A stretch of 56,087 bases of DNA, taken from positions 1 to 56,087 of the forward strand of contig JBBTRT010000007.1 in the NCBI GenBank assembly GCA_038065055.1, read 5' to 3'. This document shows, piece after piece, positions 1 through 56,087 of the stretch (positions are counted from its first letter, which is position 1; every line of letters starts with the position of its first letter). Under the pieces are notes generated by a model. The model saw nothing but the letters and a program-made list of their open reading frames with translations. It had not been told where the DNA came from and searched no databases. The position numbers were made by a program, and so were the translations under genes. Source of the stretch: Patescibacteria group bacterium. Lineage in GTDB: Bacteria; Patescibacteriota; Microgenomatia; UBA1400; CG1-02-47-37.

Positions 1-430
1 CTATATCCTTAGCTTCATTAGCCAACCTTTGCGCCTCCAGCTTATCCCTCTCGGCAATTTTTTCTTTTTCATTAATAACCGAAACCGTTGGTTTTTTAAT
101 CACTGGCTCAACTGTTTTACCGTTCCCTATCTTAGATAAAAATGACGTTTCGGCAAACTCCAATTTATTAGGCACGATAACTGCATGCGCCGCTTCCCAC
201 GCCGCTTTCTGGGCTAATTTATCTTCCCGCTCTCTTCTGCCTTCTTTACATGAATTTCTGACTGAAGCGCTTCCCCGATCTTCACACGTTTGAACCCTGC
301 CCCCTTTTGCCCAAGAATCAACTATAAATTTTTGCACCGGATTATTGGTTACCCCAACCGCTACCACTAATGAAGCCGTCAAAAAACTTAAGCCAACTAA
401 ACCTATGATATTAAATTTCAACTTTCTCAT
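1..430 (-). CDS. hypothetical secreted or membrane-anchored protein; its 3' end runs off the window start
   Basis: Absent from the ORF track because there is no stop in the window. Hand translation from the ATG at 430-428 gives MRKLKFNIIGLVGLSFLTASLVVAVGV..., a hydrophobic N-terminus. The frame stays open to base 1. Its ATG overlaps the TGA of the upstream gene (TGATG). Confidence 0.5.
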   Translation of the reverse strand, partial: MRKLKFNIIGLVGLSFLTASLVVAVGVTNNPVQKFIVDSWAKGGRVQTCEDRGSASVRNSCKEGRREREDKLAQKAAWEAAHAVIVPNKLEFAETSFLSKIGNGKTVEPVIKKPTVSVINEKEKIAERDKLEAQRLANEAKDI

Positions 431-1890
431 CATTTACTAATTCTAAACCTTTCTTGGGGGACTTCAAACTTATCAATTATCGGTTGATTTTGATCATTTC
501 TTCTCAAGAAAATAATTACTCTAAAATCAGCAAAAACCACCGCCCATTCCGGATCTTTAACCCGGCTAATTAAAAACTGCTGTCCCCATGGGGTATAGTC
601 ATTAATCGAAAAAATAATCGCGTTAAATTGATACTTCTTCAGTTGTTCTTGCCATACCGATTCCTTCTCCTGCATTGGCACATATACCTGCTTAAAAAAT
701 TCTGCCGGATAGGCTTCGGGGCGATTATCGACAAAAACCGGTTCTTTCGGAAATAAATAAAAAATTAAAAAACTGCCGATGTCATAATTATTAAAAATCG
801 GCCCGGATAAATTTTGTTCTTTAAAAAATTCCATTGCCTTAGAATTCCCCGGCTCTAAACCTAAACCGAATCTATTGGTCAAGCTAAAAACCGCTATTGC
901 TACCGCCAGTAAAGTCACGGCCAAAAATGACTGATTTTGGTTATTTTTAACCGCCATAGAAAAATTCATTACCATAATCGGCCCGGCCAACAAACCAAAC
1001 AAAGCCAAATTTCTCAGCGCCAGCCAACCGGCAATACTAATTCCCACGGCAATCAATAAATTAGTCACCGGTATTTTTTTAAGCTTTACCGCCACGTACC
1101 CAAAACTTAGCCATAAAGTCAAAAACATCAGTTTAAAAATTAAATAATTACGATTGGGAATTAATTTTTCAATCAGCCGTATTGGCTGGTTTTCCGCCAA
1201 CCGGTAGCCATAATTATTAAAAATTGTCAGCGGCTCAATTACCCCCCTAAAACCAAAAGGATTAATTAAGGTGATCAGCGAACAAATTACCAACAGGGCC
1301 AATAATTTATAACTGGGTTTGCCTAATAAAAAACAAACGATTAATAAAGGTCCCAGAAAAAAATAAATGTGGCTATTAACCCAAAACAGCTGTAATAACG
1401 GTAAAAGCCACACCCAACGGCTATTTTGATATTTAGTCAAAATTAAGAAAAAACAACTGACAAAAAAATAAGTCAACGCCTCCGGCCTGATTTCCATCCG
1501 TTCCGCCAAAAGACTAATTGCAGGCAAAACCAATAAAGTAGCCAATAAAATATTACCCGAATTAACTCCTATCCAAAACATGATCGCAAAGCTGGCCACC
1601 GATAAAATAATAAAAAATAACTGCAAACCAACAAAACCGCCTGCTTGCCAAATTTTATAAAAAACGGCTCCGGCCAGCCAATGATGGTTAAAAACTTCAA
1701 ATCCGACTTGAGTATATGAATAATAATTGGTGGTTAATATTTTCCCCTTGTCCCAGAAAATTTGGCCGTTAATCAAATGCCTGCCTAAATCGGCAGTCAC
1801 TAAGTTAATTTTATGGCTTAAAAAAAGTCCGTACAATATCGCCCCCAAAATTACCAATAAAATTTTAATTAATCGATCGTAAGACATCAA
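430..1890 (-). CDS. polytopic membrane protein, possibly a GT-C-type glycosyltransferase
   Basis: 486-aa ORF with more than 10 hydrophobic segments and an N-terminal DLGRHL..G loop. The family assignment is weak. Confidence 0.6.
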   Translation of the reverse strand: MMSYDRLIKILLVILGAILYGLFLSHKINLVTADLGRHLINGQIFWDKGKILTTNYYSYTQVGFEVFNHHWLAGAVFYKIWQAGGFVGLQLFFIILSVASFAIMFWIGVNSGNILLATLLVLPAISLLAERMEIRPEALTYFFVSCFFLILTKYQNSRWVWLLPLLQLFWVNSHIYFFLGPLLIVCFLLGKPSYKLLALLVICSLITLINPFGFRGVIEPLTIFNNYGYRLAENQPIRLIEKLIPNRNYLIFKLMFLTLWLSFGYVAVKLKKIPVTNLLIAVGISIAGWLALRNLALFGLLAGPIMVMNFSMAVKNNQNQSFLAVTLLAVAIAVFSLTNRFGLGLEPGNSKAMEFFKEQNLSGPIFNNYDIGSFLIFYLFPKEPVFVDNRPEAYPAEFFKQVYVPMQEKESVWQEQLKKYQFNAIIFSINDYTPWGQQFLISRVKDPEWAVVFADFRVIIFLRRNDQNQPIIDKFEVPQERFRISK

Positions 1891-2149
1891 TCTTCCTCGG
1901 AGAAATTTTAAATAATACCCCTGCCGTTACCACCCCCATCGCTCCCAAAACACTGAAAGCCTGGCCATTCCCGGCTACGTCCGCCAAAAATCCAGCCATA
2001 ATTGGCGACAATAAATATAAAGCCTTATGCCTCTTACCGTATTTTTGAATGTGATTCACCACGTGTTGCCAGTCGCACATACAATCAGAATAACAAACAC
2101 ACAGACTATTTACAATATTATATGAACTTAGTATTATGTTCCATAACCT

Positions 2150-2815
2150 ATGTCTTATTCAATAACTTTAAAAGAAAATGCAGCTAAATTCCGTCAAGAA
2201 GGACATACTATTAAAGAAATTTCTATAAAATTAAATATTGCAAAAAGTACTGCCTCAGGCTGGCTCAATACACTTATTCTTAATAAACAAGCGCAACAAA
2301 AACTTCAAAAAAGAAAATTATTCAATTATTATAAAATCTCACAAAGGTGGCTACAAAAAAGATTAATAGAAAAAGAAAAAGCTCAAAATAAAGCACGTAA
2401 TGCATCGAGAAATCTAATTCTATCTAAAAATCATTTAAAGTTTCTTTGTTCTTTTCTTTTTTGGGCTGAAGGGGCAAAAGATTTAGGTTCAGTGAAATTT
2501 ATTAATTCTGATCCTAAAATGATAAAAACTTTTCTTTTCTTACTAAGACATTCATTTCCAATAAATGAGAAAAAATTTAGAGCTTTAATTCATATTCACG
2601 AATACCACAATGAAAAACAGTTAAAAGTATTTTGGTCTAAAATTACCAATATCCCTATTAAACAATTCTATAAATCTTACCTCAAGCCTCATACTAAAAA
2701 AAGAAAAAGACTAAACTATCAAGGCAGTATTAATATCAGTTATTACGATGCCAAGCTTGCTCGAGAATTATGTGCCATCTATAATACACTAACAGATAAA
2801 CTTTTAGGGGTGTAG
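2150..2815 (+). CDS. N-terminal HTH protein with a possible LAGLIDADG-like (homing-endonuclease-like) core
   Basis: 221-aa ORF, visibly AT-rich. It has an HTH-like segment (IKEISIKLNIAKSTASGWL) and an FLCSFLFWAEGAKD..VKFINSD segment resembling a LAGLIDADG motif. Its stop codon lies inside the tRNA. Confidence 0.45.
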   Translation: MSYSITLKENAAKFRQEGHTIKEISIKLNIAKSTASGWLNTLILNKQAQQKLQKRKLFNYYKISQRWLQKRLIEKEKAQNKARNASRNLILSKNHLKFLCSFLFWAEGAKDLGSVKFINSDPKMIKTFLFLLRHSFPINEKKFRALIHIHEYHNEKQLKVFWSKITNIPIKQFYKSYLKPHTKKRKRLNYQGSINISYYDAKLARELCAIYNTLTDKLLGV

Positions 2816-2878
2816 CTCAGCTGGCAGAGCGTCCGTCTCCAAAACGGAAGGCCGTAGGTTCGAAACCTACCACCCCTG
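2806..2878 (+). tRNA. trnW: tRNA-Trp (anticodon CCA)
   Basis: Hand-folded cloverleaf. Acceptor AGGGGTG/CACCCCT, D arm GCTC/GAGC, anticodon arm TCCGT-CTCCAAA-ACGGA, T arm GTAGG-TTCGAAA-CCTAC, discriminator G. CCA is not fully encoded. Confidence 0.93.
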
Positions 2879-2893
2879 CAAAGTCCTATAGTA

Positions 2894-2921
2894 TTGACTT
2901 ACTGACATTTTATGCTATTAT
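2894..2921 (+). promoter_or_regulatory. sigma70-like promoter (TTGACT, 16 nt, TATTAT), only 7 nt before the ATG at 2929
   Basis: Hexamers read directly from the sequence. The spacing implies a leaderless or near-leaderless mRNA. Confidence 0.4.
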
Positions 2922-2928
2922 TCAGCCT

Positions 2929-3438
2929 ATGTCACAATCAAAACTAAATCTATCTGCACAAGAAGCCCTATTGGCTTGCCAACCAAAATGGAATGTAGGC
3001 GTTGATTATATTCATGATTTTGAACTAGCATGTCAAACATTCAAGGAAGTTGGATTTGGCAATATTTACATGACTACTTCAAATGTCAGAAAAGAAGACA
3101 ATACTGTAACAATTTCTTTAATGCGTCATGGAAAAGGTCAACCGGCAGTTTTTGCTTCGTTTTTAGCCTTTCAGGCTGGAGACGCACGGGAAAAAAACTA
3201 TAAAGATGACGAAATACTCATTTTTCTAAAAAATACTGTAGCCCCGGCATTGCTTGAAAATGATGAAATTAGGAAACAGGTTATGGAGCATTCATTGGCA
3301 AAAACTGGTTCTGATTTAGAGACTGTCATCCAAAGCGCCACTCTTCAAGCTGGTTTATTTGGAATGACTCATCCAGGGCAAGTGAGGACTTTACTAGAAT
3401 CAAATTTGCAAGATAAATTCCCTGGAATTAAACCTTAA
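2929..3438 (+). CDS. hypothetical protein
   Basis: 169-aa ORF with a promoter-like element upstream. No recognised motif. Confidence 0.5.
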   Translation: MSQSKLNLSAQEALLACQPKWNVGVDYIHDFELACQTFKEVGFGNIYMTTSNVRKEDNTVTISLMRHGKGQPAVFASFLAFQAGDAREKNYKDDEILIFLKNTVAPALLENDEIRKQVMEHSLAKTGSDLETVIQSATLQAGLFGMTHPGQVRTLLESNLQDKFPGIKP

Positions 3439-3471
3439 ACCACGTTACAATATAGTCAACTAACCCCTGCC

Positions 3472-4758
3472 CTAAATTAATCCCTGCTGTACCTTCACAA
3501 TATTCTCCGCTCCGCTCCGGAAAATTTTCGGCAGTTTAAACGCCCTTTCCATTGCCTCGTTTAATAAACCCCGGTGCCACAAATTCATTAACTGCTGGTG
3601 CGTGCCCCAAACCCGCAAATCATAACCCACCCTTAACTTCACAAACCGCTCCTGGATATTTTCTTCCCACTCGCCCCACGGCTCCATAAACAATAAAAAA
3701 CAGCCCGCCGCCGCCGCGTCATAAGCCAAATCCCCTGAAGGCTTGGTAATCACTCCGTGTGCCCATGAGATCATGAATTTAATTAATTTTTCATTGGCAT
3801 CCACGATATTATCCTCGTATAAAATTCTTAAATCCGCCGCTTCATTTTCCAAATCGCCGATAATCATATTTTGCTCGCCGGCAAACTCTTCAAAATAATT
3901 CCTGATATCCCGGTGCGTCCCGGCATACAAAAATAACCGGACTTTTTCCGGCAATTTCAATAATGGTCCTAACTGTTTTAACACCTCTTTAATTTCCGCG
4001 AAATTCGTTCCCAGCCCCCCGGTGCAAACCGCCAAATTAATCGGCTGTCCCTGAGTTAATCTTTTCTGCTTGGTCCCAATTTGACAAATTCTCGGGTCCA
4101 CCGGCGGTCCGGTCACCACCACGGTTTCTGGTTTAACAATTATATTTTGCCGCTCAGCTTCCTTAAAAAAAGCAATTTTAGTTTTTTCGTCAAACACGCA
4201 ATAAATAACTTTGTCATAAGGCAACCCCTTTAAATACTGCGGCCGGATATGCGGATCGGTGATTGCCTGAATTACCGTTTTCCCTAATTTCATTAGCTGA
4301 TTCCCGGCTTCATAATGCAGCGAAATTATCGGTTGCTCCGTCTTTTTCACTAATTCCTGCAATGGCCTGACAATCGCCGCCGTAATCGGTAATTTATTCC
4401 GAATCACCGTATCTACTTGATCTTTCAACCACTTTAACCATCGAGTCCTAGCCACTAACTTACCCAATCCCGCCGTAAATTCAATTTTTCCCCACCCCTC
4501 GTGATTAATCACAAAATTAGTCGGATCAGACAGCCAACTTGTTTTACCCAACTTTTTCGCCGCTTCCTCGACTGCCTTGGCCATCGAATAGTGCGCCCGG
4601 GAAAAAACAACATCCGGCGCCGTATGCTCCAAATTAGGGTATTTTTCTGACAATTCTTTTCTAAAAGTCGCCGAAATCGTCACTATCGGCACCGCTACTT
4701 TAGCTAATTTTTCCTGTTCATCTTTTAACGCCCGCAATAAATCTTGTTTAACGTCCAT
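3472..4758 (-). CDS. GT-B fold glycosyltransferase (MGDG synthase/UgtP/MurG-like)
   Basis: 428-aa ORF. CTGGLGTN and ITKPSGDLAYDAAAAG..PWGEWEEN segments resemble the C-terminal nucleotide-sugar binding motifs of the GT28/MGDG-synthase family. Confidence 0.5.
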   Translation of the reverse strand: MDVKQDLLRALKDEQEKLAKVAVPIVTISATFRKELSEKYPNLEHTAPDVVFSRAHYSMAKAVEEAAKKLGKTSWLSDPTNFVINHEGWGKIEFTAGLGKLVARTRWLKWLKDQVDTVIRNKLPITAAIVRPLQELVKKTEQPIISLHYEAGNQLMKLGKTVIQAITDPHIRPQYLKGLPYDKVIYCVFDEKTKIAFFKEAERQNIIVKPETVVVTGPPVDPRICQIGTKQKRLTQGQPINLAVCTGGLGTNFAEIKEVLKQLGPLLKLPEKVRLFLYAGTHRDIRNYFEEFAGEQNMIIGDLENEAADLRILYEDNIVDANEKLIKFMISWAHGVITKPSGDLAYDAAAAGCFLLFMEPWGEWEENIQERFVKLRVGYDLRVWGTHQQLMNLWHRGLLNEAMERAFKLPKIFRSGAENIVKVQQGLI

Positions 4759-5723
4759 TAATAAATATTAAACCATTCCAAACTTTTCTGCACCGCCAGA
4801 TTCCAAGAATCGCTGGCACCAGCCAAATTATGGTCCGCGCCCGGATAAATATTTAACTCTACAATTTTCCCCTTTTCTTTTAAATTTTTTTCCAAAGCCT
4901 GCGACCATTCCAATGGCACGGCGTCATCCGCTGTTCCCTGATGGATCTGAATCGGCGCCTCAATCCAATCGTAATAATTATGAATCGAAAACTCATTGGC
5001 TTCGTACTGCGCGTCAAAACCCGCCACCACTTTTCTCAGGGCTTTACCGAAATCATCAAACTCATCTGTATAATACAAAATCGAGTAGGGAAACGGCTTG
5101 GAAACCGGCGCCCACAGGCTAGTGGGATATTTTTTCCCAGAAATTTCCAAAACTGCTAAAGCAATCTGGCCGCCGTTGCTATGTCCCCAAATCGCGATTT
5201 TATCCGGATTCGCCTCTTTTAGATTCTTCACCGATGCGATTAACTGCAACACCGTCACCGGGGTTAAAAACCTATCTTCTAAAGTATTATCCGGCGGCAT
5301 ATCTGACTCACCGTAACCTAAAAAGTCCGGCGCTAAAGTTAAGTAGCCGTTTTTGGCAAAAACTGTGGCGGCCGGATTGGTCCCGATCCCAGTTTGATAG
5401 CTTTCCCGATCCGCATAGCCCCGAATCATAATCACCACCGGCCAACCTCCTTCCGGGAGACTCCCGGAAGGTATTTTAATCTGCCCGCTGACTTTCCTGC
5501 CCTCTGTCCAAAAATAAAAAGTTGACCCTTCTACCCAAATCCCATCCGGCAAAAATACTTTTTGCCTCAGCTCCGGAAAACTGTACTTTTGCAGCGGCTT
5601 TTCCTGGAAAATCCACTTTGCCTCAGGCGATAAAAATCCGGTCTTTCCCTTTGGCCAAAACCACCACCCGCCCAATCCCAACACTATTATTATCCCAATT
5701 AACCAAAATATTTTTTTATTCAT
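4758..5723 (-). CDS. membrane-anchored alpha/beta hydrolase (S9/dienelactone-hydrolase-like)
   Basis: N-terminal TM helix, GHSNGG nucleophile elbow (GxSxG), and downstream D and H (GADH). Confidence 0.75.
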   Translation of the reverse strand: MNKKIFWLIGIIIVLGLGGWWFWPKGKTGFLSPEAKWIFQEKPLQKYSFPELRQKVFLPDGIWVEGSTFYFWTEGRKVSGQIKIPSGSLPEGGWPVVIMIRGYADRESYQTGIGTNPAATVFAKNGYLTLAPDFLGYGESDMPPDNTLEDRFLTPVTVLQLIASVKNLKEANPDKIAIWGHSNGGQIALAVLEISGKKYPTSLWAPVSKPFPYSILYYTDEFDDFGKALRKVVAGFDAQYEANEFSIHNYYDWIEAPIQIHQGTADDAVPLEWSQALEKNLKEKGKIVELNIYPGADHNLAGASDSWNLAVQKSLEWFNIY

Positions 5724-6516
5724 TACACAATTTTTTCAAAATCTCTATATTCTTTCTGTCCGGTCCGCCTCCGTCAAATCCCGGCGCTTCAGTAATCAGC
5801 GGTAAATTTTTAAAAGCCGGATAATTAACATATTTACCCAATTCCTTAAGTCCCATTTTGCCCTCGCCAATATTCTCATGCCTGTCCAAACCGCCGCCAA
5901 ACACTCCTTTTGAGTCATTTACATGCAAACAAATCAATGATTTGACTAGATCAAACTGTATCAGGGTATTTTCCATATCTTTACCGAAAGAAATACCAGC
6001 TCCCCAGCTATGGCATGTATCCAAGCACCAACCAACTTTGTCACTATGAATATCTTGCAATAACAACTTTATCTCACTTAATTGAGAACATAATTTACCC
6101 TTCTGCCCGGCGCTATTCTCAATCAGCAACTTAACCCGGCCAGAACTATCCCTTAATACAGTTTTAATCGTACTTACCAGCTGTTTTTTCACCAAACCAA
6201 ATCCTTGGCCCATATGGCTGCCTAAATGCACGATTAATCCGCTTGCCCCGATCATTTCCCCGACTTTTAAATCGTATTTTAAACTGGCAATCGATTTTTC
6301 CACTAATTCCTGATTAGCTGATCCCAAATTAATCAAATATTTGGCATGGATAAAAACCGGCAGTTTTATTTTTCCGGTGATAATAAGCGGCTTATTGTGC
6401 CACATTTGCGGACTACTGGAAAAAATCTGCATACAATTGCCGCCCATCCCTACAATTCTCTCCACCGCCTTATCCAACCCACCGCTAATCGATACATGCG
6501 CTCCAATTCGCCTCAT
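5716..6516 (-). CDS. nfo: deoxyribonuclease IV (endonuclease IV)
   Basis: IGAHVSISGG...QIFSSSPQMW N-terminus plus H/D/E metal-ligand pattern, typical of Nfo. Confidence 0.9.
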   Translation of the reverse strand: MRRIGAHVSISGGLDKAVERIVGMGGNCMQIFSSSPQMWHNKPLIITGKIKLPVFIHAKYLINLGSANQELVEKSIASLKYDLKVGEMIGASGLIVHLGSHMGQGFGLVKKQLVSTIKTVLRDSSGRVKLLIENSAGQKGKLCSQLSEIKLLLQDIHSDKVGWCLDTCHSWGAGISFGKDMENTLIQFDLVKSLICLHVNDSKGVFGGGLDRHENIGEGKMGLKELGKYVNYPAFKNLPLITEAPGFDGGGPDRKNIEILKKLCNE

Positions 6517-7749
6517 ACACTTAATTCCTCTTCCACTATTTTTTTACCCTCTTCCACTAATTCTTTTGCTTGTTCTAAACTCGGAGAATCGCTAAATACT
6601 CGAATTAACGGCTCAGTCCCTGATGCCCGGATAAATCTAAAGCCATCTCTAAAAATCTCTTTTATTCCTTTACCCACATATTTTTTTGGCATCTTGTCCC
6701 AACCGCACTTAATCGCTATTTTCTCCTGATAATAAACCGGATATTGTTGCCGCATCTCACTTAAAGACAATTTTTTTCTGGCCATTACCTGCAATATTTG
6801 CACTCCGGCCATTAACCCATCCGCCCATAAAAATTTATCAGCAAAAAAATATTTTCCTGACTCTTCATAAGCAAAATCAGCGTGATATTTTTTAATCGCC
6901 GCAATTATCTCCGGCGGGCCAACCCGGCATTCAATCACTTTCGCCCCCCATTTTTTGGCTTCGTTTTTAAACAGTCCTGAAGAATTGACCGGCGTCACTA
7001 AAGTTTTTTTGCCTTCTGCCAAAATCACCGCCGTCAAATCTTCCGATAAAACCATCCCCTTTTCATCAATAAACACCACCCGGTCAGCATCAACATCGGT
7101 CGCTATTCCCAAATCGCAATGATTGCTTACCACCTGCTTAGCCGTTTCCGCCAAAGTCTCCCGCCGCGGTTCTGATGCTCTGGCCGGCCTTTGGCCAAGC
7201 CGGTCATTTATCATCACCACCTCCCCTAAGTTGGAAAAAAGCTGCTTGCCAACCTCAATCGCGCAACCATTAACCGGATCAAATAAAATTCTAAAATTAT
7301 GTTTTTTAATAAACCCCGCATCCACGGTTATTAATAAAGCCTTAATATATTCAGAGTGATCCATAAATCCGGGTAATTTTTTCGCCCATCTTGCCATAAA
7401 TTCCACTGCCGTCTTTTAACGTTGGTATTATCCCAATCATATTCCAGGGTAAATGCGAGCCGGTCACTGATACCCCCAAATCATAACCCTGCTTCACCTG
7501 ATACCAGGTTAATTCCGGCGTCGTTAAAATCCCCGCGTCAACTGCTTTCATTCCCGCTTCAACTAAACCTTTAATTAAGGCCTGCTTAATTTCTTTTGCT
7601 CCCGGCCGCGGATCGCAGACAATCAACGCTTTCTTTTTACCAATATATTTCCCAAGCGCCAAACCAATCTTAAAGCTAAAATTTGCATCAATTTCTTTTC
7701 CGATCAAACCCCTGATCCCCGAAGTGCCGAATAAATTATTTACCCGCAT
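6513..7749 (-). pseudogene. phosphoglucosamine/phosphomanno-mutase family gene split by a frameshift in an A6 tract
   Basis: ORFs 7351..7749 (FGTSGIRG, TGSHLP active-site loop) and 6513..7406 (DPVNG, DVDADR, C-terminal GTEP) are the N and C parts of one alpha-D-phosphohexomutase. Removing one A from the run at 7377-7382 restores ...GKMGEKLPGFMDHSEY.... Confidence 0.8.
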
Positions 7750-8369
7750 ATCTCCACTCCGCTACTCGTACCAATCCTGTTTGCTCCAGCTTTTACCATC
7801 GCTTCAGCTTGTTCCCGATTTTTAATGCCTCCGGACGCTTTGACTCCGAATTTTGGCCCCACGGTTTTTCTTAATAATTTTACATCCTCCACTGTGGCCC
7901 CACCAAACCCCATTCCCGTCGACGTCTTTACAAAATTCGCTCCCCCTGTTTTAACTAATTTTGCCGCCAAAACCTTTTCTTTATCGTTCAAATTACCGGT
8001 TTCAATTATTATTTTCACTAACCTGCCACTGGCTGCCTTAACTACTGCTTTTACCTCTTGCTCCATATTCTCAAGCCTGTTTATCACCACATCCAGTTCA
8101 TCCGCTCCGTCTTTAATCGCCTGCTTAACTTCCGCCACTTTTATCGCTAAAGTATTTGCCCCCAACGGAAACCCGATCACGCTCGCCACCCGCACTCCGG
8201 CTTCTTTAGCTAGCTTTACCCAGCAGGGATTCACACACACGCTCCAAAAACCATAAACTTTGGCTTCCTGGCATAATTTCTTAATTTCCCCCTCTGTGGC
8301 CGTCGGCTTCAGTAAAGTGTGGTCAATCAGTAAATTTAAGTTCATGTCGAAGATATTGTTTAAACTCAT
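7740..8369 (-). CDS. deoC: deoxyribose-phosphate aldolase
   Basis: LIDHTLLKP, VCV.P, FVKTSTG (Schiff-base Lys) and KASGGI motifs. The start may instead be the internal Met at 8345. Confidence 0.9.
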   Translation of the reverse strand: MSLNNIFDMNLNLLIDHTLLKPTATEGEIKKLCQEAKVYGFWSVCVNPCWVKLAKEAGVRVASVIGFPLGANTLAIKVAEVKQAIKDGADELDVVINRLENMEQEVKAVVKAASGRLVKIIIETGNLNDKEKVLAAKLVKTGGANFVKTSTGMGFGGATVEDVKLLRKTVGPKFGVKASGGIKNREQAEAMVKAGANRIGTSSGVEICG

Positions 8370-9228
8370 CTTTAATCTCCGGGTGTTTTAAAGCAAACTC
8401 CACCACGGTTTTCAAATACTCCATTTTATTGCCGGTATCGTAAAACTTACCCCCTTTAATCTCCACCGCCAAAACTTTCTTTTTATCTTTCAGCATTAAT
8501 TTAATCGCGTCGTTGTACCACAACTCCTGGCCTGGTTTTAACTGCTCCGCCACTTGGTCTAAGTACTTAAAAATTTCCGGAGTAAAAATAAACCCGGACA
8601 CATTCGCCAAATCCGACGGCGCTTTATCTTTACCTGGTTTTTCCAAAATCTGATCCACATCCATAATTCCCGGCTCAATTTCCTTGCCGCCGGTAAAACC
8701 GTACCGCCAATAGTCCTTTGGACTAGTCACCCGGATGCTTCCCAAACAAGTACAGCCATATTTTTTATAAACTTCAATCAGCTGTTTAAACCGGCTCGGC
8801 TCGGCCGCGATAAAATCATCGCTCCAAGTGTAAATAAACGGCTCATCGCCGATTAAGTGCCGCACGTTAAGTAGCGGCGTACCGTTGCCGTACGGTCCTT
8901 TTTGCCTCACATACACAAAATTTGCCAGCTCGGAAATTTTATTAATTTCGTCCAGTATTGGCTTTTTTTTGCCTCCGCCCAACCGCAAATTTTCCAACAA
9001 ATCTCCACTCGGCGCGTCAAAATGGTCTTCAATCGTCCGCTTATGGTAACCGGTCACCATAATAATGTCTTTTATCCCCGCCCCCACCAATTCCTCCACC
9101 ACGTACTGAATCACCGGTTTATCCACGATCGGCAGCATTTCCTTGGGCATCGCTTTAGTTTGCGGCAAAAATCTTGTCCCGAAGCCGGCGGCCGGAATTA
9201 CTGCTTTAGTTACGCTTCTCTTGAACAT
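8323..9228 (-). CDS. galU: UTP--glucose-1-phosphate uridylyltransferase
   Basis: KAVIPAAGFGTRFLPQTKAMPKEMLPIVDKP N-terminal signature. Confidence 0.9.
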   Translation of the reverse strand: MFKRSVTKAVIPAAGFGTRFLPQTKAMPKEMLPIVDKPVIQYVVEELVGAGIKDIIMVTGYHKRTIEDHFDAPSGDLLENLRLGGGKKKPILDEINKISELANFVYVRQKGPYGNGTPLLNVRHLIGDEPFIYTWSDDFIAAEPSRFKQLIEVYKKYGCTCLGSIRVTSPKDYWRYGFTGGKEIEPGIMDVDQILEKPGKDKAPSDLANVSGFIFTPEIFKYLDQVAEQLKPGQELWYNDAIKLMLKDKKKVLAVEIKGGKFYDTGNKMEYLKTVVEFALKHPEIKDEFKQYLRHELKFTD

Positions 9229-9257
9229 AAGTCGACTCTAGTATAACATATTAAAGC

Positions 9258-9455
9258 ATGCTAAAATCACAGCTTATCTCGCCATTGAAATTCATTCAAG
9301 AATCAATGGTCGAGTTAAAAAAAGTTGTTTGGCCCACCAAACAGCAGGTAATTAGATTAACGCTAATTGTCATTGGCGCCAGCGTCGCCACCGGCCTTTT
9401 AATCGGGGCCTTAGATTACCTGTTTAGCCTGTTAATCGGCCAAATAATTAAATAA
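9258..9455 (+). CDS. secE: preprotein translocase subunit SecE
   Basis: 65-aa ORF with ELKKVVWPTKQQ followed by a single TM helix, placed directly before nusG. Confidence 0.85.
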   Translation: MLKSQLISPLKFIQESMVELKKVVWPTKQQVIRLTLIVIGASVATGLLIGALDYLFSLLIGQIIK

Positions 9456-9456
9456 T

Positions 9457-10074
9457 ATGACTGATCCAATTACCCAAGATATCGTTGCCGAACAAGAAGC
9501 CAAAGATAACGATGCCGCCCAGCACATTATTATTAACGACTCGGCCGCGGCCAAAAGCCACTGGTATGTGGTCCACACTTACTCCGGCCACGAACACAAG
9601 GTCGCCCAAGCCCTAACCCAGCGCGCCAACTCCATGAATTTAACTGATTATATCCTGGAAATCCTCATCCCCACCCAAAATAAAATCCAAATCCGCAAAG
9701 GCCAAAAATTCTCCATCAAGGAAAAACTTTTCCCCGGCTACATGCTGGTTAAATTGGTTTTAACCGACGATTCCTGGCTCGCCGTCCGCACCACCCAGGG
9801 TGTGACCGGTTTCGTCGGCATCGGCAACAAACCTACCCCACTGCCCCAATCCGAAGTCGCTAACATCATGAAATTTACCCAAATGGAAGCGCCCAAATAT
9901 AAAGCCTCTTTCTCCATTAACGAAGCCGTTAAAATCATTGAAGGCCCGTTTGCCGATTTCCTCGGTTCGGTTGAATCAATTGATGACGCCAAAGGCAAAG
10001 TCAAAGTCTTAGTCTCTATCTTCGGCCGCGAAACCCCGGTTGAACTGGACTTCCTCCAAGTCCAAAAAATCTAA
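9457..10074 (+). CDS. nusG: transcription termination/antitermination factor NusG
   Basis: HWYVVHTYSGHEHKV NGN start and a C-terminal KOW (GPFADFLG..V). Conserved position. Confidence 0.9.
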   Translation: MTDPITQDIVAEQEAKDNDAAQHIIINDSAAAKSHWYVVHTYSGHEHKVAQALTQRANSMNLTDYILEILIPTQNKIQIRKGQKFSIKEKLFPGYMLVKLVLTDDSWLAVRTTQGVTGFVGIGNKPTPLPQSEVANIMKFTQMEAPKYKASFSINEAVKIIEGPFADFLGSVESIDDAKGKVKVLVSIFGRETPVELDFLQVQKI

Positions 10075-10077
10075 CTT

Positions 10078-10449
10078 ATGCCTTACGGAGAACAAGCTAA
10101 ACATCGTGATATGCAAGCAATGCTTGAGAAACTCCCGTCGGAATTTAGAATTATTCCAACCGATTCCATAATTAACAGTCGAATTGCCCAAATAAATGCC
10201 AGCGGCTTAAGTTATTTAACTTTTTGGATTAATGGCTATGACACCAATGAAGCTATTGCTAATCAACTTGACGTCAAAACAGTCACCGTCAAAAGTGTCC
10301 TCTATAAAACTTGTCAACAAGTCAAAAATCTAAATGATGATTTAGCCGATTATTTTGACACAAATATACACTTGAATCCAGGTTTAATTGCCATGAAACT
10401 AATTAAAGGCGGTTTTTTCAAAATAGTCGAACCCGTCGAAAAAGCCTAA
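10078..10449 (+). CDS. small LuxR/GerE-type HTH protein inserted between nusG and rplK
   Basis: 123-aa ORF. TNEAIANQLDVKTVTVKSVLYKTCQQV resembles a LuxR-type HTH. It is more AT-rich than its neighbours. Confidence 0.5.
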   Translation: MPYGEQAKHRDMQAMLEKLPSEFRIIPTDSIINSRIAQINASGLSYLTFWINGYDTNEAIANQLDVKTVTVKSVLYKTCQQVKNLNDDLADYFDTNIHLNPGLIAMKLIKGGFFKIVEPVEKA

Positions 10450-10452
10450 GTC

Positions 10453-10481
10453 TTGTCTCCCTAGAATTTTCCTGCTATACT
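10453..10481 (+). promoter_or_regulatory. sigma70-like promoter (TTGTCT, 17 nt, TATACT) upstream of rplK
   Basis: Hexamers and spacing read directly. Confidence 0.45.
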
Positions 10482-10532
10482 ATATTTACTTCGTCAACAG
10501 CGAGGCAGAGATAATCTCTCGACACTTAATTT

Positions 10533-10559
10533 AACCTTGCTGTGATGCAAGGTTTTTTT
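10533..10559 (+). terminator. terminator-like or attenuator hairpin in the rplK leader
   Basis: Perfect 8-bp stem AACCTTGC/GCAAGGTT with a 6-nt loop, followed by a T-run. It ends 7 nt before the rplK ATG, and its 3' arm contains the only SD-like AAGG. Confidence 0.5.
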
Positions 10560-10565
10560 ATACCT

Positions 10566-10985
10566 ATGGCCAAAAAAGTCAAAATCATCTTAAAACTTAA
10601 TCTTCCCGCCGGCAAGGCTAACCCCGCCCCGCCCGTCGGCCCGGCCCTTGGCCAGCACGGCGTGGCCATCATGGATTTTTGCAAACAGTACAACGAAAAA
10701 ACTAAAGCCATGCAAGGCGTCATTCCGGCCGTAGTGACCATTTACGAAGACCGCACTTTTACCTTTGAACTCAAAAAACCGCCGGTCAGCGCCTTGATAA
10801 AAAAAGCGCTTAATCTCGCCAAAGGCTCGCCGTCACCCGGCCGGGACATAGTGGCTACCCTCAAAGACGCTCAGATTACCGCCATTGCCGAAGATAAAAT
10901 GGAAGATTTAAACGCCAACAGTCTTGAGGCCGCCAAAAAAATTATCAGCGGCACCGCTCGCAGTATGGGCATCAAGGTAGAATAA
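10566..10985 (+). CDS. rplK: 50S ribosomal protein L11
   Basis: [33 protein letters not shown] signature. The ORF-track start at 10542 lies inside the leader hairpin, so the ATG at 10566 is preferred. Confidence 0.92.
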
Positions 10986-10986
10986 T

Positions 10987-11772
10987 ATGGGGAAAAAGAA
11001 AATTGCTCTTGTTGATCTCTCTCAATCTGACAAAGCCCAGCTTAAAGCCAGCGGCGTCCGCAGCCAAAAGTTAATTATCAAAAAATCAACCAAAGCTCCT
11101 GAAGTTGCCGTTCCGGTCGTTGAAGTTGCTCCCGAATCTACTCCGGTCAAAACCGATAAAAAAACAAAAACCCGTGTTAAAAAAGGCCACTCCAAGCGCT
11201 ATTTAGAAGCCCGGGCTTTAATCGACAAAACCAAAACCTATTCCCCAACCGAAGCCATTTCCCTCTTGCGCCAAGTTTCTACAACCAAATTTGACCCCAG
11301 CGTTGAACTCCATCTCCTCTTAAATATCGGCAAATTAAGCGGCGACCTTAACTTGCCGCACGGTACCGGCAAAACCGCTAAAGTCGAAATAGCCACCGAG
11401 GACACTTTATCCAAATTAAAAGCCGGGACGATAGACTTTGATATTTTGGTCGCCGAACCAAAAATGATGCCCAAGCTCGCCCAATACGCCAAACTCTTGG
11501 GCCCCAAAGGCCTGATGCCCAACCCCAAAACCAACACTATCTCTGATAAACCGGAAGAATTAGCCAAAAAATTAGCCGGCGGCTCCTGCCGTTTCAAAAC
11601 CGAGCCTAAAGCCCCGTTAATTCATCAAGTAATCGGTAAATTAAGTTTTAAAGATACTCAATTACTCGAGAATTTAACTGCCGCTCTGCAGGCCGTCCAG
11701 CTGAAAAACATTCTTTCCTGCCACCTTTGCTCTTCCATGAGTCCGTCTATTAAAGTTGACTTTCAACTCTAA
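10987..11772 (+). CDS. rplA: 50S ribosomal protein L1 with an approximately 65-aa Lys-rich N-terminal extension
   Basis: The conserved L1 body starts at SKRYLEA..., with LPHGTGK and PKGLMPNPK motifs. The ATG is 1 nt after the rplK stop codon. Confidence 0.88.
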   Translation: MGKKKIALVDLSQSDKAQLKASGVRSQKLIIKKSTKAPEVAVPVVEVAPESTPVKTDKKTKTRVKKGHSKRYLEARALIDKTKTYSPTEAISLLRQVSTTKFDPSVELHLLLNIGKLSGDLNLPHGTGKTAKVEIATEDTLSKLKAGTIDFDILVAEPKMMPKLAQYAKLLGPKGLMPNPKTNTISDKPEELAKKLAGGSCRFKTEPKAPLIHQVIGKLSFKDTQLLENLTAALQAVQLKNILSCHLCSSMSPSIKVDFQL

Positions 11773-11784
11773 TTGCAGTATAAT
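11756..11784 (+). promoter_or_regulatory. sigma70-like promoter (TTGACT, 17 nt, TATAAT) spanning the rplA stop codon, for rplJL
   Basis: Near-consensus hexamers with 17-nt spacing, in a position analogous to the E. coli rplJ promoter. Confidence 0.5.
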
Positions 11785-11835
11785 TAATTTTTGTCCTAAG
11801 AAAGTAGGCAATCATAAGTCCTACCGAGGAAAACT

Positions 11836-12369
11836 ATGCCAAATAAACGCAATCTTGCTTCAGTTTCTAATCTAACTGCCAAACTCCAAAAATCTAAAAG
11901 CGTTGTTTTTGCCGACTACCGCGGCCTTTCCGTCAATAACCAACGTTTGTTGCGCCGCCAAATTACCGCCGTCGGCGGCGAGCTGATCGTCGCTAAAAAC
12001 ACTCTCTTGAAAATCGTTTTTAAAGACCTAAAATACCCCCTCGAATCCCTGATCGACACTTTCACCGGGCCGACGGTTGTTTTATTTGCCTACGAAGACG
12101 AAATTGCCCCCATCAAAGCTTTAGCCGAATTTAGCCAAGCCCACGAACTCCCTGTTGTTAAAGCCGGCTTTTTGACCAAAGAACCCCTGACCAAAGCCCA
12201 AGTAGAAACCTTAGCCAAACTCCCCACCCGCCTGGAATTGATCGCCAAAACCATTGGTTCGTTAAAATCCCCGCTTTCCGGCATTGTCCAAGTTCTTTCC
12301 GGTAACATCCGTAAATTAATTTATGTTTTACAAGCCTTAACAAAGGCAGATCGAAAGGTGGTGAATTAA
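11836..12369 (+). CDS. rplJ: 50S ribosomal protein L10
   Basis: 177-aa ORF with the typical L10 N-terminus (KSKSVVFADYRGLSV), placed before rplL. Confidence 0.9.
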   Translation: MPNKRNLASVSNLTAKLQKSKSVVFADYRGLSVNNQRLLRRQITAVGGELIVAKNTLLKIVFKDLKYPLESLIDTFTGPTVVLFAYEDEIAPIKALAEFSQAHELPVVKAGFLTKEPLTKAQVETLAKLPTRLELIAKTIGSLKSPLSGIVQVLSGNIRKLIYVLQALTKADRKVVN

Positions 12370-12372
12370 TCT

Positions 12373-12789
12373 ATGACAGATGACAAAGAAGTCAAGGTGA
12401 CCGCAAAACTCACCAAAATCATCGAAGAAGTTGAAAAATTGACTGTTTTGGAATTAGCTGATTTAGTCAAAGCTCTTGAGGAAAAATTTGGTGTTAGTGC
12501 CTCGCCGGCCGTAGTGGCTGCGGCTACTGCCGCCCCGTCCGGCACCGCCGCAGGCGGAGCAGACGCCGGGGAAGAGAAAAGCGAATACCAGGTTGTCTTA
12601 ACTTCCGCTGGCGCCAACAAAATCGGCGTTATTAAAGCTTTAAGGGAAATTAATCAAACCTTGGGCCTTAAAGAAGCTAAAGATTTAGCTGAAGCCACCC
12701 CGAAAGAAGTCGGTACTTTCAAAAAAGAAGAAGCCGAAACTGCTAAGAAAAAACTCGAAGCCGCCGGCGCTCAAGTGGAATTGAAGTAA
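12373..12789 (+). CDS. rplL: 50S ribosomal protein L7/L12
   Basis: An Ala-rich hinge and a C-terminal domain ([20 protein letters not shown]...[12 protein letters not shown]). Confidence 0.92.
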
Positions 12790-12817
12790 TCTGAAATTCC
12801 ACCTGAGGAGAAACGTG

Positions 12818-12841
12818 ACCCCGACGCAAGTCGGGGTTTTA
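12818..12841 (+). terminator. intrinsic terminator after rplL
   Basis: ACCCCGAC-GCAA-GTCGGGGT stem-loop followed by TTT. Confidence 0.7.
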
Positions 12842-12858
12842 CGTTTCGCGCATCTCCC

Positions 12859-12888
12859 TTGACACACTCTACTCCCATTTGATATATT
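12859..12888 (+). promoter_or_regulatory. sigma70-like promoter (TTGACA, 18 nt, TATATT)
   Basis: Read directly. Lies upstream of the 74-aa HTH gene. Confidence 0.45.
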
Positions 12889-12929
12889 AGTTACAGTTAG
12901 ATATTAATTAAGCCCAGTTTGAACAACCT

Positions 12930-13154
12930 ATGAACGATCAAACAGCATCAAACGTTAAACCTGTGATATCTTTAGGTTCACTTCCTGATTTATTAACCGT
13001 CCGTGAAGTAGCTAACCTGCTCCGCGTCTCCCCTTTAACCATCAAGCGCTGGGGCAAGCGCGGCAAACTGCCGGCCATCCGGATAAACTCCCGCGGCGAC
13101 CGCCGCTACAAAAAAGAAGCCGTCTTATGGCTTCTGGGTATCCAGGAAAAATAA
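12930..13154 (+). CDS. excisionase/MerR-superfamily HTH (HTH_17-like) DNA-binding protein
   Basis: LLTVREVANLLRVSPLTIKRWGKRGKLPAIRI..RGDRRY pattern. Confidence 0.75.
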   Translation: MNDQTASNVKPVISLGSLPDLLTVREVANLLRVSPLTIKRWGKRGKLPAIRINSRGDRRYKKEAVLWLLGIQEK

Positions 13155-13158
13155 TTTA

Positions 13159-16062
13159 CTACTTTACCAAACCATTTAACTGCAATTGATCTAAAGTATA
13201 ATGATTTACCGGATCACCTATTATTCCAAATGAATTAACCCCTGTACGAACTAATATAGTACCCTGGAACCGATTAGTAATTAAAGCATCAATTATACCG
13301 TCTTTGTTCTGATCTAAGGCCCAGTAAAACCAGCCATCTTTACCCACAACTTCTTTAAGAATACCTGAGTTTATAGCTTCCGCCTTCAAGTCTGAATCGG
13401 CAACGAGTTTATTAAATTCAGCGACAAAACCCATTATCATTTCACCATCGTAAGGCTTATCGGGAGTTAAATCAAAATTTTGAATGAAAGTCTCCACTTG
13501 CCCCACCATCTGCGTCGCCGTGGCTAATATATCCGTCGCCATCGGCATTACTGACGGAATTGGCGCTTGCGGTGTCACGGTCGGCACCACTGGCTCCGGC
13601 GTAACCGGTGTCTCCGTCGCCATTTGCGTCGGCGGCTGTGTTACCGCCTGCGTCGGCACCTCATTATGAATTGTTTGAATTTCAGCTATCAAAATTCCGG
13701 ATAAATTTACCAATACTGGAATTGATGTTGCCAAAATTACCCCTAACCTCACTCCTTCTTCCATCGCTTTTAGTGATTCTTTATCATCTTCAGTAAAACC
13801 ATAAGGGAAAAAACGCGGTAATAAATAATTAAATAACCCTCGCATAACAACAGCCTTTCCTGTACTATGCTTAAACATATCTTGGGTTATGGAATTAATT
13901 AACAAGTCTATAACTCCGCCAGTTGCCGATACCGCCATTCCCACAATAAATCCATTTCTAAAATCTCTCATTAGGCCCTCTTGACTAATTCTACGCATTT
14001 CTTTCAGCCTACCTAATAAATTTACTGCTCCAAAGATTAAAAAAGCCGAAGCAGTTAAACCCAGCATATTTGGATCGGTTGCCATATCTTTTAAAACTAA
14101 TGTATTAAAAATCAATGCCTCAGTTGGTCTAATCCCAAAAGCTGATTCAGTTAAAAAATTATAAATTCTCGCCGCCGAAAATAAACTTTTATTTTCCCTC
14201 CTTGGCATCACCGGCATTTCCGCTTCTTCCGCTTCTGCTGCCAAATTCTTCTTTTCCACTCTTATTTGCCAACCACCACCTCTTTTTTCCAACAATATTA
14301 CCAATGGAATACCCGGAAAAGATATCTGTTCTCTTTTCCGCCAATTAATTTTTCTCTCTTGTTCCCCATCACTTAAAACAATTTTATTTTTAGAAAAAGT
14401 TAAAGTGAATAACCCCATTTCATGCATTTCCGGGTGAAAAATTGCAATAAATTCATTTGCCCTTCCCGGATCTTCACCAGCTGCAAAAATTTTCACCTCT
14501 GACACCATCCCTCTTGGTGCCAACACATTAATTGCTTCTGTCGGATTAACCATTTTTTCAATGGGCAATAAATTATCCCGTGTCAACTTAAAATTACCAT
14601 CAGGCTGGTTTTCCACTAAAATCCATTGCTTTTCACCCCCGGTTGCTGATTCCACTCCCAACCACTGGTTATCCCCACGCCTAGTAAAAATAACTTCTCT
14701 ATCAGTTATCATCGTAATGTTATCTAAATTTTCCATATAAGTCCTAACCTCACCTTTTTTTTGCTCCACCAAAGGCATTACTGCATGCAAATTACCATCA
14801 TCGTCCAATCTCATTTCCACCTTTTGCCAATCTTTTCGAACAACTTCATCTAATTGATAATTACCCCCATGGACAAAAAAAAGTTCACCGTCAGGTCTAA
14901 TCACCACATAACCATCACCATCCACTAACACTTCTCCCTCTGCAAAATCCTGAACTCCCAGAAATTTGCTCTCTTTCACAGCCTGCCTTTTTTCTGGCTC
15001 TCTTCCTTCAACTGGCTCCGCCGCCGGCACGCCCGCCGCCATTTCCGTCATCGGTGCTCCCGCTTCTCCCGCCTCCATTGCCGCCAACCAATAAGGAATT
15101 TCCCCCTCTGCCCGCTGCGGCTCACTGCCTGCAAGGTTGGACCTTGCAGGCCCTTGACCCCCGCTCTCATCCACCATTTCCCTCCCCGGCTTACTCGGCT
15201 TAATTGGTGGTAGTGGCAGATCTGGCACTTTTTCATACACCTTGGCCACATGGCCATCTTTAACCGGCGGAGGTTCATCACCTGGCCATCTTCCTGCAGC
15301 CGTTCCAACCGGCTCTCCGCTAACTACCGAAATTTCCTCACCTGCAGGGTCAAACCCTGCAGGCCCGTGCGGATTTTTCTCTGGTTTTGCCGCCACTTTT
15401 TCCGCCATCGATGGCATTGAGAGCGGCGGCGGCGGAAAATCTTTTACTCTTCTCCTTACATCTGCGGCTAACTCACCCATTCTAGTCGTTGCCGCAATCT
15501 CCTCATCCGCTCTCGCTCTGGCTAACAATGCTTCACCTTCTGCCTTTGCTTCCGCCTGAATCCCCTTTTCCGTCAACATCTCTATCCTAATTCTCCCGTT
15601 TTCTACCTTTACTCTTACAATCTTAACCTGACCATCTCCCTCTAATTTCAAATTTTTATTCAAAGCCTTTACTAACGCCTCATTTGGTTTATTCTTAATT
15701 GTTCCAAAACCAACTTTTATCAATTTTTCACCTTTTCCATTTGCCGCTAATTCTAAATTAGACATCTCCCCAACATCATTAGTATCAAAATCCAACTTTA
15801 AATCAGCATCAATAGCCGTTAAAAAACTACCTTGTTTCGCATGTGCCAAAATATTGCAATGAACCCCCCCTAATTCTACACTCAAGCCTGTTACTTCAGC
15901 ATCAGGAGTCAAAATTCCCATTATCATTTCTCCGGCCTGATTTACCTTGTTTCCACCAAATTCATGCCTTGACGCTCCGCTTTGCCCCGCTAAATCAAAC
16001 TGAACTGACCGCCTTGACTCCTCTTTATTTGCATAATTAATATCTTTTTTCCCATCACCCAT
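13159..16062 (-). CDS. large (967 aa) multidomain membrane protein, function unknown
   Basis: Long ORF. It has an N-terminal soluble region, a Pro/Gly-rich linker, a cluster of TM helices (approximately aa 640-800), a Thr/Pro linker, and a C-terminal DQNKDGIID Ca-binding-like/FG-GAP-like segment. Confidence 0.7.
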   Translation of the reverse strand: MGDGKKDINYANKEESRRSVQFDLAGQSGASRHEFGGNKVNQAGEMIMGILTPDAEVTGLSVELGGVHCNILAHAKQGSFLTAIDADLKLDFDTNDVGEMSNLELAANGKGEKLIKVGFGTIKNKPNEALVKALNKNLKLEGDGQVKIVRVKVENGRIRIEMLTEKGIQAEAKAEGEALLARARADEEIAATTRMGELAADVRRRVKDFPPPPLSMPSMAEKVAAKPEKNPHGPAGFDPAGEEISVVSGEPVGTAAGRWPGDEPPPVKDGHVAKVYEKVPDLPLPPIKPSKPGREMVDESGGQGPARSNLAGSEPQRAEGEIPYWLAAMEAGEAGAPMTEMAAGVPAAEPVEGREPEKRQAVKESKFLGVQDFAEGEVLVDGDGYVVIRPDGELFFVHGGNYQLDEVVRKDWQKVEMRLDDDGNLHAVMPLVEQKKGEVRTYMENLDNITMITDREVIFTRRGDNQWLGVESATGGEKQWILVENQPDGNFKLTRDNLLPIEKMVNPTEAINVLAPRGMVSEVKIFAAGEDPGRANEFIAIFHPEMHEMGLFTLTFSKNKIVLSDGEQERKINWRKREQISFPGIPLVILLEKRGGGWQIRVEKKNLAAEAEEAEMPVMPRRENKSLFSAARIYNFLTESAFGIRPTEALIFNTLVLKDMATDPNMLGLTASAFLIFGAVNLLGRLKEMRRISQEGLMRDFRNGFIVGMAVSATGGVIDLLINSITQDMFKHSTGKAVVMRGLFNYLLPRFFPYGFTEDDKESLKAMEEGVRLGVILATSIPVLVNLSGILIAEIQTIHNEVPTQAVTQPPTQMATETPVTPEPVVPTVTPQAPIPSVMPMATDILATATQMVGQVETFIQNFDLTPDKPYDGEMIMGFVAEFNKLVADSDLKAEAINSGILKEVVGKDGWFYWALDQNKDGIIDALITNRFQGTILVRTGVNSFGIIGDPVNHYTLDQLQLNGLVK

Positions 16063-16109
16063 ATCCTTTTATTCTATGCTAATAGCTCCCACAGAACAAT
16101 TCCCTTTTC

Positions 16110-16384
16110 CTACTCTTTTTTCCCTTTTACCGCCTGGACTTCCTGGATCACGGTAACCACCGCGGCCTGCACCACCTCTGTCACCAAACTAGCCAATCCC
16201 CCTTTGTTATCAGTACCCTTATCCGTTTTCATTGCTTTATTTAAATTTCTTAAAAAACTTTTACCAATCCTCTTAAAATCTGTTTTATCGACCCCCTCCG
16301 GGGGGGCATTTTCTCAACTAAATCCCCGTTTTCATCCAACTCTAAAACTACTGATCGTAAAACCTCGTTATCTTCCATGTTCAT
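16110..16384 (-). pseudogene. small ORF (approximately 91 aa if repaired) interrupted at a C7 tract, directly upstream of the 967-aa gene
   Basis: Hand translation: the ATG at 16384 opens a frame that stops at 16252-16250. A second frame continues to the TAG at 16112-16110. One extra C in the run at 16300-16306 joins the two frames. Confidence 0.3.
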
Positions 16385-16419
16385 ACCTTATTTTACCATA
16401 TTCCCCACTGTTTCGCCAG
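16382..16419. repeat. solo L-R junction: the two cassette ends abutted with no cassette between them
   Basis: CATACCTTATTTTACCAT (L-like, 16382-16399) lies 3 nt before CCCCACTGTTTCGCCAG (16403-16419), an exact 17-mer of R copy B. Confidence 0.8.
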
Positions 16420-16444
16420 AATTATGTTATATTATACTTATATT

Positions 16445-16726
16445 ATGACAGACTTAACTAAAAAAACTATTCCCATATTAAAAAAATACGGCGTCACTAA
16501 AGCCGCGATCTTTGGTTCTTATAGTCGAGGTGATGCTCATCAGAATAGCGATATTGACCTCCTGGTTAATATCAAAAAAAATCTCAGCCTTTTTGGTTTT
16601 TCTGCCCTAAAAGCGGACTTGCAAGAGGCCTTAAACCGCCGCGTTGACCTCATCGAATACTCCCAAATTAAACCTCTGCTCAGAAAATCAATTATGGCTG
16701 ACGCTCAAGTATTTTTTACCCTGTAA
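16445..16726 (+). CDS. mntA: MNT-type nucleotidyltransferase antitoxin (MntA-like)
   Basis: AAIFGSYSRGDAHQNSDIDLLV (GS..D.D minimal NTase motif). The start is taken at the Met beginning MTDLTKK. Confidence 0.85.
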   Translation: MTDLTKKTIPILKKYGVTKAAIFGSYSRGDAHQNSDIDLLVNIKKNLSLFGFSALKADLQEALNRRVDLIEYSQIKPLLRKSIMADAQVFFTL

Positions 16727-17059
16727 ATGAAAAAATCAGTCGCTGTTTATATCCAAGACATTCTTGAAGCAATTGCAAAAATTGAAGATTACACAATTAA
16801 AAAATCTTTTTCTAAAACCGATTTTCTTGATGACGTTCAAACCCAAGATTCAGTCTTAAGGCGTCTGGAAATTATCGGAGAAGCCAGCCGAAAAATCCCT
16901 CTTGATTTCCGCCAGCAACACCCCCAAATACCCTGGAAAGCAATGGTTGGCCTAAGAGACGTCTTAATTCATGGCTATGATCAAGTCAATATCCATCGTG
17001 TCTGGCAGGTAATTATTAAAGATTTACCCCAGCTCAAAATCGAACTTCTCAAAATTTGA
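16727..17059 (+). CDS. hepT: HEPN (DUF86) toxin, HepT-like
   Basis: RDVLIHGY (Rx4-6H HEPN motif). Its ATG abuts the mntA stop codon (TAAATG). Confidence 0.85.
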   Translation: MKKSVAVYIQDILEAIAKIEDYTIKKSFSKTDFLDDVQTQDSVLRRLEIIGEASRKIPLDFRQQHPQIPWKAMVGLRDVLIHGYDQVNIHRVWQVIIKDLPQLKIELLKI

Positions 17060-17063
17060 TTTC

Positions 17064-17120
17064 TTATCCTATCCCCCACTGTTTTGCCAGCAGTTTCGCC
17101 TGGCCGGTGAAAAAATGCTT
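17064..17120. repeat. conserved 3' cassette end (R), copy A
   Basis: 57 nt with 3 mismatches against 19207..19263. Confidence 0.9.
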
Positions 17121-17696
17121 GACATGAATCCAATTCACCGGTTTCAACATCTCCGGCAAATCGTTTTCCTCGGCGTCAACAAAATATTCCAAACTTTTCA
17201 CCGCGTGCCAAACCGGCACGTTATACTTGGCAAATTTTCTCTCATATAACTCCAATAAATAACTCAAATCATAGTCTTTACAGATAAAATATAAGTCAAT
17301 AAAATCTCTTTTTGTCCCCCGCCGGCTGATCGCGTCCAACTTCATGCAGGCAATATCTTTAATATCCGCCACCTTTACCCCCTCATAATCATGCAAAGGA
17401 AATAATAATGGGTAAGGGTAAATAAAAAAACTTAATTTAACCTCATTAAAACTGCCGTTAAAAGTTCCCTCGTCATTTTGAAACACCTCAAGTTTGCCTA
17501 AATCTTTTAATTTTGCCACAATAATTCTCGGTTCTACCGGTTTATCACTAAACCAATCCAAATCAAAAGATAACCGATGGCCCAAATGCAATGCCGCCGC
17601 TGTACCTCCGGCCAAAAAATAACGGCCGACAAAATCCAATTGGCTTAATATGGCCAAATTGCGCTGAGTTTGTTTTGAGATTCCCTGCGAAAACAC
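17064..17696 (-). CDS. AbiEii/AbiGii-family nucleotidyltransferase toxin (cassette A)
   Basis: FLAGGTAAALHLGHRLSFDLDWF motif. The C-terminal 17 aa are identical to the cassette B paralogue. Confidence 0.75.
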   Translation of the reverse strand: MFSQGISKQTQRNLAILSQLDFVGRYFLAGGTAAALHLGHRLSFDLDWFSDKPVEPRIIVAKLKDLGKLEVFQNDEGTFNGSFNEVKLSFFIYPYPLLFPLHDYEGVKVADIKDIACMKLDAISRRGTKRDFIDLYFICKDYDLSYLLELYERKFAKYNVPVWHAVKSLEYFVDAEENDLPEMLKPVNWIHVKHFFTGQAKLLAKQWGIG

Positions 17697-17953
17697 AAAA
17701 TCTCCTTTTTAGGAATATTATAAATTATCTGGAAAAAATTGGCGGTTTTACGGTTAATTTCCCTGCCGGTTTTAACTACATCAATAATTTTTTGCCGGCC
17801 AAACGTATCCTTAACCCACTTAACAGACTCAAGATCGCCCAAATTAAGCAATCTTTCAATCACATATTTATGATATTTGGCTGTATCCAACTTGACCGGG
17901 TTAATATCCCAAAAAAACTTGTGAAATTGCTTCGGCAGCTTATTTGACCGCAT
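17645..17953 (-). CDS. small partner protein of cassette A (putative antitoxin)
   Basis: 102-aa ORF overlapping the toxin start. It is a paralogue of 19797..20096 and shares the MRSNKLPK start. Confidence 0.55.
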   Translation of the reverse strand: MRSNKLPKQFHKFFWDINPVKLDTAKYHKYVIERLLNLGDLESVKWVKDTFGRQKIIDVVKTGREINRKTANFFQIIYNIPKKEILCFRRESQNKLSAIWPY

Positions 17954-17974
17954 ACCTATATTTTACCATTTTCT
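17930..17974. repeat. conserved 5' cassette end (L), copy A
   Basis: 45 nt with 1 mismatch against 20073..20117. Contains TAAAAT, then ATAGGT, then the ATG on the minus strand. Confidence 0.9.
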
Positions 17975-18576
17975 AACCTTTCCAGCCAAACCTTTTTCCG
18001 CCTGGCTATCTGATGTTGATTTAAACCCAATTCCTCCATCGTTGACAACTGCTTAATTGCCTTAATCAATTCTTTCCCTGCATTTTCCATTCCTGTTTTC
18101 TTTAACCATCTTGTCAATTTTTCCTTTTGGCACTCCCCCAAATCCACCAAACTAACAATATCAATCAAGTCTTTTCTGCCTTTTCCACTACCCCGCCGCC
18201 CAATCCAGGCAACTAGTTTTAACACTATCAATAACTCAATTGCCGGAATCTTAAATCCCTCTTTAATTATCTGATTATCCAAAATCAACTCTGCCGCAAG
18301 ACCTAAATCAGAATAATATGCCGAATAAACATCAATTTGAACTTCACCCTGGCGAAACTCGTATTTTTTTAACCGGTCATTTTTAACCAAAGCATATTTT
18401 TCTCTTATCCGGCTCAATTCTTCCGGCGCCACTACCAAATCAATATCTTTCGATTTTAACTGTTTGGTATATAACCACACCGCCCAGCCGCCGATCAAAC
18501 AAAATTTATATTCCCGCTTTAATTTCTGTAAAAGCTGCCAACTAGCTTCGGTAACGCTATCACGATAATAAGCCAT
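17956..18576 (-). CDS. nucleotidyltransferase-fold protein (putative toxin of a wHTH-NTase pair)
   Basis: CLIGGWAVWLY...SKDIDLVV NTase-like motif. It overlaps the upstream wHTH gene by 17 nt. Confidence 0.6.
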   Translation of the reverse strand: MAYYRDSVTEASWQLLQKLKREYKFCLIGGWAVWLYTKQLKSKDIDLVVAPEELSRIREKYALVKNDRLKKYEFRQGEVQIDVYSAYYSDLGLAAELILDNQIIKEGFKIPAIELLIVLKLVAWIGRRGSGKGRKDLIDIVSLVDLGECQKEKLTRWLKKTGMENAGKELIKAIKQLSTMEELGLNQHQIARRKKVWLERLENGKI

Positions 18577-19153
18577 CCATCTCCTCTTTTATTCTGTTGA
18601 TAAAATCTTTTGCCATCCAATCAGTTAAACTCCACAAATCTACCAAAGTATGGGCCAAAGTCGTCGTTTCTTTCCTTAGCGGAATTCTACCCGGCAATTG
18701 TAAAACTACTAATTCAGTCTCTTGGCCTTTTTGCCCCTCAAACCGTTTTTCCAATTCTTGCGGCTCCCGGTGATAAACATAAACCGTATTGTAATCCGCC
18801 GGCGCCTCAGAAAACCAATGCCGCACCGCGCTATAACAGGCTAAAATGCTTCCCGGTGGCAAAGCGCTTTCAATCTCCAACACCGACCCTGTTAATTTAT
18901 TTTTAAAAACTATGTCTTTCTCTAATTGCCGGTGATTAGCCCAATTCATTAAAATTTTCTCAAAATCCACTACTTCCCCTCCCCTGCCGCCGATTTTTAC
19001 CGCCCCCATCTGTCTTAAATTTTTTAAAGCGTGATTAACCGTACTTAAAGATAAATCCAGTTTTTTAGCCAAATCCTGCTGCTTAAAATTAATTTGCCGC
19101 TTTTCCAAAGTATCAAAAAGCAGCTGACACCATACAGTTTCGATTTTCTTCAT
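18560..19153 (-). CDS. winged-HTH regulator (putative antitoxin/autorepressor)
   Basis: QQDLAKKLDLSLSTVNHALKNLRQMGAV HTH. A palindromic operator lies in its promoter. Confidence 0.65.
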   Translation of the reverse strand: MKKIETVWCQLLFDTLEKRQINFKQQDLAKKLDLSLSTVNHALKNLRQMGAVKIGGRGGEVVDFEKILMNWANHRQLEKDIVFKNKLTGSVLEIESALPPGSILACYSAVRHWFSEAPADYNTVYVYHREPQELEKRFEGQKGQETELVVLQLPGRIPLRKETTTLAHTLVDLWSLTDWMAKDFINRIKEEMDGLLS

Positions 19154-19165
19154 ACAAATACCGCC

Positions 19166-19202
19166 TAGTTTCGATGATAATCGAAACTAAATCATTTGTC
19201 AA
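19166..19202 (-). promoter_or_regulatory. promoter (TTGACA, 17 nt, TATCAT) with a 10-bp perfect inverted-repeat operator centred on the -10
   Basis: TAGTTTCGAT-GATA-ATCGAAACTA at 19166-19189. The -35 is the reverse complement of 19197-19202. Confidence 0.5.
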
Positions 19203-19206
19203 GTTT

Positions 19207-19263
19207 TTACCCTATCCCCCACTGTTTCGCCAGCAGTTTCGCTTGGCCGGTGAAAAAATGCTT
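19207..19263. repeat. conserved 3' cassette end (R), copy B
   Basis: See copy A. Confidence 0.9.
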
Positions 19264-19839
19264 AATTTGCGGCCAATTATAATTCACCAACATCGGCCTC
19301 ATTTCTTCCGCTTCCGTATCTTCAAAATAATTTAATGCCTTAACGATAAATACTTCATGTTCTTCTAAACAATGATATTTTTGGTCATAAAAATCACTAA
19401 TTTCTTCTAAACTAAAATATTTAGTCAAGAAAAACAAATCCACAAAATCCCGCTTTGATCCCCGATCTTCAACCGCATGCAATTTCATTGCCGCAATATC
19501 TTTTAAGCTCGCGATTTTTAACCCTTCAAAATCATCAAATCTATCCAAAACCGTATATTCATAATAAAACAAACTGAAAGAAATCTTGCAAAAATCCCCC
19601 ATGACTGTTTTCCAAGCAATTTTTTTTGATTCAAATTGGCCGGTTTGCTTCAATTGCATGAAAACTACTTGTTCGTCAAATTTATCCTGAGTAAAAAAGT
19701 CCAAATCAAACGATTGTCTGTGTCCCAAACGCAATGCCAAAGCCGTCCCGCCGGCCAAATAGGCAAAATCCAGCCAGTGATTCTTACCGATTAATTTTAT
19801 ACCCCGTAAGGTATCTGGCGATAAGGTATTTGCAAACAT
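19207..19839 (-). CDS. AbiEii/AbiGii-family nucleotidyltransferase toxin (cassette B)
   Basis: YLAGGTALALRLGHRQSFDLDFF motif. Confidence 0.75.
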   Translation of the reverse strand: MFANTLSPDTLRGIKLIGKNHWLDFAYLAGGTALALRLGHRQSFDLDFFTQDKFDEQVVFMQLKQTGQFESKKIAWKTVMGDFCKISFSLFYYEYTVLDRFDDFEGLKIASLKDIAAMKLHAVEDRGSKRDFVDLFFLTKYFSLEEISDFYDQKYHCLEEHEVFIVKALNYFEDTEAEEMRPMLVNYNWPQIKHFFTGQAKLLAKQWGIG

Positions 19840-20096
19840 TTTACCTCACTCGATTTAAGATTTAATATTGAGGCCCAAAATAACGCTGTTTTACGGGAAA
19901 AATCCCGGTATTTCCTTAACACCTGCCTAAAATCATCCAAGGTATATTTTTGTTTTAACCAAAGAATATCTCGAGTTGCACCGTGCTCCAACACTCTTTT
20001 TAAAATAAAGTCAGCGTTTTTATCCACAGCTAACTGATCAATATCCACATCCCAAAAATACTTTTGCAACCGCTTCGGCAACTTATTTGACCGCAT
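19797..20096 (-). CDS. small partner protein of cassette B (putative antitoxin)
   Basis: 99-aa ORF, paralogue of 17645..17953. Confidence 0.55.
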   Translation of the reverse strand: MRSNKLPKRLQKYFWDVDIDQLAVDKNADFILKRVLEHGATRDILWLKQKYTLDDFRQVLRKYRDFSRKTALFWASILNLKSSEVKCLQIPYRQIPYGV

Positions 20097-20117
20097 ACCT
20101 ATATTTTACCATTTTCT
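20073..20117. repeat. conserved 5' cassette end (L), copy B
   Basis: See copy A. It also encodes the last approximately 10 codons of the tagA-like gene. Confidence 0.9.
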
Positions 20118-20784
20118 CCTTCAACACTAAATAGACATACTTAACCAGACTAAACTGTCTTTTTATCCGCCAGGGCTGGAGAATTAACCGCCACAGCCAC
20201 TCCAGGCCAAAGGTCTGCATCCATTTTGGGGCAATCAGCCACGGTTTGGCTACTTGGTCCAGCGCTCCCCCGACTCCCATCGCGATCTTCACTTTCAATT
20301 TCGGCAAGTTCTTGGCAATCCACTTCTCCTGTTTCCCGTGGCCCAAAGCCACAAACAACAGTTGCGGCTGGATTTTATTAATCAACTCTATGTCAGGATC
20401 AGTTATACCCAATACTCCCAGCTTAAATGCCGCGGCTTGCGCAATCCCCGGCTTACCGCCCACTAATAAAGTTTTGATATCTTTTGACCTAGTTTTATCT
20501 ATTAAACCTAGCATTACTTCTCGACCTGACACCCTTTGGCCTATTTCCGGGTTTCCCCACCTTAACCCCCACCCGTCCGGGATAGCCAAATCCGCGTTGT
20601 TTAACGCTTTTTTGAACTCCAAATCGTTCTGGGCCAGCACCATCATCTCCGGATTCGGGGTCACGACGTAAAATTTCCCCCTGGAAATTAAAAATTCCTC
20701 ACAAATACTTAGCACTGAACTTATCGAAGTGCTATCCACGCTTATACCCAGTATTTGCTTGATTTGACGGCCCTTTTTAAACAT
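20083..20784 (-). CDS. WecB/TagA/CpsF-family glycosyltransferase
   Basis: GLEWLWRLILQPWRIKRQ C-terminal signature plus PDGWG. Confidence 0.85.
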   Translation of the reverse strand: MFKKGRQIKQILGISVDSTSISSVLSICEEFLISRGKFYVVTPNPEMMVLAQNDLEFKKALNNADLAIPDGWGLRWGNPEIGQRVSGREVMLGLIDKTRSKDIKTLLVGGKPGIAQAAAFKLGVLGITDPDIELINKIQPQLLFVALGHGKQEKWIAKNLPKLKVKIAMGVGGALDQVAKPWLIAPKWMQTFGLEWLWRLILQPWRIKRQFSLVKYVYLVLKEKMVKYRYAVK

Positions 20785-20990
20785 CTTTCTCTGTTAAATA
20801 AATTGAATTTTTTTGGCTTAATTTTTTTGGGAAATTTTTTTTATTATTTTTTGTAGTCTCATTGTAATAAACTTAATTTTCATTCACAATTTTGATAATT
20901 TTTTTCTTAAATTTTCTCTCAAAATCATCTTTATCATTATTTTAGATATTATAAGTCTTTCTAAGCTCTAATAACTAAGCTCTAGTAACT

Positions 20991-21017
20991 AAATTGAACA
21001 ATTTATTTGTTCAATTT
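20991..21017. repeat. 11-bp inverted repeat (AAATTGAACAA, 5 nt, TTGTTCAATTT) in an AT-rich spacer
   Basis: Read directly. Possibly an operator, or a terminator for the aldehyde dehydrogenase gene. Confidence 0.4.
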
Positions 21018-21082
21018 GTATATCTTAAAATGTCAATCTTTATCAAAATATGCTTTTAAATACGCCGAATTATTATAAACCC

Positions 21083-22483
21083 TTAATAAGGGAACCAATA
21101 ATCACGGGTTTTACTCGAATTTAAGTTCGTATGCAGATGTTTTTTAATGGTAAATTCCCACAGCCCGTGCTTGCCGCCTTCCACGCCCACGCCGCTTTCT
21201 TTAACGCCCTGATACGGTACTTGCGGGTAAAAAATTCCCGTATCGTTTATGTACACCGTCCCCACTTGCAGCTCTTTTTGGGCTTGAGCGATCTTTTCTT
21301 TTGACTTGGTAAACACCACGGCCGTCAAACCGAACTTGGTATCATTAGCCAATTTAATCGCCTCATTAAAACTCATCACTGTACACACCGGCAATAACGG
21401 GCCAAAAACTTCTTCCTGCATAATCTCCATCTTTGAATGAACATGGATCATTAAGGTCGGCTCATGATAAAACCCGTTTTTAAGCTCCTCGGTCCTTACC
21501 CGCCTGCCGCCGGCAATAATCCGGCCGCTCTGAATTACTCCTTTTGTCACCTGTTTTTCAAATTTTTTCAGCTGATCTTCGCTCACCAGCGGCCCAATGT
21601 CTATTCCGATTCTTAATTTCTTGATCTCCTCTGTTAATTTCTTAGTTAATTTATTGGCAATGCTCGACTCCACAAACAACCGCTTGATCGCCAAACAGTC
21701 CTGGCCGCAATTAGAAAACCTACCATAAACAATCGCTTTCACCGCTAAATCCAAATCCGCCTCTTTGGTTACAATCCCGGCTGAACTTCCGCCCAGCTCT
21801 AAAACATATTTTATAAACCTAGCGCTGCAATTTTGAGCAATCTGCTTCCCCACCTCGGTACTGCCGGTAAAGCTCACCATATCTACCGGAGAATCCACCA
21901 GCATTTGGCCGACTGGTCCCCGGCCGTGCAAAACCTGTAACACATCTTTCGGCACCCCTGCCTGCCAAAACAGCTTCACCATTTCCTGACTGACAAGCGG
22001 CACTAATGATGCCGGTTTAAATAAAACGCTGTTGCCCGTTAAAATCGCCGGCCCAAGCGCCCAAATTGAAGTTAAAACCGGAAAATTCCAGGGTTTAATT
22101 ACCGCCACGACCCCCACCGGGTCATATCTTAAAATACTGGTTGCCTGTTTGTCTTTATGCAACACCTCATCCTGCAAATATTTTTCCGCTTCCTTGGCGT
22201 AAAAATTTAAATAATCAATTGTTAAAGCCATCTCGCCCTCGGCTTCAATTAACGGCTTTCCCATTTCTTCAGACATCAATTTGGCTAAACTTTTCGCCTG
22301 TTTTTTAAAATTCTGGCTTATTTTAGCCATAATTAGCGCCCGTTTTTTTAACGGTACGTCCCGCCATTTATTAAAACCCTGCCTCGCAGTTTTAACCGCA
22401 ATCTCTATCTCTGCTTTAGTCGCCGCTTTAACCGAACCTAAAATTTTGCCGTTAGCTGGATTAATCGAGTTTAATTTTGCCAC
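21083..22483 (-). CDS. NAD(P)+-dependent aldehyde dehydrogenase
   Basis: FTGSTEVGK, ELGG, catalytic Cys context (NCGQDC) and EEVFGP motifs. Confidence 0.9.
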   Translation of the reverse strand: MAKLNSINPANGKILGSVKAATKAEIEIAVKTARQGFNKWRDVPLKKRALIMAKISQNFKKQAKSLAKLMSEEMGKPLIEAEGEMALTIDYLNFYAKEAEKYLQDEVLHKDKQATSILRYDPVGVVAVIKPWNFPVLTSIWALGPAILTGNSVLFKPASLVPLVSQEMVKLFWQAGVPKDVLQVLHGRGPVGQMLVDSPVDMVSFTGSTEVGKQIAQNCSARFIKYVLELGGSSAGIVTKEADLDLAVKAIVYGRFSNCGQDCLAIKRLFVESSIANKLTKKLTEEIKKLRIGIDIGPLVSEDQLKKFEKQVTKGVIQSGRIIAGGRRVRTEELKNGFYHEPTLMIHVHSKMEIMQEEVFGPLLPVCTVMSFNEAIKLANDTKFGLTAVVFTKSKEKIAQAQKELQVGTVYINDTGIFYPQVPYQGVKESGVGVEGGKHGLWEFTIKKHLHTNLNSSKTRDYWFPY

Positions 22484-22495
22484 AATAGAGGTATT

Positions 22496-23614
22496 TTACT
22501 CCCAATTGGTTAAAATATCCAGTGTTTGCTTGGCCGCCTGCTCCCAACTGAACTTTTTTACCTGCCTAAAACCTTTTTCAATTAATCCTTGCCTCAGGCC
22601 CTCATTTTCTAATACTAATTTCATCGCCTGAGCGATTTCCTGCGTGTTTTCCGGATCAACTAATAAACCTGCCTCGCCCGCCACTTCCGGCAACGCTCCG
22701 CGATTGCTGGTTATTACCGGAATTCCGGCCGCCATTGCCTCCAAAACCGGCAAACCAAACCCTTCCATTAAAGACGGCCAAACAAATAAACGAGCATCGT
22801 GATAAATTGCCGCCAAGTCAGCCTCTGCTACCCGACCGATAAATTTAACTCTTTTTTCCACTCCAAACTTCTTCGGGGCTTCTAAAATCTCGTCATACAT
22901 CCACCCCAACTTCCCAGCTATTACAAGGTCCGTCCTTATTGGATAATTAATTACCTTTGCAAACGCTTCAATTAACCTCACCAAATTCTTCCGCGGCTGA
23001 ATTGTTCCCACAAACAAAATATATTCCTTCGGCAAAGAGTATTTGTATCTTATCTGCCTCATATATTCTCGTGACAAGGTCCGTCCTTGTCCTGGTCGAA
23101 CACCCTCATAAACCACACTAATCTTCCCCGGGTCCGCTCCTAATCTTTCCACCAGCTGTTTTTTTGTCCACTTAGACACCGCGATCAGCTTATCTGCCTG
23201 TTTCACCGCGTATTCCGTTGATTTGTTCAGCCACAATTTCTGGGGAAATTGATAATATTCCGGCAAAAACTCGTACTCCAAACCATGAATGGTCACCACG
23301 GTTTTAATTCCCGGTTTTCGCAGTACCGGCAAAGTGTGCGCCGGCACCCACAACACCTCTGGCGGCCGCTTCCATGTCTCGATAGCCAAACCGCCCTGCG
23401 TCCACAACCTCGGCCAGTTTATTGGTATTTCCTCGATAAAGGTCGGACCTTGTTTACTGACAAGGTCCGACCTTGTCATCTTTTTATAGAGCCGGAAAGT
23501 ATGTTTCCTCGACTCCGGCAACTCCAACATCGCCTTTATTAATTCATTTGAGTAATTTTCCGTTCCGGTTTTGTCTTTTACCTCTGATCTGGAGGCATCA
23601 ATGCCAATTAACAT
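22496..23614 (-). CDS. GT4-family (GT-B) glycosyltransferase
   Basis: MLIGIDAS start, and EGFGLPVLEAMAAGIPVI (E-x7-E region). The ATG at 23614 is 1 nt after the mreB stop codon. The longer ORF-track start overlaps mreB and was rejected. Confidence 0.85.
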   Translation of the reverse strand: MLIGIDASRSEVKDKTGTENYSNELIKAMLELPESRKHTFRLYKKMTRSDLVSKQGPTFIEEIPINWPRLWTQGGLAIETWKRPPEVLWVPAHTLPVLRKPGIKTVVTIHGLEYEFLPEYYQFPQKLWLNKSTEYAVKQADKLIAVSKWTKKQLVERLGADPGKISVVYEGVRPGQGRTLSREYMRQIRYKYSLPKEYILFVGTIQPRKNLVRLIEAFAKVINYPIRTDLVIAGKLGWMYDEILEAPKKFGVEKRVKFIGRVAEADLAAIYHDARLFVWPSLMEGFGLPVLEAMAAGIPVITSNRGALPEVAGEAGLLVDPENTQEIAQAMKLVLENEGLRQGLIEKGFRQVKKFSWEQAAKQTLDILTNWE

Positions 23615-23615
23615 T

Positions 23616-24629
23616 TTATCTTTTACTGATCGCCCGTTTATAAAGTTCCAAATTATCCAAAGCAATCCCTGTCCCCTTAGCCACGCATAATAGCGGCTCT
23701 TCGGCCACATGGCAGGCCACCCCGGTTTCCTGGGTTAATAATTTATCCAAATTCTTGAGCAAACTCGTTCCGCCGCTCATGACTATCCCTTTGTCAATAA
23801 TATCGCTGGCCAATTCCGGCGGCACTTCCTCAAGCACGCTCTTAACAATTCCCACAATCTGCATTAATTTTGGCTTCATTGACTGTTCTACCTCAGCAGC
23901 CGTAATCTCCACTACTTTTGGCAGTCCCTGGACATTATCCCGCCCCTTAACCCTCATTGTTAAAGCTTGTCCTGAAGTATTCACCAGGGCCGCCCCAATC
24001 GTTAATTTAATCTGTTCCGCCGTCTGCTCACCAATAATCAAACCGTAATTTTTGCGTAAAAAAGTGGCAATCGCGTCATCCAAAGCGTTCCCCGAGACCC
24101 GGATGCTCTTGGAAATCACTACTCCGCCAAGAGAAATCACCGCCGCCTCGGCCGAGCCGCCGCCCATATCCACAATCATGCTACCCGAAGCTTCTCCCAC
24201 CTGAATTCCCGCCCCCAGGGCCGCGGCGAACGGCTCGTGGATCACAAAAACTTCTCGAGCTCCGGCCGAACTGGTCGCCTCTTCTACCGCCCTTCTTTCC
24301 ACCTGAGTACATCCGGCAGGCACGCAAATCATCACTTCCGGCTTAATAAAAAAGCTCCGGCCGCAAACTTTCTGAATAAAATACCGCAGCATCGCTTCGG
24401 TCACTACATAGTCGGCGATCACGCCGTCGCGCATCGGCCGCGAAGCCGTGATCGTGTCCGGCGTCCGGCCCAGCATTTCTTTGGCCTCATTTCCTACCGC
24501 CACCACTTTGCCGTCATCCACCGTCACTGCCACTACCGTTGGTTCCTGCAGCACAATTCCGCGGCCCTGTACAAACACCACTGAATTGGCTGTCCCTAAA
24601 TCAATGCCGATTTTTTGTCCCCATGTCAT
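23616..24629 (-). CDS. mreB: rod-shape-determining protein MreB
   Basis: IGIDLGTANSVV, DMGGG and the actin-fold phosphate motifs. Confidence 0.93.
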   Translation of the reverse strand: MTWGQKIGIDLGTANSVVFVQGRGIVLQEPTVVAVTVDDGKVVAVGNEAKEMLGRTPDTITASRPMRDGVIADYVVTEAMLRYFIQKVCGRSFFIKPEVMICVPAGCTQVERRAVEEATSSAGAREVFVIHEPFAAALGAGIQVGEASGSMIVDMGGGSAEAAVISLGGVVISKSIRVSGNALDDAIATFLRKNYGLIIGEQTAEQIKLTIGAALVNTSGQALTMRVKGRDNVQGLPKVVEITAAEVEQSMKPKLMQIVGIVKSVLEEVPPELASDIIDKGIVMSGGTSLLKNLDKLLTQETGVACHVAEEPLLCVAKGTGIALDNLELYKRAISKR

Positions 24630-24723
24630 AGTTAACCCAATTTAACATCTTTTAATCTATTTCTCAATTAAATTTTATTAATATATCAATCTATAACTTA
24701 ATCTATCAAGTATTTATAGGCCG

Positions 24724-24752
24724 TTGACAAGCATATTATATATAGTCATACT
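24724..24752 (+). promoter_or_regulatory. candidate promoter (TTGACA, 17 nt, CATACT)
   Basis: Read directly. The -10 is weak. Confidence 0.35.
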
Positions 24753-24810
24753 GAAGCGTGAAAACAAAAATTAAATTAAGACAAACTTGGACATAACAGA
24801 GTAAAATAAA

Positions 24811-27060
24811 ATGAAATTATATACCATCGATCAAGCCGCCAAAACCATCGGTGTCCACCCAAAAACCCTGCGCCGCTGGGAAAATAGCGGAAAAATTATT
24901 CCGGAGCGAACTTTAGGCAATCAGCGCCGCTACAATTCCACTCACCTGCTTCAGCTTAAAACGATTAAAAATAATCCCGGCCCTTTACTTTTAACCGCCC
25001 GCCGCCGCCACTTTTCACCTTGGTTAACTTATACCTTAATCAGTTTTTTTGTCACTCTTTTCGGCCTTTTCAGCTATTGGTTTTTTACCCGCAGCCCTTC
25101 TCTGGCCAGTCCGGTCATTCAACAGGCTGAAATTGCCCCGGATATTCAAGTAGCTTTACCCAGCGTTGCCAATTTCTTAAACGGCCGTATTACTGTTGGC
25201 TCAGATACCGGCGATCTTTCTTATTTAGACCAAAAAGGCAATTTTTACGTTAAAAACTCGGCTTTAATTGAGGGCGGCCTTCATACCAATAATCTCCAGT
25301 TTATCCCCTCTGCTAAGCCTGACAGCCAAATCGGTAAGCAGTATGTTGACCAGTTAACCGGCAATTTAATGTATTTTGACGGCATTGACTGGATCACTCT
25401 AAATCAAACTGCATCGCAATCAGCTAATTTTCCATCTCTTTTCGATCAGCATGACCTAAATCTGACTTTTGGCGACCTGGCCGCCTCAACTTCAGCCACT
25501 TCCGTTAATTTAACCCTAGCCGGCCCAAACAGCCAATTTAAAATTTTAGGCGGCGCCAGCCAGGATGTTTTAACCATCAACGATGACGCCATTTACCCCA
25601 TACTTATTTCCCAACCTACCAAAATCACCGGTAATCTTTATGCCCCCAAATTACTCGACACTGACAACAACAACTACTTTTTAGACCCTTCGGCCGCCGG
25701 GCTCGGCTTAAGCCTGGCCGGCGAAGCCACTATTTCCGCCACTTTAACTTTTTCAAAAAATAACGAATATCTTACCAATAGCATCGATAATTACTTAATT
25801 TTTTCCGGCGGCCTCGGCATTAACGGCTCCACCACTTACGGCTTTAGCGCCGACGCTTATCTTAAAGCCCGCCAGGCCCAAGTCACTGAAGAACTGATTA
25901 TCGATAACCTCAAGGTCTTTGATAACACCATCCAATCCACTACCAATGGCGGTTTAAAATTGTTTGATGATGCCGGATTAGGAATCACTATTGCCGACGG
26001 CGGCGCAATCACTATTAGCAGCACCCTTAATGGCACCGTCCCCGACTATGTTTTTGAACCCGGCTATAACCTACTATCTCCGGTTGATTTAGAAGCTTAT
26101 ATTTTCCAGTACCACCACCTCCCCGGTGTACCTAATGCCGCCGAAGTTAAAACTAATGGTTTGGATCTAACCAAAATGCTGTTTGCCTTGCTCGAAAAAA
26201 CCGAGGAAAACGTCCTGTATATCTTGGACCTTAATCACCGCCTGGGCTTGGTTGAGGAAAAACTCCTCACCCCCACCGTGGCCACCGAAGTTTTAGCCAC
26301 CCAGGCGCTTTCGCCTTTAACTGCCACCCCTATCGACGCCTCGGCAATTACCGGTCTAAAAGAAGCTATTGTTGCGCTTTTGCCCCTCACACCCGGTGTG
26401 GAATCTTCAAACACACCGGGTGTGGAAATCCCCTCTCCGGAAGCCTCACAGTCTGCCGCCTTAATCCAACTGCAAACCCCAATTGCTACCAACTCCGGCT
26501 ATCTGTCTCTGGATGGCCTGGACGCCAAAATCGGCTGGTTTAGCGACTATTTGGCTGTTCTCGGCCAAACCACCTTAACCGACCTTAAAGTCACTAACGA
26601 CCTTAACGTCCACTCTATTTTAGCCGGCTTAATTACCCTGGACGAAACCGGGCTGGTTACCATCAATGGAAACCTCAAGATTACCGGCTCAGTCACCGTG
26701 GCCGAAATCAAACCGCCCCTCGACCAAACTTTAAACATCAATATTGCCAGCAGCAGCGGCATCTTAATTTACAGCGATATTAACGAACCCATTGCCACTA
26801 TTTCCAGCCAATCCGCCGTCTTTTCCCGCCTCAACATCTTAAATAGCGGCCTCGCCACCATCAGTGCCGGCACCAATAATACTGTTGTTTCCAGCCCCAA
26901 AATCACTCCCCAATCCCAAATTATCCTCACTTTTAGCTCCGACTACAAACCCGCCACCAAATACTGGGTCACCAAAGATGTGGCTAAAAAAGAATTCACT
27001 GTTTTCCTAAACTACCCACTTAATTCCGATTCTTCCCTCGACTGGGTGATAATTAACTAA
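24811..27060 (+). CDS. membrane-tethered HTH_17/MerR-like DNA-binding protein with an approximately 650-aa extracytoplasmic fibre-like region
   Basis: MKLYTIDQAAKTIGVHPKTLRRWENSGKIIPERT..QRRY HTH. One TM helix (LTYTLISFFVTLFGLFSYWFF). A long Thr/Ser/Asn/Gly-rich beta-type region includes a VPDYVFEPGYNLLSPVDLEAYI..HHLPGVP..EV segment, remembered from tail-fibre-like proteins. Confidence 0.7.
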   Translation: MKLYTIDQAAKTIGVHPKTLRRWENSGKIIPERTLGNQRRYNSTHLLQLKTIKNNPGPLLLTARRRHFSPWLTYTLISFFVTLFGLFSYWFFTRSPSLASPVIQQAEIAPDIQVALPSVANFLNGRITVGSDTGDLSYLDQKGNFYVKNSALIEGGLHTNNLQFIPSAKPDSQIGKQYVDQLTGNLMYFDGIDWITLNQTASQSANFPSLFDQHDLNLTFGDLAASTSATSVNLTLAGPNSQFKILGGASQDVLTINDDAIYPILISQPTKITGNLYAPKLLDTDNNNYFLDPSAAGLGLSLAGEATISATLTFSKNNEYLTNSIDNYLIFSGGLGINGSTTYGFSADAYLKARQAQVTEELIIDNLKVFDNTIQSTTNGGLKLFDDAGLGITIADGGAITISSTLNGTVPDYVFEPGYNLLSPVDLEAYIFQYHHLPGVPNAAEVKTNGLDLTKMLFALLEKTEENVLYILDLNHRLGLVEEKLLTPTVATEVLATQALSPLTATPIDASAITGLKEAIVALLPLTPGVESSNTPGVEIPSPEASQSAALIQLQTPIATNSGYLSLDGLDAKIGWFSDYLAVLGQTTLTDLKVTNDLNVHSILAGLITLDETGLVTINGNLKITGSVTVAEIKPPLDQTLNINIASSSGILIYSDINEPIATISSQSAVFSRLNILNSGLATISAGTNNTVVSSPKITPQSQIILTFSSDYKPATKYWVTKDVAKKEFTVFLNYPLNSDSSLDWVIIN

Positions 27061-28610
27061 AGCCTTATTTCCCCTAAAATCTTCTCCACCTGAACGTCTT
27101 TGATGTCAATTTTCTCCACCAAGCTCCACGCCCCATTCCCCTGCAAACTAATCCTCTCAATCTCCCCGCAATCCCCGTCGCTTTGGCAACGCTTGCTTTT
27201 ATTTACCAAAATTTCATCCCCGGAAAAAGTTATCTCCCCGCCCTCCGGAATTACATAATGTTTTTCGACGTTGCTTTGCTTTACCGCCGGGTAATCCACC
27301 ACGATCCAATTATCCCCGACTTTCCCCGCCACGTATTTTTTATCCGGGGAAATTATCGCCTGGGCGCTCGTCCCCAACGCCGTGTATTTTAACTTAGTCC
27401 CCTCTTTTAAATTATAAAAATAACTCCCGCCGGCATCAGAATAAAACAGCGCTTGCTCTTCCAAAAACCCAAAACTTGTTGGTTCAACTTCTAAACTTAA
27501 CGGTTTAACCTCTTTGCACTGAACCTCGTACAATCGCCAGCCTGTTTCCTGGCCTTTGCCTAAAAAAATAAACCGCTGATTTCCCCAAAAACTTAAGCTG
27601 AGTTCCGGCCCGGCCTTAACATCCAACCTCTCTCCGTCCAAAATAATCGCCCCTTCTTGACAAGTTTCATCTTTTCCCCAAAACCGCAGCTCATTATCCA
27701 ATTTATACACTACCAAATTACCAGCCTCGCTTAGTTTGTAATTATCTACCGGCACATCATAAACCGGCTCAATTACTGCTGCTGCCACTTGGCTGGAATA
27801 AGCATATTTTTTTACTTGCCGGTCGATTAATTTAATGTAAAACAGCTCCTCCCCTTGCAACTTGAACTGATGCTTCCCGGCCTCGTTTAAATTGCTCTGG
27901 CCAATTACTCTGGCCCTCAACGGATCGTAAAAACTCACTCCTTCGCCGCTCGCCAGCACCAGCACGCTCGGCGGCTGATACCGCTTTATTCCGACCTTAA
28001 CCGAATAACCCTCTTTAGCTAAACTGATTTTCTTCCACTCGCTCGGCAAAAATTCCAGATTTTGCTTTTCCGGTTCCACCAATTGGTAATAATTTAACCG
28101 TTTAAAATCCTCCGCCGTCTCTTTATTTTCCAATTCGTAATTAACAAACTGGATTTCATAATCCCCTTCTGCCAAACCGTCGATTACCACTGCCCCATCC
28201 GCTCCGCTCGGCACTGTCCGCAAAGTTTGGGTATCGCCCGCCCGCCTGATCGACACGGAAATATCATTAAATAAAGCCTCCTGGTAATCAAACACATTAT
28301 TTTTATTGGTATCATCGTAAAAAATCCACGCCATCCGACCGGGTTTTTTCTCCACTTCCATTGGCGTAAACACTTCCTGTTGCGGTTGGTTAGCCGTCTT
28401 TTTCGGCGCTAACTGTTCAATAATCGTAATCACAAAACCCAATAAAATTAAACCGCCGAAAATCGCTAACACCACTACTTTTGCCGTCGCTTTCTCTTGA
28501 ATTTTGGCCAAAAAAGAAACCTTCTCTTTTTCCTGAGCCTGAACCCCGCCTTTCGCGAGAGACGGGGTATCCTCAAAAAACTGCTGTTCCTGGTCCGCTC
28601 CCATTTCCAT
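27057..28610 (-). CDS. membrane-anchored protein with an Ig/Cna-B-like domain and a beta-propeller-like region
   Basis: 517-aa ORF. An N-terminal TM helix follows an acidic cytoplasmic head. The DGLAEGDYEIQF motif is typical of SdrD-B/Cna-B-like folds. The assignment is weak. Confidence 0.6.
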   Translation of the reverse strand: MEMGADQEQQFFEDTPSLAKGGVQAQEKEKVSFLAKIQEKATAKVVVLAIFGGLILLGFVITIIEQLAPKKTANQPQQEVFTPMEVEKKPGRMAWIFYDDTNKNNVFDYQEALFNDISVSIRRAGDTQTLRTVPSGADGAVVIDGLAEGDYEIQFVNYELENKETAEDFKRLNYYQLVEPEKQNLEFLPSEWKKISLAKEGYSVKVGIKRYQPPSVLVLASGEGVSFYDPLRARVIGQSNLNEAGKHQFKLQGEELFYIKLIDRQVKKYAYSSQVAAAVIEPVYDVPVDNYKLSEAGNLVVYKLDNELRFWGKDETCQEGAIILDGERLDVKAGPELSLSFWGNQRFIFLGKGQETGWRLYEVQCKEVKPLSLEVEPTSFGFLEEQALFYSDAGGSYFYNLKEGTKLKYTALGTSAQAIISPDKKYVAGKVGDNWIVVDYPAVKQSNVEKHYVIPEGGEITFSGDEILVNKSKRCQSDGDCGEIERISLQGNGAWSLVEKIDIKDVQVEKILGEIRL

Positions 28611-28627
28611 AATGTTATAATACCATT

Positions 28628-29908
28628 ATGCGCCGTTCTCCACGATTGCTAATTTTAATTCTCTTTGTTCTAGCCTTATCCGGCGGCATTTTTTTCGCCA
28701 TTAAAATCGCCAAAGGCTACCGCCCCTCTTTAGCCAATAAAGCTCTCCAGGGCACCGGGCTTTTATCCGCCAACTCCACCCCGAAAGGCGCCAGCGTTTT
28801 TATTAACGACAAATTAACTACCGCCACTGACGACACGCTAAACTTGCCGCCCGGAGAATATAAAATTAAAATCGCTCTAGACGGCTACATTCCTTGGGAG
28901 AAAACTTTGCGTCTCACTCCGGAATTGGTCACCCAAACCAATGTCCGCTTATTCCCTTCAGTTCCCAACCTCAAACCCCTGACCTTTTCCGGGGCCTTAA
29001 ACCCTACCCCTGCTCCTGACGGCCAAAAAATTGTCTTTGCGGTCGAAAATGCCACCACGGAATCCAAAAATGGTTTGTATGTTCTGGATTTGCAGGACCG
29101 GACTTTTTCCTTTAACTCCGCCGACCCAGTGCAAATTACCCGTCAGTCAGGCAAATTTGACTTTAACCGCGCCCGGTTAATTTGGTCGCCTGATTCTTCG
29201 CAAATTCTCGCCACCTTAAATTCCGGCCAAACTGATGAAATCAACGTTTTATTAAACGCTTCCGGCTTTAATGACGTTGCCAACATGAAGGATGTTACTG
29301 CCCGTTTGCCGGTAACATACCAGGAATGGCAGGATTTGGCTGATAAAAAAATCCACGAACAATTAATCGCTTTACCTGAATTTATGCAAACATTAGCCAC
29401 TCAGTCCGCTAAAATGGTCTATTTTTCTCCTGATGACGAGATGATGATGTATGCCGCCACCGCCGAAACAACTATTCCTCAAGAATTAATTCCGCCTTTA
29501 CCGGCCAGTTCTACCCAAACTGAAACCAGAACCTTAAAACCCAATCAAATTTATATTTACGACCTCCAGGAAGATAAAAATTTTTACTTGGCTGACGCAC
29601 CCCAGCCTTCCCCGAAACCGAAAACCACCACTATCCACGAGAAATTACTTGAACTGGCTGCCGCTTACTCACCGATTTCCTCTCAACCTATCCAATGGTA
29701 TCCTGATTCCCGCCACATCCTAATCGTCGAAGACAGCAAAATAGTTGTATCTGAATATGACGCTACCAACCAACATGTAGTTTATGCCGGCCCGTTTAGC
29801 GCCGGTTTTGCCTACCCCTCCACTAACGGCTCGCGCTTGATAATTTTAGCTTCCTTAAACGGCGGCACCAACCTACCTCCCAATCTCTACAGCATCAATC
29901 TTAAATAA
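28628..29908 (+). CDS. PEGA-domain protein with a TolB-like beta-propeller region
   Basis: N-terminal TM helix. PKGASVFINDKL...PGEYKIKIALDGYIPWEKTL is a PEGA domain. Confidence 0.75.
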   Translation: MRRSPRLLILILFVLALSGGIFFAIKIAKGYRPSLANKALQGTGLLSANSTPKGASVFINDKLTTATDDTLNLPPGEYKIKIALDGYIPWEKTLRLTPELVTQTNVRLFPSVPNLKPLTFSGALNPTPAPDGQKIVFAVENATTESKNGLYVLDLQDRTFSFNSADPVQITRQSGKFDFNRARLIWSPDSSQILATLNSGQTDEINVLLNASGFNDVANMKDVTARLPVTYQEWQDLADKKIHEQLIALPEFMQTLATQSAKMVYFSPDDEMMMYAATAETTIPQELIPPLPASSTQTETRTLKPNQIYIYDLQEDKNFYLADAPQPSPKPKTTTIHEKLLELAAAYSPISSQPIQWYPDSRHILIVEDSKIVVSEYDATNQHVVYAGPFSAGFAYPSTNGSRLIILASLNGGTNLPPNLYSINLK

Positions 29909-30963
29909 TGGACCAAATTGCTTCAGCCGTTAAAATTTTACAAGCCGGCGGCCTGATAATTTTCCCGACTGAAACCTGCTATGGCGCCGGCGTGGATGCC
30001 ACCAATCCCCAGGCTGTCAATAAACTCTTAGCTTACAAAACCCGGCGCGAAGGCAAACCTTTATCCATCGCCGTTACCGATAAAACTATGGCCTCAAAAT
30101 ATGTCAAACTAAATACTACTGCTGTAAACTTATACACCAAATTCCTACCCGGCCCCTTAACCATTGTCTCCCGCGCCAGACATCGGGTTGCCACCGGCAT
30201 TGAATCCGAAACCGGCACTCTAGCTATTCGGATTCCCGATTATCCCCTGGTCCATAAGCTTTTAAAATCTTTTGGCAAACCCATCACCGCCACTTCCGCC
30301 AACGTCTCCTATAAACCCCGACCGTACTCCATCCCCCAACTTTTAAAATATACTTCCAAAAAACAGCAAAAACTCATTGATTTAATCATCGACGTTGGCC
30401 AGCTCCCTTTCCGGCCGGTTTCCACCATTGTCGATACCACCCTGGACGACCCCCTGATTCTCCGTCAGGGGAAAATTACCCTATCACACTCCCGGTGTGT
30501 GATCACTAATTCCCCCCAGGAAACCATCAATCTCGCTAAAACTCTGATGCTTAAAAACTGGAAACAGCTTCAAACCCACCCGCTCCTATTTTTACTCATC
30601 GGCAACCTTGGCGCCGGCAAAACCCAGTTTGCCAAAGGCATCGGCAAATTCTTGCAAATTAACCAACCGATTACCTCCCCAACTTACACTCTGGAAAAAG
30701 AATATGGCTTTAACCGCCATAAAATTAGCGGTAAATTTCTCCACCTGGACACCTGGCGGATCCAAAATCCCGAAGAACTGGCTTTATTAAACCTGGAAAA
30801 ACGACTGCTTCCTAAAACCGTTTGCGTTATTGAATGGGCCGACCGCACCATTGCTTATTTTCAACGCTTAGCCAAAAAATCTCACGCCAGATTGATTATT
30901 TTATCATTGTCAACCGTTGCCGAATCTTTTCCAAATCAGCGCCGGATAACTGTTTCCCGCTAA
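29908..30963 (+). CDS. tsaC/tsaE: fused t6A biosynthesis protein: TsaC/YrdC-Sua5 domain plus TsaE (YjeE) P-loop domain
   Basis: N-terminal half: IIFPTETCYGAGVDA, GPLT, TSAN. C-terminal half: GNLGAGKTQFAKGI...SPTYTL..EY...HLD.WR. Confidence 0.85.
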   Translation: MDQIASAVKILQAGGLIIFPTETCYGAGVDATNPQAVNKLLAYKTRREGKPLSIAVTDKTMASKYVKLNTTAVNLYTKFLPGPLTIVSRARHRVATGIESETGTLAIRIPDYPLVHKLLKSFGKPITATSANVSYKPRPYSIPQLLKYTSKKQQKLIDLIIDVGQLPFRPVSTIVDTTLDDPLILRQGKITLSHSRCVITNSPQETINLAKTLMLKNWKQLQTHPLLFLLIGNLGAGKTQFAKGIGKFLQINQPITSPTYTLEKEYGFNRHKISGKFLHLDTWRIQNPEELALLNLEKRLLPKTVCVIEWADRTIAYFQRLAKKSHARLIILSLSTVAESFPNQRRITVSR

Positions 30964-31270
30964 GATTATTTTCTTGCCCCGGCATTAAATGTACGTGCGC
31001 ATGGGCTACTTCCACCCCGTACACCAAACTCCGCACCATGTTCCCGTTATTTTTCTCCCTTAAATGCCTCGCAATTTTCCCCACCGTTTCAAAATATTTT
31101 CCTAAATTTTTTACATCCCACACCCATTCGGTATGAACTTTCGGGATCACCAAAGTATGCCCCTCAGTTTTAGGAAAAATATCCAAAAACGCCAAAAACC
31201 CATCATCCTCGTAAATTTTATAACAGGGAATTTCCCCTTTAATTATTTTGCAAAAAAGGCACTCACTCAT
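30896..31270 (-). CDS. HIT-family (histidine triad) protein
   Basis: CLFCKII.GEIP and HAHVHLMP triad. Overlaps the tsaC/tsaE 3' end by 68 nt, convergently. Confidence 0.85.
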   Translation of the reverse strand: MSECLFCKIIKGEIPCYKIYEDDGFLAFLDIFPKTEGHTLVIPKVHTEWVWDVKNLGKYFETVGKIARHLREKNNGNMVRSLVYGVEVAHAHVHLMPGQENNLSGKQLSGADLEKIRQRLTMIK

Positions 31271-31289
31271 GCTGTTATAATAACATTAC

Positions 31290-31844
31290 ATGCCCAAAAA
31301 TTTAAGAGTGATTTACCAAGTCTATACTTTAATTGCCGCTACCGTTATCTTTCTTTCCAGCCTGCTGCTGCTCAATGGCCCGGTCCGCACCGCCAATTTG
31401 ATTGTAATCACGCCCTTAGTCGCCCTGGCCTGGATTAACTTAACTGATCCGCGAAAAACCTCAGAATCAATCTGGTCGCTTCGAATGCTAATCGTAGTTT
31501 TCTGTTTATCTCTCTTGGGACTATTTGCTTTTAAGCTCTCTCTTTGGCCAAAAAGCCAACCCGAATGTCCGGTTTGCCTGATGCCAAGCCCAATCTTAAT
31601 CCCTGCCCCAAGTTTAACCCAGACGCCGGCTTCAACCGATTTTGTCCTTGGTTCAATCATCATTACCAGTCAAAATGCGGCTAAAATCTATGCCGAACCT
31701 AATTTAAATAGCCAAATCATCGGAACCGCAGACTACAATAACATCTACCCGTATCTGGAATTTGAGCAAGGCTTCTTCAAAATAATCTTTAACTCGACCA
31801 ATTTTGGCTGGGTGAATTTGGAAGCAATAATTCCTAGCCCTTGA
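31290..31844 (+). CDS. membrane protein with a C-terminal SH3b-like domain
   Basis: Three hydrophobic helices, then AKIYAEPNLNSQIIG......GWVN, which is SH3_3-like. Confidence 0.55.
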   Translation: MPKNLRVIYQVYTLIAATVIFLSSLLLLNGPVRTANLIVITPLVALAWINLTDPRKTSESIWSLRMLIVVFCLSLLGLFAFKLSLWPKSQPECPVCLMPSPILIPAPSLTQTPASTDFVLGSIIITSQNAAKIYAEPNLNSQIIGTADYNNIYPYLEFEQGFFKIIFNSTNFGWVNLEAIIPSP

Positions 31845-31869
31845 CAGCATCAAAATAGCCCAATACAAT
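31841..31869 (+). promoter_or_regulatory. sigma70-like promoter (TTGACA, 17 nt, TACAAT)
   Basis: Read directly. Lies upstream of the HTH-TM gene at 31910. Confidence 0.5.
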
Positions 31870-31909
31870 AAATTCAATTGGTAAAAACTTGTAAAAACCA
31901 AGGCCTGCC

Positions 31910-32266
31910 ATGAATTTATACACTGTCAAAAAAGCTGCTGCCATCATTGGTTGTTCCACCAACACTTTATACAAATACTTAAACGAAGGCCGGCTAAAGG
32001 CCAGTCGCGGCACTGCCGAACAAGGCCGATTCCGCATTCCCCAATCCTCCCTGGAAGAATTTTTAGGCACCCAACTATCCACTGCCGAAACCCGGCCTGC
32101 CTCAACAAAGACTTCCCGATCCCTGCCCCTTAAATTTATCCGGCTATTAATCATGATCAGCCTTTTATTAATATTGTTTGATGTTCAATTAAGCCGCTTA
32201 ATTTTTGTGGCTATTGCCTTACTTTTAGCTTATCAGGAAGGAGGCTATCTACGCCGCCAAAATTGA
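31910..32266 (+). CDS. HTH_17/MerR-like DNA-binding domain fused to C-terminal TM helices
   Basis: MNLYTVKKAAAIIGCSTNTLYKYLNEGRLKA...GRFRI, then LIMISLLLILF...FVAIALLLAY. Confidence 0.7.
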   Translation: MNLYTVKKAAAIIGCSTNTLYKYLNEGRLKASRGTAEQGRFRIPQSSLEEFLGTQLSTAETRPASTKTSRSLPLKFIRLLIMISLLLILFDVQLSRLIFVAIALLLAYQEGGYLRRQN

Positions 32267-32577
32267 TCAATCGCACTATCAGGCTTTATTATGGCTGTCT
32301 TATCACCTTGCTGATTACTGTCAGCGCCATCACTAACCTTTCCACCCTGTTATTACTTCTCCCCTTAAACTTATATTTCTTCCTCGCCGCTTACCGCCAA
32401 ACCATTAAAAATCGCCGCTTTACCCCGCCTCTCTTACAGCCATCAACCGCTTTTTCCTTTACCAGCTTTTTATTCCAACCCAACTTTGCCTTTAGATTAA
32501 GCCTGATTTTATTTCTAATCGCCATGGCCGGCTCTTTTACCGGCGCCCCGCCCGCAATTTTAAGCCCCTTACCCTAA
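32263..32577 (+). CDS. small polytopic membrane protein
   Basis: 104-aa hydrophobic ORF whose start overlaps the upstream stop codon. Confidence 0.45.
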   Translation: MINRTIRLYYGCLITLLITVSAITNLSTLLLLLPLNLYFFLAAYRQTIKNRRFTPPLLQPSTAFSFTSFLFQPNFAFRLSLILFLIAMAGSFTGAPPAILSPLP

Positions 32578-32580
32578 AAT

Positions 32581-33213
32581 ATGCTCTTAAAATTTTTGCT
32601 CCTGTATAATTTAATCCTGATTCTGGTTTTGGAATTCACCAGTTTAAAATCAGTCGAATCTGCTCCGGGAATAATCTATTCTCTCCTGTTATTACCGCTA
32701 ATTTATCATTTTGGCCTGGAATTACAACGGCGGCCAACCAAGCTCGGGCCAAGAATCGAGCCGGTAACTTTCCAAAAATCAATTAGTGGCGAGGTGATTC
32801 AAGAACAGGCAGGTATTTCTGACCGCGACCGGCGGCTGTTTTTAAAACTCATCGGCTCGACCGGTCTCTCTTTATTTTTTATGTCTCTCGTGTCCAAAGA
32901 AGCTCAGGCCACGTTTTTCGGCTCCATGCCCGGCCCGGGCACAGTGGCCTTAAAGGACTCGGCCGGCGCGGCGATTGACCCGGCGGAAAAACAACCAACC
33001 GATGGCTACAAAATCGCCCAACTCGACGATTCCGGCGGCACCTATCTTTATTTTGGTTATGTTAATAAAAATGGCGCGTGGTACATTCAAAGGGAAACTA
33101 TTAGCGGCGGCAATACCGGCGATTACCGCTATTTTAAAGGCAGCAGCAGTTTTGCCGCCAATTGGAGCGACCGAAGCTCTCTCGCTTATGACGACTTTGA
33201 AGACATCTTTTAA
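32581..33213 (+). CDS. protein carrying an internal twin-arginine signal (alternative GTG start at 32794)
   Basis: SDRDRRLFLKLIGSTGLSLFFMSLVSKEAQA-TF matches S/T-R-R-x-F-L-K, then an h-region, then AxA. It is preceded by approximately 70 aa containing two hydrophobic helices. Confidence 0.6.
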   Translation: MLLKFLLLYNLILILVLEFTSLKSVESAPGIIYSLLLLPLIYHFGLELQRRPTKLGPRIEPVTFQKSISGEVIQEQAGISDRDRRLFLKLIGSTGLSLFFMSLVSKEAQATFFGSMPGPGTVALKDSAGAAIDPAEKQPTDGYKIAQLDDSGGTYLYFGYVNKNGAWYIQRETISGGNTGDYRYFKGSSSFAANWSDRSSLAYDDFEDIF

Positions 33214-34171
33214 CCAATCGAATAAACACCAAAGAGATAAAAAATTCCTGATTATCCTAACTCTAATGCTGATCATCGGAGTCATTACGACTCTATCTGG
33301 CTATAAACTTTCGAAAAACATTCTCACCCGGGAAAAACTAAAAATCTTCAACCAGGACGCCGAAAAAATCCAGCAATGGATTGAAGAAAGAATGCTCAAC
33401 CATGTTAACGCTCTGCGCGGCTTGCAGGCATTCTGGATCGGAAATAATCAAGCCGTCACCCGGGAAAAATTTAACCTGTATCTGGACTCGCTCAATCTTC
33501 TCAATGATTTTCCCGGCATTTCCTCGGTGGCGTTTATTAAACGGGCCAATGAAAAAATTATCACCACCTACATCAAACCCTTGGCGGACCGGGAAGCAGC
33601 TTTGGGTTTTGACCATAATACCGATCCGCAGCGGAAAGCTTTTTTTGAGCAAATTAGAGACACCGGACGGATCGCTGCTTCTGACCCGCTGGCGCTGATT
33701 ACGACCAACCGGTCGGGAATGTTTCTGGCGGCACCACTCTACGCTGATAGTATAACTCCCGAAAGCATTATCGAACGACAACGCCAACTGGTCGGTTTTT
33801 TAGTCATTGTTTTCCGGGATAACGAGTTATTCAAAGCCATTTTCGGCCGGCAAAATCCCCTGCCGGACCTTGATTTTGTTGTTTATCACGGCAGTTATGA
33901 CAATGGCCATAACACTCCTAAACATGTCTTGTTTGACTCTGACCCGGAATTTAACCCCATCACTGACACCAAATTCCTGCAAACCAAAAAATATATCAGC
34001 GTCGGCAATACGCCCTGGACGATCGTGGTCACCGCCAAACCGTCGTTTAGCTTGACCGCGACTGAGGAAAATCTTCCCAAGACCATGTTAACCGTCGGGC
34101 TCGCCCTGAGTGGCGTATTCGGCCTTATCATTTTGTCTTTTTACCGCCAACACTTGAAAAAATGGCACTAA
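33188..34171 (+). CDS. CHASE-like extracytoplasmic sensor domain flanked by two TM helices, with no output domain
   Basis: W.EERM...L..L.AF.......F..Y...L....PGISSVAFI pattern. A C-terminal TM helix is followed by only approximately 10 aa. The start is uncertain (33188 or 33266); the ORF-track start at 32975 overlaps the previous gene. Confidence 0.55.
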   Translation: MTTLKTSFNQSNKHQRDKKFLIILTLMLIIGVITTLSGYKLSKNILTREKLKIFNQDAEKIQQWIEERMLNHVNALRGLQAFWIGNNQAVTREKFNLYLDSLNLLNDFPGISSVAFIKRANEKIITTYIKPLADREAALGFDHNTDPQRKAFFEQIRDTGRIAASDPLALITTNRSGMFLAAPLYADSITPESIIERQRQLVGFLVIVFRDNELFKAIFGRQNPLPDLDFVVYHGSYDNGHNTPKHVLFDSDPEFNPITDTKFLQTKKYISVGNTPWTIVVTAKPSFSLTATEENLPKTMLTVGLALSGVFGLIILSFYRQHLKKWH

Positions 34172-34181
34172 AAAGCTTTCA

Positions 34182-35486
34182 TTGACAATGAAAGCTTTTG
34201 GTGATATATTCTCATTACCAATGAAATCTTTCGAACAAATCCGCCTCGCCCTAATCGAACAAAAACAGGAATTTATAAACCAAAACCCAGGCACAACCAG
34301 AAACCTGTTGACGGTAGTCGCCCGGTACGTTAAAACGCCGTTTCCGGTCATTATTTCCGGGTTGCGCCGGGCCGGAAAATCCACCCTATTGGCCCAATTG
34401 GCCCGCCGGTTTTATCCTAACGGAAATTATTTCTATGTTAATTTTGAAGACGAGCGGTTTTTAGCTTTTTCCGCTGCGGATTTTGCCCGGCTTCATGAAC
34501 TGCTCATCGAGCTTTTTGGCAACCAAAAGGTATTTATTTTTGATGAAATTCAAAATATTGCCGGCTGGGAAAGATTTATCAACCGCATGGCCAAAGGAAA
34601 ATATAAATTTTATATTACCGGTTCCAATGCCGCGCTTCTTTCCCGGGAACTGGGCACAAAATTGACCGGCCGCTACTTGCCGGTCGAACTATTTCCCTTC
34701 TCCTTTGATGAATACCTGCGTTTCCGGAAAATTCCCCGCCCGAATTTAACCCGGCTCACCACCGTCCAAAAGGGCGGATTAAAAAAAGCTTTCGCCGCCT
34801 ACTTACAAAACGGAGGTATCCCCCAAGTCTTGCAATACCCCCAACTGCCTTTGGCAAAAACGCTTTACGACGATATTCTTAACCGGGACGTCGCCCAAAG
34901 ATACAAAATTACCGATATCAAATCTTTAAGAGGGTTGACTTTTTATCTTTTCAGCAACATCGCCTCGCTGATTTCTTACAATAAACTTAAACAGCTGCTG
35001 CAGCTGGGCAGCGTCAATACTGTTTCCGGATACATCGAATATTTACAGGCAAGTTGGTTAATTTTTGCCGTCAACCGCTACGCTTTTTCCGTTAAAAAAC
35101 AGCAAATCGCCAATAAAAAAATTTACGGCATCGATACCGGATTGATTAAAACCGTATCTTTTTCTTTTTCCCAAAACCGGGGAAAATTTTTGGAAAACAT
35201 TGTCTTTCTTCAACTTTGCCGGGAAAATCGGGAAAATATTTACTACTATAAAACCGCCGCCAACCATGAAGTTGATTTTTACCTGCCGCGTAACAAAACT
35301 TTTATCCAGGTTTGCCGCAGCCTGACTGATACTCAAACTCAAACCAGGGAAACCCAAGCTCTGGCTGAAGCCATGAAAGAAATCAAAAACAGCCGCGGCC
35401 TGATTTTAACCGAGGCGGAAACCAGCCGCCTTTATCTTAATCAACAATCGGTTCCGGTAATACCGATTTATGAATGGCTGCTATAA
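34182..35486 (+). CDS. AAA+ ATPase with a C-terminal DUF4143/PD-(D/E)xK-like domain (copy 1)
   Basis: Walker A (GLRRAGKST), Walker B (FIFDEIQ), and a C-terminal HEVDFYL nuclease-like motif. Confidence 0.8.
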   Translation: MTMKAFGDIFSLPMKSFEQIRLALIEQKQEFINQNPGTTRNLLTVVARYVKTPFPVIISGLRRAGKSTLLAQLARRFYPNGNYFYVNFEDERFLAFSAADFARLHELLIELFGNQKVFIFDEIQNIAGWERFINRMAKGKYKFYITGSNAALLSRELGTKLTGRYLPVELFPFSFDEYLRFRKIPRPNLTRLTTVQKGGLKKAFAAYLQNGGIPQVLQYPQLPLAKTLYDDILNRDVAQRYKITDIKSLRGLTFYLFSNIASLISYNKLKQLLQLGSVNTVSGYIEYLQASWLIFAVNRYAFSVKKQQIANKKIYGIDTGLIKTVSFSFSQNRGKFLENIVFLQLCRENRENIYYYKTAANHEVDFYLPRNKTFIQVCRSLTDTQTQTRETQALAEAMKEIKNSRGLILTEAETSRLYLNQQSVPVIPIYEWLL

Positions 35487-35968
35487 TTAAACTTATGAAA
35501 ATAGGTAAAGAATATATTTTATTAATCATCGCCGGTCTGTTTTTATTGGCTTACGTCCTGCAATCGGGTGTTAAACCTCTGACTATCAACCTGACCTCGC
35601 CGTACGCTTTCCTCAGGGCCGAATATTGGCAAACATTTCCTTTTACCACCGCCATTATTCTTATCCGCGGCCTGGCCTTATTTATTCTCCCTTTATGGCT
35701 CTTCTCTTTTTTCGGCCCGGCCCATTATGCTAAAGTTGCCACCCTCTTAATTCTCTCCGGCTTGGCCCAGCTTTATGCGCTTCAGGAAGTAATTACCGGC
35801 GCCAAAATGGTCCCCCTGGAATGGTCGCTGTCTTTATCTCTCTCCGGCATGGCTCTGCTTTTACCCACGCTGATTTTTTTCCTCCAGGGCTTAATCCACT
35901 CCGCTCACCAGAAAATTTCCAGCGCCCCCAACCCGTTTGCTAAAGACGAAAACGAGAACGACGATTAA
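35474..35968 (+). CDS. polytopic membrane protein
   Basis: 164-aa ORF with approximately 5 hydrophobic helices. Confidence 0.5.
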   Translation: MAAIIKLMKIGKEYILLIIAGLFLLAYVLQSGVKPLTINLTSPYAFLRAEYWQTFPFTTAIILIRGLALFILPLWLFSFFGPAHYAKVATLLILSGLAQLYALQEVITGAKMVPLEWSLSLSLSGMALLLPTLIFFLQGLIHSAHQKISSAPNPFAKDENENDD

Positions 35969-36680
35969 TCAAAAGCCAGTTAATTACTTCTTTCTGTAAA
36001 ACAGGAATTATCTTTTTTTGGCCTCTTGGTAAAAATTTTCCTAAATCTTTGACTAATACTGTCTGGGGAATTGATTCTAATCTTTTAATAATTTGGTCTT
36101 TTAATTTTCCTGTCCGTATGCCTCTTGAAAGTAACCACCAAATGTCAAAAATGTCGCGGCCTTTCTGCCGAAATTCTAAGGCTTTAAATTTTTCGCTTAA
36201 AATTCTCTCCTCTGAAAGATGAAATATTTGGGGAAAAATCATCACCGGGAACCGGGTGGTTAAGGTCGAAATTTGCCTGTTTTTGATTATTTTTTGTTGG
36301 TGAAAATCCAGCCTAATACTCAACGGATATTTGAATTCACTGCTGTTATAGATAATTCTAAAACGAATCCCCTCTTTTCCCTTATATAATGGGTCAAGTT
36401 TTATATTTGGAAGCTCTCGGCTAATTTTTCCTACAATCTTTTTTAAAAGTCTGGTAATTTGTGAATCCTGGCAATTTGTGGAAAAATCTAAATCCTCTGA
36501 AAACCTAGGCGAGCCAAAAAGAAGCCTTAAAGCTGTTCCGCCTTTAAATATAATCTTGCTGGCTTCTTTTTCCTGATATAAATAACTCAAGAAAACTAAT
36601 TGCAAATATTCTCTAAAAATACTATATTCATCCATCTGAAAAATTATTGATAAGTCTTTAATTTGATCTGTGGTGATCAT
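35940..36680 (-). CDS. AbiEii/AbiGii-family nucleotidyltransferase toxin
   Basis: FKGGTALRLLFGSPRFSEDLDFS motif. Confidence 0.8.
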   Translation of the reverse strand: MITTDQIKDLSIIFQMDEYSIFREYLQLVFLSYLYQEKEASKIIFKGGTALRLLFGSPRFSEDLDFSTNCQDSQITRLLKKIVGKISRELPNIKLDPLYKGKEGIRFRIIYNSSEFKYPLSIRLDFHQQKIIKNRQISTLTTRFPVMIFPQIFHLSEERILSEKFKALEFRQKGRDIFDIWWLLSRGIRTGKLKDQIIKRLESIPQTVLVKDLGKFLPRGQKKIIPVLQKEVINWLLINRRSRFRL

Positions 36681-37261
36681 AGGTGTTTTTTAATTTCTCT
36701 ATATATTGTCTGCCCGTATATTTTAGCCCATTTTAAAAGTATTTTTTTCTCCAGCCTGGTTATATCTATTTCTTCCCAGTCCAAATTAGCCAACCCTTTC
36801 GAAGCAAAATAAACATAATCTAAAAGCGCCTTTTCCGGCCTGGCAATTAAAAAATCCGCTTTTTTCTCCCAACCCCAAAAAAGCTTAGGGTCAATTTTTG
36901 AATAAATAAAATCTTTTCCGTCAATTATATAATTTTTAGATTTTTTAATACCAATCGATGTAATTTGATAAGAAAAACCGGTCATTATTGAATGAAATGA
37001 TAAGGCCGACTGCATCGAGATATACGACGGTTGATACAAAAAATTGGCCATCGAAAAATCGTCAACCGCTTTTAAGGTAAAATAATATTTGCCTTTAATC
37101 ACTTTTTGTAAAATCTTATTCCTGGTCAGCCGTTGAATTCTTTTGTATAAAGTTTGCCGATTATTAATCGCTAAAATTCCCCCCAATTCATTTAAGCTAA
37201 AAAAAGGAATGCTTTTCAAAGAAAGTTTCTTAACTATTTGACTTATTGATAACGTTACCAT
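36677..37261 (-). CDS. AbiEi-like antitoxin/transcriptional regulator
   Basis: N-terminal wHTH (...RIQRLTRNKILQKVIKGKYY). Its stop overlaps the toxin start by 4 nt. Confidence 0.7.
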   Translation of the reverse strand: MVTLSISQIVKKLSLKSIPFFSLNELGGILAINNRQTLYKRIQRLTRNKILQKVIKGKYYFTLKAVDDFSMANFLYQPSYISMQSALSFHSIMTGFSYQITSIGIKKSKNYIIDGKDFIYSKIDPKLFWGWEKKADFLIARPEKALLDYVYFASKGLANLDWEEIDITRLEKKILLKWAKIYGQTIYREIKKHL

Positions 37262-37271
37262 AATTAGGACA

Positions 37272-37300
37272 AATATATACTAATTAATGAACTCTGTCAA
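37272..37300 (-). promoter_or_regulatory. sigma70-like promoter (TTGACA, 17 nt, TATATT) for the AbiEi/AbiEii pair
   Basis: Read on the minus strand. The -35 lies within sequence duplicated at 39615-39620. Confidence 0.45.
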
Positions 37301-37303
37301 ACA

Positions 37304-38323
37304 TTAAGCAATCGCATCGCTAATCTGGCTGACATAGACACTGGCCGCCAAATTGGTAATGCTGGTGTAAGTCTCCAACGGCACATATTTAGGCGCCGAC
37401 GTGGCTTTTCTCACCCTTACCCGGATCACGTCGCTGTTGGTCGCCACGCCGGTAACCACTACCGTGGAAAGACTGGCGGTGCCGATGGCCAAAATAGCCG
37501 CGGAGGTCTCATCGTAAATTTCGTAGGTCGAACCCACCACCACGTTATTTAAGGTAATCGTCGCTAAATCCAAGGGGTATTGATAATCCTGGGCGGTCGT
37601 AGTTGAAATGGTTGTCAGATAAACGCTGGTGATAGCCGTGGCGTTAGTCGTACTCGTCGTGATTTCTAATTTCAGTTTAAAACCATTAACGGCGCTTATA
37701 CTGGCTTCACCGCTTAACGCCGTTCCCAGCGTGGTGGCTGTTTTACTTGCCGACCAAGCGCTAAATCCGTTGCCATCATTTTTATCTATTTGATAACGGT
37801 AAGTATAGTTAGTGGCTGTTCCTCCGGCCATGACTCCAGCCGTATTAGTAAATCCTGTATATCCAATAATGTATTCGGGTATGGTAAAGACGGCTATTTG
37901 ACCAACCGTTGGCATATACAGACCGCCGGCGCTGGTAAAAGCCGCCCCGCCGGATAAAGTCGCTTGTGAACTTGTCAGCGAGGTAGTTTCATTCATTATA
38001 ATAACGATTCTTCCGGCAGTAGTTGAAGTGTGGCAGTCAAAAAAGTGGGTTCCGTAAATACTGGTCGCGGCCGTGAGGGCCGGAACGCCGCCAATACCTT
38101 TACGGGTCAAATTCAACATATTATTTAAATCAGCGCCGTCAGCATAATCTGTAAACACATTTTCAAACGTAATTCTCGTAGATGAGTTGTCTGGCGAAGT
38201 AGCACTTACGTAGTAAATACCATTTAACCTTGTATTAGAACAATACACGCGCTGGACTTTTATGTATGTCAAGTACCGATTAGTCAAGCCTGGGTAAACA
38301 ACCAAGCCCAAAACGTCAGCCAA
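37304..38323 (-). pseudogene. 5'-truncated second copy (silent cassette?) of the fibre-like gene
   Basis: Homologous to the last approximately 335 aa of the 856-aa protein. It has no ATG; the ORF opens at TTG and the frame is open back to the ATPase TGA. No promoter was seen. Confidence 0.6.
37326..37684. repeat. 359-bp block 100 percent identical to 39646..40004 (direct repeat)
   Basis: Compared line by line with an offset of 2320. Identity ends abruptly at 37684/40004. Confidence 0.95.
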
Positions 38324-38380
38324 AAAATGACTGCCGCTTCCGATCCGTTTGACGATGAAGAAGATTAAAAACCGCCGGAA

Positions 38381-39583
38381 TCAATTGATAGCGGTGTAGG
38401 GAATATAATTAACTTTATTTTTTGCAACAATTTTGTTATCCACTAAAGATATTACAGTCTGACTGACAAATCTAGTTGACTTTTTAGTAAAATAATTCAT
38501 CCCTACGGCAAAAGCATCTTTGATCGACGCGGATAATTTAATTTCTATTAGATTAAGCCCGTTGTCCTCGATGACTAAATCAACCTCATGCCCTTCTTTG
38601 TCTCTAAGATAATAAATTGCTGGTTCTCTCCCTCTAAATAGATAGCTTTTGATAATCTCAGAAATTATGTAAGTTTCAAAAAACGCGCCCGGCATCGCCC
38701 CGGCTTGAAGCGCTTCCGGGGTCCCCCATTTAGTCAGATATGCAACCAGTCCGGTATCCAAAAAGTAAAGCTTGGGTGATTTGATAATTCTTTTGGTAAC
38801 GTTGGGAAAATATGGCCTTAATAGATAAATTTGCCGGGTGTTTTCCAAAATACCCAACCATTCAACCGCAGTGGTGGGAGATACCCCGCTATCTCTGGCT
38901 AAATCCGAAATATTTAATACCTGGCCTGTTCTGGCCGCACAAACCTGGATAAAACGATTAAATTCACTGGTTTTATTCACCCCGAAAATTCCCACCAAAT
39001 CCCTATCCAAATATGTTTGGATATAAGAATTAAAATATACTTCCCGGTTTGGGACCGGTTTTGATTGAAATATGGGAAAGCCGCCGGCAAAAATATCTCT
39101 GAATAGATCATTTATTTTAGGCTTTCGGTAAATACCGCCAAATGGGTATTTACCGGACATCCGGTCCAGATTTTTTTCCGCCATCGATAAACCAAGAATA
39201 TTTAATACTGCCACTCTTCCGGCAAGAGACTCCTGGATATTTCTGATTAAGCTGAATTGCTGTGAACCGGTCAACCAGAATTGCCCATTTTTGCCCGACT
39301 GATCAACAATTTTTTTTATCTGGGAAAAAAGCTCGGGGGCATATTGCACCTCGTCAATGATAGCCGGTAAAGGCAATTGCTGCAGGAATAAAGCCGGATC
39401 TTTTTGGGCTAATTCCCTTTGATTTAAATCATCCAAAGTAATATAGCTGAATTTTTTATTCTCGGCTAATTTTTTTAAAACTGTTGTTTTCCCTACCTGC
39501 CGGGGCCCGCCTAAAAACACCACCTTAAAAGTCTGGCTCGATTCCCAGATAACCGGTTCAATAAACCTAGGAATATATTTCAT
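38381..39583 (-). CDS. AAA+ ATPase with a DUF4143/PD-(D/E)xK-like C-terminal domain (copy 2)
   Basis: GGPRQVGKTT Walker A, IIDEVQ Walker B, HEVDLVI. Confidence 0.8.
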   Translation of the reverse strand: MKYIPRFIEPVIWESSQTFKVVFLGGPRQVGKTTVLKKLAENKKFSYITLDDLNQRELAQKDPALFLQQLPLPAIIDEVQYAPELFSQIKKIVDQSGKNGQFWLTGSQQFSLIRNIQESLAGRVAVLNILGLSMAEKNLDRMSGKYPFGGIYRKPKINDLFRDIFAGGFPIFQSKPVPNREVYFNSYIQTYLDRDLVGIFGVNKTSEFNRFIQVCAARTGQVLNISDLARDSGVSPTTAVEWLGILENTRQIYLLRPYFPNVTKRIIKSPKLYFLDTGLVAYLTKWGTPEALQAGAMPGAFFETYIISEIIKSYLFRGREPAIYYLRDKEGHEVDLVIEDNGLNLIEIKLSASIKDAFAVGMNYFTKKSTRFVSQTVISLVDNKIVAKNKVNYIPYTAIN

Positions 39584-39591
39584 ATATGACC

Positions 39592-39620
39592 ATTTTAAAC
39601 TATCACTTTAAATTAGTCAA
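39592..39620 (-). promoter_or_regulatory. sigma70-like promoter (TTGACT, 17 nt, TAAAAT), 8 nt before the ATPase ATG
   Basis: Read on the minus strand. Suggests a leaderless-type transcript. Confidence 0.45.
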
Positions 39621-39623
39621 GTT

Positions 39624-42194
39624 TTAAGCAATCACGTCGGCGATTTGGCTGACATAGACACTGGCCGCCAAATTGGTAATGCTGGTGTAAGTCTCCAACG
39701 GCACATATTTAGGCGCCGACGTGGCTTTTCTCACCCTTACCCGGATCACGTCGCTGTTGGTCGCCACGCCGGTAACCACTACCGTGGAAAGACTGGCGGT
39801 GCCGATGGCCAAAATAGCCGCGGAGGTCTCATCGTAAATTTCGTAGGTCGAACCCACCACCACGTTATTTAAGGTAATCGTCGCTAAATCCAAGGGGTAT
39901 TGATAATCCTGGGCGGTCGTAGTTGAAATGGTTGTCAGATAAACGCTGGTGATAGCCGTGGCGTTAGTCGTACTCGTCGTGATTTCTAATTTCAGTTTAA
40001 AACCGAGACTGGCATCTATTCCGGTCAAACCATTCAAAGCTGTTCCAAGAGTTGTGGCCGTATAACCGGCTGACAACGCGCTGTATCCATTCCCGTCATT
40101 TTTATCTATTTGATATTTATAGGTGTAGTTGGTCGCTGTCCCGCCCGCCATTACCAAAGCGGTATTGGAAAATCCGGTGTGGCCAATAATATAGTTTGGC
40201 GTCGTAAAAGTGACGCTGTGGCCAATCACCGGCATATACAGTCCGCCCGCCGAAGTGAAAGCGGCCCCGTTTAATAAGGCCACTTGTCCGCTGGTATCAG
40301 CCGACGCCTCGTTCATGAGAATAGCAATCCTGCCGGCCGTAGTCGAGGTAAAACCGTCTCTCCAGTGCGTGCCATATACTGAAGTTTGGGCGGTCAAGGC
40401 CCCGGTCCCACCCATGCCTTTGCGAGATAAATTAAGGACCGCCATCACGTCAACCGCGTCCGCATAATCACCCCAAACATTTTCTTCGGTAATATCTTTA
40501 GAGGAGTTGTCCGCCGTCATGATCCCGGTTCTGGTATTACTGCAGTAAACCCGCTGGATTTTGATATCAAAACAAGCTCCAGCGGCAGGTATGGTATAAA
40601 TCAGTCCGCAAATGTTAGCGCTGCCAAAAGTTAAGGGAACGGCTCTCGTGCCAATATTGCGCAACTTAATATTCGCGCACCCCGTGGTCATATAAAGAAG
40701 TGAGGTATATGGATGGGTATTGGTCACCGGTAAGGTCAAACCGGTAAAAGTACAGTTAATCGTGTTGGCCGAGAGCATCCATACATAAGTGGCATAGGTA
40801 GTGACCGTGGTACCGCTTACCGCATTCGCATACACTACATCAGTCGTGGTAATCCCGTCACAGGTTATAAAAGCCATCGGACCTTGAATAATATTGGGAT
40901 TGGTCCAGGTACATTGCTTTAACCGCGTGCCATTAACTGCATAAGTTGTAGCATTACCTTTTATAGTATTAGCCCGGATAGTGTCCCTTACAAAAGTAAA
41001 GCCCGTAATGTCTGTCAGGGTGTTGGTGTGCGCGCCGGAAGCGGCCTGAGATACTCTCGCCCAGACGCAATCGGTCAAGGTTCCGCCGGCAAAATTTAGA
41101 GTCATTGTCAGTGGTGACATTAAAAGAGCCGTTGTTGGTTTATTACCAACCCCGACTTTTGACCAGGTAATAGCGGTGGCACATTCTGACAATAAAATAC
41201 CGTCCACGAATCCGCTATTGGTAATTTGAATCGAATATCCTTGAGAAAATGACCCATACCAAGCCGAGTTGCATTTATCGATATTGACTACGCCGCCGCC
41301 GGTACAGGTAAAATCATAACGCGTGGCAATAGTAGCGTTGGGAATTACATTGGCAGTTCTTGCGGCAGTTGTACAGTTTTCAAGAAATACATTACCGATT
41401 ACCACAGCTAATCCCGAGGCCGGGGTATAGCCATTAGTCGCCGCCCCGGAATTACCGATACGCACCAGTCCCGTGTTATCAATCCAAACTACTTTGCCTC
41501 TGGTTGCCTCGGTACCGGTGGTAGTAGTCGTGCCGGCATTAGGGTAAAACTCATAGTCGGCCTGGCCGCTGGTTTTTTCAATAAAAACTCCGGCCGCGTA
41601 ACGCAAAAGTCCATTATTGGGAATCTGAAGTGTCTGATTCGACGCGCCGCTGGTTGTGCCGAGCGAAAACCAAGCGCCGGTAATATTAACTTCGCCCAAC
41701 CGGTTAGCGTTGATTGTCGAAGCCTCGTCCCCGACTATTTCCAGCCAACCAACGCGGCCGGCATCAGAAGCCGTAGCGGTAATTCCCGCCAAAGCCCCGG
41801 CGGCATAAGCCCCGGTTTTTTGCTTGACACGGATAAATCCGGCCGCCGGCATGGCTGCTCCTGTTGCCGTGGAAGCCGCCGTTAGCGCGGAATGAACGCC
41901 AATCAACTTACCGCTGCCGGTGCTGTTGGTAATAACCGTATTCCAAGCCGGAACATTTCCCGAACCGCCTGTGTAAGGAATCATCCAAATAGCCGTACCG
42001 TCGATATTGCATTTTCCACCAGTCGCCGCGGTAATGGTAATCGGTCCAAGAGTTGCGCTCGTTGTCTGATTTAGTCCCACCCGGCTATCTTGATCAATAG
42101 TTAAAATATACCCGGCAGTATTATAAGTATCGCCACCCGCCTTAGAAGTCAGAGCGTCTATGTTAGTATTTGCAGTTAATGTAAATGTAGCCAT
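39624..42194 (-). CDS. 856-aa Thr/Gly/Ala-rich beta-type fibre/tailspike-like protein, no signal peptide
   Basis: Long ORF with composition and repeated beta-strand-like segments typical of phage receptor-binding proteins. Its C-terminal module is shared with 37304..38323 and 45766..48189. Confidence 0.7.
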   Translation of the reverse strand: MATFTLTANTNIDALTSKAGGDTYNTAGYILTIDQDSRVGLNQTTSATLGPITITAATGGKCNIDGTAIWMIPYTGGSGNVPAWNTVITNSTGSGKLIGVHSALTAASTATGAAMPAAGFIRVKQKTGAYAAGALAGITATASDAGRVGWLEIVGDEASTINANRLGEVNITGAWFSLGTTSGASNQTLQIPNNGLLRYAAGVFIEKTSGQADYEFYPNAGTTTTTGTEATRGKVVWIDNTGLVRIGNSGAATNGYTPASGLAVVIGNVFLENCTTAARTANVIPNATIATRYDFTCTGGGVVNIDKCNSAWYGSFSQGYSIQITNSGFVDGILLSECATAITWSKVGVGNKPTTALLMSPLTMTLNFAGGTLTDCVWARVSQAASGAHTNTLTDITGFTFVRDTIRANTIKGNATTYAVNGTRLKQCTWTNPNIIQGPMAFITCDGITTTDVVYANAVSGTTVTTYATYVWMLSANTINCTFTGLTLPVTNTHPYTSLLYMTTGCANIKLRNIGTRAVPLTFGSANICGLIYTIPAAGACFDIKIQRVYCSNTRTGIMTADNSSKDITEENVWGDYADAVDVMAVLNLSRKGMGGTGALTAQTSVYGTHWRDGFTSTTAGRIAILMNEASADTSGQVALLNGAAFTSAGGLYMPVIGHSVTFTTPNYIIGHTGFSNTALVMAGGTATNYTYKYQIDKNDGNGYSALSAGYTATTLGTALNGLTGIDASLGFKLKLEITTSTTNATAITSVYLTTISTTTAQDYQYPLDLATITLNNVVVGSTYEIYDETSAAILAIGTASLSTVVVTGVATNSDVIRVRVRKATSAPKYVPLETYTSITNLAASVYVSQIADVIA
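39646..40004. repeat. 359-bp block 100 percent identical to 37326..37684
   Basis: See the partner repeat. Confidence 0.95.
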
Positions 42195-42198
42195 GAAT

Positions 42199-43248
42199 TT
42201 ATTTTAATGCTTTTTTTGAAATTTTTAACAGCTTTTTTACTTCCCGGTCAAAATCAGAGATGTAGTTTTTATCTTGTTTCTTACGGTATTTTTCAAATTC
42301 ATTTTCTGCTAAGGCGATTGCCACTTCATGGCTAATTTTCCCTTTATCTTGCAAAATATCTTCTTCATTAAACTGTAAAAAGACGTCTAACTTTTTTACC
42401 CAATCTTTCATCTTCATCGCAATTCCTTTTTTAGCTTGCATCTCCGCATAATCCAGATACATGGTGACAATCCTATTTAATTTATCCAGCTCTTTTTCGT
42501 CTAAATAGTTTTTAGCAATGATAACGTCTGTTTTTCGGATCAATCCTTTGGGCGCGTTTTTCCAAGTGGTTAGACCTAAATATGGTTTTTTATTTCCAAC
42601 TCGTTGATAAATAATTTCTGCAGCGGTTTGACCAGATATAGCAAAATGTAGTTTATTTTGTACTGTAGCAAAAAATTGTTTGGTTATTTCTTCGTTTGGA
42701 TCATAATCCAGACTACATTGGACATAAATATCGGTAATTTTTTGGTAAAACCTCCGTTCGCTCGAACGGATGTCTCTGATTCTTGCCAACTGTTCTTCAA
42801 AATAATCCTTGCCAAAAATGTTATGCGGGTCTTTTAGTTTTTCATCATTCATCGTAAAACCCTTGATAATGTATTCTTTCAGTCTTTCCGTTGCCCAAAT
42901 ACGAAAAAGGGTTGCTTGCCGGCTATTTACCCTGTAGCCAACAGATAGAATTGCATCAAGGTTGTAAAATAAGGTTTTGTACTTTTTGCCATCTTTGGCA
43001 GTATGTTCCAAAATGGAACTAACTGAATTTTCTTTTAGTTCGTTCGTCTCAAAAATATTTTTCAGATGCTTTGTTATTGCCGGTCGTTGAACCCCAAAAA
43101 GCTCCGCAATCTTCACCTGAGTCAACCAAACATTTTCATTGTGAAGAAATATCTCCACCTCTACTTTTCCATTGGGGGTAGTGTAGAGTAAAAAATCACG
43201 AACCTGAATCTTTGTATTTAGTTGATTCTTTACGTAAGTTGTGGCCAT
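42199..43248 (-). CDS. RhuM-family protein
   Basis: VWLTQVKIAELFGV...ITKHLKNIFE..EL.ENSV......TA.DGK.Y.T..YNLDAILSVGYRVNS..AT.FRIWAT.RLKEYIIKGFTM.DE.LK closely matches remembered RhuM sequences. Confidence 0.8.
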   Translation of the reverse strand: MATTYVKNQLNTKIQVRDFLLYTTPNGKVEVEIFLHNENVWLTQVKIAELFGVQRPAITKHLKNIFETNELKENSVSSILEHTAKDGKKYKTLFYNLDAILSVGYRVNSRQATLFRIWATERLKEYIIKGFTMNDEKLKDPHNIFGKDYFEEQLARIRDIRSSERRFYQKITDIYVQCSLDYDPNEEITKQFFATVQNKLHFAISGQTAAEIIYQRVGNKKPYLGLTTWKNAPKGLIRKTDVIIAKNYLDEKELDKLNRIVTMYLDYAEMQAKKGIAMKMKDWVKKLDVFLQFNEEDILQDKGKISHEVAIALAENEFEKYRKKQDKNYISDFDREVKKLLKISKKALK

Positions 43249-43251
43249 AGG

Positions 43252-43932
43252 TTATAACTTTAATTTTAACAAAAAAATCGTCTCCTGGATCAATTTGGTT
43301 TTCACCCAGGCTTTCATCTTATTGTCCAACAGCTCCCCCATGCCGTCTAAAATATTAGTTGGCGGTTTTTTCTCCAGTAAATTAAGGCATCTTTGCAGGT
43401 ATTTTTTTGGCTCTGTTTTAGTCCGCAATTTCAATAAAGCTTCATTTAAATCCCAATGATTATTTAACATAAACCAAATGTCAAAAATGTCCCTATGGGC
43501 CAATCTCTTTCTATCCAAAAGGGCGGTTAATTTGTTGGCAAACATATCCTCTGGTTTCATTACTAATGCCGGCTGGCCTAAATAATTTTTCATCTCATAC
43601 TGATTTCCAGCGCTTCTCTTGGAAATCTCGATTTTCAAATGATTCAATCCTTTTTGGTAACTTAACAGCCAAAACAAAGTGAAATATTTTTCCCTGCCCT
43701 CTTTTAAAACGCCATATTTATTAACGATTTTAGTTATTTTTTTAAAAACCAGGTCTTTTTTAGATTCATCAAGCAAATCAAAATCTAAATCTACGCTGAA
43801 ACGGGGCAAATCGTAAAAAAATTTAAGGGCAGTCCCCCCTTTAAAGCCCAACGCCGGACCGATAGTAATATCCGAGTAAATTTCTTTCACGATTTTAGTC
43901 ATTATCAATTGATGCGTAGAAATCTTTAACAT
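43252..43932 (-). CDS. AbiEii/AbiGii-family nucleotidyltransferase toxin
   Basis: FKGGTALKFFYDLPRFSVDLDFD motif. Confidence 0.8.
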   Translation of the reverse strand: MLKISTHQLIMTKIVKEIYSDITIGPALGFKGGTALKFFYDLPRFSVDLDFDLLDESKKDLVFKKITKIVNKYGVLKEGREKYFTLFWLLSYQKGLNHLKIEISKRSAGNQYEMKNYLGQPALVMKPEDMFANKLTALLDRKRLAHRDIFDIWFMLNNHWDLNEALLKLRTKTEPKKYLQRCLNLLEKKPPTNILDGMGELLDNKMKAWVKTKLIQETIFLLKLKL

Positions 43933-44485
43933 ATTTTCTAAACCTCCCTTTCATAGCCTTATTGTTATATATTTTTATCAAGTCTTCAGCTTTTCCCCAA
44001 TCAATTGGTTCTAAATTGTCAAAATAATAATTTTTAGATAAATAGATTCTGTCCAAAAAAGCTCTTTCCGCGCCGGCAATGGCATAACCGTTTTGGTTAA
44101 CTATGCCTTTCGAGTTAGTGAGTATTTCGTCTTTAATTTTTTTAAAGCTAATCGTATATTCTCCCAATTTTATTTCTCTTGTTTGATAACTTAAAACAAA
44201 AATAGTGTGACTATAATCCTGAAAAGTAATCCCGCTTCTTTGAAGAACCGTTTCCAAACTAATATATGAAGGGGTTAAAATCTTATTGGCCGCCTCCAAA
44301 ATTTCAAAATCGATGTTTTTCGCATAAAGACCTCTTTTTAAATTGATCAACCGGCCTTTTTTAACAAAATAATTGATTTTTGACTTCAACCGATTTAAGT
44401 TTGTTTCTCCAATAATTAAAGATATTTCTTGCGTAGTAAAAACTGTATTTTTTAATGAATATAAGCCAAAGGTAAGATTTTTCAT
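43895..44485 (-). CDS. AbiEi-like antitoxin/transcriptional regulator
   Basis: ...FVKKGRLINLKRGLYA wHTH pattern. Overlaps the toxin start. Confidence 0.7.
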   Translation of the reverse strand: MKNLTFGLYSLKNTVFTTQEISLIIGETNLNRLKSKINYFVKKGRLINLKRGLYAKNIDFEILEAANKILTPSYISLETVLQRSGITFQDYSHTIFVLSYQTREIKLGEYTISFKKIKDEILTNSKGIVNQNGYAIAGAERAFLDRIYLSKNYYFDNLEPIDWGKAEDLIKIYNNKAMKGRFRKYVKDFYASIDND

Positions 44486-44517
44486 TACTTCCAGCTTACA
44501 TTAACCTAAAATATTTG

Positions 44518-45648
44518 TCAAACAATCTCCCCGCCCCAAGTGTAATCATTAAATTGGGGCGACGGCTGCCGGCCAATCAGCCGGATCTTAGTTATTTTAG
44601 CTTTTTTTGCCAATCGGACCAGTGAATTAAAATCCTGACGGGTCGGAGTCTCTCGGATACCGATCCCCAGCCGTTTATCTGAAACAAAATCAATTTCCTG
44701 GCCGGTTTTTAAAGCATAATATTGCCACTTATCCAGCCCGGACAACTGATTATAAACCGTATTTTTAAACTGCGCCTCGCCTGATAACTCTGCCAGCGTG
44801 TTAACTAACCCGGTATCGCTGAAATACAGTTTTTTAGCTTTAACAATTTCCTGCTCTCCGCCGCTGGTATAAACCGGCACGGTTTTTATCAAATAACTAT
44901 TTTCCAACCTCTTCAAGTAGTCAGTTACCGTTGGCCGGGACAGCCCGGACAAACGGGCCAATTGGCTGATTTCTACCCGCTCATCCACCAACCCGGCCAG
45001 CAACTTCACCAAAGAATAAATTTTTTTCTCACTGGAAAATTCTGCGCCGGCGATAATTTCCAACAGTAAATCCCGCTTGTCCGCTTCTGCTCCGGCCAAA
45101 ACCACCTGGGGAAACCCGCCAAAACTAATATATTCTTCGTAAAAAACCGCTAACCGGTCATAATCGCCGGAATTAAAATTCCCCCGCCGCCAATCAGCTG
45201 TCAACGCCGGGATGCCTTTAAATTCCAGCCACTCTCCCCAATCAAGCGGCCGCAATTCAAACGGCTTGGCCACCAAACCGGCTAAGCTATCTGCCCGCGA
45301 TCCAATTAACACAAATTTTATCTGGTGGTGCTCGGTTAAATAGCCAATCACCTTAGCTAAATTAGGCAATAATTCCGCGTCATCCAAAGCTATTACCATC
45401 GGCCGGTCCAAGGTCAAGCCCCGATTAATAAAAATCTGCCTGATCGCGTCATAATTTGAATGTTCGAAAATCTCCCGGTTATCCGGCCGTTTTAAAGCTA
45501 GATAAAGTGAATTCTTGTTGCTGATTTCTTTTAAAGCTTGTTTCACCAAAACGGTCTTGCCGGTCCGCTTCATCCCCAACAACCCGGTAATTAAATTAGT
45601 CTGGATTTTATCCCTGAAAGCCGGGTAAATTTTCCTGGGTAAAAACAT
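44518..45648 (-). CDS. AAA+ ATPase with a DUF4143/PD-(D/E)xK-like C-terminal domain (copy 3)
   Basis: GMKRTGKTV Walker A, ALDDAE Walker B, QEIDFVS. The ATG at 45648 is preferred over the TTG at 45654. Confidence 0.8.
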   Translation of the reverse strand: MFLPRKIYPAFRDKIQTNLITGLLGMKRTGKTVLVKQALKEISNKNSLYLALKRPDNREIFEHSNYDAIRQIFINRGLTLDRPMVIALDDAELLPNLAKVIGYLTEHHQIKFVLIGSRADSLAGLVAKPFELRPLDWGEWLEFKGIPALTADWRRGNFNSGDYDRLAVFYEEYISFGGFPQVVLAGAEADKRDLLLEIIAGAEFSSEKKIYSLVKLLAGLVDERVEISQLARLSGLSRPTVTDYLKRLENSYLIKTVPVYTSGGEQEIVKAKKLYFSDTGLVNTLAELSGEAQFKNTVYNQLSGLDKWQYYALKTGQEIDFVSDKRLGIGIRETPTRQDFNSLVRLAKKAKITKIRLIGRQPSPQFNDYTWGGEIV

Positions 45649-45710
45649 ATGCAAGTTATACTTTACAAATAGTTTAACTTTTTGTCAAGTTATAGAGGAA
45701 AAAATTACTC

Positions 45711-45740
45711 TTGACACAGTCTAAAACCAAGGCATATACT
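45711..45740 (+). promoter_or_regulatory. sigma70-like promoter (TTGACA, 18 nt, TATACT) for the fibre-Tat operon
   Basis: Read directly. Lies in the divergent spacer shared with ATPase copy 3. Confidence 0.5.
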
Positions 45741-45765
45741 GAAATATTGAAGAATATAATCGGCT

Positions 45766-48189
45766 ATGTCTGATACTATTTTAACTGGCGATTTTACCAT
45801 TTATTACAGCGCTGAAAACCGGCAAAAACGGATTGTCTGGACCGGTTCGGCCACCGGCACCCGGACAGTTAACCAACTCTACTCCGCCCTCCAGGACTTA
45901 TTTGACGAACTAACCCAGATGGACGACGGCGTCCCCATGTCTGCCCAAACCCCGACCGAGTACACCATCGGCATCATCGACGCCGGTGATAAAGACCCCT
46001 GGTTTGTCGACCGGACCACGGTCGAGCATTTGACCGGCGGCGCTTTAAAAACCGCTTCCTGGGACCGGGTCACCACCACTAACACCGGTATTATTAAAGT
46101 CATCTGCAATAACACGGACATTGTCAGCGGCGACATCGGCCTGGATATTACCATCGGCACCAACACCGGTACGCTTTTGGATGTCAAAGGCACCGGCGCC
46201 GGCAGTATTCTTTGGATTAGGCCGGATTCCAATGCCGCCACTAACGACTTTGACGATGCCGGCACTTTAACCTGCAATGCCCACACCGCTGCCTGGACTT
46301 CAACCGCTTCGGCCGGCGAATCCTTATGGTCTAACATTTATACTTTAGGTACGATCGAAGCCAATACTCACCTTTATATCTCTCAAAATGGCGCCAATTT
46401 AGTCGCTTATAAAGACACCACCGACTGGTGGGCCGACGGCCACGTCGATATTTTAGTCAACGTTAAAGAATTAGGGGTGGAAACCGACGAAGGCTATATC
46501 ACCGTCGCCGCCCGACAATATAGTAAAACCTTTTCCTACTACATTGTCGACCTAACCAACGGCGGCCGGAACCCGATTCCGCTGCAAACCGGCAACGATT
46601 TAGACAACCAAACCGGCTTCTGGACATTTACCGGCTCGGCCGGATCCGCGCCCTTTACCGTCGGCGAAGTGATCTCTAAAGCCTCAACTGCCAAAAAAGG
46701 CGTCATTACGGCAATCGGCGGCACCACCGGCTCGCCGATTTTAACCTACTATTTAATCGGCGACCCAATCACCAACTTTGCTAACGGCGATACCAGTGTG
46801 ACCGGCGCCAGCTCCAGCTCCACCTGCACGGCCGGCACGCCCGCGGCCGCCGGACCGGCCGCTTTAGGCACGGCCCCGGTAATCGTCCACGGCGGTTTGA
46901 GCGACGGCGGCACCTATGATATTGACGAAAACGGCACCCCGGAAAACTATTCAATCGTCATTGACTGTAATCAAAACTCCCTGGCCAATGTTTATCAACA
47001 CTCAAAATACATTACCCGAAGAGGCGAAACAGTCACTACCAATACTGACGGCTTACAAGGTCAATTCTATGTTGGTTCTGACTATAGGCTCAGATATTCC
47101 GGGGTAATTACCGGCACCTTTTCTGAAGGTAATACTTGTACCCAGACCACGTCCGGCGCTAAAGGAACAATCGTCGAAGTCAACACGACCGATAAAATCG
47201 TCATCCTGCGTAATTCCAGAGGTACTTTTGACACCGCCAATATTGTTACCGACGATACTGCCGCGGGAACATTTACTCCAAATTCTGAAGCCTCGGCCGT
47301 GACCCCGATCGCCGCGGCTCCATTCGGCACTTTTGCCGGCGGCAAATTCTTCTGCGCCCCGGGCGTAGCTTTAACCGATTATCAAACCGGCGACGCCAAC
47401 AACTTTCAATTAGTCGACGACAACGGCACGGTCCGCGTCGCCCCTACCAAGGCCACGATTACCGTCAGCAACACCCGCGTTGGAGATAAAATTGCCGTTT
47501 TCCGCTTAACCGCTTCCGGCGGCGATATTAATAAAACCGAGTACAGCGCCACCGTCCAATCCCAAGCCGCCATAACCGCGGTTATGGGCGCGGCGATTAC
47601 CACCGACTCGCCGGGAAAGTCGGCCGGCGGCACCCTGCGCCTGGTGGATACCAGCGCCAACACCGAATACCGAATGCGGTTTTCCAGCTGGACCGCTAGC
47701 ACTTTTACTCTGGCTTATACTAACGTCGCTTCCGCCGACGCCGGCACGACCACCACTAATATTACCGAAACCGGCATCGGCACCGCCAGCCTGGTCGGTG
47801 ATTTAGTCTTAAACGTCACCCAAACAAACGCGGTTTCTTATGTGACTGCCATAGTTGACGCCAATAATGTAACGATTTCCCCGGCGATTACCGGCCAAAC
47901 CACCGCTGACAACATTAAATTCAACTGCTTACCGGTGGCCACCACCACCTCGCCGCAGGATTACTGGTACGTGCCGTTTATCGACGTCTACGAAACCACC
48001 GGCTCCAGCGGCACTCCCGGCACCGAAGCGGTCATTATCACCCACTCGGCCACTGACGCGGATATTTATATCCGGGTCCGCGCCCGGCAGGCCGGCAATA
48101 TCTTGCCGTTCGAACAAGATTCGAGCGTGGTCGGCGCCAACCCCACCACCGTCAGCGTCATTAGGACCGCCGATACTATCTTTACTTAA
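45766..48189 (+). CDS. 807-aa Thr/Gly/Ala-rich fibre-like protein, no signal peptide
   Basis: Long ORF. The C-terminal SPQDYWY...DADIYIRVRARQAGNILPFE aligns with TAQDYQY...SDVIRVRVRKATSAPKYVPLE of the 856-aa protein. Confidence 0.7.
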   Translation: MSDTILTGDFTIYYSAENRQKRIVWTGSATGTRTVNQLYSALQDLFDELTQMDDGVPMSAQTPTEYTIGIIDAGDKDPWFVDRTTVEHLTGGALKTASWDRVTTTNTGIIKVICNNTDIVSGDIGLDITIGTNTGTLLDVKGTGAGSILWIRPDSNAATNDFDDAGTLTCNAHTAAWTSTASAGESLWSNIYTLGTIEANTHLYISQNGANLVAYKDTTDWWADGHVDILVNVKELGVETDEGYITVAARQYSKTFSYYIVDLTNGGRNPIPLQTGNDLDNQTGFWTFTGSAGSAPFTVGEVISKASTAKKGVITAIGGTTGSPILTYYLIGDPITNFANGDTSVTGASSSSTCTAGTPAAAGPAALGTAPVIVHGGLSDGGTYDIDENGTPENYSIVIDCNQNSLANVYQHSKYITRRGETVTTNTDGLQGQFYVGSDYRLRYSGVITGTFSEGNTCTQTTSGAKGTIVEVNTTDKIVILRNSRGTFDTANIVTDDTAAGTFTPNSEASAVTPIAAAPFGTFAGGKFFCAPGVALTDYQTGDANNFQLVDDNGTVRVAPTKATITVSNTRVGDKIAVFRLTASGGDINKTEYSATVQSQAAITAVMGAAITTDSPGKSAGGTLRLVDTSANTEYRMRFSSWTASTFTLAYTNVASADAGTTTTNITETGIGTASLVGDLVLNVTQTNAVSYVTAIVDANNVTISPAITGQTTADNIKFNCLPVATTTSPQDYWYVPFIDVYETTGSSGTPGTEAVIITHSATDADIYIRVRARQAGNILPFEQDSSVVGANPTTVSVIRTADTIFT

Positions 48190-48198
48190 AAATAAATT

Positions 48199-48432
48199 AT
48201 GATTTATAAACGTTTTGAATTCTCTCAATCTTTAAACGGCCAACGGCTTCTCCATATTGCCCGCAACAGCGCCGGTATCGTTGTTTTTCGGGAAGAATCG
48301 GAAAACCAGCTTAAAAAAACCATTGATCAATATCTCAAACACAAACAAGAAGAAGAAGAATTGGCTAGCGCCAAAGCCACCCAAAAATTAGCGGAAAAGG
48401 CCAAGAAAAAAAAGAAAAGCTTTTTAGGATAA
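48199..48432 (+). CDS. small Lys/Glu-rich protein
   Basis: 77-aa ORF, 9 nt after the upstream stop codon. Confidence 0.45.
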   Translation: MIYKRFEFSQSLNGQRLLHIARNSAGIVVFREESENQLKKTIDQYLKHKQEEEELASAKATQKLAEKAKKKKKSFLG

Positions 48433-48438
48433 TCAAAG

Positions 48439-48666
48439 ATGACCGACCCGACTTTGCCGGTCACCAAAGAAGAACTGGACAATCTTAAAGAGATTCGCCG
48501 CTACGGAATTGAAGATTTGGAAAAATACCTAGTTAAAATCAAGAAAAATATCAGCGTCTTTGATGAAGCCATTGCCAAAGAAAACCAAGAAATGCAGCGG
48601 GTCCAAAACATGATTAAAGTTTTAGAAAACGACATTAAAGACGCCGATGACAAATTACATAATTAA
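48439..48666 (+). CDS. small coiled-coil protein
   Basis: 75-aa ORF with heptad-like charged composition. Confidence 0.45.
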   Translation: MTDPTLPVTKEELDNLKEIRRYGIEDLEKYLVKIKKNISVFDEAIAKENQEMQRVQNMIKVLENDIKDADDKLHN

Positions 48667-49366
48667 AACCCCTAAACCGGCCGAAGACCTCAAACGCATC
48701 AATGATTACTTTCTTACCTTCCTCGGTGAAATTAAACTGCCCCGGCTGGCTATCAAAGCTAAAAAACTTATTTTATCCTGTCCTGAAAACGATTCTGTTT
48801 CCGTTCCCCTGATTAGAAATTTGGGTTTGAGAATTTTTAATCCCCGCCTCAAAGCCTTTATTCCGGCTGACCCAAACATTTTGGAAGTCAACCAAACCAA
48901 CCCGATTTTTAAGCAATATCAATTAACTCCGATTTTTAGGTTTAACCACAGCCTCGTCTTTTTCTGCCGGGACAAAATCGGCCGAATTCACTTAGTCAAC
49001 CGCCACCTCCTGGAATATTTTTCCAGCAATCCTGCGCCCAACGTGGTGCGGGACAAAAATTTCAGCGCCGTCATCGCTAAAAATATCGCTACTTTTATTG
49101 CCCTAATTGACCGGGGTTTGATTCCTCTGGACTATTATCAGTACTCTAAAATAATCAATCTTTCCGGTTTAAATTTAACCAAAACCCTGAAAAAAATAAT
49201 CTACTTCCAGTTGGATGAGGTGAACCAAACCTTTATCCAAACCGGCCGGGAACTAACTAAAATCCCCAAAAAATACCTGGCAATTAAAGTCAACCAGGAC
49301 GTTAATTTCATCAAAAAATCTAACCGGCTGGTACCGCAACTAAACGTTTCGATTTTTTTAGCCTAA
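48647..49366 (+). CDS. hypothetical protein (239 aa)
   Basis: ORF overlapping the upstream gene by 20 nt. No recognised motif. Confidence 0.5.
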   Translation: MTNYIIKTPKPAEDLKRINDYFLTFLGEIKLPRLAIKAKKLILSCPENDSVSVPLIRNLGLRIFNPRLKAFIPADPNILEVNQTNPIFKQYQLTPIFRFNHSLVFFCRDKIGRIHLVNRHLLEYFSSNPAPNVVRDKNFSAVIAKNIATFIALIDRGLIPLDYYQYSKIINLSGLNLTKTLKKIIYFQLDEVNQTFIQTGRELTKIPKKYLAIKVNQDVNFIKKSNRLVPQLNVSIFLA

Positions 49367-49374
49367 AATAAGTT

Positions 49375-50670
49375 ATGGCCACTTTAACCTTTTTTAAAAC
49401 CGAACGGGTCATTCAAGTTGACTCTCCCCAAACCGTCATCACCATTCAGGATTTACTTAATCAAATCCGGCTCTACGAAGAACAGCCGATCAACCTCGAT
49501 TACGCCACCATCGCCAATGCCTACGGCAAACAGCCGCTGGGCGGCGGCTCGTACATCGGCATCACTCTGGAACTGATTAACGACTGGCGGATCGCTTTTG
49601 AAGCCCGGCCTGGTCCCAGTACAATTCTCTGCACCGCCTCCGGCGGCAACTTAGTTGCCATCAATAATTACAGCAATAACCCGATTAAACCCACCGCCTT
49701 TACCCAAATAGTCATTTCCCAATCGTCGTCGCCGACGATCATCCAAGCCGATCCTGACTACGCCACCCTCTATCTTTTGGAATCACTGCGCGGCCGCAAT
49801 AAATCCGTCGGCGGTATTTGGTACTGGAACCCAACCAGCGGCAGTGACGGCAGTGACGGCTTAACTCCGGCTAAAGCCGTCGCCACTTTTGCTAAAGCCC
49901 AAACCTTGGCTTCGGCCGGAACCGGCGATATTATTTTCGCTCTCGCAACGGCCGGCGGCGGCACCACTACGGTTACCGAAACTTTAAATATTACGAAAAA
50001 CAATTTAAAAATCCGCGGCGCCGGTTACGCCTTTCAGCTGGCCCCGGCCGTGGCCGGATCGCCAACCATCACCATCGGATCGGACAACGTCGAGGTCTCC
50101 GGTTTTTACCTGACTACTGCCGCCGGCGGCACTGACAACGGTGTCACTATTACCGGAAACAACACTCTAATCGAAGGCTGCTGGGTAAAATCAGCCACCG
50201 CCAACGGCATCGATCTGGCCGGCGCCGGCCGGACAACTATTGATACCTGCGCCGTTGAGTCCTGTGCCGGCAACGGCCTTAATCTGGGCGCCGGCACCAC
50301 TTTATCGAAAATCAAACAATGTATTTTAACCGGCAATCTCGACGGCGCCAACCTTGCCGGATCGGGCATCGCTGACAATATTTTTGAAAATAATTTAATT
50401 TACAATAATTCCGGCTACGGCATTGACATCGGTGCCGGGGTCGCTCGTACCGGCGTCCGTTTAAACCATACTTTTTCCGGCAACACCGCCGGGCCCACCA
50501 GAGACTTGGGCGCGGGCACCTTTATCGAAACCCAAGCCGGCGGCGCTTCGGCCACCGATATTGCCGACGCGGTTTGGGACGAAGTCATCGCCGGCCACGC
50601 CACCCCCGGCACTACCGCTCGGGTCCTTAAAGACGCTAAAATGAAAGCCACTATTGCCTCCCTAAGATAA
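49375..50670 (+). CDS. right-handed parallel beta-helix (PbH1 repeat) tailspike-like protein, no signal peptide
   Basis: Successive approximately 22-aa turns (NGVTITGNNTLIEGC / ANGIDLAGAGRTTIDTC / GNGLNLGAGTTLSKI / NNLIYNNSGYGIDIGAG). The C-terminal DIADAVWDEVIAGHATPGTTA motif is remembered from phage fibre proteins. Confidence 0.7.
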   Translation: MATLTFFKTERVIQVDSPQTVITIQDLLNQIRLYEEQPINLDYATIANAYGKQPLGGGSYIGITLELINDWRIAFEARPGPSTILCTASGGNLVAINNYSNNPIKPTAFTQIVISQSSSPTIIQADPDYATLYLLESLRGRNKSVGGIWYWNPTSGSDGSDGLTPAKAVATFAKAQTLASAGTGDIIFALATAGGGTTTVTETLNITKNNLKIRGAGYAFQLAPAVAGSPTITIGSDNVEVSGFYLTTAAGGTDNGVTITGNNTLIEGCWVKSATANGIDLAGAGRTTIDTCAVESCAGNGLNLGAGTTLSKIKQCILTGNLDGANLAGSGIADNIFENNLIYNNSGYGIDIGAGVARTGVRLNHTFSGNTAGPTRDLGAGTFIETQAGGASATDIADAVWDEVIAGHATPGTTARVLKDAKMKATIASLR

Positions 50671-50672
50671 CT

Positions 50673-51389
50673 ATGGACCAAGACAAAATCATCGCCAAAT
50701 ACCTGCCCTACCTCAAAGAAATCCAACAAAAACTCCTGCACGTTATCCTGGTCTTTTTTACTGCCGGCGCCATCGGCTTCATTTATTACCAAAAAATTAT
50801 CGGTTTAATCATGCGTATTTTTAAATTAGACGGCGTCAATATTGTCCTAACCTCGCCTTACCAATTCATCAACTTGGCCGTTAATTGCGGCCTGTTAATC
50901 GGCCTTATTTTTGCTTTGCCGCTTTTAGGCTACCACCTGGTTCATTTCCTCAAACCGGCCCTGAAAACCCGGGAATTCCGCCTCCTCACCCGGCTTTACC
51001 CGATTAGCCTGGTTTTATTTATTATTGGTTTTCTGTTTGGCGCCTGGATTATTCAGCTCGTGATCAGCCTTTACACCCAGGTTTCCCAACAATTTGCCAT
51101 TCAGAATTTATGGGATATTGGTAACTTTTTCTCCCAAATTCTCTCCACCGGCATTTTGATGGGGCTGGTATTTCAAATGCCGATTATTTTATTTGCCTTA
51201 TTGTCCCTAAAAATCATCAGTTTAGCCGGCTTAAAAAAATCCCGCAAATATGTTTATACCGCTATTCTTGTCTTTGTCGCCCTTTTGCCCCCCAACGACA
51301 TCATCTCTTTAATCGTCTTATCTATTCCCCCTTTACTTCTCTTTGAACTGACGCTAATATTATATCAATCATCAAGTAAGCAGTCATAA
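50673..51389 (+). CDS. tatC: twin-arginine translocase subunit TatC
   Basis: Six-TM profile with TSPYQFINLAV...ALPLL.YHLVHFLKPALKTRE and LPPNDIIS...PPLLLFE, characteristic of TatC. Confidence 0.88.
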   Translation: MDQDKIIAKYLPYLKEIQQKLLHVILVFFTAGAIGFIYYQKIIGLIMRIFKLDGVNIVLTSPYQFINLAVNCGLLIGLIFALPLLGYHLVHFLKPALKTREFRLLTRLYPISLVLFIIGFLFGAWIIQLVISLYTQVSQQFAIQNLWDIGNFFSQILSTGILMGLVFQMPIILFALLSLKIISLAGLKKSRKYVYTAILVFVALLPPNDIISLIVLSIPPLLLFELTLILYQSSSKQS

Positions 51390-51391
51390 TT

Positions 51392-51571
51392 ATGTTTAAA
51401 AATATCGGCACGCCGGAATTAATCGTCATTTTAATTGTCATCTTGGTTCTGTTTGGCGGTAAAAAATTGCCTGAGCTGGCCCGCGGCCTAGGTCTGGCCG
51501 GCAAAGAGCTAAAAAACGCTAAAAATGATCTGCAAAAAGCTATGAAAGATGAAAAGGGGGTGAGTAATTAA
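51392..51571 (+). CDS. tatA: TatA/E-family protein, copy 1 (59 aa)
   Basis: Hand translation: MFKNIGTPELIVILIVILVLFGGKKLPELARGLGLAGKELKNAKNDLQKAMKDEKGVSN. Absent from the ORF track (under 60 aa). Confidence 0.88.
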   Translation: MFKNIGTPELIVILIVILVLFGGKKLPELARGLGLAGKELKNAKNDLQKAMKDEKGVSN

Positions 51572-51717
51572 TGTTTAGAAACATCGGCACAACTGAAATC
51601 ATCATTATTGCAGTATTAATTATCATTCTGTTTGGCGGTAAAAAAATCCCCGAATTAATGCGGGGCATCGGCCAATCAATTAAAGAATTTAGAAAAGCCA
51701 GTAAAGAAAGGAGCTAA
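51571..51717 (+). CDS. tatA: TatA/E-family protein, copy 2 (48 aa)
   Basis: MFRNIGTTEIIIIAVLIIILFGGKKIPELMRGIGQSIKEFRKASKERS. Its ATG overlaps the copy 1 stop codon (TAATG). Confidence 0.88.
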   Translation: MFRNIGTTEIIIIAVLIIILFGGKKIPELMRGIGQSIKEFRKASKERS

Positions 51718-51718
51718 T

Positions 51719-51886
51719 ATGTTTGCTAATCTTGGCACTACCGAACTGATAATCATCGGGGTAGTCATCTTAGTCCTCTTTGGCGCTAAATTTCTTCCCA
51801 AAATGGGTAAAAATTTAGGCGAATCCAAGGTCGAATTTAAAAAAGCCACCAAAGACCTTAAAGAAGCTATTAAAGACAAAGAATAA
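51719..51886 (+). CDS. tatA: TatA/E-family protein, copy 3 (55 aa)
   Basis: MFANLGTTELIIIGVVILVLFGAKFLPKMGKNLGESKVEFKKATKDLKEAIKDKE. Confidence 0.85.
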   Translation: MFANLGTTELIIIGVVILVLFGAKFLPKMGKNLGESKVEFKKATKDLKEAIKDKE

Positions 51887-51892
51887 CTGCCT

Positions 51893-52039
51893 ATGTTTAA
51901 CAATATAGGCTTAGGCGAAATCATCGTTATTGCCCTAGTCCTGATGCTCTTTTTTGGCGGCGACAAACTGCCGGAACTGGCGCGGGGCATCAGAAACGCC
52001 ACCCGCGAATTCCGCAAAGCTCTTAAGGAGAAGAACTAG
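51893..52039 (+). CDS. tatA: TatA/E-family protein, copy 4 (48 aa)
   Basis: MFNNIGLGEIIVIALVLMLFFGGDKLPELARGIRNATREFRKALKEKN. Confidence 0.85.
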   Translation: MFNNIGLGEIIVIALVLMLFFGGDKLPELARGIRNATREFRKALKEKN

Positions 52040-52046
52040 GTCAACC

Positions 52047-54260
52047 ATGCCCTACCTGCTTACCCTCGCCTTTTTCCTCTTCGCTCCTCCTGTCTTAGCC
52101 GCTACTTATCAACAATGTACTACTTCTTCCACTTGCGTTATTGGCGAATTTTTATACGATGATGAATACCAGCCTCAAACCGACGCCATTTGTACTTTAA
52201 CCGCCAAATACCCTGATGGCAGCGATTTTTTAACTGCTTCTGCTTCTGCCGGAAGCAATGCTTGGTACTATTATGATGCCGCCATCGGCACCACTGAAGG
52301 CCTGTATCCGGCTAATCTCTGTTGCAGCTCGGACGCCGACTATTTATGCCTGGATAAATCCTTTGAAGTTAAAGCCGCGGCCGCGGCCGCCGCCGCGACC
52401 AGTTTAACCGCCGCCGACGTCTGGAATTACAGCTCCCGCTCCCTAACCAGTTTTGGCTCTTTAATTACCGACACCTGGAACCACTCCACCCGCAGCCTCA
52501 CTACTTTTGGCGACCTAATTTCTAATATTTGGAACTACTCTTCCGCCACTACCACTGCTCCGGCAGTTATTACCAATCTCGTCCAGGAGCAAACCGAACA
52601 GCGGGTTCTTTTGGAAAAATTGGTCAACACCCCGGTCGTCACCTTATCTCTGGATGAAGGCCAGTCAATCCCCGATTTAAACACTAAGCTTGAACAAAGC
52701 CAAATCCAGGCAAACGCTCTTTACGAATCGGTTCAAAACGGTAAAATTAACAATCCTGAACTGCTGGCTTTAGCCGACGTTTGGAACGCGCCGATCATCA
52801 TCGAACTCAATTTGGCTACCAGTCTTAAAAAGCTGACCCTGCTCGAAAAATTAGTGGGCCGGCCAAATGATGACAGCCAACAGCCAACCCTTTTTGGTTT
52901 TCTGTCTCAAATAAGCGAGAGGAATGAGTCCCTAAAAGCCGAAAACCAAAAATTAGCGGTCCTTTTAGACGGCTGGAACGGCCAAGGAGAATCAGGGCTG
53001 GAAAAAGCCATCAGCGCCAGCCGGAAACAAATTCTGGCTTTAAACGAATATCCTGGCGGCAGCCAACTGTTACAGCCGGCCAAAACCAGCCCCGACCGCA
53101 AACTCACTCTTAAAAATATTGTTTTTAACCTCCAGGCCCTGCTCGGTTTAAACCGTCAAATGCTTGCCGCCGCGCCCGGTGACCCGCTCCGCTCTCTTTG
53201 GCTGGAAGAAGGCAGTGTTATTTTCCGGGCGGCAATTTCTAATCCTTCCACCGTTATTTCTCAGACTGTCCCGTTAAAATTTTACTTGCCCCGGGAAATT
53301 AAAACCAATGACATTATTACCCTTGACCCCTCGCTCACGACTCAATATGACACCACTGAAGAAGCTTTGTATGTTACCGGCTCTTACACTCTCTTGCCAT
53401 TGGAAACAAAACTGGTTTTCATTGAAGTGCAAGACATCTGGCAGCTTTCCGAATCAGAAACTACCACTCTTAGAAAACAGGCAACCGAACTACTTCGCCC
53501 GCTGGAAAAAACCAGTTATTTTTCCCAAGGCACAGTCTTAAAATCCGAAATTGACGTTAATCTGGATAAAATCCTTCTGGCCCAAAATAAAGCCATTACC
53601 CCGGAAAACCGCATCCGCGCCTTCCGCGAAGCCCAGCTGGAACTTAATGGGGTTAATACCAACATCGATCGGCTTCAGGATTTAGTGGCCCAGGCCGCCA
53701 ACACCGGTTCGATTTTTGGTTTTGTCGGCGGCGTCCAAACCGTCGCCGTCTGGGGCATTTTACTGATTGTCATTGCCAGTTTTGTCTTTTTAACTATTTA
53801 TATGCGCCAGTTAAAATTGCCAGCGCCAAAAACCATTGCTGCCCCAAAATTACAGCCTATTTTTTGGTCTAAACCAGCCCTAATTCCCATCATCGTCATC
53901 CTGACTTCACTGGCCACGGTGTTAATCACCCAACTGCTCTTTAAGCCTAAAACCGCCGCTCCTCCCGCCATTCTGCAGGTAGCTGAACCGTCACCCAGCC
54001 CGTCCCTAAAACCCCAGGAAATTAAAATCAAACAGGAAAAACAAGTCTTGGGCGAATCCACTCCCCGCCGCCTGGCTGTTCCGGAAAACAGCAGCGTCAA
54101 TATTAGAAACAAACCCAGCCCTGACGCCCCCATCATTATGACTGTCAAAACCACAGTCGATGTTTTCGTCTTCATCGCCAAAGGCGATTGGTCACGGATC
54201 GATTTTAGCCCGACCGATACCAATCAATCCTGGTGGGTCAGCTCGCAATTTTTAGATTAA
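52047..54260 (+). CDS. 737-aa secreted/anchored protein: signal peptide, Cys-rich domain, tandem repeats, coiled coil, two TM helices, SH3b-like C-terminus
   Basis: MPYLLTLAFFLFAPPVLAA-TY signal. There are 8 Cys in the first approximately 110 aa and 54-nt repeats at 52416-52545. TM helices are VAVWGILLIVIASFVFLTIYM and LIPIIVILTSLATVLITQLLF. The C-terminal segment NIRNKPS..A.II......V.V.....DWSRI..........WWVSSQFL is SH3b-like. The ORF-track TTG start at 51954 overlaps tatA copy 4 and was rejected. Confidence 0.7.
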   Translation: MPYLLTLAFFLFAPPVLAATYQQCTTSSTCVIGEFLYDDEYQPQTDAICTLTAKYPDGSDFLTASASAGSNAWYYYDAAIGTTEGLYPANLCCSSDADYLCLDKSFEVKAAAAAAAATSLTAADVWNYSSRSLTSFGSLITDTWNHSTRSLTTFGDLISNIWNYSSATTTAPAVITNLVQEQTEQRVLLEKLVNTPVVTLSLDEGQSIPDLNTKLEQSQIQANALYESVQNGKINNPELLALADVWNAPIIIELNLATSLKKLTLLEKLVGRPNDDSQQPTLFGFLSQISERNESLKAENQKLAVLLDGWNGQGESGLEKAISASRKQILALNEYPGGSQLLQPAKTSPDRKLTLKNIVFNLQALLGLNRQMLAAAPGDPLRSLWLEEGSVIFRAAISNPSTVISQTVPLKFYLPREIKTNDIITLDPSLTTQYDTTEEALYVTGSYTLLPLETKLVFIEVQDIWQLSESETTTLRKQATELLRPLEKTSYFSQGTVLKSEIDVNLDKILLAQNKAITPENRIRAFREAQLELNGVNTNIDRLQDLVAQAANTGSIFGFVGGVQTVAVWGILLIVIASFVFLTIYMRQLKLPAPKTIAAPKLQPIFWSKPALIPIIVILTSLATVLITQLLFKPKTAAPPAILQVAEPSPSPSLKPQEIKIKQEKQVLGESTPRRLAVPENSSVNIRNKPSPDAPIIMTVKTTVDVFVFIAKGDWSRIDFSPTDTNQSWWVSSQFLD
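52416..52545 (+). repeat. approximately 2.4 copies of a 54-nt (18-aa) in-frame tandem repeat
   Basis: The Trp codons at 52422, 52476 and 52530 are exactly 54 nt apart. Units are DVWNYSSRSLTSFGSLIT, DTWNHSTRSLTTFGDLIS and NIWNYSS. Confidence 0.8.
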
Positions 54261-54690
54261 ATCCCGCGTGCATTAAAATTGCCGCGGCTAAACCTAGCCA
54301 CCAATACTTCTTTCCCCCGGCGTAAAAAACTAAACTGGTTGCTCCGTGCATCGGTACGGTTAATAACAGCCGCCGCCAAACCGCGCTAAAATTTCCCAGC
54401 CAATTAGCATTAACTAAAAACAGCATTGTTTCGCTTAAGCCAAACATTAAACCTAACCCCAATGCTTGCTGCCACTTTTCCGCTCGCCGGACAATAATCG
54501 CTTTCGCTATTTCTTCGACTATTGCCGGTAAAGGTAAAACCAACTCCACCAGCCAAACAATTAATGGTAATACCATCATTTGTAAAAACTCCATAAAACC
54601 ATCATAACAAAAAATTGTTGTTTTTACCAAATATATTACAACCCTATAACGATTACTATATACACTTAATAATTTCTTAAAAAATGCCAA
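54238..54690 (-). CDS. PrsW/CPBP-like intramembrane glutamic protease
   Basis: EEIAK (EExxK), FGLSE (FxxxE) and HAGFN (HxxxN) motifs on TM helices. The start may be the Met at 54594. The 3' end overlaps the convergent gene by 23 nt. Confidence 0.6.
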   Translation of the reverse strand: MAFFKKLLSVYSNRYRVVIYLVKTTIFCYDGFMEFLQMMVLPLIVWLVELVLPLPAIVEEIAKAIIVRRAEKWQQALGLGLMFGLSETMLFLVNANWLGNFSAVWRRLLLTVPMHGATSLVFYAGGKKYWWLGLAAAILMHAGFNLKIAS

Positions 54691-54934
54691 TAATGAGTAC
54701 TATATTAACTCAACAAACCCTTCTTTTTTATCAATGAACACATTTAGTACTCAATATTGACTCTATAAACTTCATTTATTGATGTTTTCACGCTTTTTAT
54801 CTTCAAAACCCTTTAAATATATCGTTTTTACTCTGTAAAATCAGTCGTTTTAACCTTAAAAAACCTATATTATTAAATATAAGGATTTAAAATAATTTAT
54901 TCTCGATAAAATTATAAGTTCTCTTTACCACTTT

Positions 54935-56087
54935 TTACCAGTTGGTAAAAACTTCTGTTCCCTGGCTTACCTCAAACTTGACCATCTCCAATTTCTCCCC
55001 GAATTTTTCCTGATACTTAGTTTTTAATTCTTTCTCAAACTCCTTCATCTTTTCATCTTTCACCAACGCTAAAATTATCGCGCTAAACCCTCCGCCCATA
55101 TTTCTGGCCCCCAAAACCCCATCCAATCTCTGCGCTGCTTCCATTAAATATCTTAGCTCCGGCGTGTTCTCCGCCAAATCATACAAATCCAACGCGCTCT
55201 TGCCAGACTCGGACAATAACCGCCCGAACTTATTCATATCATCCGCCGCCAACGCTTTCACCGCCGCTAACACCCGCTCATTTTCATACACAATGTGTTC
55301 CACCCGTTTCCTAGTCACCAAATCCAATACTCCCTTTTTTCCTTCAAAATCTTTCCCGCTTAATTCTCTCAAACTTTTTATCTTTAATTTACCGCAGGCT
55401 AATTCGCAGCTTTTTTTTCTGGCAGGATAACCGGATTCACCCAAAATCCGCTTAACCGTTTTATCGACCACCACCACCAAAGATACTTTATGTCTGGCTA
55501 AATCCGCTTTAATTAACTTCACTTTTACCGGTTCCTGAAAATCTAAAAAAACCATTTTGTCTTTTTGCGCGAAGGCAATCACTCCCTGATCTAAAAATCC
55601 GCACGGGCTTTGGACTAAATCGCTATTTTCCCCTTTTTTACACCGCCAGGCCATGGCTTCCGACTCAATCTTTTGCCCCGCCAAACTCATCAACCCATAA
55701 GCAATGCATAATTCCAATGCCGCCGAGCTGGACATCCCGCCGCTGGTGGAAAAATTCGTGTCCACCAAAATTTCCGCCCCGCCAATCGGCTCATGCGCTG
55801 TCAACAATTCCCTGGCCACTCCCCGGACATAATTTCCCCATTTCACTGTTTCATCCCGTTCGATTTTATCCAAGCTAAACTCAATCGCCTCGCTTTCAAA
55901 TCCCGCCATGGTCGTCCGCGCGATTATTTTTCTATCTTCCCGCTTTTTAAATAAACCAATTGTGCTTTTGGAAATCGCGCACCCTAAGGCATAACCCAAA
56001 TTATAATCCGTGTGGTTGCCGATTATTTCCGCCCGGCCCGGCGAATTCACTGCTACTTCCGGCTCAGCGCCGTAATATTCTTTAAAT
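54935..56087 (-). CDS. galK: galactokinase; its 5' end runs off the window end
   Basis: SPGRAEIIGNHTDYN (GalK signature) and GGMSSSAALE (GHMP kinase motif). The frame is open upstream to base 56087 (FKEYYGAEPEVAV...). Confidence 0.88.
   Translation of the reverse strand, partial: FKEYYGAEPEVAVNSPGRAEIIGNHTDYNLGYALGCAISKSTIGLFKKREDRKIIARTTMAGFESEAIEFSLDKIERDETVKWGNYVRGVARELLTAHEPIGGAEILVDTNFSTSGGMSSSAALELCIAYGLMSLAGQKIESEAMAWRCKKGENSDLVQSPCGFLDQGVIAFAQKDKMVFLDFQEPVKVKLIKADLARHKVSLVVVVDKTVKRILGESGYPARKKSCELACGKLKIKSLRELSGKDFEGKKGVLDLVTRKRVEHIVYENERVLAAVKALAADDMNKFGRLLSESGKSALDLYDLAENTPELRYLMEAAQRLDGVLGARNMGGGFSAIILALVKDEKMKEFEKELKTKYQEKFGEKLEMVKFEVSQGTEVFTNW

Follow-up and report, generated by a model that had tools for sequence, protein, structure and literature searches.

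Organization of the locus

We analyzed a stretch of 56,087 nucleotides (the window, whose coordinates are used throughout) that comes from a groundwater Patescibacteria genome. In the survey of its open reading frames, a long ORF, an ATPase gene and a short ORF were all found on the minus strand. The long ORF, TSP-long (39624–42194), encodes an 856-aa tailspike-like protein, and its ATG lies 4 nt past the stop codon of a RhuM-family gene (PDC-S05; 42199–43248). It is followed by the ATPase gene (38381–39583), which matches AAA_14 and DUF4143 of Pfam (E = 1e-43 and 1e-29) and the candidate defence family PDC-S01 (PADLOC, E = 8e-105), and then by the short ORF (37304–38323; 339 codons), a truncated copy of the long one. 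An AbiEi gene (36677–37261) and an AbiEii gene (35940–36680), both recognized by Pfam and PADLOC, lie downstream of the truncated copy, while a second pair (AbiEi, 43895–44485; AbiEii, 43252–43932) precedes the RhuM-family gene; all of these are on the minus strand. The copies stand in an AbiE/PDC-S01/PDC-S05 defence island: the cluster at 34182–45654 contains two AbiEi/AbiEii pairs, three AAA_14–DUF4143 (PDC-S01) genes and one RhuM (PDC-S05) gene.

A promoter-like site with the TTGAC box noted in the preliminary description follows the stop codon of both copies. Its form is TTGACT-17-TAAAAT before the ATPase gene (39620–39592, minus strand), directly after the stop of the long gene, and TTGACA-17-TATATT before AbiEi (37300–37272, minus strand), after that of the short copy. 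The short ORF starts with TTG and has no ATG before its homologous part, and we found neither a promoter-like site of its own nor a Shine-Dalgarno sequence upstream of it. It shares its frame with the ATPase gene, with one TGA between them, and no terminator-like site was found on the minus strand between the two. These features bear out the earlier reading of a 5′-truncated copy whose frame is open toward the ATPase stop. The two gene callers picked different starts for this ORF (339 versus 314 aa). Neither its first 20 codons nor the 57 nt between them and the ATPase stop are related to the tailspike family.

The full-length gene encodes a predicted tailspike

The 856-aa protein has no match in Pfam, PHROG, NCBIfam, PADLOC or the PDB sequences. 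It has more than 800 homologues of 57–98% identity, and the close ones (57–80% identical) occur in phage tail modules and also on Microgenomates chromosomes, at a locus in conserved synteny. The AlphaFold2 (AF2) model of the monomer has a pLDDT of 84.4 and a pTM of 0.82, and the top Foldseek matches in PDB and BFVD were phage tailspikes and depolymerases with probabilities of 0.9–1.0, but with a TM of only ~0.2. The protein is predicted to fold as a right-handed beta-helix phage tailspike, with the beta-helix core present in the model, in line with its former description as fibre-like; trimeric assembly and a glycan-cleaving or -binding activity are putative. It shares its fold class with the tailspikes of HK620 (4xn0), the Klebsiella K1 lyase (7w1c), phi297 gp61 (4ru5) and AP22 gp54 (4y9v), whereas at the sequence level it is related to no solved structure or curated family. 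Unlike in known tailspikes, conservation in the family is unusually high, with 57–80% amino-acid identity across phages of GC 30 to 65%. In phages (L003, L006 and MW202577), the homologues close the tail module and lie between the tape-measure gene and the lysis genes, whereas the window gene is chromosomal and has no phage gene other than itself nearby.

The copies are identical at the 3′ part and diverged upstream

We recovered an exact 359-nt direct repeat at an offset of 2320, as had been described: 39646–40004 (R1; amino acids ~731–851 of the long copy) is identical to 37326–37684 (R2; truncated copy). Amino acids 21–339 of the short copy align to 544–856 of the long one. Immediately 5′ of the block, the segments V1 (40005–40565, minus strand; amino acids 544–730 of the long copy) and V2 (37685–38263, minus strand) are only 63% identical in nucleotides and 67% in amino acids, their dS is saturated and their differences involve all bases. 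The previous estimate of about two-thirds protein identity was thus accurate, but not the length of ∼215 aa given for it: because the homology begins exactly at IK[IV]QRVYCSNTR, the segment near which its end had been placed, the diverged homologous part measures about 190 aa. Between V1 and V2, the longest run of identical bases has 7 nt at QRVYCSNTR and 20 nt over the whole diverged part. Beyond the 3′ end of the block, the last five codons differ between the copies (ISDAIA versus IADVIA), also as reported before. Those of the short copy have an indel state in common with the long copy, yet ~10/24 nt differ, a mismatch that the model preferred below does not explain.

Inside the block dS = 0, with no synonymous difference at all; at the V1/V2 divergence, ~130 differences would be expected in 359 nt, where 0 were observed. 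In the model, R1 comprises the last strands of the penultimate beta-sandwich and a small C-terminal CnaB/Ig-like domain (CnaB2 match, 8bdw). The last ∼85 aa vary more than any other part of the protein across the family (~25% pairwise identity); conservation is good at residues 544–730 (61–80%). This contradicts, at the family level, the proposal of an invariant C-terminal module for assembly or chaperoning next to a variable binding part. As the least conserved domain of the family is identical here without any synonymous difference, the identity reflects recent gene conversion and not constraint, which is how the sharp switch had been interpreted.

Assemblies and population data support two copies

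A collapse or duplication artefact of assembly had been named as a possible source of this layout; another would be a 2,320-bp circle next to a single-copy chromosome. The repeat is indeed longer than short reads, De Bruijn unitigs cannot phase it, and the related contig L005 breaks at the repeat end. However, over 22.5 kb two independent assemblies do not differ from the window, and a 187.8-kb contig with indel-type errors, which probably stems from a long-read assembly, is collinear across both copies. In the Logan contigs of most high-coverage runs, the repeat forms a separate unitig at ~1.3–2.5x the flank depth with both junctions present, and the middle segment between the repeats has a depth equal to that of the flanks. 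The same layout was present in independent assemblies and in 16 public runs, and in one haplotype the copies can be distinguished at the 3′ edge (see below). An artefact of assembly is thus extremely improbable.

Between 2019 and 2025, two haplotypes of the long copy coexist, distinguished solely by 39661 and 39666 (minus strand) at the 3′ edge of R1, where codon 845 is AGT (S) or AAT (N) and codon 843 is GCG or GCC. One haplotype (X1, X3 and the window) has the state of the short copy at both sites and an identical block of 359 nt, while in the other (X2, X4–X9 and P0001/L005) the block spans only 338 nt. No chimeric contig or joint was observed in the 16 runs from 2019 to 2025, all of them represented by consensus contigs, which rare chimeras could escape. 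Of the heterogeneity that was anticipated across the repeat, this two-site polymorphism is a weak instance, and chimeric contigs did not appear. A variant patch in X10/L005 (40404–40521) differs at 8 sites, against the ~45 expected had V2 been copied.

A probable native allele as the source of the short copy

We compared V2 with full-length genes of other genomes and observed amino-acid identities of 95% to P0013 and 92% to P0017, as against 66–67% to the long copy. Relative to P0013, its nucleotide identity is 85%, with dN of 0.027, dS of 0.945 and omega of 0.03. A tree of the V region places the short copy beside L004 and L037 and well apart from the long one.

Locus L037 has the gene order AAA_14, full-length P0017 gene, AbiEi, AbiEii and AAA_14 on the opposite strand. 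By blastn, it is collinear with the window from the 3′ part of the tailspike gene through AbiEii (L037 4841–7126 to window 38269–35980), and its AbiEi and AbiEii downstream of P0017 are 78% and 66% identical in amino acids to the pair at 35940–37261. The 3′ flank of the short copy, promoter and AbiEi start included, matches both L037 and L039. The AAA_14 gene upstream in L037 matches the window gene at 44518–45654 (50% identical) and not the ATPase between the copies. By this comparison, a block of ~6.25 kb (38264–44517, minus strand) was probably inserted in the window or replaced what stood there; it comprises the upstream AbiEi and AbiEii, the RhuM/PDC-S05 gene, TSP-long, the ATPase gene and a junction. 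The same block is present in strain L005, and no pre-insertion state of this species was found among the data compared. Judging from its relatives and neighbours, the short copy is most likely the remnant of an anciently diverged native allele that exists full-length in other genomes. This disagrees with its former description as a silent cassette or diverged duplicate.

The junction, 117 nt between the ATPase stop and the start of the tailspike homology (38264–38380), would be an illegitimate joint, and it matched none of the loci compared. Its plus strand ends with SQKMTAASDPFDDEED and a stop, resembling the C-terminus of a 164-aa membrane protein encoded at 35474–35968. The score was reached by 4/2000 shuffles; the resemblance is suggestive only.

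The remnant frame is still open (339 codons). Its lineage-specific amino-acid changes number only 7, which does not exceed the count for the intact P0017, and it keeps nearly all family-invariant residues, with His155Tyr at a position invariant in 44 homologues. Given the open frame and the few changes, decay is not evident, and the remnant may be very young or still under selection. Modelled alone, the fragment reached a pLDDT of 83 with its first ~80 residues poorly modelled; it starts in the middle of the beta-helix region, at strand E541–551 of the full model, where there is no domain boundary.

Proposed history of the locus

We consider it probable that a native allele remnant and a foreign tailspike allele stand in tandem, homogenized by gene conversion during ordinary turnover of a defence island. 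The two would be alleles, diverged long ago, of a single tailspike-like gene of phage origin. The short copy would be the allele originally at this chromosomal site, of the P0013/P0017 type, having lost its first ~545 codons when the block landed before codon ~545. The block would have brought an AbiE toxin–antitoxin pair, the RhuM-family gene, a different full-length tailspike allele and the PDC-S01 ATPase, with one of its ends presumably joined illegitimately. Homology-facilitated illegitimate recombination during the uptake of foreign DNA has been described for Acinetobacter and Streptococcus pneumoniae. Similarly, the foreign block adjoins conserved flanks here and one of its ends shows no homology (38263/38264), the process being read from its end product alone.

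The 3′ ends would then have lain 2.3 kb apart in direct orientation, and homologous recombination (gene conversion) would have overwritten 359 nt, most likely from the long copy into the remnant. R2 is only 69–72% identical in amino acids to the C-termini of P0013 and P0017, which are 82–97% identical to each other, while the adjacent V2 is 92–95% identical to these genes; also, GC3 of the repeat (0.63) is closer to that of V1 (0.56) than of V2 (0.41). These arguments from identity and composition, which we regard as weak, suggest the long-to-short direction. At the 3′ edge of the block, another small exchange probably ran in the opposite direction. Transcripts of the remnant probably arise by read-through from the ATPase promoter, with no productive translation.

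Gene conversion is known to drive the concerted evolution of genes with nearby paralogues or pseudogene remnants, for example in the tuf duplicates of Salmonella and in human CYP21A2/CYP21A1P. The window resembles these cases in having two homologous stretches on one chromosome, a perfect tract with sharp borders in diverged sequence, no synonymous differences within the tract and tract borders that vary between haplotypes. It differs in the partner, which here would be a decapitated native allele left by the insertion of a foreign one in a Patescibacteria defence island. The identity is probably not the work of a dedicated variation device but a by-product of concerted evolution, here of a gene with the remnant beside it in a fast-turning defence island.

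Alternative explanations

The preliminary description likened the locus to programmed cassette variation of the pilE/pilS type, in which a silent truncated donor would be repeatedly copied into the expressed tailspike gene and change its specificity. Such antigenic variation is known from Neisseria pilE/pilS, where the initiating element is a G4-forming sequence, with analogues in Borrelia vlsE, Mycoplasma genitalium MgPa/MgPar and Treponema tprK. On the surface, the anatomy agrees: a full-length gene is accompanied by a 5′-truncated, co-oriented copy with an intact frame and no promoter of its own, here single and behind the ATPase promoter; the 359-nt repeat could act as a perfect anchor; and the derived-looking haplotype equals the short copy (N845 to S), so that a non-reciprocal transfer is plausible and may have happened once at 39661/39666. 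However, there is one donor and not many, and synteny accounts for it as a gene remnant. Of the conserved anchors claimed, only a 3′ one is present, as exact matches on the 5′ side reach 7 nt at QRVYCSNTR and 20 nt elsewhere in the 63%-identical V region. Moreover, the differing part is conserved in the family and the hypervariable domain lies in the identical part. We found no G4 motif in 35000–46500 on either strand and no recombinase among the genes scanned within ±10 kb; the six years of runs held no mosaic variant in their consensus contigs, and the X10/L005 patch has far fewer changes than V2 copying would bring. A recurrent layout, looked for in relatives, was absent as well, since five related loci (L004, L007/L038, L010, L037 and L039) and all phage loci are single-copy. 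We regard cassette variation as improbable. There is equally little to recommend a combined reading, in which a phage tailspike was domesticated in Microgenomates (CPR), perhaps as a surface adhesin, a depolymerase or a decoy that poisons the tails of infecting phages, and the partial copy was retained as a one-cassette donor editing its C-terminal end; the coexisting N845/S845 haplotypes would then be the first visible product of editing, which we hold to be just as doubtful.

The short ORF could instead be a working gene, co-transcribed with the ATPase from a TTG or GTG start and encoding a C-terminal beta-sandwich module that acts on its own, for instance as partner or as competitor of the full-length protein; conversion would keep its C-terminal domain matched to that of the long protein. 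Its open frame, the retained invariant residues, the low omega, the model of the isolated fragment, the lack of a minus-strand terminator-like site behind the ATPase and its annotation by gene callers are in favour of this. Nevertheless, the low omega mostly records history before truncation, an invariant His has become Tyr, the start lacks an ATG and a Shine-Dalgarno sequence and is disputed by the callers, the fragment begins inside the beta-helix with a poorly modelled front, and no equivalent short gene lies beside the tailspike genes of relatives. This is unlikely, although less so than a cassette system. Still further down we place a simple tandem duplication in situ followed by divergence, with the 3′ end held identical by selection or conversion. 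The co-orientation and the 2.3-kb spacing would suit it, but the short copy has the flanks of the native locus and its position in the V-region tree is with L004 and L037; a recent duplication is ruled out by the far higher identity of V2 to P0013 and P0017 than to the long copy and by the saturated V1/V2 dS. Two other candidates were rejected. A diversity-generating retroelement target is contradicted by an identical repeat, by V1/V2 differences at all bases where adenine-specific mismatches would be expected, and by the absence of a reverse transcriptase from the genes scanned within ±10 kb. An invertible tail-fibre switch (Gin/Cin, shufflon) is at odds with the direct orientation of the two copies, and the locus showed neither significant inverted repeats nor a recombinase gene.

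Implications

Under the preferred history of a native remnant beside a foreign allele, the locus offers no new mechanism. It would be a clean natural example of hotspot turnover in a defence island of an ultra-small bacterium, where the front of a resident gene gives way to a foreign block and the leftovers are later homogenized by recombination; it also points to active homologous recombination in these organisms. Annotations should mark the 339-codon ORF as a probable remnant. Peripheral to the repeat but of greater interest is the uncharacterised, very strongly conserved tailspike-like family itself, which is common to phages of very different GC and to a chromosomal locus syntenic among several Microgenomates genomes. 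If the bacteria themselves use it, the family could bear on the host attachment of episymbiotic CPR bacteria or on phage resistance.

Arrangement of the two copies

We observed an exact direct repeat of 359 nt (R), in which positions 37326–37684 equal 39646–40004 at an offset of 2320. ORF calling placed three genes on the minus strand in this region: a 339-codon ORF with a TTG start (the short copy, 37304–38323), a 400-aa ATPase (38381–39583) and an 856-aa ORF (the long copy, 39624–42194). Residues 21–339 of the short copy aligned with residues 544–856 of the long copy, and the homology opened exactly at IK[IV]QRVYCSNTR. In the diverged part (V1 in the long copy, aa 544–730; V2 in the short copy) the identity was 63% for nucleotides and 67% for amino acids with saturated dS, and the R block had zero differences. 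Neither codons 1–20 of the short copy nor the 57 nt that separate it from the ATPase stop were related to the tailspike family. The last five codons are unlike between the copies, and a promoter-like site beginning with TTGAC lies directly 3′ of each. No ATG, SD-like sequence or promoter-like site was found when the short ORF was scanned. The preliminary description had reported the exact repeat, its offset, the abrupt 5′ divergence, the differing last codons, and a short copy lacking an ATG and visible promoter whose frame is open back to the TGA of the ATPase; all of this was borne out by the sequence comparison.

The short ORF and the ATPase share one reading frame with a single TGA (38381–38383) between them. 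A fusion of the two by read-through or an alternative code is unlikely, as comparison with its models shows the ATPase to be complete; TGA is the stop of 4 of 23 ORFs, and read-through at this codon is not expected.

In its indel state the tail of the short copy (37304–37325, the last five codons and the stop) follows the long copy, with ATTGCTTAA, 3 nt and then TTGAC, and differs from the native state in the comparison loci L037 and L039, where the TGA stop sits inside the TTGACA box. It also differs from the long-copy tail (39624–39645) at ∼10 of 24 nt, immediately beside 359 identical nt, a difference that the conversion described below does not account for.

The arrangement in independent assemblies

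Two independent assemblies (different filters) were identical to the window across 22.5 kb. A 187.8-kb contig was collinear with window positions 45935–29281, spanning both copies; its differences from the window were mostly indels, and from this error type and the contig name it is probably a long-read assembly. In the Logan contigs of most high-coverage runs, the repeat formed a separate unitig at a depth roughly 1.3–2.5-fold that of the flanks, the middle segment had a flank-like depth, and both R/V junctions were found. The repeat arrangement is not an artefact; the assembly collapse or duplication considered in the preliminary description is contradicted by the independent assemblies, the spanning contig and the unitig depths.

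Origin of the short copy

V2 was 95% identical to P0013 and 92% to P0017, which are full-length 867-aa genes of other CPR genomes, and just 66–67% identical to the long copy. In a tree of the diverged region, the short copy grouped with L037 (the locus of P0017) and another comparison locus, L004, far from the long copy. The gene order in L037 is AAA_14, full-length tailspike, AbiEi, AbiEii and AAA_14(−). By blastn, L037 4841–7126 matched window 38269–35980 in collinear order, a stretch reaching from the tailspike gene's 3′ part through AbiEii (AbiEi 78% and AbiEii 66% identical). The upstream AAA_14 of L037 was 50% identical in amino acids to the window gene at 44518–45654, and 27% (no match) to the ATPase between the copies. 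L037 and L039 share the short copy's 3′ flank, including its promoter and the region of the AbiEi start codon. Because V2 resembles P0013 and P0017, the locus is collinear with L037 and the 3′ flank is shared, the comparisons indicate that the short copy is the native gene of this chromosomal site.

Relative to L037, the segment 38264–44517 would have replaced the first ∼545 codons of the native tailspike gene. By this comparison, the segment contains AbiEi, AbiEii, RhuM, the long allele, the ATPase and 117 nt of unrelated DNA, and it would have been joined by one homologous and one illegitimate joint. The 117-nt joint (38264–38380, plus strand) encodes at its end SQKMTAASDPFDDEED followed by a stop, resembling the C-terminus of a 164-aa membrane protein (35474–35968) that these genomes encode downstream of their tailspike genes; the score of this match was reached in 4 of 2000 shuffles. 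The resemblance is a hint that the block derives from a locus with a similar layout, the joint peptide being a possible remnant of a donor-locus gene. Other contigs of the same samples (depth 5–33, ≤2.3 kb) share just the 33-nt stretch 38255–38287 and then continue with unlike sequence; they are probably other sequences in the community.

Between V2 and P0013, omega was 0.03 at a dS of 0.95. This low omega suggests that nearly all of their divergence is older than any loss of function. In the remnant we counted 7 amino-acid changes specific to its lineage, as many as in the intact P0017; by one of them, Tyr replaces H671 (long-copy numbering), a His found invariant across 44 homologues. Either the truncation would be recent or the fragment would still be constrained, and we favour a recent truncation.

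Gene conversion in the identical block

Among the 44 homologues, residues 1–770 showed pairwise conservation of 0.52–0.90 per 20-aa window, and the last ∼85 residues were the least conserved (∼0.25). The R block (aa ∼731–851) includes exactly this variable domain with dS = 0. Since R spans the variable domain of the family without synonymous change, its identity points to recency and not to constraint. The proposal of an invariant C-terminus acting as a constant assembly module is not supported, as this is the least conserved part of the family. The proposed recent gene conversion at the sharp switch from 100% identity to diverged sequence is supported (dS of zero in R, saturated beside it).

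R is ∼66–72% identical to the C-termini of both lineages. Against P0013 and P0017, whose C-termini are 82–97% identical to each other, its identity is only ∼70%, and its GC3 (0.63) is nearer to that of V1 (0.56) than of V2 (0.41). These values weakly suggest that the main conversion ran from the long to the short copy.

The population data were consensus contigs (Logan) from 16 DNA runs of five studies (2019–2025). Two coexisting haplotypes were observed, otherwise identical over ∼6.5 kb. In the window and the assembled sequences X1 and X3, the long copy equals the short copy down to 39646 and the block is 359 nt. In X2 and X4–X9, the long copy has T at 39661 and G at 39666 (codon 845 AAT, Asn), giving a block of 338 nt. 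One sample yielded both X1 and X5. The 2%-diverged strain L005 (protein P0001) also has T/G at these positions, which is likely the ancestral state; the remnant would then have passed a short tract to the full-length gene. Alternatively, the edge polymorphism may be a patch imported from an L005-like strain. The window and L005 differ in a clearly patchy way, so that recombination between strains is common here. Over window 39646–46640 we counted 149 differences from L005, clustered in patches (48 in 41000–41399, 33 in 44800–45199, 20 in 45800–45999 and 13 in 42200–42399) with long difference-free stretches between them, a mosaic of the kind typically left by frequent homologous recombination between strains. 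The variant patch at 40404–40521 in X10 and L005 was rejected as a conversion from V2, since 8 sites are changed compared with ∼45 expected and 3 of the 8 are not V2-like.

The 359-nt direct repeats should permit RecA-dependent loss of the 2,320-bp unit (ATPase and V2). In the Logan contigs of the 16 DNA runs we saw no joints, chimeras or deletions, including the 2,320-bp form. Neither the predicted deletion or recombinant junction nor the parental junction was found in JGI metagenomes, the population being absent from that collection, and no RNA runs containing the region were found.

Comparison with known variation systems

The layout is only superficially like pilE/pilS. The cassette variation proposed in the preliminary description is not sustained: there is no 5′ anchor, the differing segment is not the exposed hypervariable part, the layout is not conserved in relatives, and an initiating element is absent. 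A DGR was rejected (no RT, an identical repeat, no A bias), as was an invertible switch (direct repeats, no invertase). Among known phenomena, the nearest is concerted evolution in which gene conversion acts on a gene and a remnant beside it, here in a defence island. The finding is of an ordinary, well-documented kind, gene replacement followed by conversion.

The defence/TA island (34182–45654) contains two AbiEi/AbiEii pairs, one RhuM/PDC-S05 and three AAA_14-DUF4143 ATPases (PADLOC candidate PDC-S01) at 34182–35486, 38381–39583 (minus strand, between the copies) and 44518–45654. The tailspike loci of the relatives L037 and L038 also have AbiE and AAA_14 genes.

The tailspike-like family

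Searches with the 856-aa protein gave no match in Pfam, PHROG, NCBIfam or PADLOC, and no PDB entry is related to it in sequence. Its homologues number >800, with a near-constant length (∼852 aa) and 57–98% identity. An AlphaFold2 model built with 44 homologues (pLDDT 84, pTM 0.82) was nearly all beta, and Foldseek matched it to right-handed beta-helix phage tailspikes and capsule depolymerases (7w1c, 4xn0, 4ru5, 4y9v) with probabilities of ∼1, yet with TM-scores of just ∼0.2. The model thus places the gene, first described as fibre-like, with these proteins. The C-terminal 339 residues modelled separately (pLDDT 83) weakly matched adhesin and CBM-like beta-sandwiches, and the last ∼90 residues matched a CnaB2 domain.

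The phage homologues are placed at the end of tail modules. In locus L003 the homologue follows the tape-measure gene, ahead of a GH108 endolysin and an integrase; others occur in a phage contig of 69.7 kb that also carries Acb2/Tad2 genes and in MW202577, a complete 39.6-kb genome. A conserved ∼450-aa protein always comes next after the tailspike gene in the phage loci and is missing from the bacterial loci; the 807-aa neighbour in the window has no significant similarity to it. Tailspike is the only gene that the window has in common with the phage loci. A prophage in the window was rejected, as the scanned ORFs included no phage structural, integrase or terminase genes.

In Microgenomates/Woesebacteria the same gene is chromosomal; a Tat/beta-helix/large-protein block flanks it on one side and a small membrane protein on the other, and its surroundings contain no further phage genes. 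We compared L003, L004, L006, L007/L038, L011–L037, L039, L040 and window 39624–42194. The GC of the tailspike gene tracks that of its flanks from 33 to 64%. The family is therefore old and under strong constraint, and not freshly transferred. Literature searches on CPR/Patescibacteria gave nothing relevant on tailspikes or on conversion of tail-fibre genes. The more interesting lead is that CPR bacteria have a phage tailspike family at a chromosomal locus that is conserved among them.

The identity between the phage tail modules (flank GC 30–65%) and the syntenic chromosomal locus of several Microgenomates/Woesebacteria genomes is 57–80%. The family has no signal peptide, and conservation of its N-terminal part equals that in phages. 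In L042 (GCA_963852535.1, a contig of 2.4 Mb), a prophage-like region that includes a portal gene encodes a 434-aa protein with 52% identity to the family's C-terminal part, a shorter architecture with the same C-terminal modules.

In the window, four tandem TatA genes and TatC lie beside a 431-aa Beta_helix protein and large 807- and 768-aa proteins (48647–51389, 51954–54260), the latter two having no domain matches. This block is kept beside the tailspike gene in L004 and L039. L005 (98% identical) is without 9.4 kb of the window (46641–56032 against L005 4474–4528). The missing DNA covers the 807-aa gene's 3′ part, the 431-aa beta-helix gene, TatC, all four TatA genes and the 768-aa gene, and the joint in L005 has an overlap of 10 nt, as would fit a deletion variant.

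Follow-up and report, generated by a model that had tools for sequence, protein, structure and literature searches.

The tatAd-tatCd genes of Bacillus subtilis, which sit beside phoD, are the familiar case of a dedicated twin-arginine (Tat) translocase encoded next to its cargo. Several other described systems are close to the gene cluster considered here. The actinobacterial three-helix Rieske proteins have hydrophobic helices followed by a last, Tat-signal-like helix and a C-terminal domain, and they set the precedent for proteins that employ both Sec and Tat (Tooke et al. 2017, PMC5449189; Keller et al. 2012, PMC3471235). In hitch-hiker export, as with the small and large subunits of hydrogenases, a signal-less folded protein goes out with a signal-bearing partner; export of a heterodimer on the signal of one of its partners has been described (PMC10924467). 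The Tat-fimbriae (tafi) of Haloarcula hispanica are surface structures that are encoded by a gene cluster and assembled in a Tat-dependent manner (PMC11821415), and the Streptococcus mitis proteins PblA and PblB, which come from the structural locus of phage SM1 and have no signal, are found on the cell wall as adhesins (PMC2920869). The present cluster shares something with each of these; a literature search for the cluster itself returned nothing relevant.

Organization of the cluster

The window, by which we mean the whole 56,087-nucleotide stretch of genome from a groundwater bacterium of the Microgenomates (Patescibacteria; contig JBBTRT010000007.1) that was analyzed, contains an operon of 11 ORFs, all on the + strand and separated by -20 to +9 nt. 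A first-pass annotation had described these eleven genes, including tatC and four tatA genes, and all of the ORFs were recovered with the same order, coordinates and spacing. The conserved unit is nevertheless larger than eleven genes: g0, its truncated paralogue g0', RRp and a PrsW/CPBP-like gene had been overlooked, and in this window the unit is split by toxin-antitoxin and defense islets. The features are listed below in the order of their coordinates.

31290-31844, +: SH3_3-TM protein (Pfam), a conserved upstream membrane gene
31910-32266, +: HTH_17-TM protein (Pfam), a conserved upstream membrane gene
32263-32577, +: paralogue of the RRp N-terminal hairpin, assigned from its position and from sequence inspection
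32581-33213, +: RRp, 210 aa; two TM helices, linker, internal twin-arginine signal, C-domain of ~100 aa
33266-34171, +: CHASE-domain membrane protein following RRp (PF03924, E = 2e-27)
35474-35968, +: 4TM, a 164-aa polytopic membrane protein (L008 orthologue, 61% identity)
37304-38323, -: g0', 339-aa truncated paralogue of the C-terminal part of g0
39624-42194, -: g0, 856-aa phage-type protein
45711-45740, +: predicted sigma70-like promoter (TTGACA 45711-45716, 18-nt spacer, TATACT 45735-45740)
45766-48189, +: g1, 807-aa all-beta multidomain protein, phage-virion-derived, without a signal peptide
48199-48432, +: g2, 77 aa, Lys-rich tail
48439-48666, +: g3, 75-aa coiled-coil protein
48647-49366, +: g4, 239 aa, confined to the window's own g1 clade
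49375-50670, +: g5, 431 aa; N-terminal domain of ~170 aa and right-handed beta-helix, phage tailspike-type, without a signal peptide
50673-51389, +: tatC (PF00902)
51392-51571, 51571-51717, 51719-51886 and 51893-52039, +: four tandem tatA genes (51392-52039; PF02416)
52047-54260, +: g11, 737 aa counted from the ATG; Sec-type signal, six-Cys ectodomain, coiled coil, TM hairpin, SH3b-like end
54238-54594, -: small PrsW/CPBP-like membrane protein with EExxK and HxxxN motifs

The promoter hexamers claimed for the operon can be read directly and agree with the consensus at 11 of 12 positions, which makes this the top sigma70-like match in the interval 45.5-54.8 kb. Such matches are frequent (22 found against 11 expected), and both the promoter and the operon structure are predictions from consensus and sequence. 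We found no convincing + strand terminator inside the operon. Elsewhere the window carries nusG, mreB, tsaD, ndk, galK and a ribosomal protein L11/L1/L10/L7 cluster (assigned by position), and abortive-infection and toxin-antitoxin genes are abundant around the cluster.

The phage-type proteins

Judged by homology, g1, g5 and g0 are full-length relatives of proteins encoded in uncultivated tailed phages, beside terminase, portal and capsid genes. Viral contigs carry full-length g1 homologues, and among 99 ORFs sampled from g1-bearing viral loci there are members of terminase, portal and capsid PHROG families. In the phage contig L082 a g0-g1-g5 series is preceded, at a distance of 5 kb, by a capsid gene, the viral locus L086 has a portal gene near its g1-type genes, and a Desulfarculales prophage has a g1-like gene between its tape-measure and minor-tail genes. 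Of the 48 viral loci, 42 have a g5-like gene after g1. In L082 g1 is preceded by the gene for a 933-aa protein to which g0 is 39% identical over 728 aa; in other genomes g0 itself is the gene immediately before g1, in the same orientation, and g0-type C-terminal domains are found upstream of g1 in most loci. The shorter g0' is 79% identical to residues 544-856 of g0. Searches of GenBank phage genomes with g1 and g5 gave no match, the phage relatives being known from uncultivated viral contigs alone. In a rough NJ tree the cellular and viral clades of g1 interleave, a pattern that points to recurrent exchange between these cells and phages for which they are probably the hosts.

The first-pass annotation had proposed both profile and fold searches for g1 and g5. 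Homologues of g1 are numerous (more than 921, the best 120 of them at 54-88% identity across the Microgenomates), and it belongs to no Pfam or PHROG family. Its AF2 model (pLDDT 80) found nothing below E = 1e-3 in the PDB by Foldseek, a profile search of PDB sequences was likewise empty, and the BFVD gave only matches of low TM (about 0.1) to large phage structural proteins, which are suggestive and not diagnostic. For g5 there is a clear beta-helix domain (PF13229, E = 3e-9, 37.2 bits against a threshold of 25.9), the feature that places it with the phage tailspikes; its match to the PHROG tail-spike family (E = 0.07) is not significant. Neither g5 nor g0 has sequence relatives in the PDB.

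The sequence of g1 is under strong constraint (dN/dS 0.13, within a range of 0.10-0.17 for g1, g4, g5, tatC and g11). It is 85% identical to its orthologue in locus L005 despite saturated synonymous sites, whereas TatC is only 45% identical, and its conservation extends over the whole length of the protein. The earlier description of these proteins as fiber- or tailspike-like thus holds as a statement of homology, g1, g5 and g0 all having relatives in tailed-phage genomes, but the whole-length conservation of g1 is unlike that of a receptor-binding fiber, and an enzyme or a structural lattice would fit it equally well.

It had also been claimed that g1 and g5 have neither a Sec nor a twin-arginine signal, and this we can extend to g0: all three lack a hydrophobic N-terminal segment and a twin-arginine motif. 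A conserved NRQKR at residues 18-22 of g1 is not followed by an h-region. An identity of g0 or g1 as S-layer proteins was considered and set aside, since both lack a signal peptide as well as a wall-binding module and both have phage homologues.

Linkage to tat genes

With one locus per species, and counting only those that extend 9 kb or more past the start of g1 on its downstream side, there are 44 cellular g1 loci, and 42 of them contain tatC; the 48 viral g1 loci contain none. The linkage holds even at 32% g1 identity, and in 95% of the cellular loci tat lies within 10 kb while the flanking genes differ. The g5 orthologues (63-85% identical) are directly upstream of the tat genes, with versions consisting of the N-domain only in L056 and L168. 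Viewed from TatC instead, g5 is directly upstream in 14 of 20 dereplicated metagenome loci, and g11 together with the PrsW-like gene is likewise present in 14 of the 20.

Phage hallmark genes (capsid, portal, terminase, tape-measure, integrase) were sought among the Pfam-scanned products of the window and in the Pfam listings of L001 and L003, and none was present; nor did sheath, tube or baseplate genes occur in the window or in the cellular Pfam listings, and no cellular locus was matched in searches with the phage head and portal proteins. By these comparisons the operon is no prophage; it makes up the downstream half of a neighborhood of chromosomal genes that is conserved across the Microgenomates. 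The earlier statements that the window has no phage hallmark and that this is no ordinary prophage tail module are therefore upheld, and the linkage of tatAC to these genes, which the first-pass annotation had put forward as its own test, proves to be conserved.

The Tat translocase and RRp

The TatC of the cluster covers positions 2-208 of the 208 in PF00902 (E = 1e-39) and matches the NCBIfam tatC models TIGR00945 and TIGR01912 below their equivalog cut-offs; a crude hydropathy count gives 4-6 helices for its orthologues. All four TatA proteins belong to PF02416 (E 1e-13 to 1e-16), and the first (51392-51571) also exceeds the TIGR01411 cut-off. In an alignment of 42 cluster TatCs, E101 is invariant and E16 at least 90% conserved; these we take to be E. 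coli E103 and E15, as mapped by the motifs PALxxxE and hLxExR. With a TatC-family protein, TatA/B/E subunits and the signal-binding glutamates all present, the genes specify a twin-arginine translocase, and TatC, on the alignment, retains the residues that read the twin-arginine motif.

The cargo to which the genomics points is RRp, encoded 12 kb upstream of the operon. Two TM helices are followed by DRRLFLK, an h-region and an AxA site, the internal signal being DRDRRLFLKLIGSTGLSLFFMSLVSKEAQA and its family consensus D-x-x-R-R-L-F-L-K-L-I-G...K-x-A-x-A. This corresponds to the motif defined as S/T-R-R-x-F-L-K (PMC7317946), with a moderately hydrophobic h-region rich in G, S and T, a Lys in the c-region and then the AxA site. 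The 181 homologues match over the full length. R85, F87 and A110 (of AxA) are invariant in their alignment, and conservation reaches 90% or more at R84, K89 and L90; KR replaces RR in some members. By its signal, RRp would be a canonical Tat substrate; with Sec-type helices ahead of a final Tat-signal helix it also has the arrangement of the dual Sec/Tat proteins. AF2 places helices at 2-23, 29-49 and 81-104. Almost every homologue has the conserved N-terminal hairpin, with its PLxxYF motif, in frame, and the hairpin helices are modeled with pLDDT above 89. The C-domain, which lacks a Cys/His cluster and matches no family in Pfam or NCBIfam, is modeled as a four-strand beta-meander (144-187), for which a fold search found no solved-structure match. 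All of these topology assignments are predictions, as are those given below.

Among the recurrent ORF families in 2.1 Mb of cellular loci, RRp is the sole one whose signal is strictly twin-arginine, and within the window other ORFs gave only spurious motifs (one in a ribosomal-protein ORF, the rest in antisense ORFs). Its family is confined to cells: an HMM found 36 matches in cellular loci and 0 in viral loci, where no RRp-like domain was found, and because of this absence RRp is not recognizable as a stand-in for a phage attachment site. In loci without g1 or g5 (L161, L181, L184, L200) RRp lies 1-2.5 kb from tatAC, the order in L161, L184 and L200 being tatC, tatA and then RRp within about 2.3 kb; in L001 it immediately precedes a g0 paralogue, and in 30 of the 44 g1 loci it is not within 10 kb. 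What is new here, as far as the signal can tell, is a canonical twin-arginine cargo that stays beside tatAC even in lineages without g1 and g5. The earlier idea of a hitch-hiker partner had no candidate, and RRp, a twin-arginine protein of the same conserved neighborhood, supplies one.

The membrane genes around RRp also recur. Those at 31290-32577 have orthologues of 53-65% identity, in the same order, in L008, where the CHASE protein too has the same position (61% identity); the ORF at 32263-32577 gave no tblastn match to the 3TM family. The 4TM family is present in 41 loci, none of them viral. The low-confidence parts of the AF2 models of g1 (59-70) and RRp (112-142) are invariant stretches, as would be expected of segments that become ordered only on binding, and these may be contact surfaces.

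The remaining genes of the cluster

Orthologues of g2 (132-134 aa) are at the same position in L001 and L003, with an occasional tblastn match in the viral locus L087; those of g3 in L001 and L003 are 64-66% identical, with weak coiled-coil matches only in Pfam; and those of g4 (277-290 aa) are 34-38% identical. No family was found for g4 in any library searched, and its dN/dS is 0.17. PADLOC models gave no match in the cluster beyond sub-threshold coiled-coil noise for g3, and neither PADLOC nor NCBIfam has a name for g0, g1, g4, g5, g11, the PrsW-like protein or RRp.

The architecture that had been proposed for g11 is largely as found: a simple hydropathy scan predicts a signal peptide at residues 1-19 and a pair of TM helices (563-581, 612-630), the N-terminal domain of the mature protein contains six Cys, and there are three WNYSSRSLT repeats and a C-terminal SH3_3 domain that here is below the Pfam threshold (21.9 bits against 27) and is listed for the L003 orthologue. 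The 48 distinct N-termini among its homologues are K-rich and Sec-type with an AxA site, only about 4 having a twin-arginine pair, so that on its signal g11 is a Sec substrate. An upstream TTG start (51954) would bring an RRR into the g11 frame. We rejected this as a twin-arginine signal since the homologues are Sec-type and the ATG has its own ribosome-binding site (AAGGAG, 14 nt before it); the RRR of the extended frame overlaps tatA4. Orthologues of the PrsW/CPBP-like gene adjoin tat or g11 in 29 of the 44 cellular loci; the L003 orthologue has a weak match to PF13367 and the window copy has no Pfam match.

Possible function of the cluster

The explanation that we prefer, with a probability of about 0.42, is an envelope apparatus in which Tat would export RRp and also place the folded phage-type proteins outside the cell, perhaps piggy-backing on RRp. 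Its genes would form three layers: a cell-only one of tatC, several tatA, RRp with its membrane partners, the Sec-exported g11 and the PrsW-like protein; a second of g0, g1 and g5, relatives of virion-module proteins, which the cell would have acquired by capture and which strong purifying selection maintains; and a third of lineage-specific small genes (g2-g4). Sec or YidC would insert helices 1-2 of RRp, TatC would read its internal S/T-R-R-x-F-L-K signal and TatA oligomers would pass the folded C-domain outward, the h-region either becoming a third membrane helix or being cut at the AxA site. The phage-type proteins would fold in the cytoplasm, like their counterparts in infected cells, and would depend on Tat to get across the membrane to its outer face, most plausibly as passengers bound to RRp. 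There RRp and/or g11 could hold them on the envelope, the SH3b-like end of g11 binding the wall, so that the cell surface would carry a fixed complement of phage-type proteins for binding or depolymerization. The export of g0, g1 and g5, the dual Sec/Tat insertion of RRp, its contact with the passengers and the surface function are what we infer. We are more doubtful of the fuller version, in which a dedicated Tat system carries signal-less, pre-folded, phage-derived fiber or spike proteins on membrane-tethered RRp to build a permanent surface apparatus and these constitute a new class of Tat passenger; a role as episymbiont adhesins is conjecture. If g1 forms trimers, as fibers do, its complex, at about 260 kDa, would exceed well-studied Tat cargo in size. 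Against the model, RRp and g1/g5 are separable, some Tat-RRp loci being without g1 and g5.

A rather unlikely, though serious, alternative is that Tat serves only RRp, along with any other twin-arginine proteins encoded elsewhere, while g0, g1 and g5 are co-regulated with it but Tat-independent. They might, for example, bind or modify the cell's own envelope glycans and, either released by leakage or lysis or acting from inside, mask phage receptors or provide decoys for them, in effect a domesticated superinfection exclusion. That RRp is the sole canonical cargo found and remains linked to tatAC in loci without g1 and g5, that TatC has kept its twin-arginine-reading residues and that g1 and g5 have no signals would all agree with this, as would the apparent exchange of g1 with phages and the abortive-infection and toxin-antitoxin genes around the cluster. 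However, it leaves unexplained why most lineages should have g5, or its N-domain, ahead of tatC/tatA at a distance of between 2 and a few hundred nt, and why the tat linkage of cellular g1 loci should persist despite changing flanks. Moreover, the cluster has no holin or endolysin and no PADLOC family match, and the very slow evolution of g1 is the opposite of that usual for arms-race proteins.

It is decidedly improbable that g0, g1 and g5 belong to a domesticated phage-like particle, of the gene-transfer-agent or tailocin kind, with its head and tail genes elsewhere and an incidental tat linkage. The virion-module homology of the three proteins, the purifying selection and the wide vertical distribution of these phage-type genes would be in keeping with such a particle. 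The gene transfer agent of Rhodobacter, for its part, has dispersed fiber and spike loci. This reading, though, is confronted by the failure of phage head and portal queries to match any cellular locus, by the absence of hallmark families from the window and the L001 and L003 Pfam listings and of any sheath or tube family, and it does not account for either the 95% tat linkage or the cell-only membrane partners. Finally, a functionless prophage remnant or chance juxtaposition, which the phage homology of g0, g1 and g5, the truncated g0 copy and the nearby mobile islets might suggest, is extremely improbable. It is contradicted by the linkage and by dN/dS values of about 0.1; genomes and metagenome contigs in which the ORFs are intact number well over 100, gene order is conserved across several Microgenomates candidate phyla, and no integrase was seen.

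The cluster gives a genomic context and a testable job to several unnamed families of the Microgenomates, a large uncultivated group with tiny genomes. For the Tat field it offers a candidate cargo, apparently non-redox and cofactor-free, with an internal signal, and perhaps very large passengers, and for phage biology a set of virion proteins fixed in a host lineage and evolving more slowly than the host's own membrane proteins. If true, Tat-borne display would be a new route to the domestication of phage proteins.

Comparison with known systems

As in B. subtilis, a minimal TatA/TatC system adjoins a twin-arginine protein. Unlike PhoD, however, RRp is a small protein of no known family whose signal is internal, rather than an enzyme targeted by its N-terminus; in most genomes cargo and translocase are separated by phage-type genes, and as many as four tatA copies are present. 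RRp resembles the three-helix Rieske proteins in its hydrophobic helices followed by a Tat-signal-like helix and a C-domain, but it has no detectable cofactor domain, and its conserved AxA could permit release of that domain. The lineage that carries RRp is not known to have respiratory complexes.

The occurrence of signal-less, probably folded proteins beside a signal-bearing partner and a Tat system recalls the hydrogenase hitch-hikers, whereas the putative passengers here are of 431-856 aa, are probably oligomeric and of phage origin, and are not redox enzymes. With PblA and PblB they share the lack of a signal, the derivation from a phage structural locus and, in our reading, the cell-surface location; PblA and PblB, however, belong to an intact prophage and come to the surface through permeabilization by holin and lysin, while the present genes are chromosomal and Tat-linked, with no prophage, holin or lysin. 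The tafi cluster is similar in specifying a surface structure with Tat-dependent assembly, as we propose here, but its major subunit itself carries the Tat signal and is predicted to form a donor-strand filament; it has no relationship to phages, and we noticed no link in sequence between tafi and g1, g5 or RRp.

Operon and genomic context

The eleven plus-strand ORFs that the first-pass annotation had described as a compact operon are borne out by the ORF listing (45766-54260, consecutive ORFs being -20 to +9 nt apart). The TTGACA and TATACT hexamers that it had taken for a promoter are also in place and make the top sigma70-type match of the region (11/12 positions), to be read as a consensus match only, since the scan found 22 such sites where 11 were expected. 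Profile matches verified tatC (PF00902, E = 1e-39), the four TatA paralogues (PF02416) and the beta-helix in the 431-aa g5 (PF13229). The products of g1, g4 and g11 (807, 239 and 737 aa) have no family in Pfam, PHROG, NCBIfam or PADLOC, with the exception of the end of g11; the SH3b-like character suggested for this end does appear as an SH3_3 match at the C-terminus, but one that is sub-threshold.

The window is chromosomal. Its genes include nusG, sugar-nucleotide enzymes, mreB, tsaD, tsaE, ndk and galK, a ribosomal protein L11/L1/L10/L7 cluster (an assignment made from position, not from a scan) and several AbiEii, HepT/MNT and AAA_14-DUF4143 islets; the contig is also present in Hainich H52 groundwater assemblies. 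As had been noted at first reading, Pfam searches across the window turned up no capsid, portal, terminase or integrase family among the gene products scanned. For a small genome, the density of toxin-antitoxin and abortive-infection-type genes is unusually high. The G+C content is 0.49-0.54 over g1 (window 45000-48000) as against 0.36-0.45 in the flanking islets, a rise that fits a Thr/Gly/Ala-rich composition rather than recent transfer, because the entire operon lies at 0.44-0.50. The features around the operon to which we refer are:

13159-16062, minus strand: 967-aa protein with no Pfam family and no relative among the fetched loci
16424-17059, 17064-19839, 34182-35486, 38381-39583 and 42199-45654: toxin-antitoxin/abortive-infection-type genes (MNT/HepT, several AbiEii with DUF6922 partners, three AAA_14-DUF4143 ATPases, RhuM)
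32581-33213: RRp, 210-aa protein from the strict twin-arginine motif scan, 12.5 kb upstream of g1
37304-38323, minus strand: 339-aa ORF, a copy of the g0 C-terminus (79% identity to its last 313 residues)
39624-42194, minus strand: g0, 856-aa phage-type protein missing from the first-pass list, homologous to a 933-aa protein of viral locus L082
54238-54594, minus strand: PrsW-like small membrane protein gene

Conservation of the tat linkage

More than 921 homologues of g1 were found, the best 120 of which (54-88% identity) belong to Beckwith-, Woese-, Levy-, Roizman- and Blackburnbacteria and WWE3. Two distant genomes (g1 identity 71% and 55%) possess all eleven genes plus the minus-strand ORF at 54238-54594 in the same order, with different flanks. 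In the species-level genome collection a g1 relative is encoded in 69 loci, eight of which were excluded as not of candidate-phyla type (archaea, Desulfarculales, Bacteroidales, Gemmatimonadota); linkage was counted in the 44 of the remaining 61 in which the sequence extends 9 kb or more downstream from the start of g1. The tatAC linkage is conserved: tatC is present in 42/44 of these cellular loci, g5 in 39/44, g11 in 31/44 and the PrsW-like gene in 29/44, and the tat linkage holds even at g1 identities as low as 32%. Conversely, starting from TatC in metagenome contigs (20 dereplicated loci, each with at least 3 kb on either side), g5 lies upstream in 14/20 and g11 with the PrsW-like gene occurs in 14/20. 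The gene maps were built by tblastn with the window proteins, which under-detects the diverged small genes g2-g4; "absent" means "not within 10 kb", since at most 10 kb per side of each anchor was covered, and lineages were assigned solely on gene content and on those records that carry a name.

Some tat loci have a different complement. One clade (L054, L055, L057, L058) has, adjoining tatC and tatA, g1-family giants of ~2,900 aa that contain the g1 N-domain at around residue 2,300 (e.g. L054 3029-11803). The tatC loci L213 (20-8158) and L218 (12-3587) lack RRp, g1, g5 and g11, and have 1,000-1,500-aa proteins alongside; in each, one large protein opens with Ser/Pro/Ala repeats (L213 20-3058, L218 12-3587), followed in L218 by genes that, judged by eye, resemble type IV pilus genes.

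Phage origin and constraint of g0, g1 and g5

A scan of viral contigs gave 67 loci with g1 relatives, at up to 59% identity over the full length. Where flanks sufficed, a g5-like gene follows g1 in 42 of 48 viral loci, and tatC, tatA, g11, the PrsW-like gene and RRp occur in none of the 48. Among the PHROG families found on these contigs are those of terminase, portal, major-head and virion proteins, and a Desulfarculales prophage places a 459-aa g1 relative between its tape-measure region and minor tail proteins. In most cellular loci the gene immediately preceding g1 encodes a g0-type protein; g0 itself shares 39% identity, over 728 residues, with the 933-aa protein directly upstream of the phage g1 in L082. 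No GenBank phage genome contains a match to g1 or g5. Judging by these homologies, g0, g1 and g5 derive from phage virion modules. In a rough, distance-based NJ tree of g1 the Tat-linked and viral clades interleave, which suggests that exchange between cells and phages took place more than once.

The 339-aa copy of the g0 C-terminus sits within a duplicated, rearranged stretch (35940-45654) with two AAA_14/DUF4143 + AbiEii sets and one RhuM gene, which divides a neighbourhood that is contiguous in the Beckwithbacteria locus L008. This spare copy may serve as a recombination cassette or may be a product of decay.

The phage-type genes are strongly constrained in cells, as the dN/dS values indicate.

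dN/dS against nearest relatives, and amino-acid identity to Woesebacteria locus L005 (synonymous sites saturated)
g1: dN/dS 0.13; identity 85%
g5: dN/dS 0.10; identity 70%
tatC: dN/dS 0.11; identity 45%
g11: dN/dS 0.125; identity 33%
g4: dN/dS 0.17
RRp: identity 41%
4TM (membrane gene near RRp): identity 32%

The initial description of g1 as fibre-like stands as regards its phage virion homology, but the pattern of a receptor-binding fibre is lacking, with conservation spanning the whole protein. Its AF2 model is a string of small beta domains (pLDDT 80, pTM 0.61) without a match among solved structures, and its similarity to large phage structural proteins is only loose. Free-standing 80-aa proteins like the g1 N-terminal domain occur just upstream of g1 in L003 (9611-9853; E = 1e-8, with a weak g5 match, E = 9e-4) and L008 (8543-8791; 28% identity to g1). 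In two clades g5 is cut down to its N-terminal ~175 residues, with the beta-helix gone (L056 12386-12913, L168 9408-9929), and keeps its position next to tat or g11; it may be the N-domain that is linked to the translocase. Residues 124-176 of g11 (window 52416-52574) form three tandem ~18-aa units, D(V/T/I)WN(Y/H)S(S/T)RSLT(S/T)FGxLI, and the g5 C-terminus (about 50540-50610) has a similar unit, DIADAVWDEVIAGH...ARVL, which hints at a shared structural element.

Signals and the predicted Tat cargo

The reported lack of signals on g1 and g5 was confirmed, and g0 and g2-g4 likewise have no signal of any kind. Homologues of g11 bear Lys-rich Sec-type signal peptides with an AxA end, then a conserved YQQC...GEFLY domain, and only about 4/48 have an RR pair. 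A Tat signal on g11 via an arginine-rich TTG extension was rejected: the extension overlaps tatA4, the homologues are Sec-type, and it is not needed because AAGGAG precedes the ATG at 52047. TatC retains both of the glutamates that, mapped to E. coli TatC, bind the twin-arginine pair, so the translocase should read ordinary signals.

When all cellular loci (2.1 Mb) were scanned with a strict twin-arginine motif, a single recurrent family emerged, RRp. Its signal region, ...ISDRDRRLFLKLIGSTGLSLFFMSLVSKEAQA/TFFGSMPGPG..., has the S-R-R-x-F-L-K twin-arginine consensus (PMC7317946) and continues with an h-region rich in G/S/T, a Lys in the c-region and an AxA site. The 181 homologues detected, none of them named, all match across the full 210 aa, and a conserved N-terminal helical hairpin precedes the signal in the alignment. 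AF2 predicts helices at 2-23, 29-49 and 81-104 and a small beta-meander at 144-187; the invariant stretch FFGSxPGPGT...IDPAExxPTDGY is disordered in the model. To call transmembrane helices, a simple hydropathy window was used together with AF2.

Of the 61 cellular genome loci, 21 have an RRp relative within 10 kb of g1 or tatC, as do many TatC-anchored loci. In the related genome L008 the order is: SH3-TM, HTH-TM, RRp, CHASE, 4TM, g0-like, g1, g2, g3, g4, g5, tatC, tatA, g11, PrsW-like, a single minus-strand AAA_14-type gene being the only interruption. Gene set and order are the same in the window, with AAA_14/AbiEii/RhuM islets intervening and g0 inverted. In L001 RRp ends 10 nt ahead of a g0 paralogue, and L168 reads RRp, small conserved protein, g5 N-domain, tatC, tatA. 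The RRp, 4TM, HTH-TM, RRp-N paralogue, g11 and PrsW-like membrane families were never found in the viral loci searched. In 24 loci the space between RRp/g0 and g1/g5 holds a member of another cell-only family, ~170-200 aa long (N-terminus M.I.DING..R.C...), which the window lacks (e.g. L032 9137-9655, L041 2135-2692, L056 8250-8762, L168 8805-9404).

Comparative genomics establishes a conserved Microgenomates chromosomal neighbourhood that unites a canonical TatAC with a canonical but unusual predicted Tat cargo, and that includes several cell-only membrane proteins and three apparently captured phage virion proteins. Our preferred reading, to which we give a probability of about 0.4, is that Tat would place the folded phage-type proteins on the envelope, with RRp as carrier or dock and g11 as anchor. 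We argue this because g5, or its N-domain alone, stays tightly and persistently right upstream of tat, because proteins of this type would need to fold and oligomerise before export, and because a signal-bearing partner is present. The main rival, which we regard as only somewhat less likely, is that Tat has RRp as its sole cargo and that the phage-type proteins function unexported, masking receptors for instance. This would account for the separability of RRp-Tat from g1/g5, as in L161, L184 and L200, where tatC, (tatA), ..., RRp lie inside ~2.3 kb without g1 and g5, but it leaves the 95% linkage unexplained. That the phage-type genes are parts of a particle, or that the cluster is a remnant, are weak explanations.

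Comparison with known systems

The B. subtilis tatAdCd-phoD operon is a dedicated Tat-plus-cargo unit, and by analogy the window cluster may work likewise. Actinobacterial Rieske proteins require Sec and then Tat (PMC5449189, PMC3471235); RRp has a similar layout and looks like a dual Sec/Tat protein, without a recognisable cofactor domain. The PblA and PblB proteins of S. mitis reach the wall via holin and lysin (PMC2920869), the likeness being that phage virion proteins are put to use by the cell, and the haloarchaeal "tafi" (PMC11821415) are a precedent for Tat-dependent surface structures. A description of the cluster was not found in the searchable literature; the survey PMC6744442 goes no further than to note that families enriched in Microgenomates are for the most part hypothetical and frequently membrane-bound. 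The three features that appear to come together here, a dedicated Tat with its cargo, a dual Sec/Tat protein and cell-used phage virion proteins, are united in none of tatAdCd-phoD, the Rieske proteins, PblA/PblB or the "tafi".
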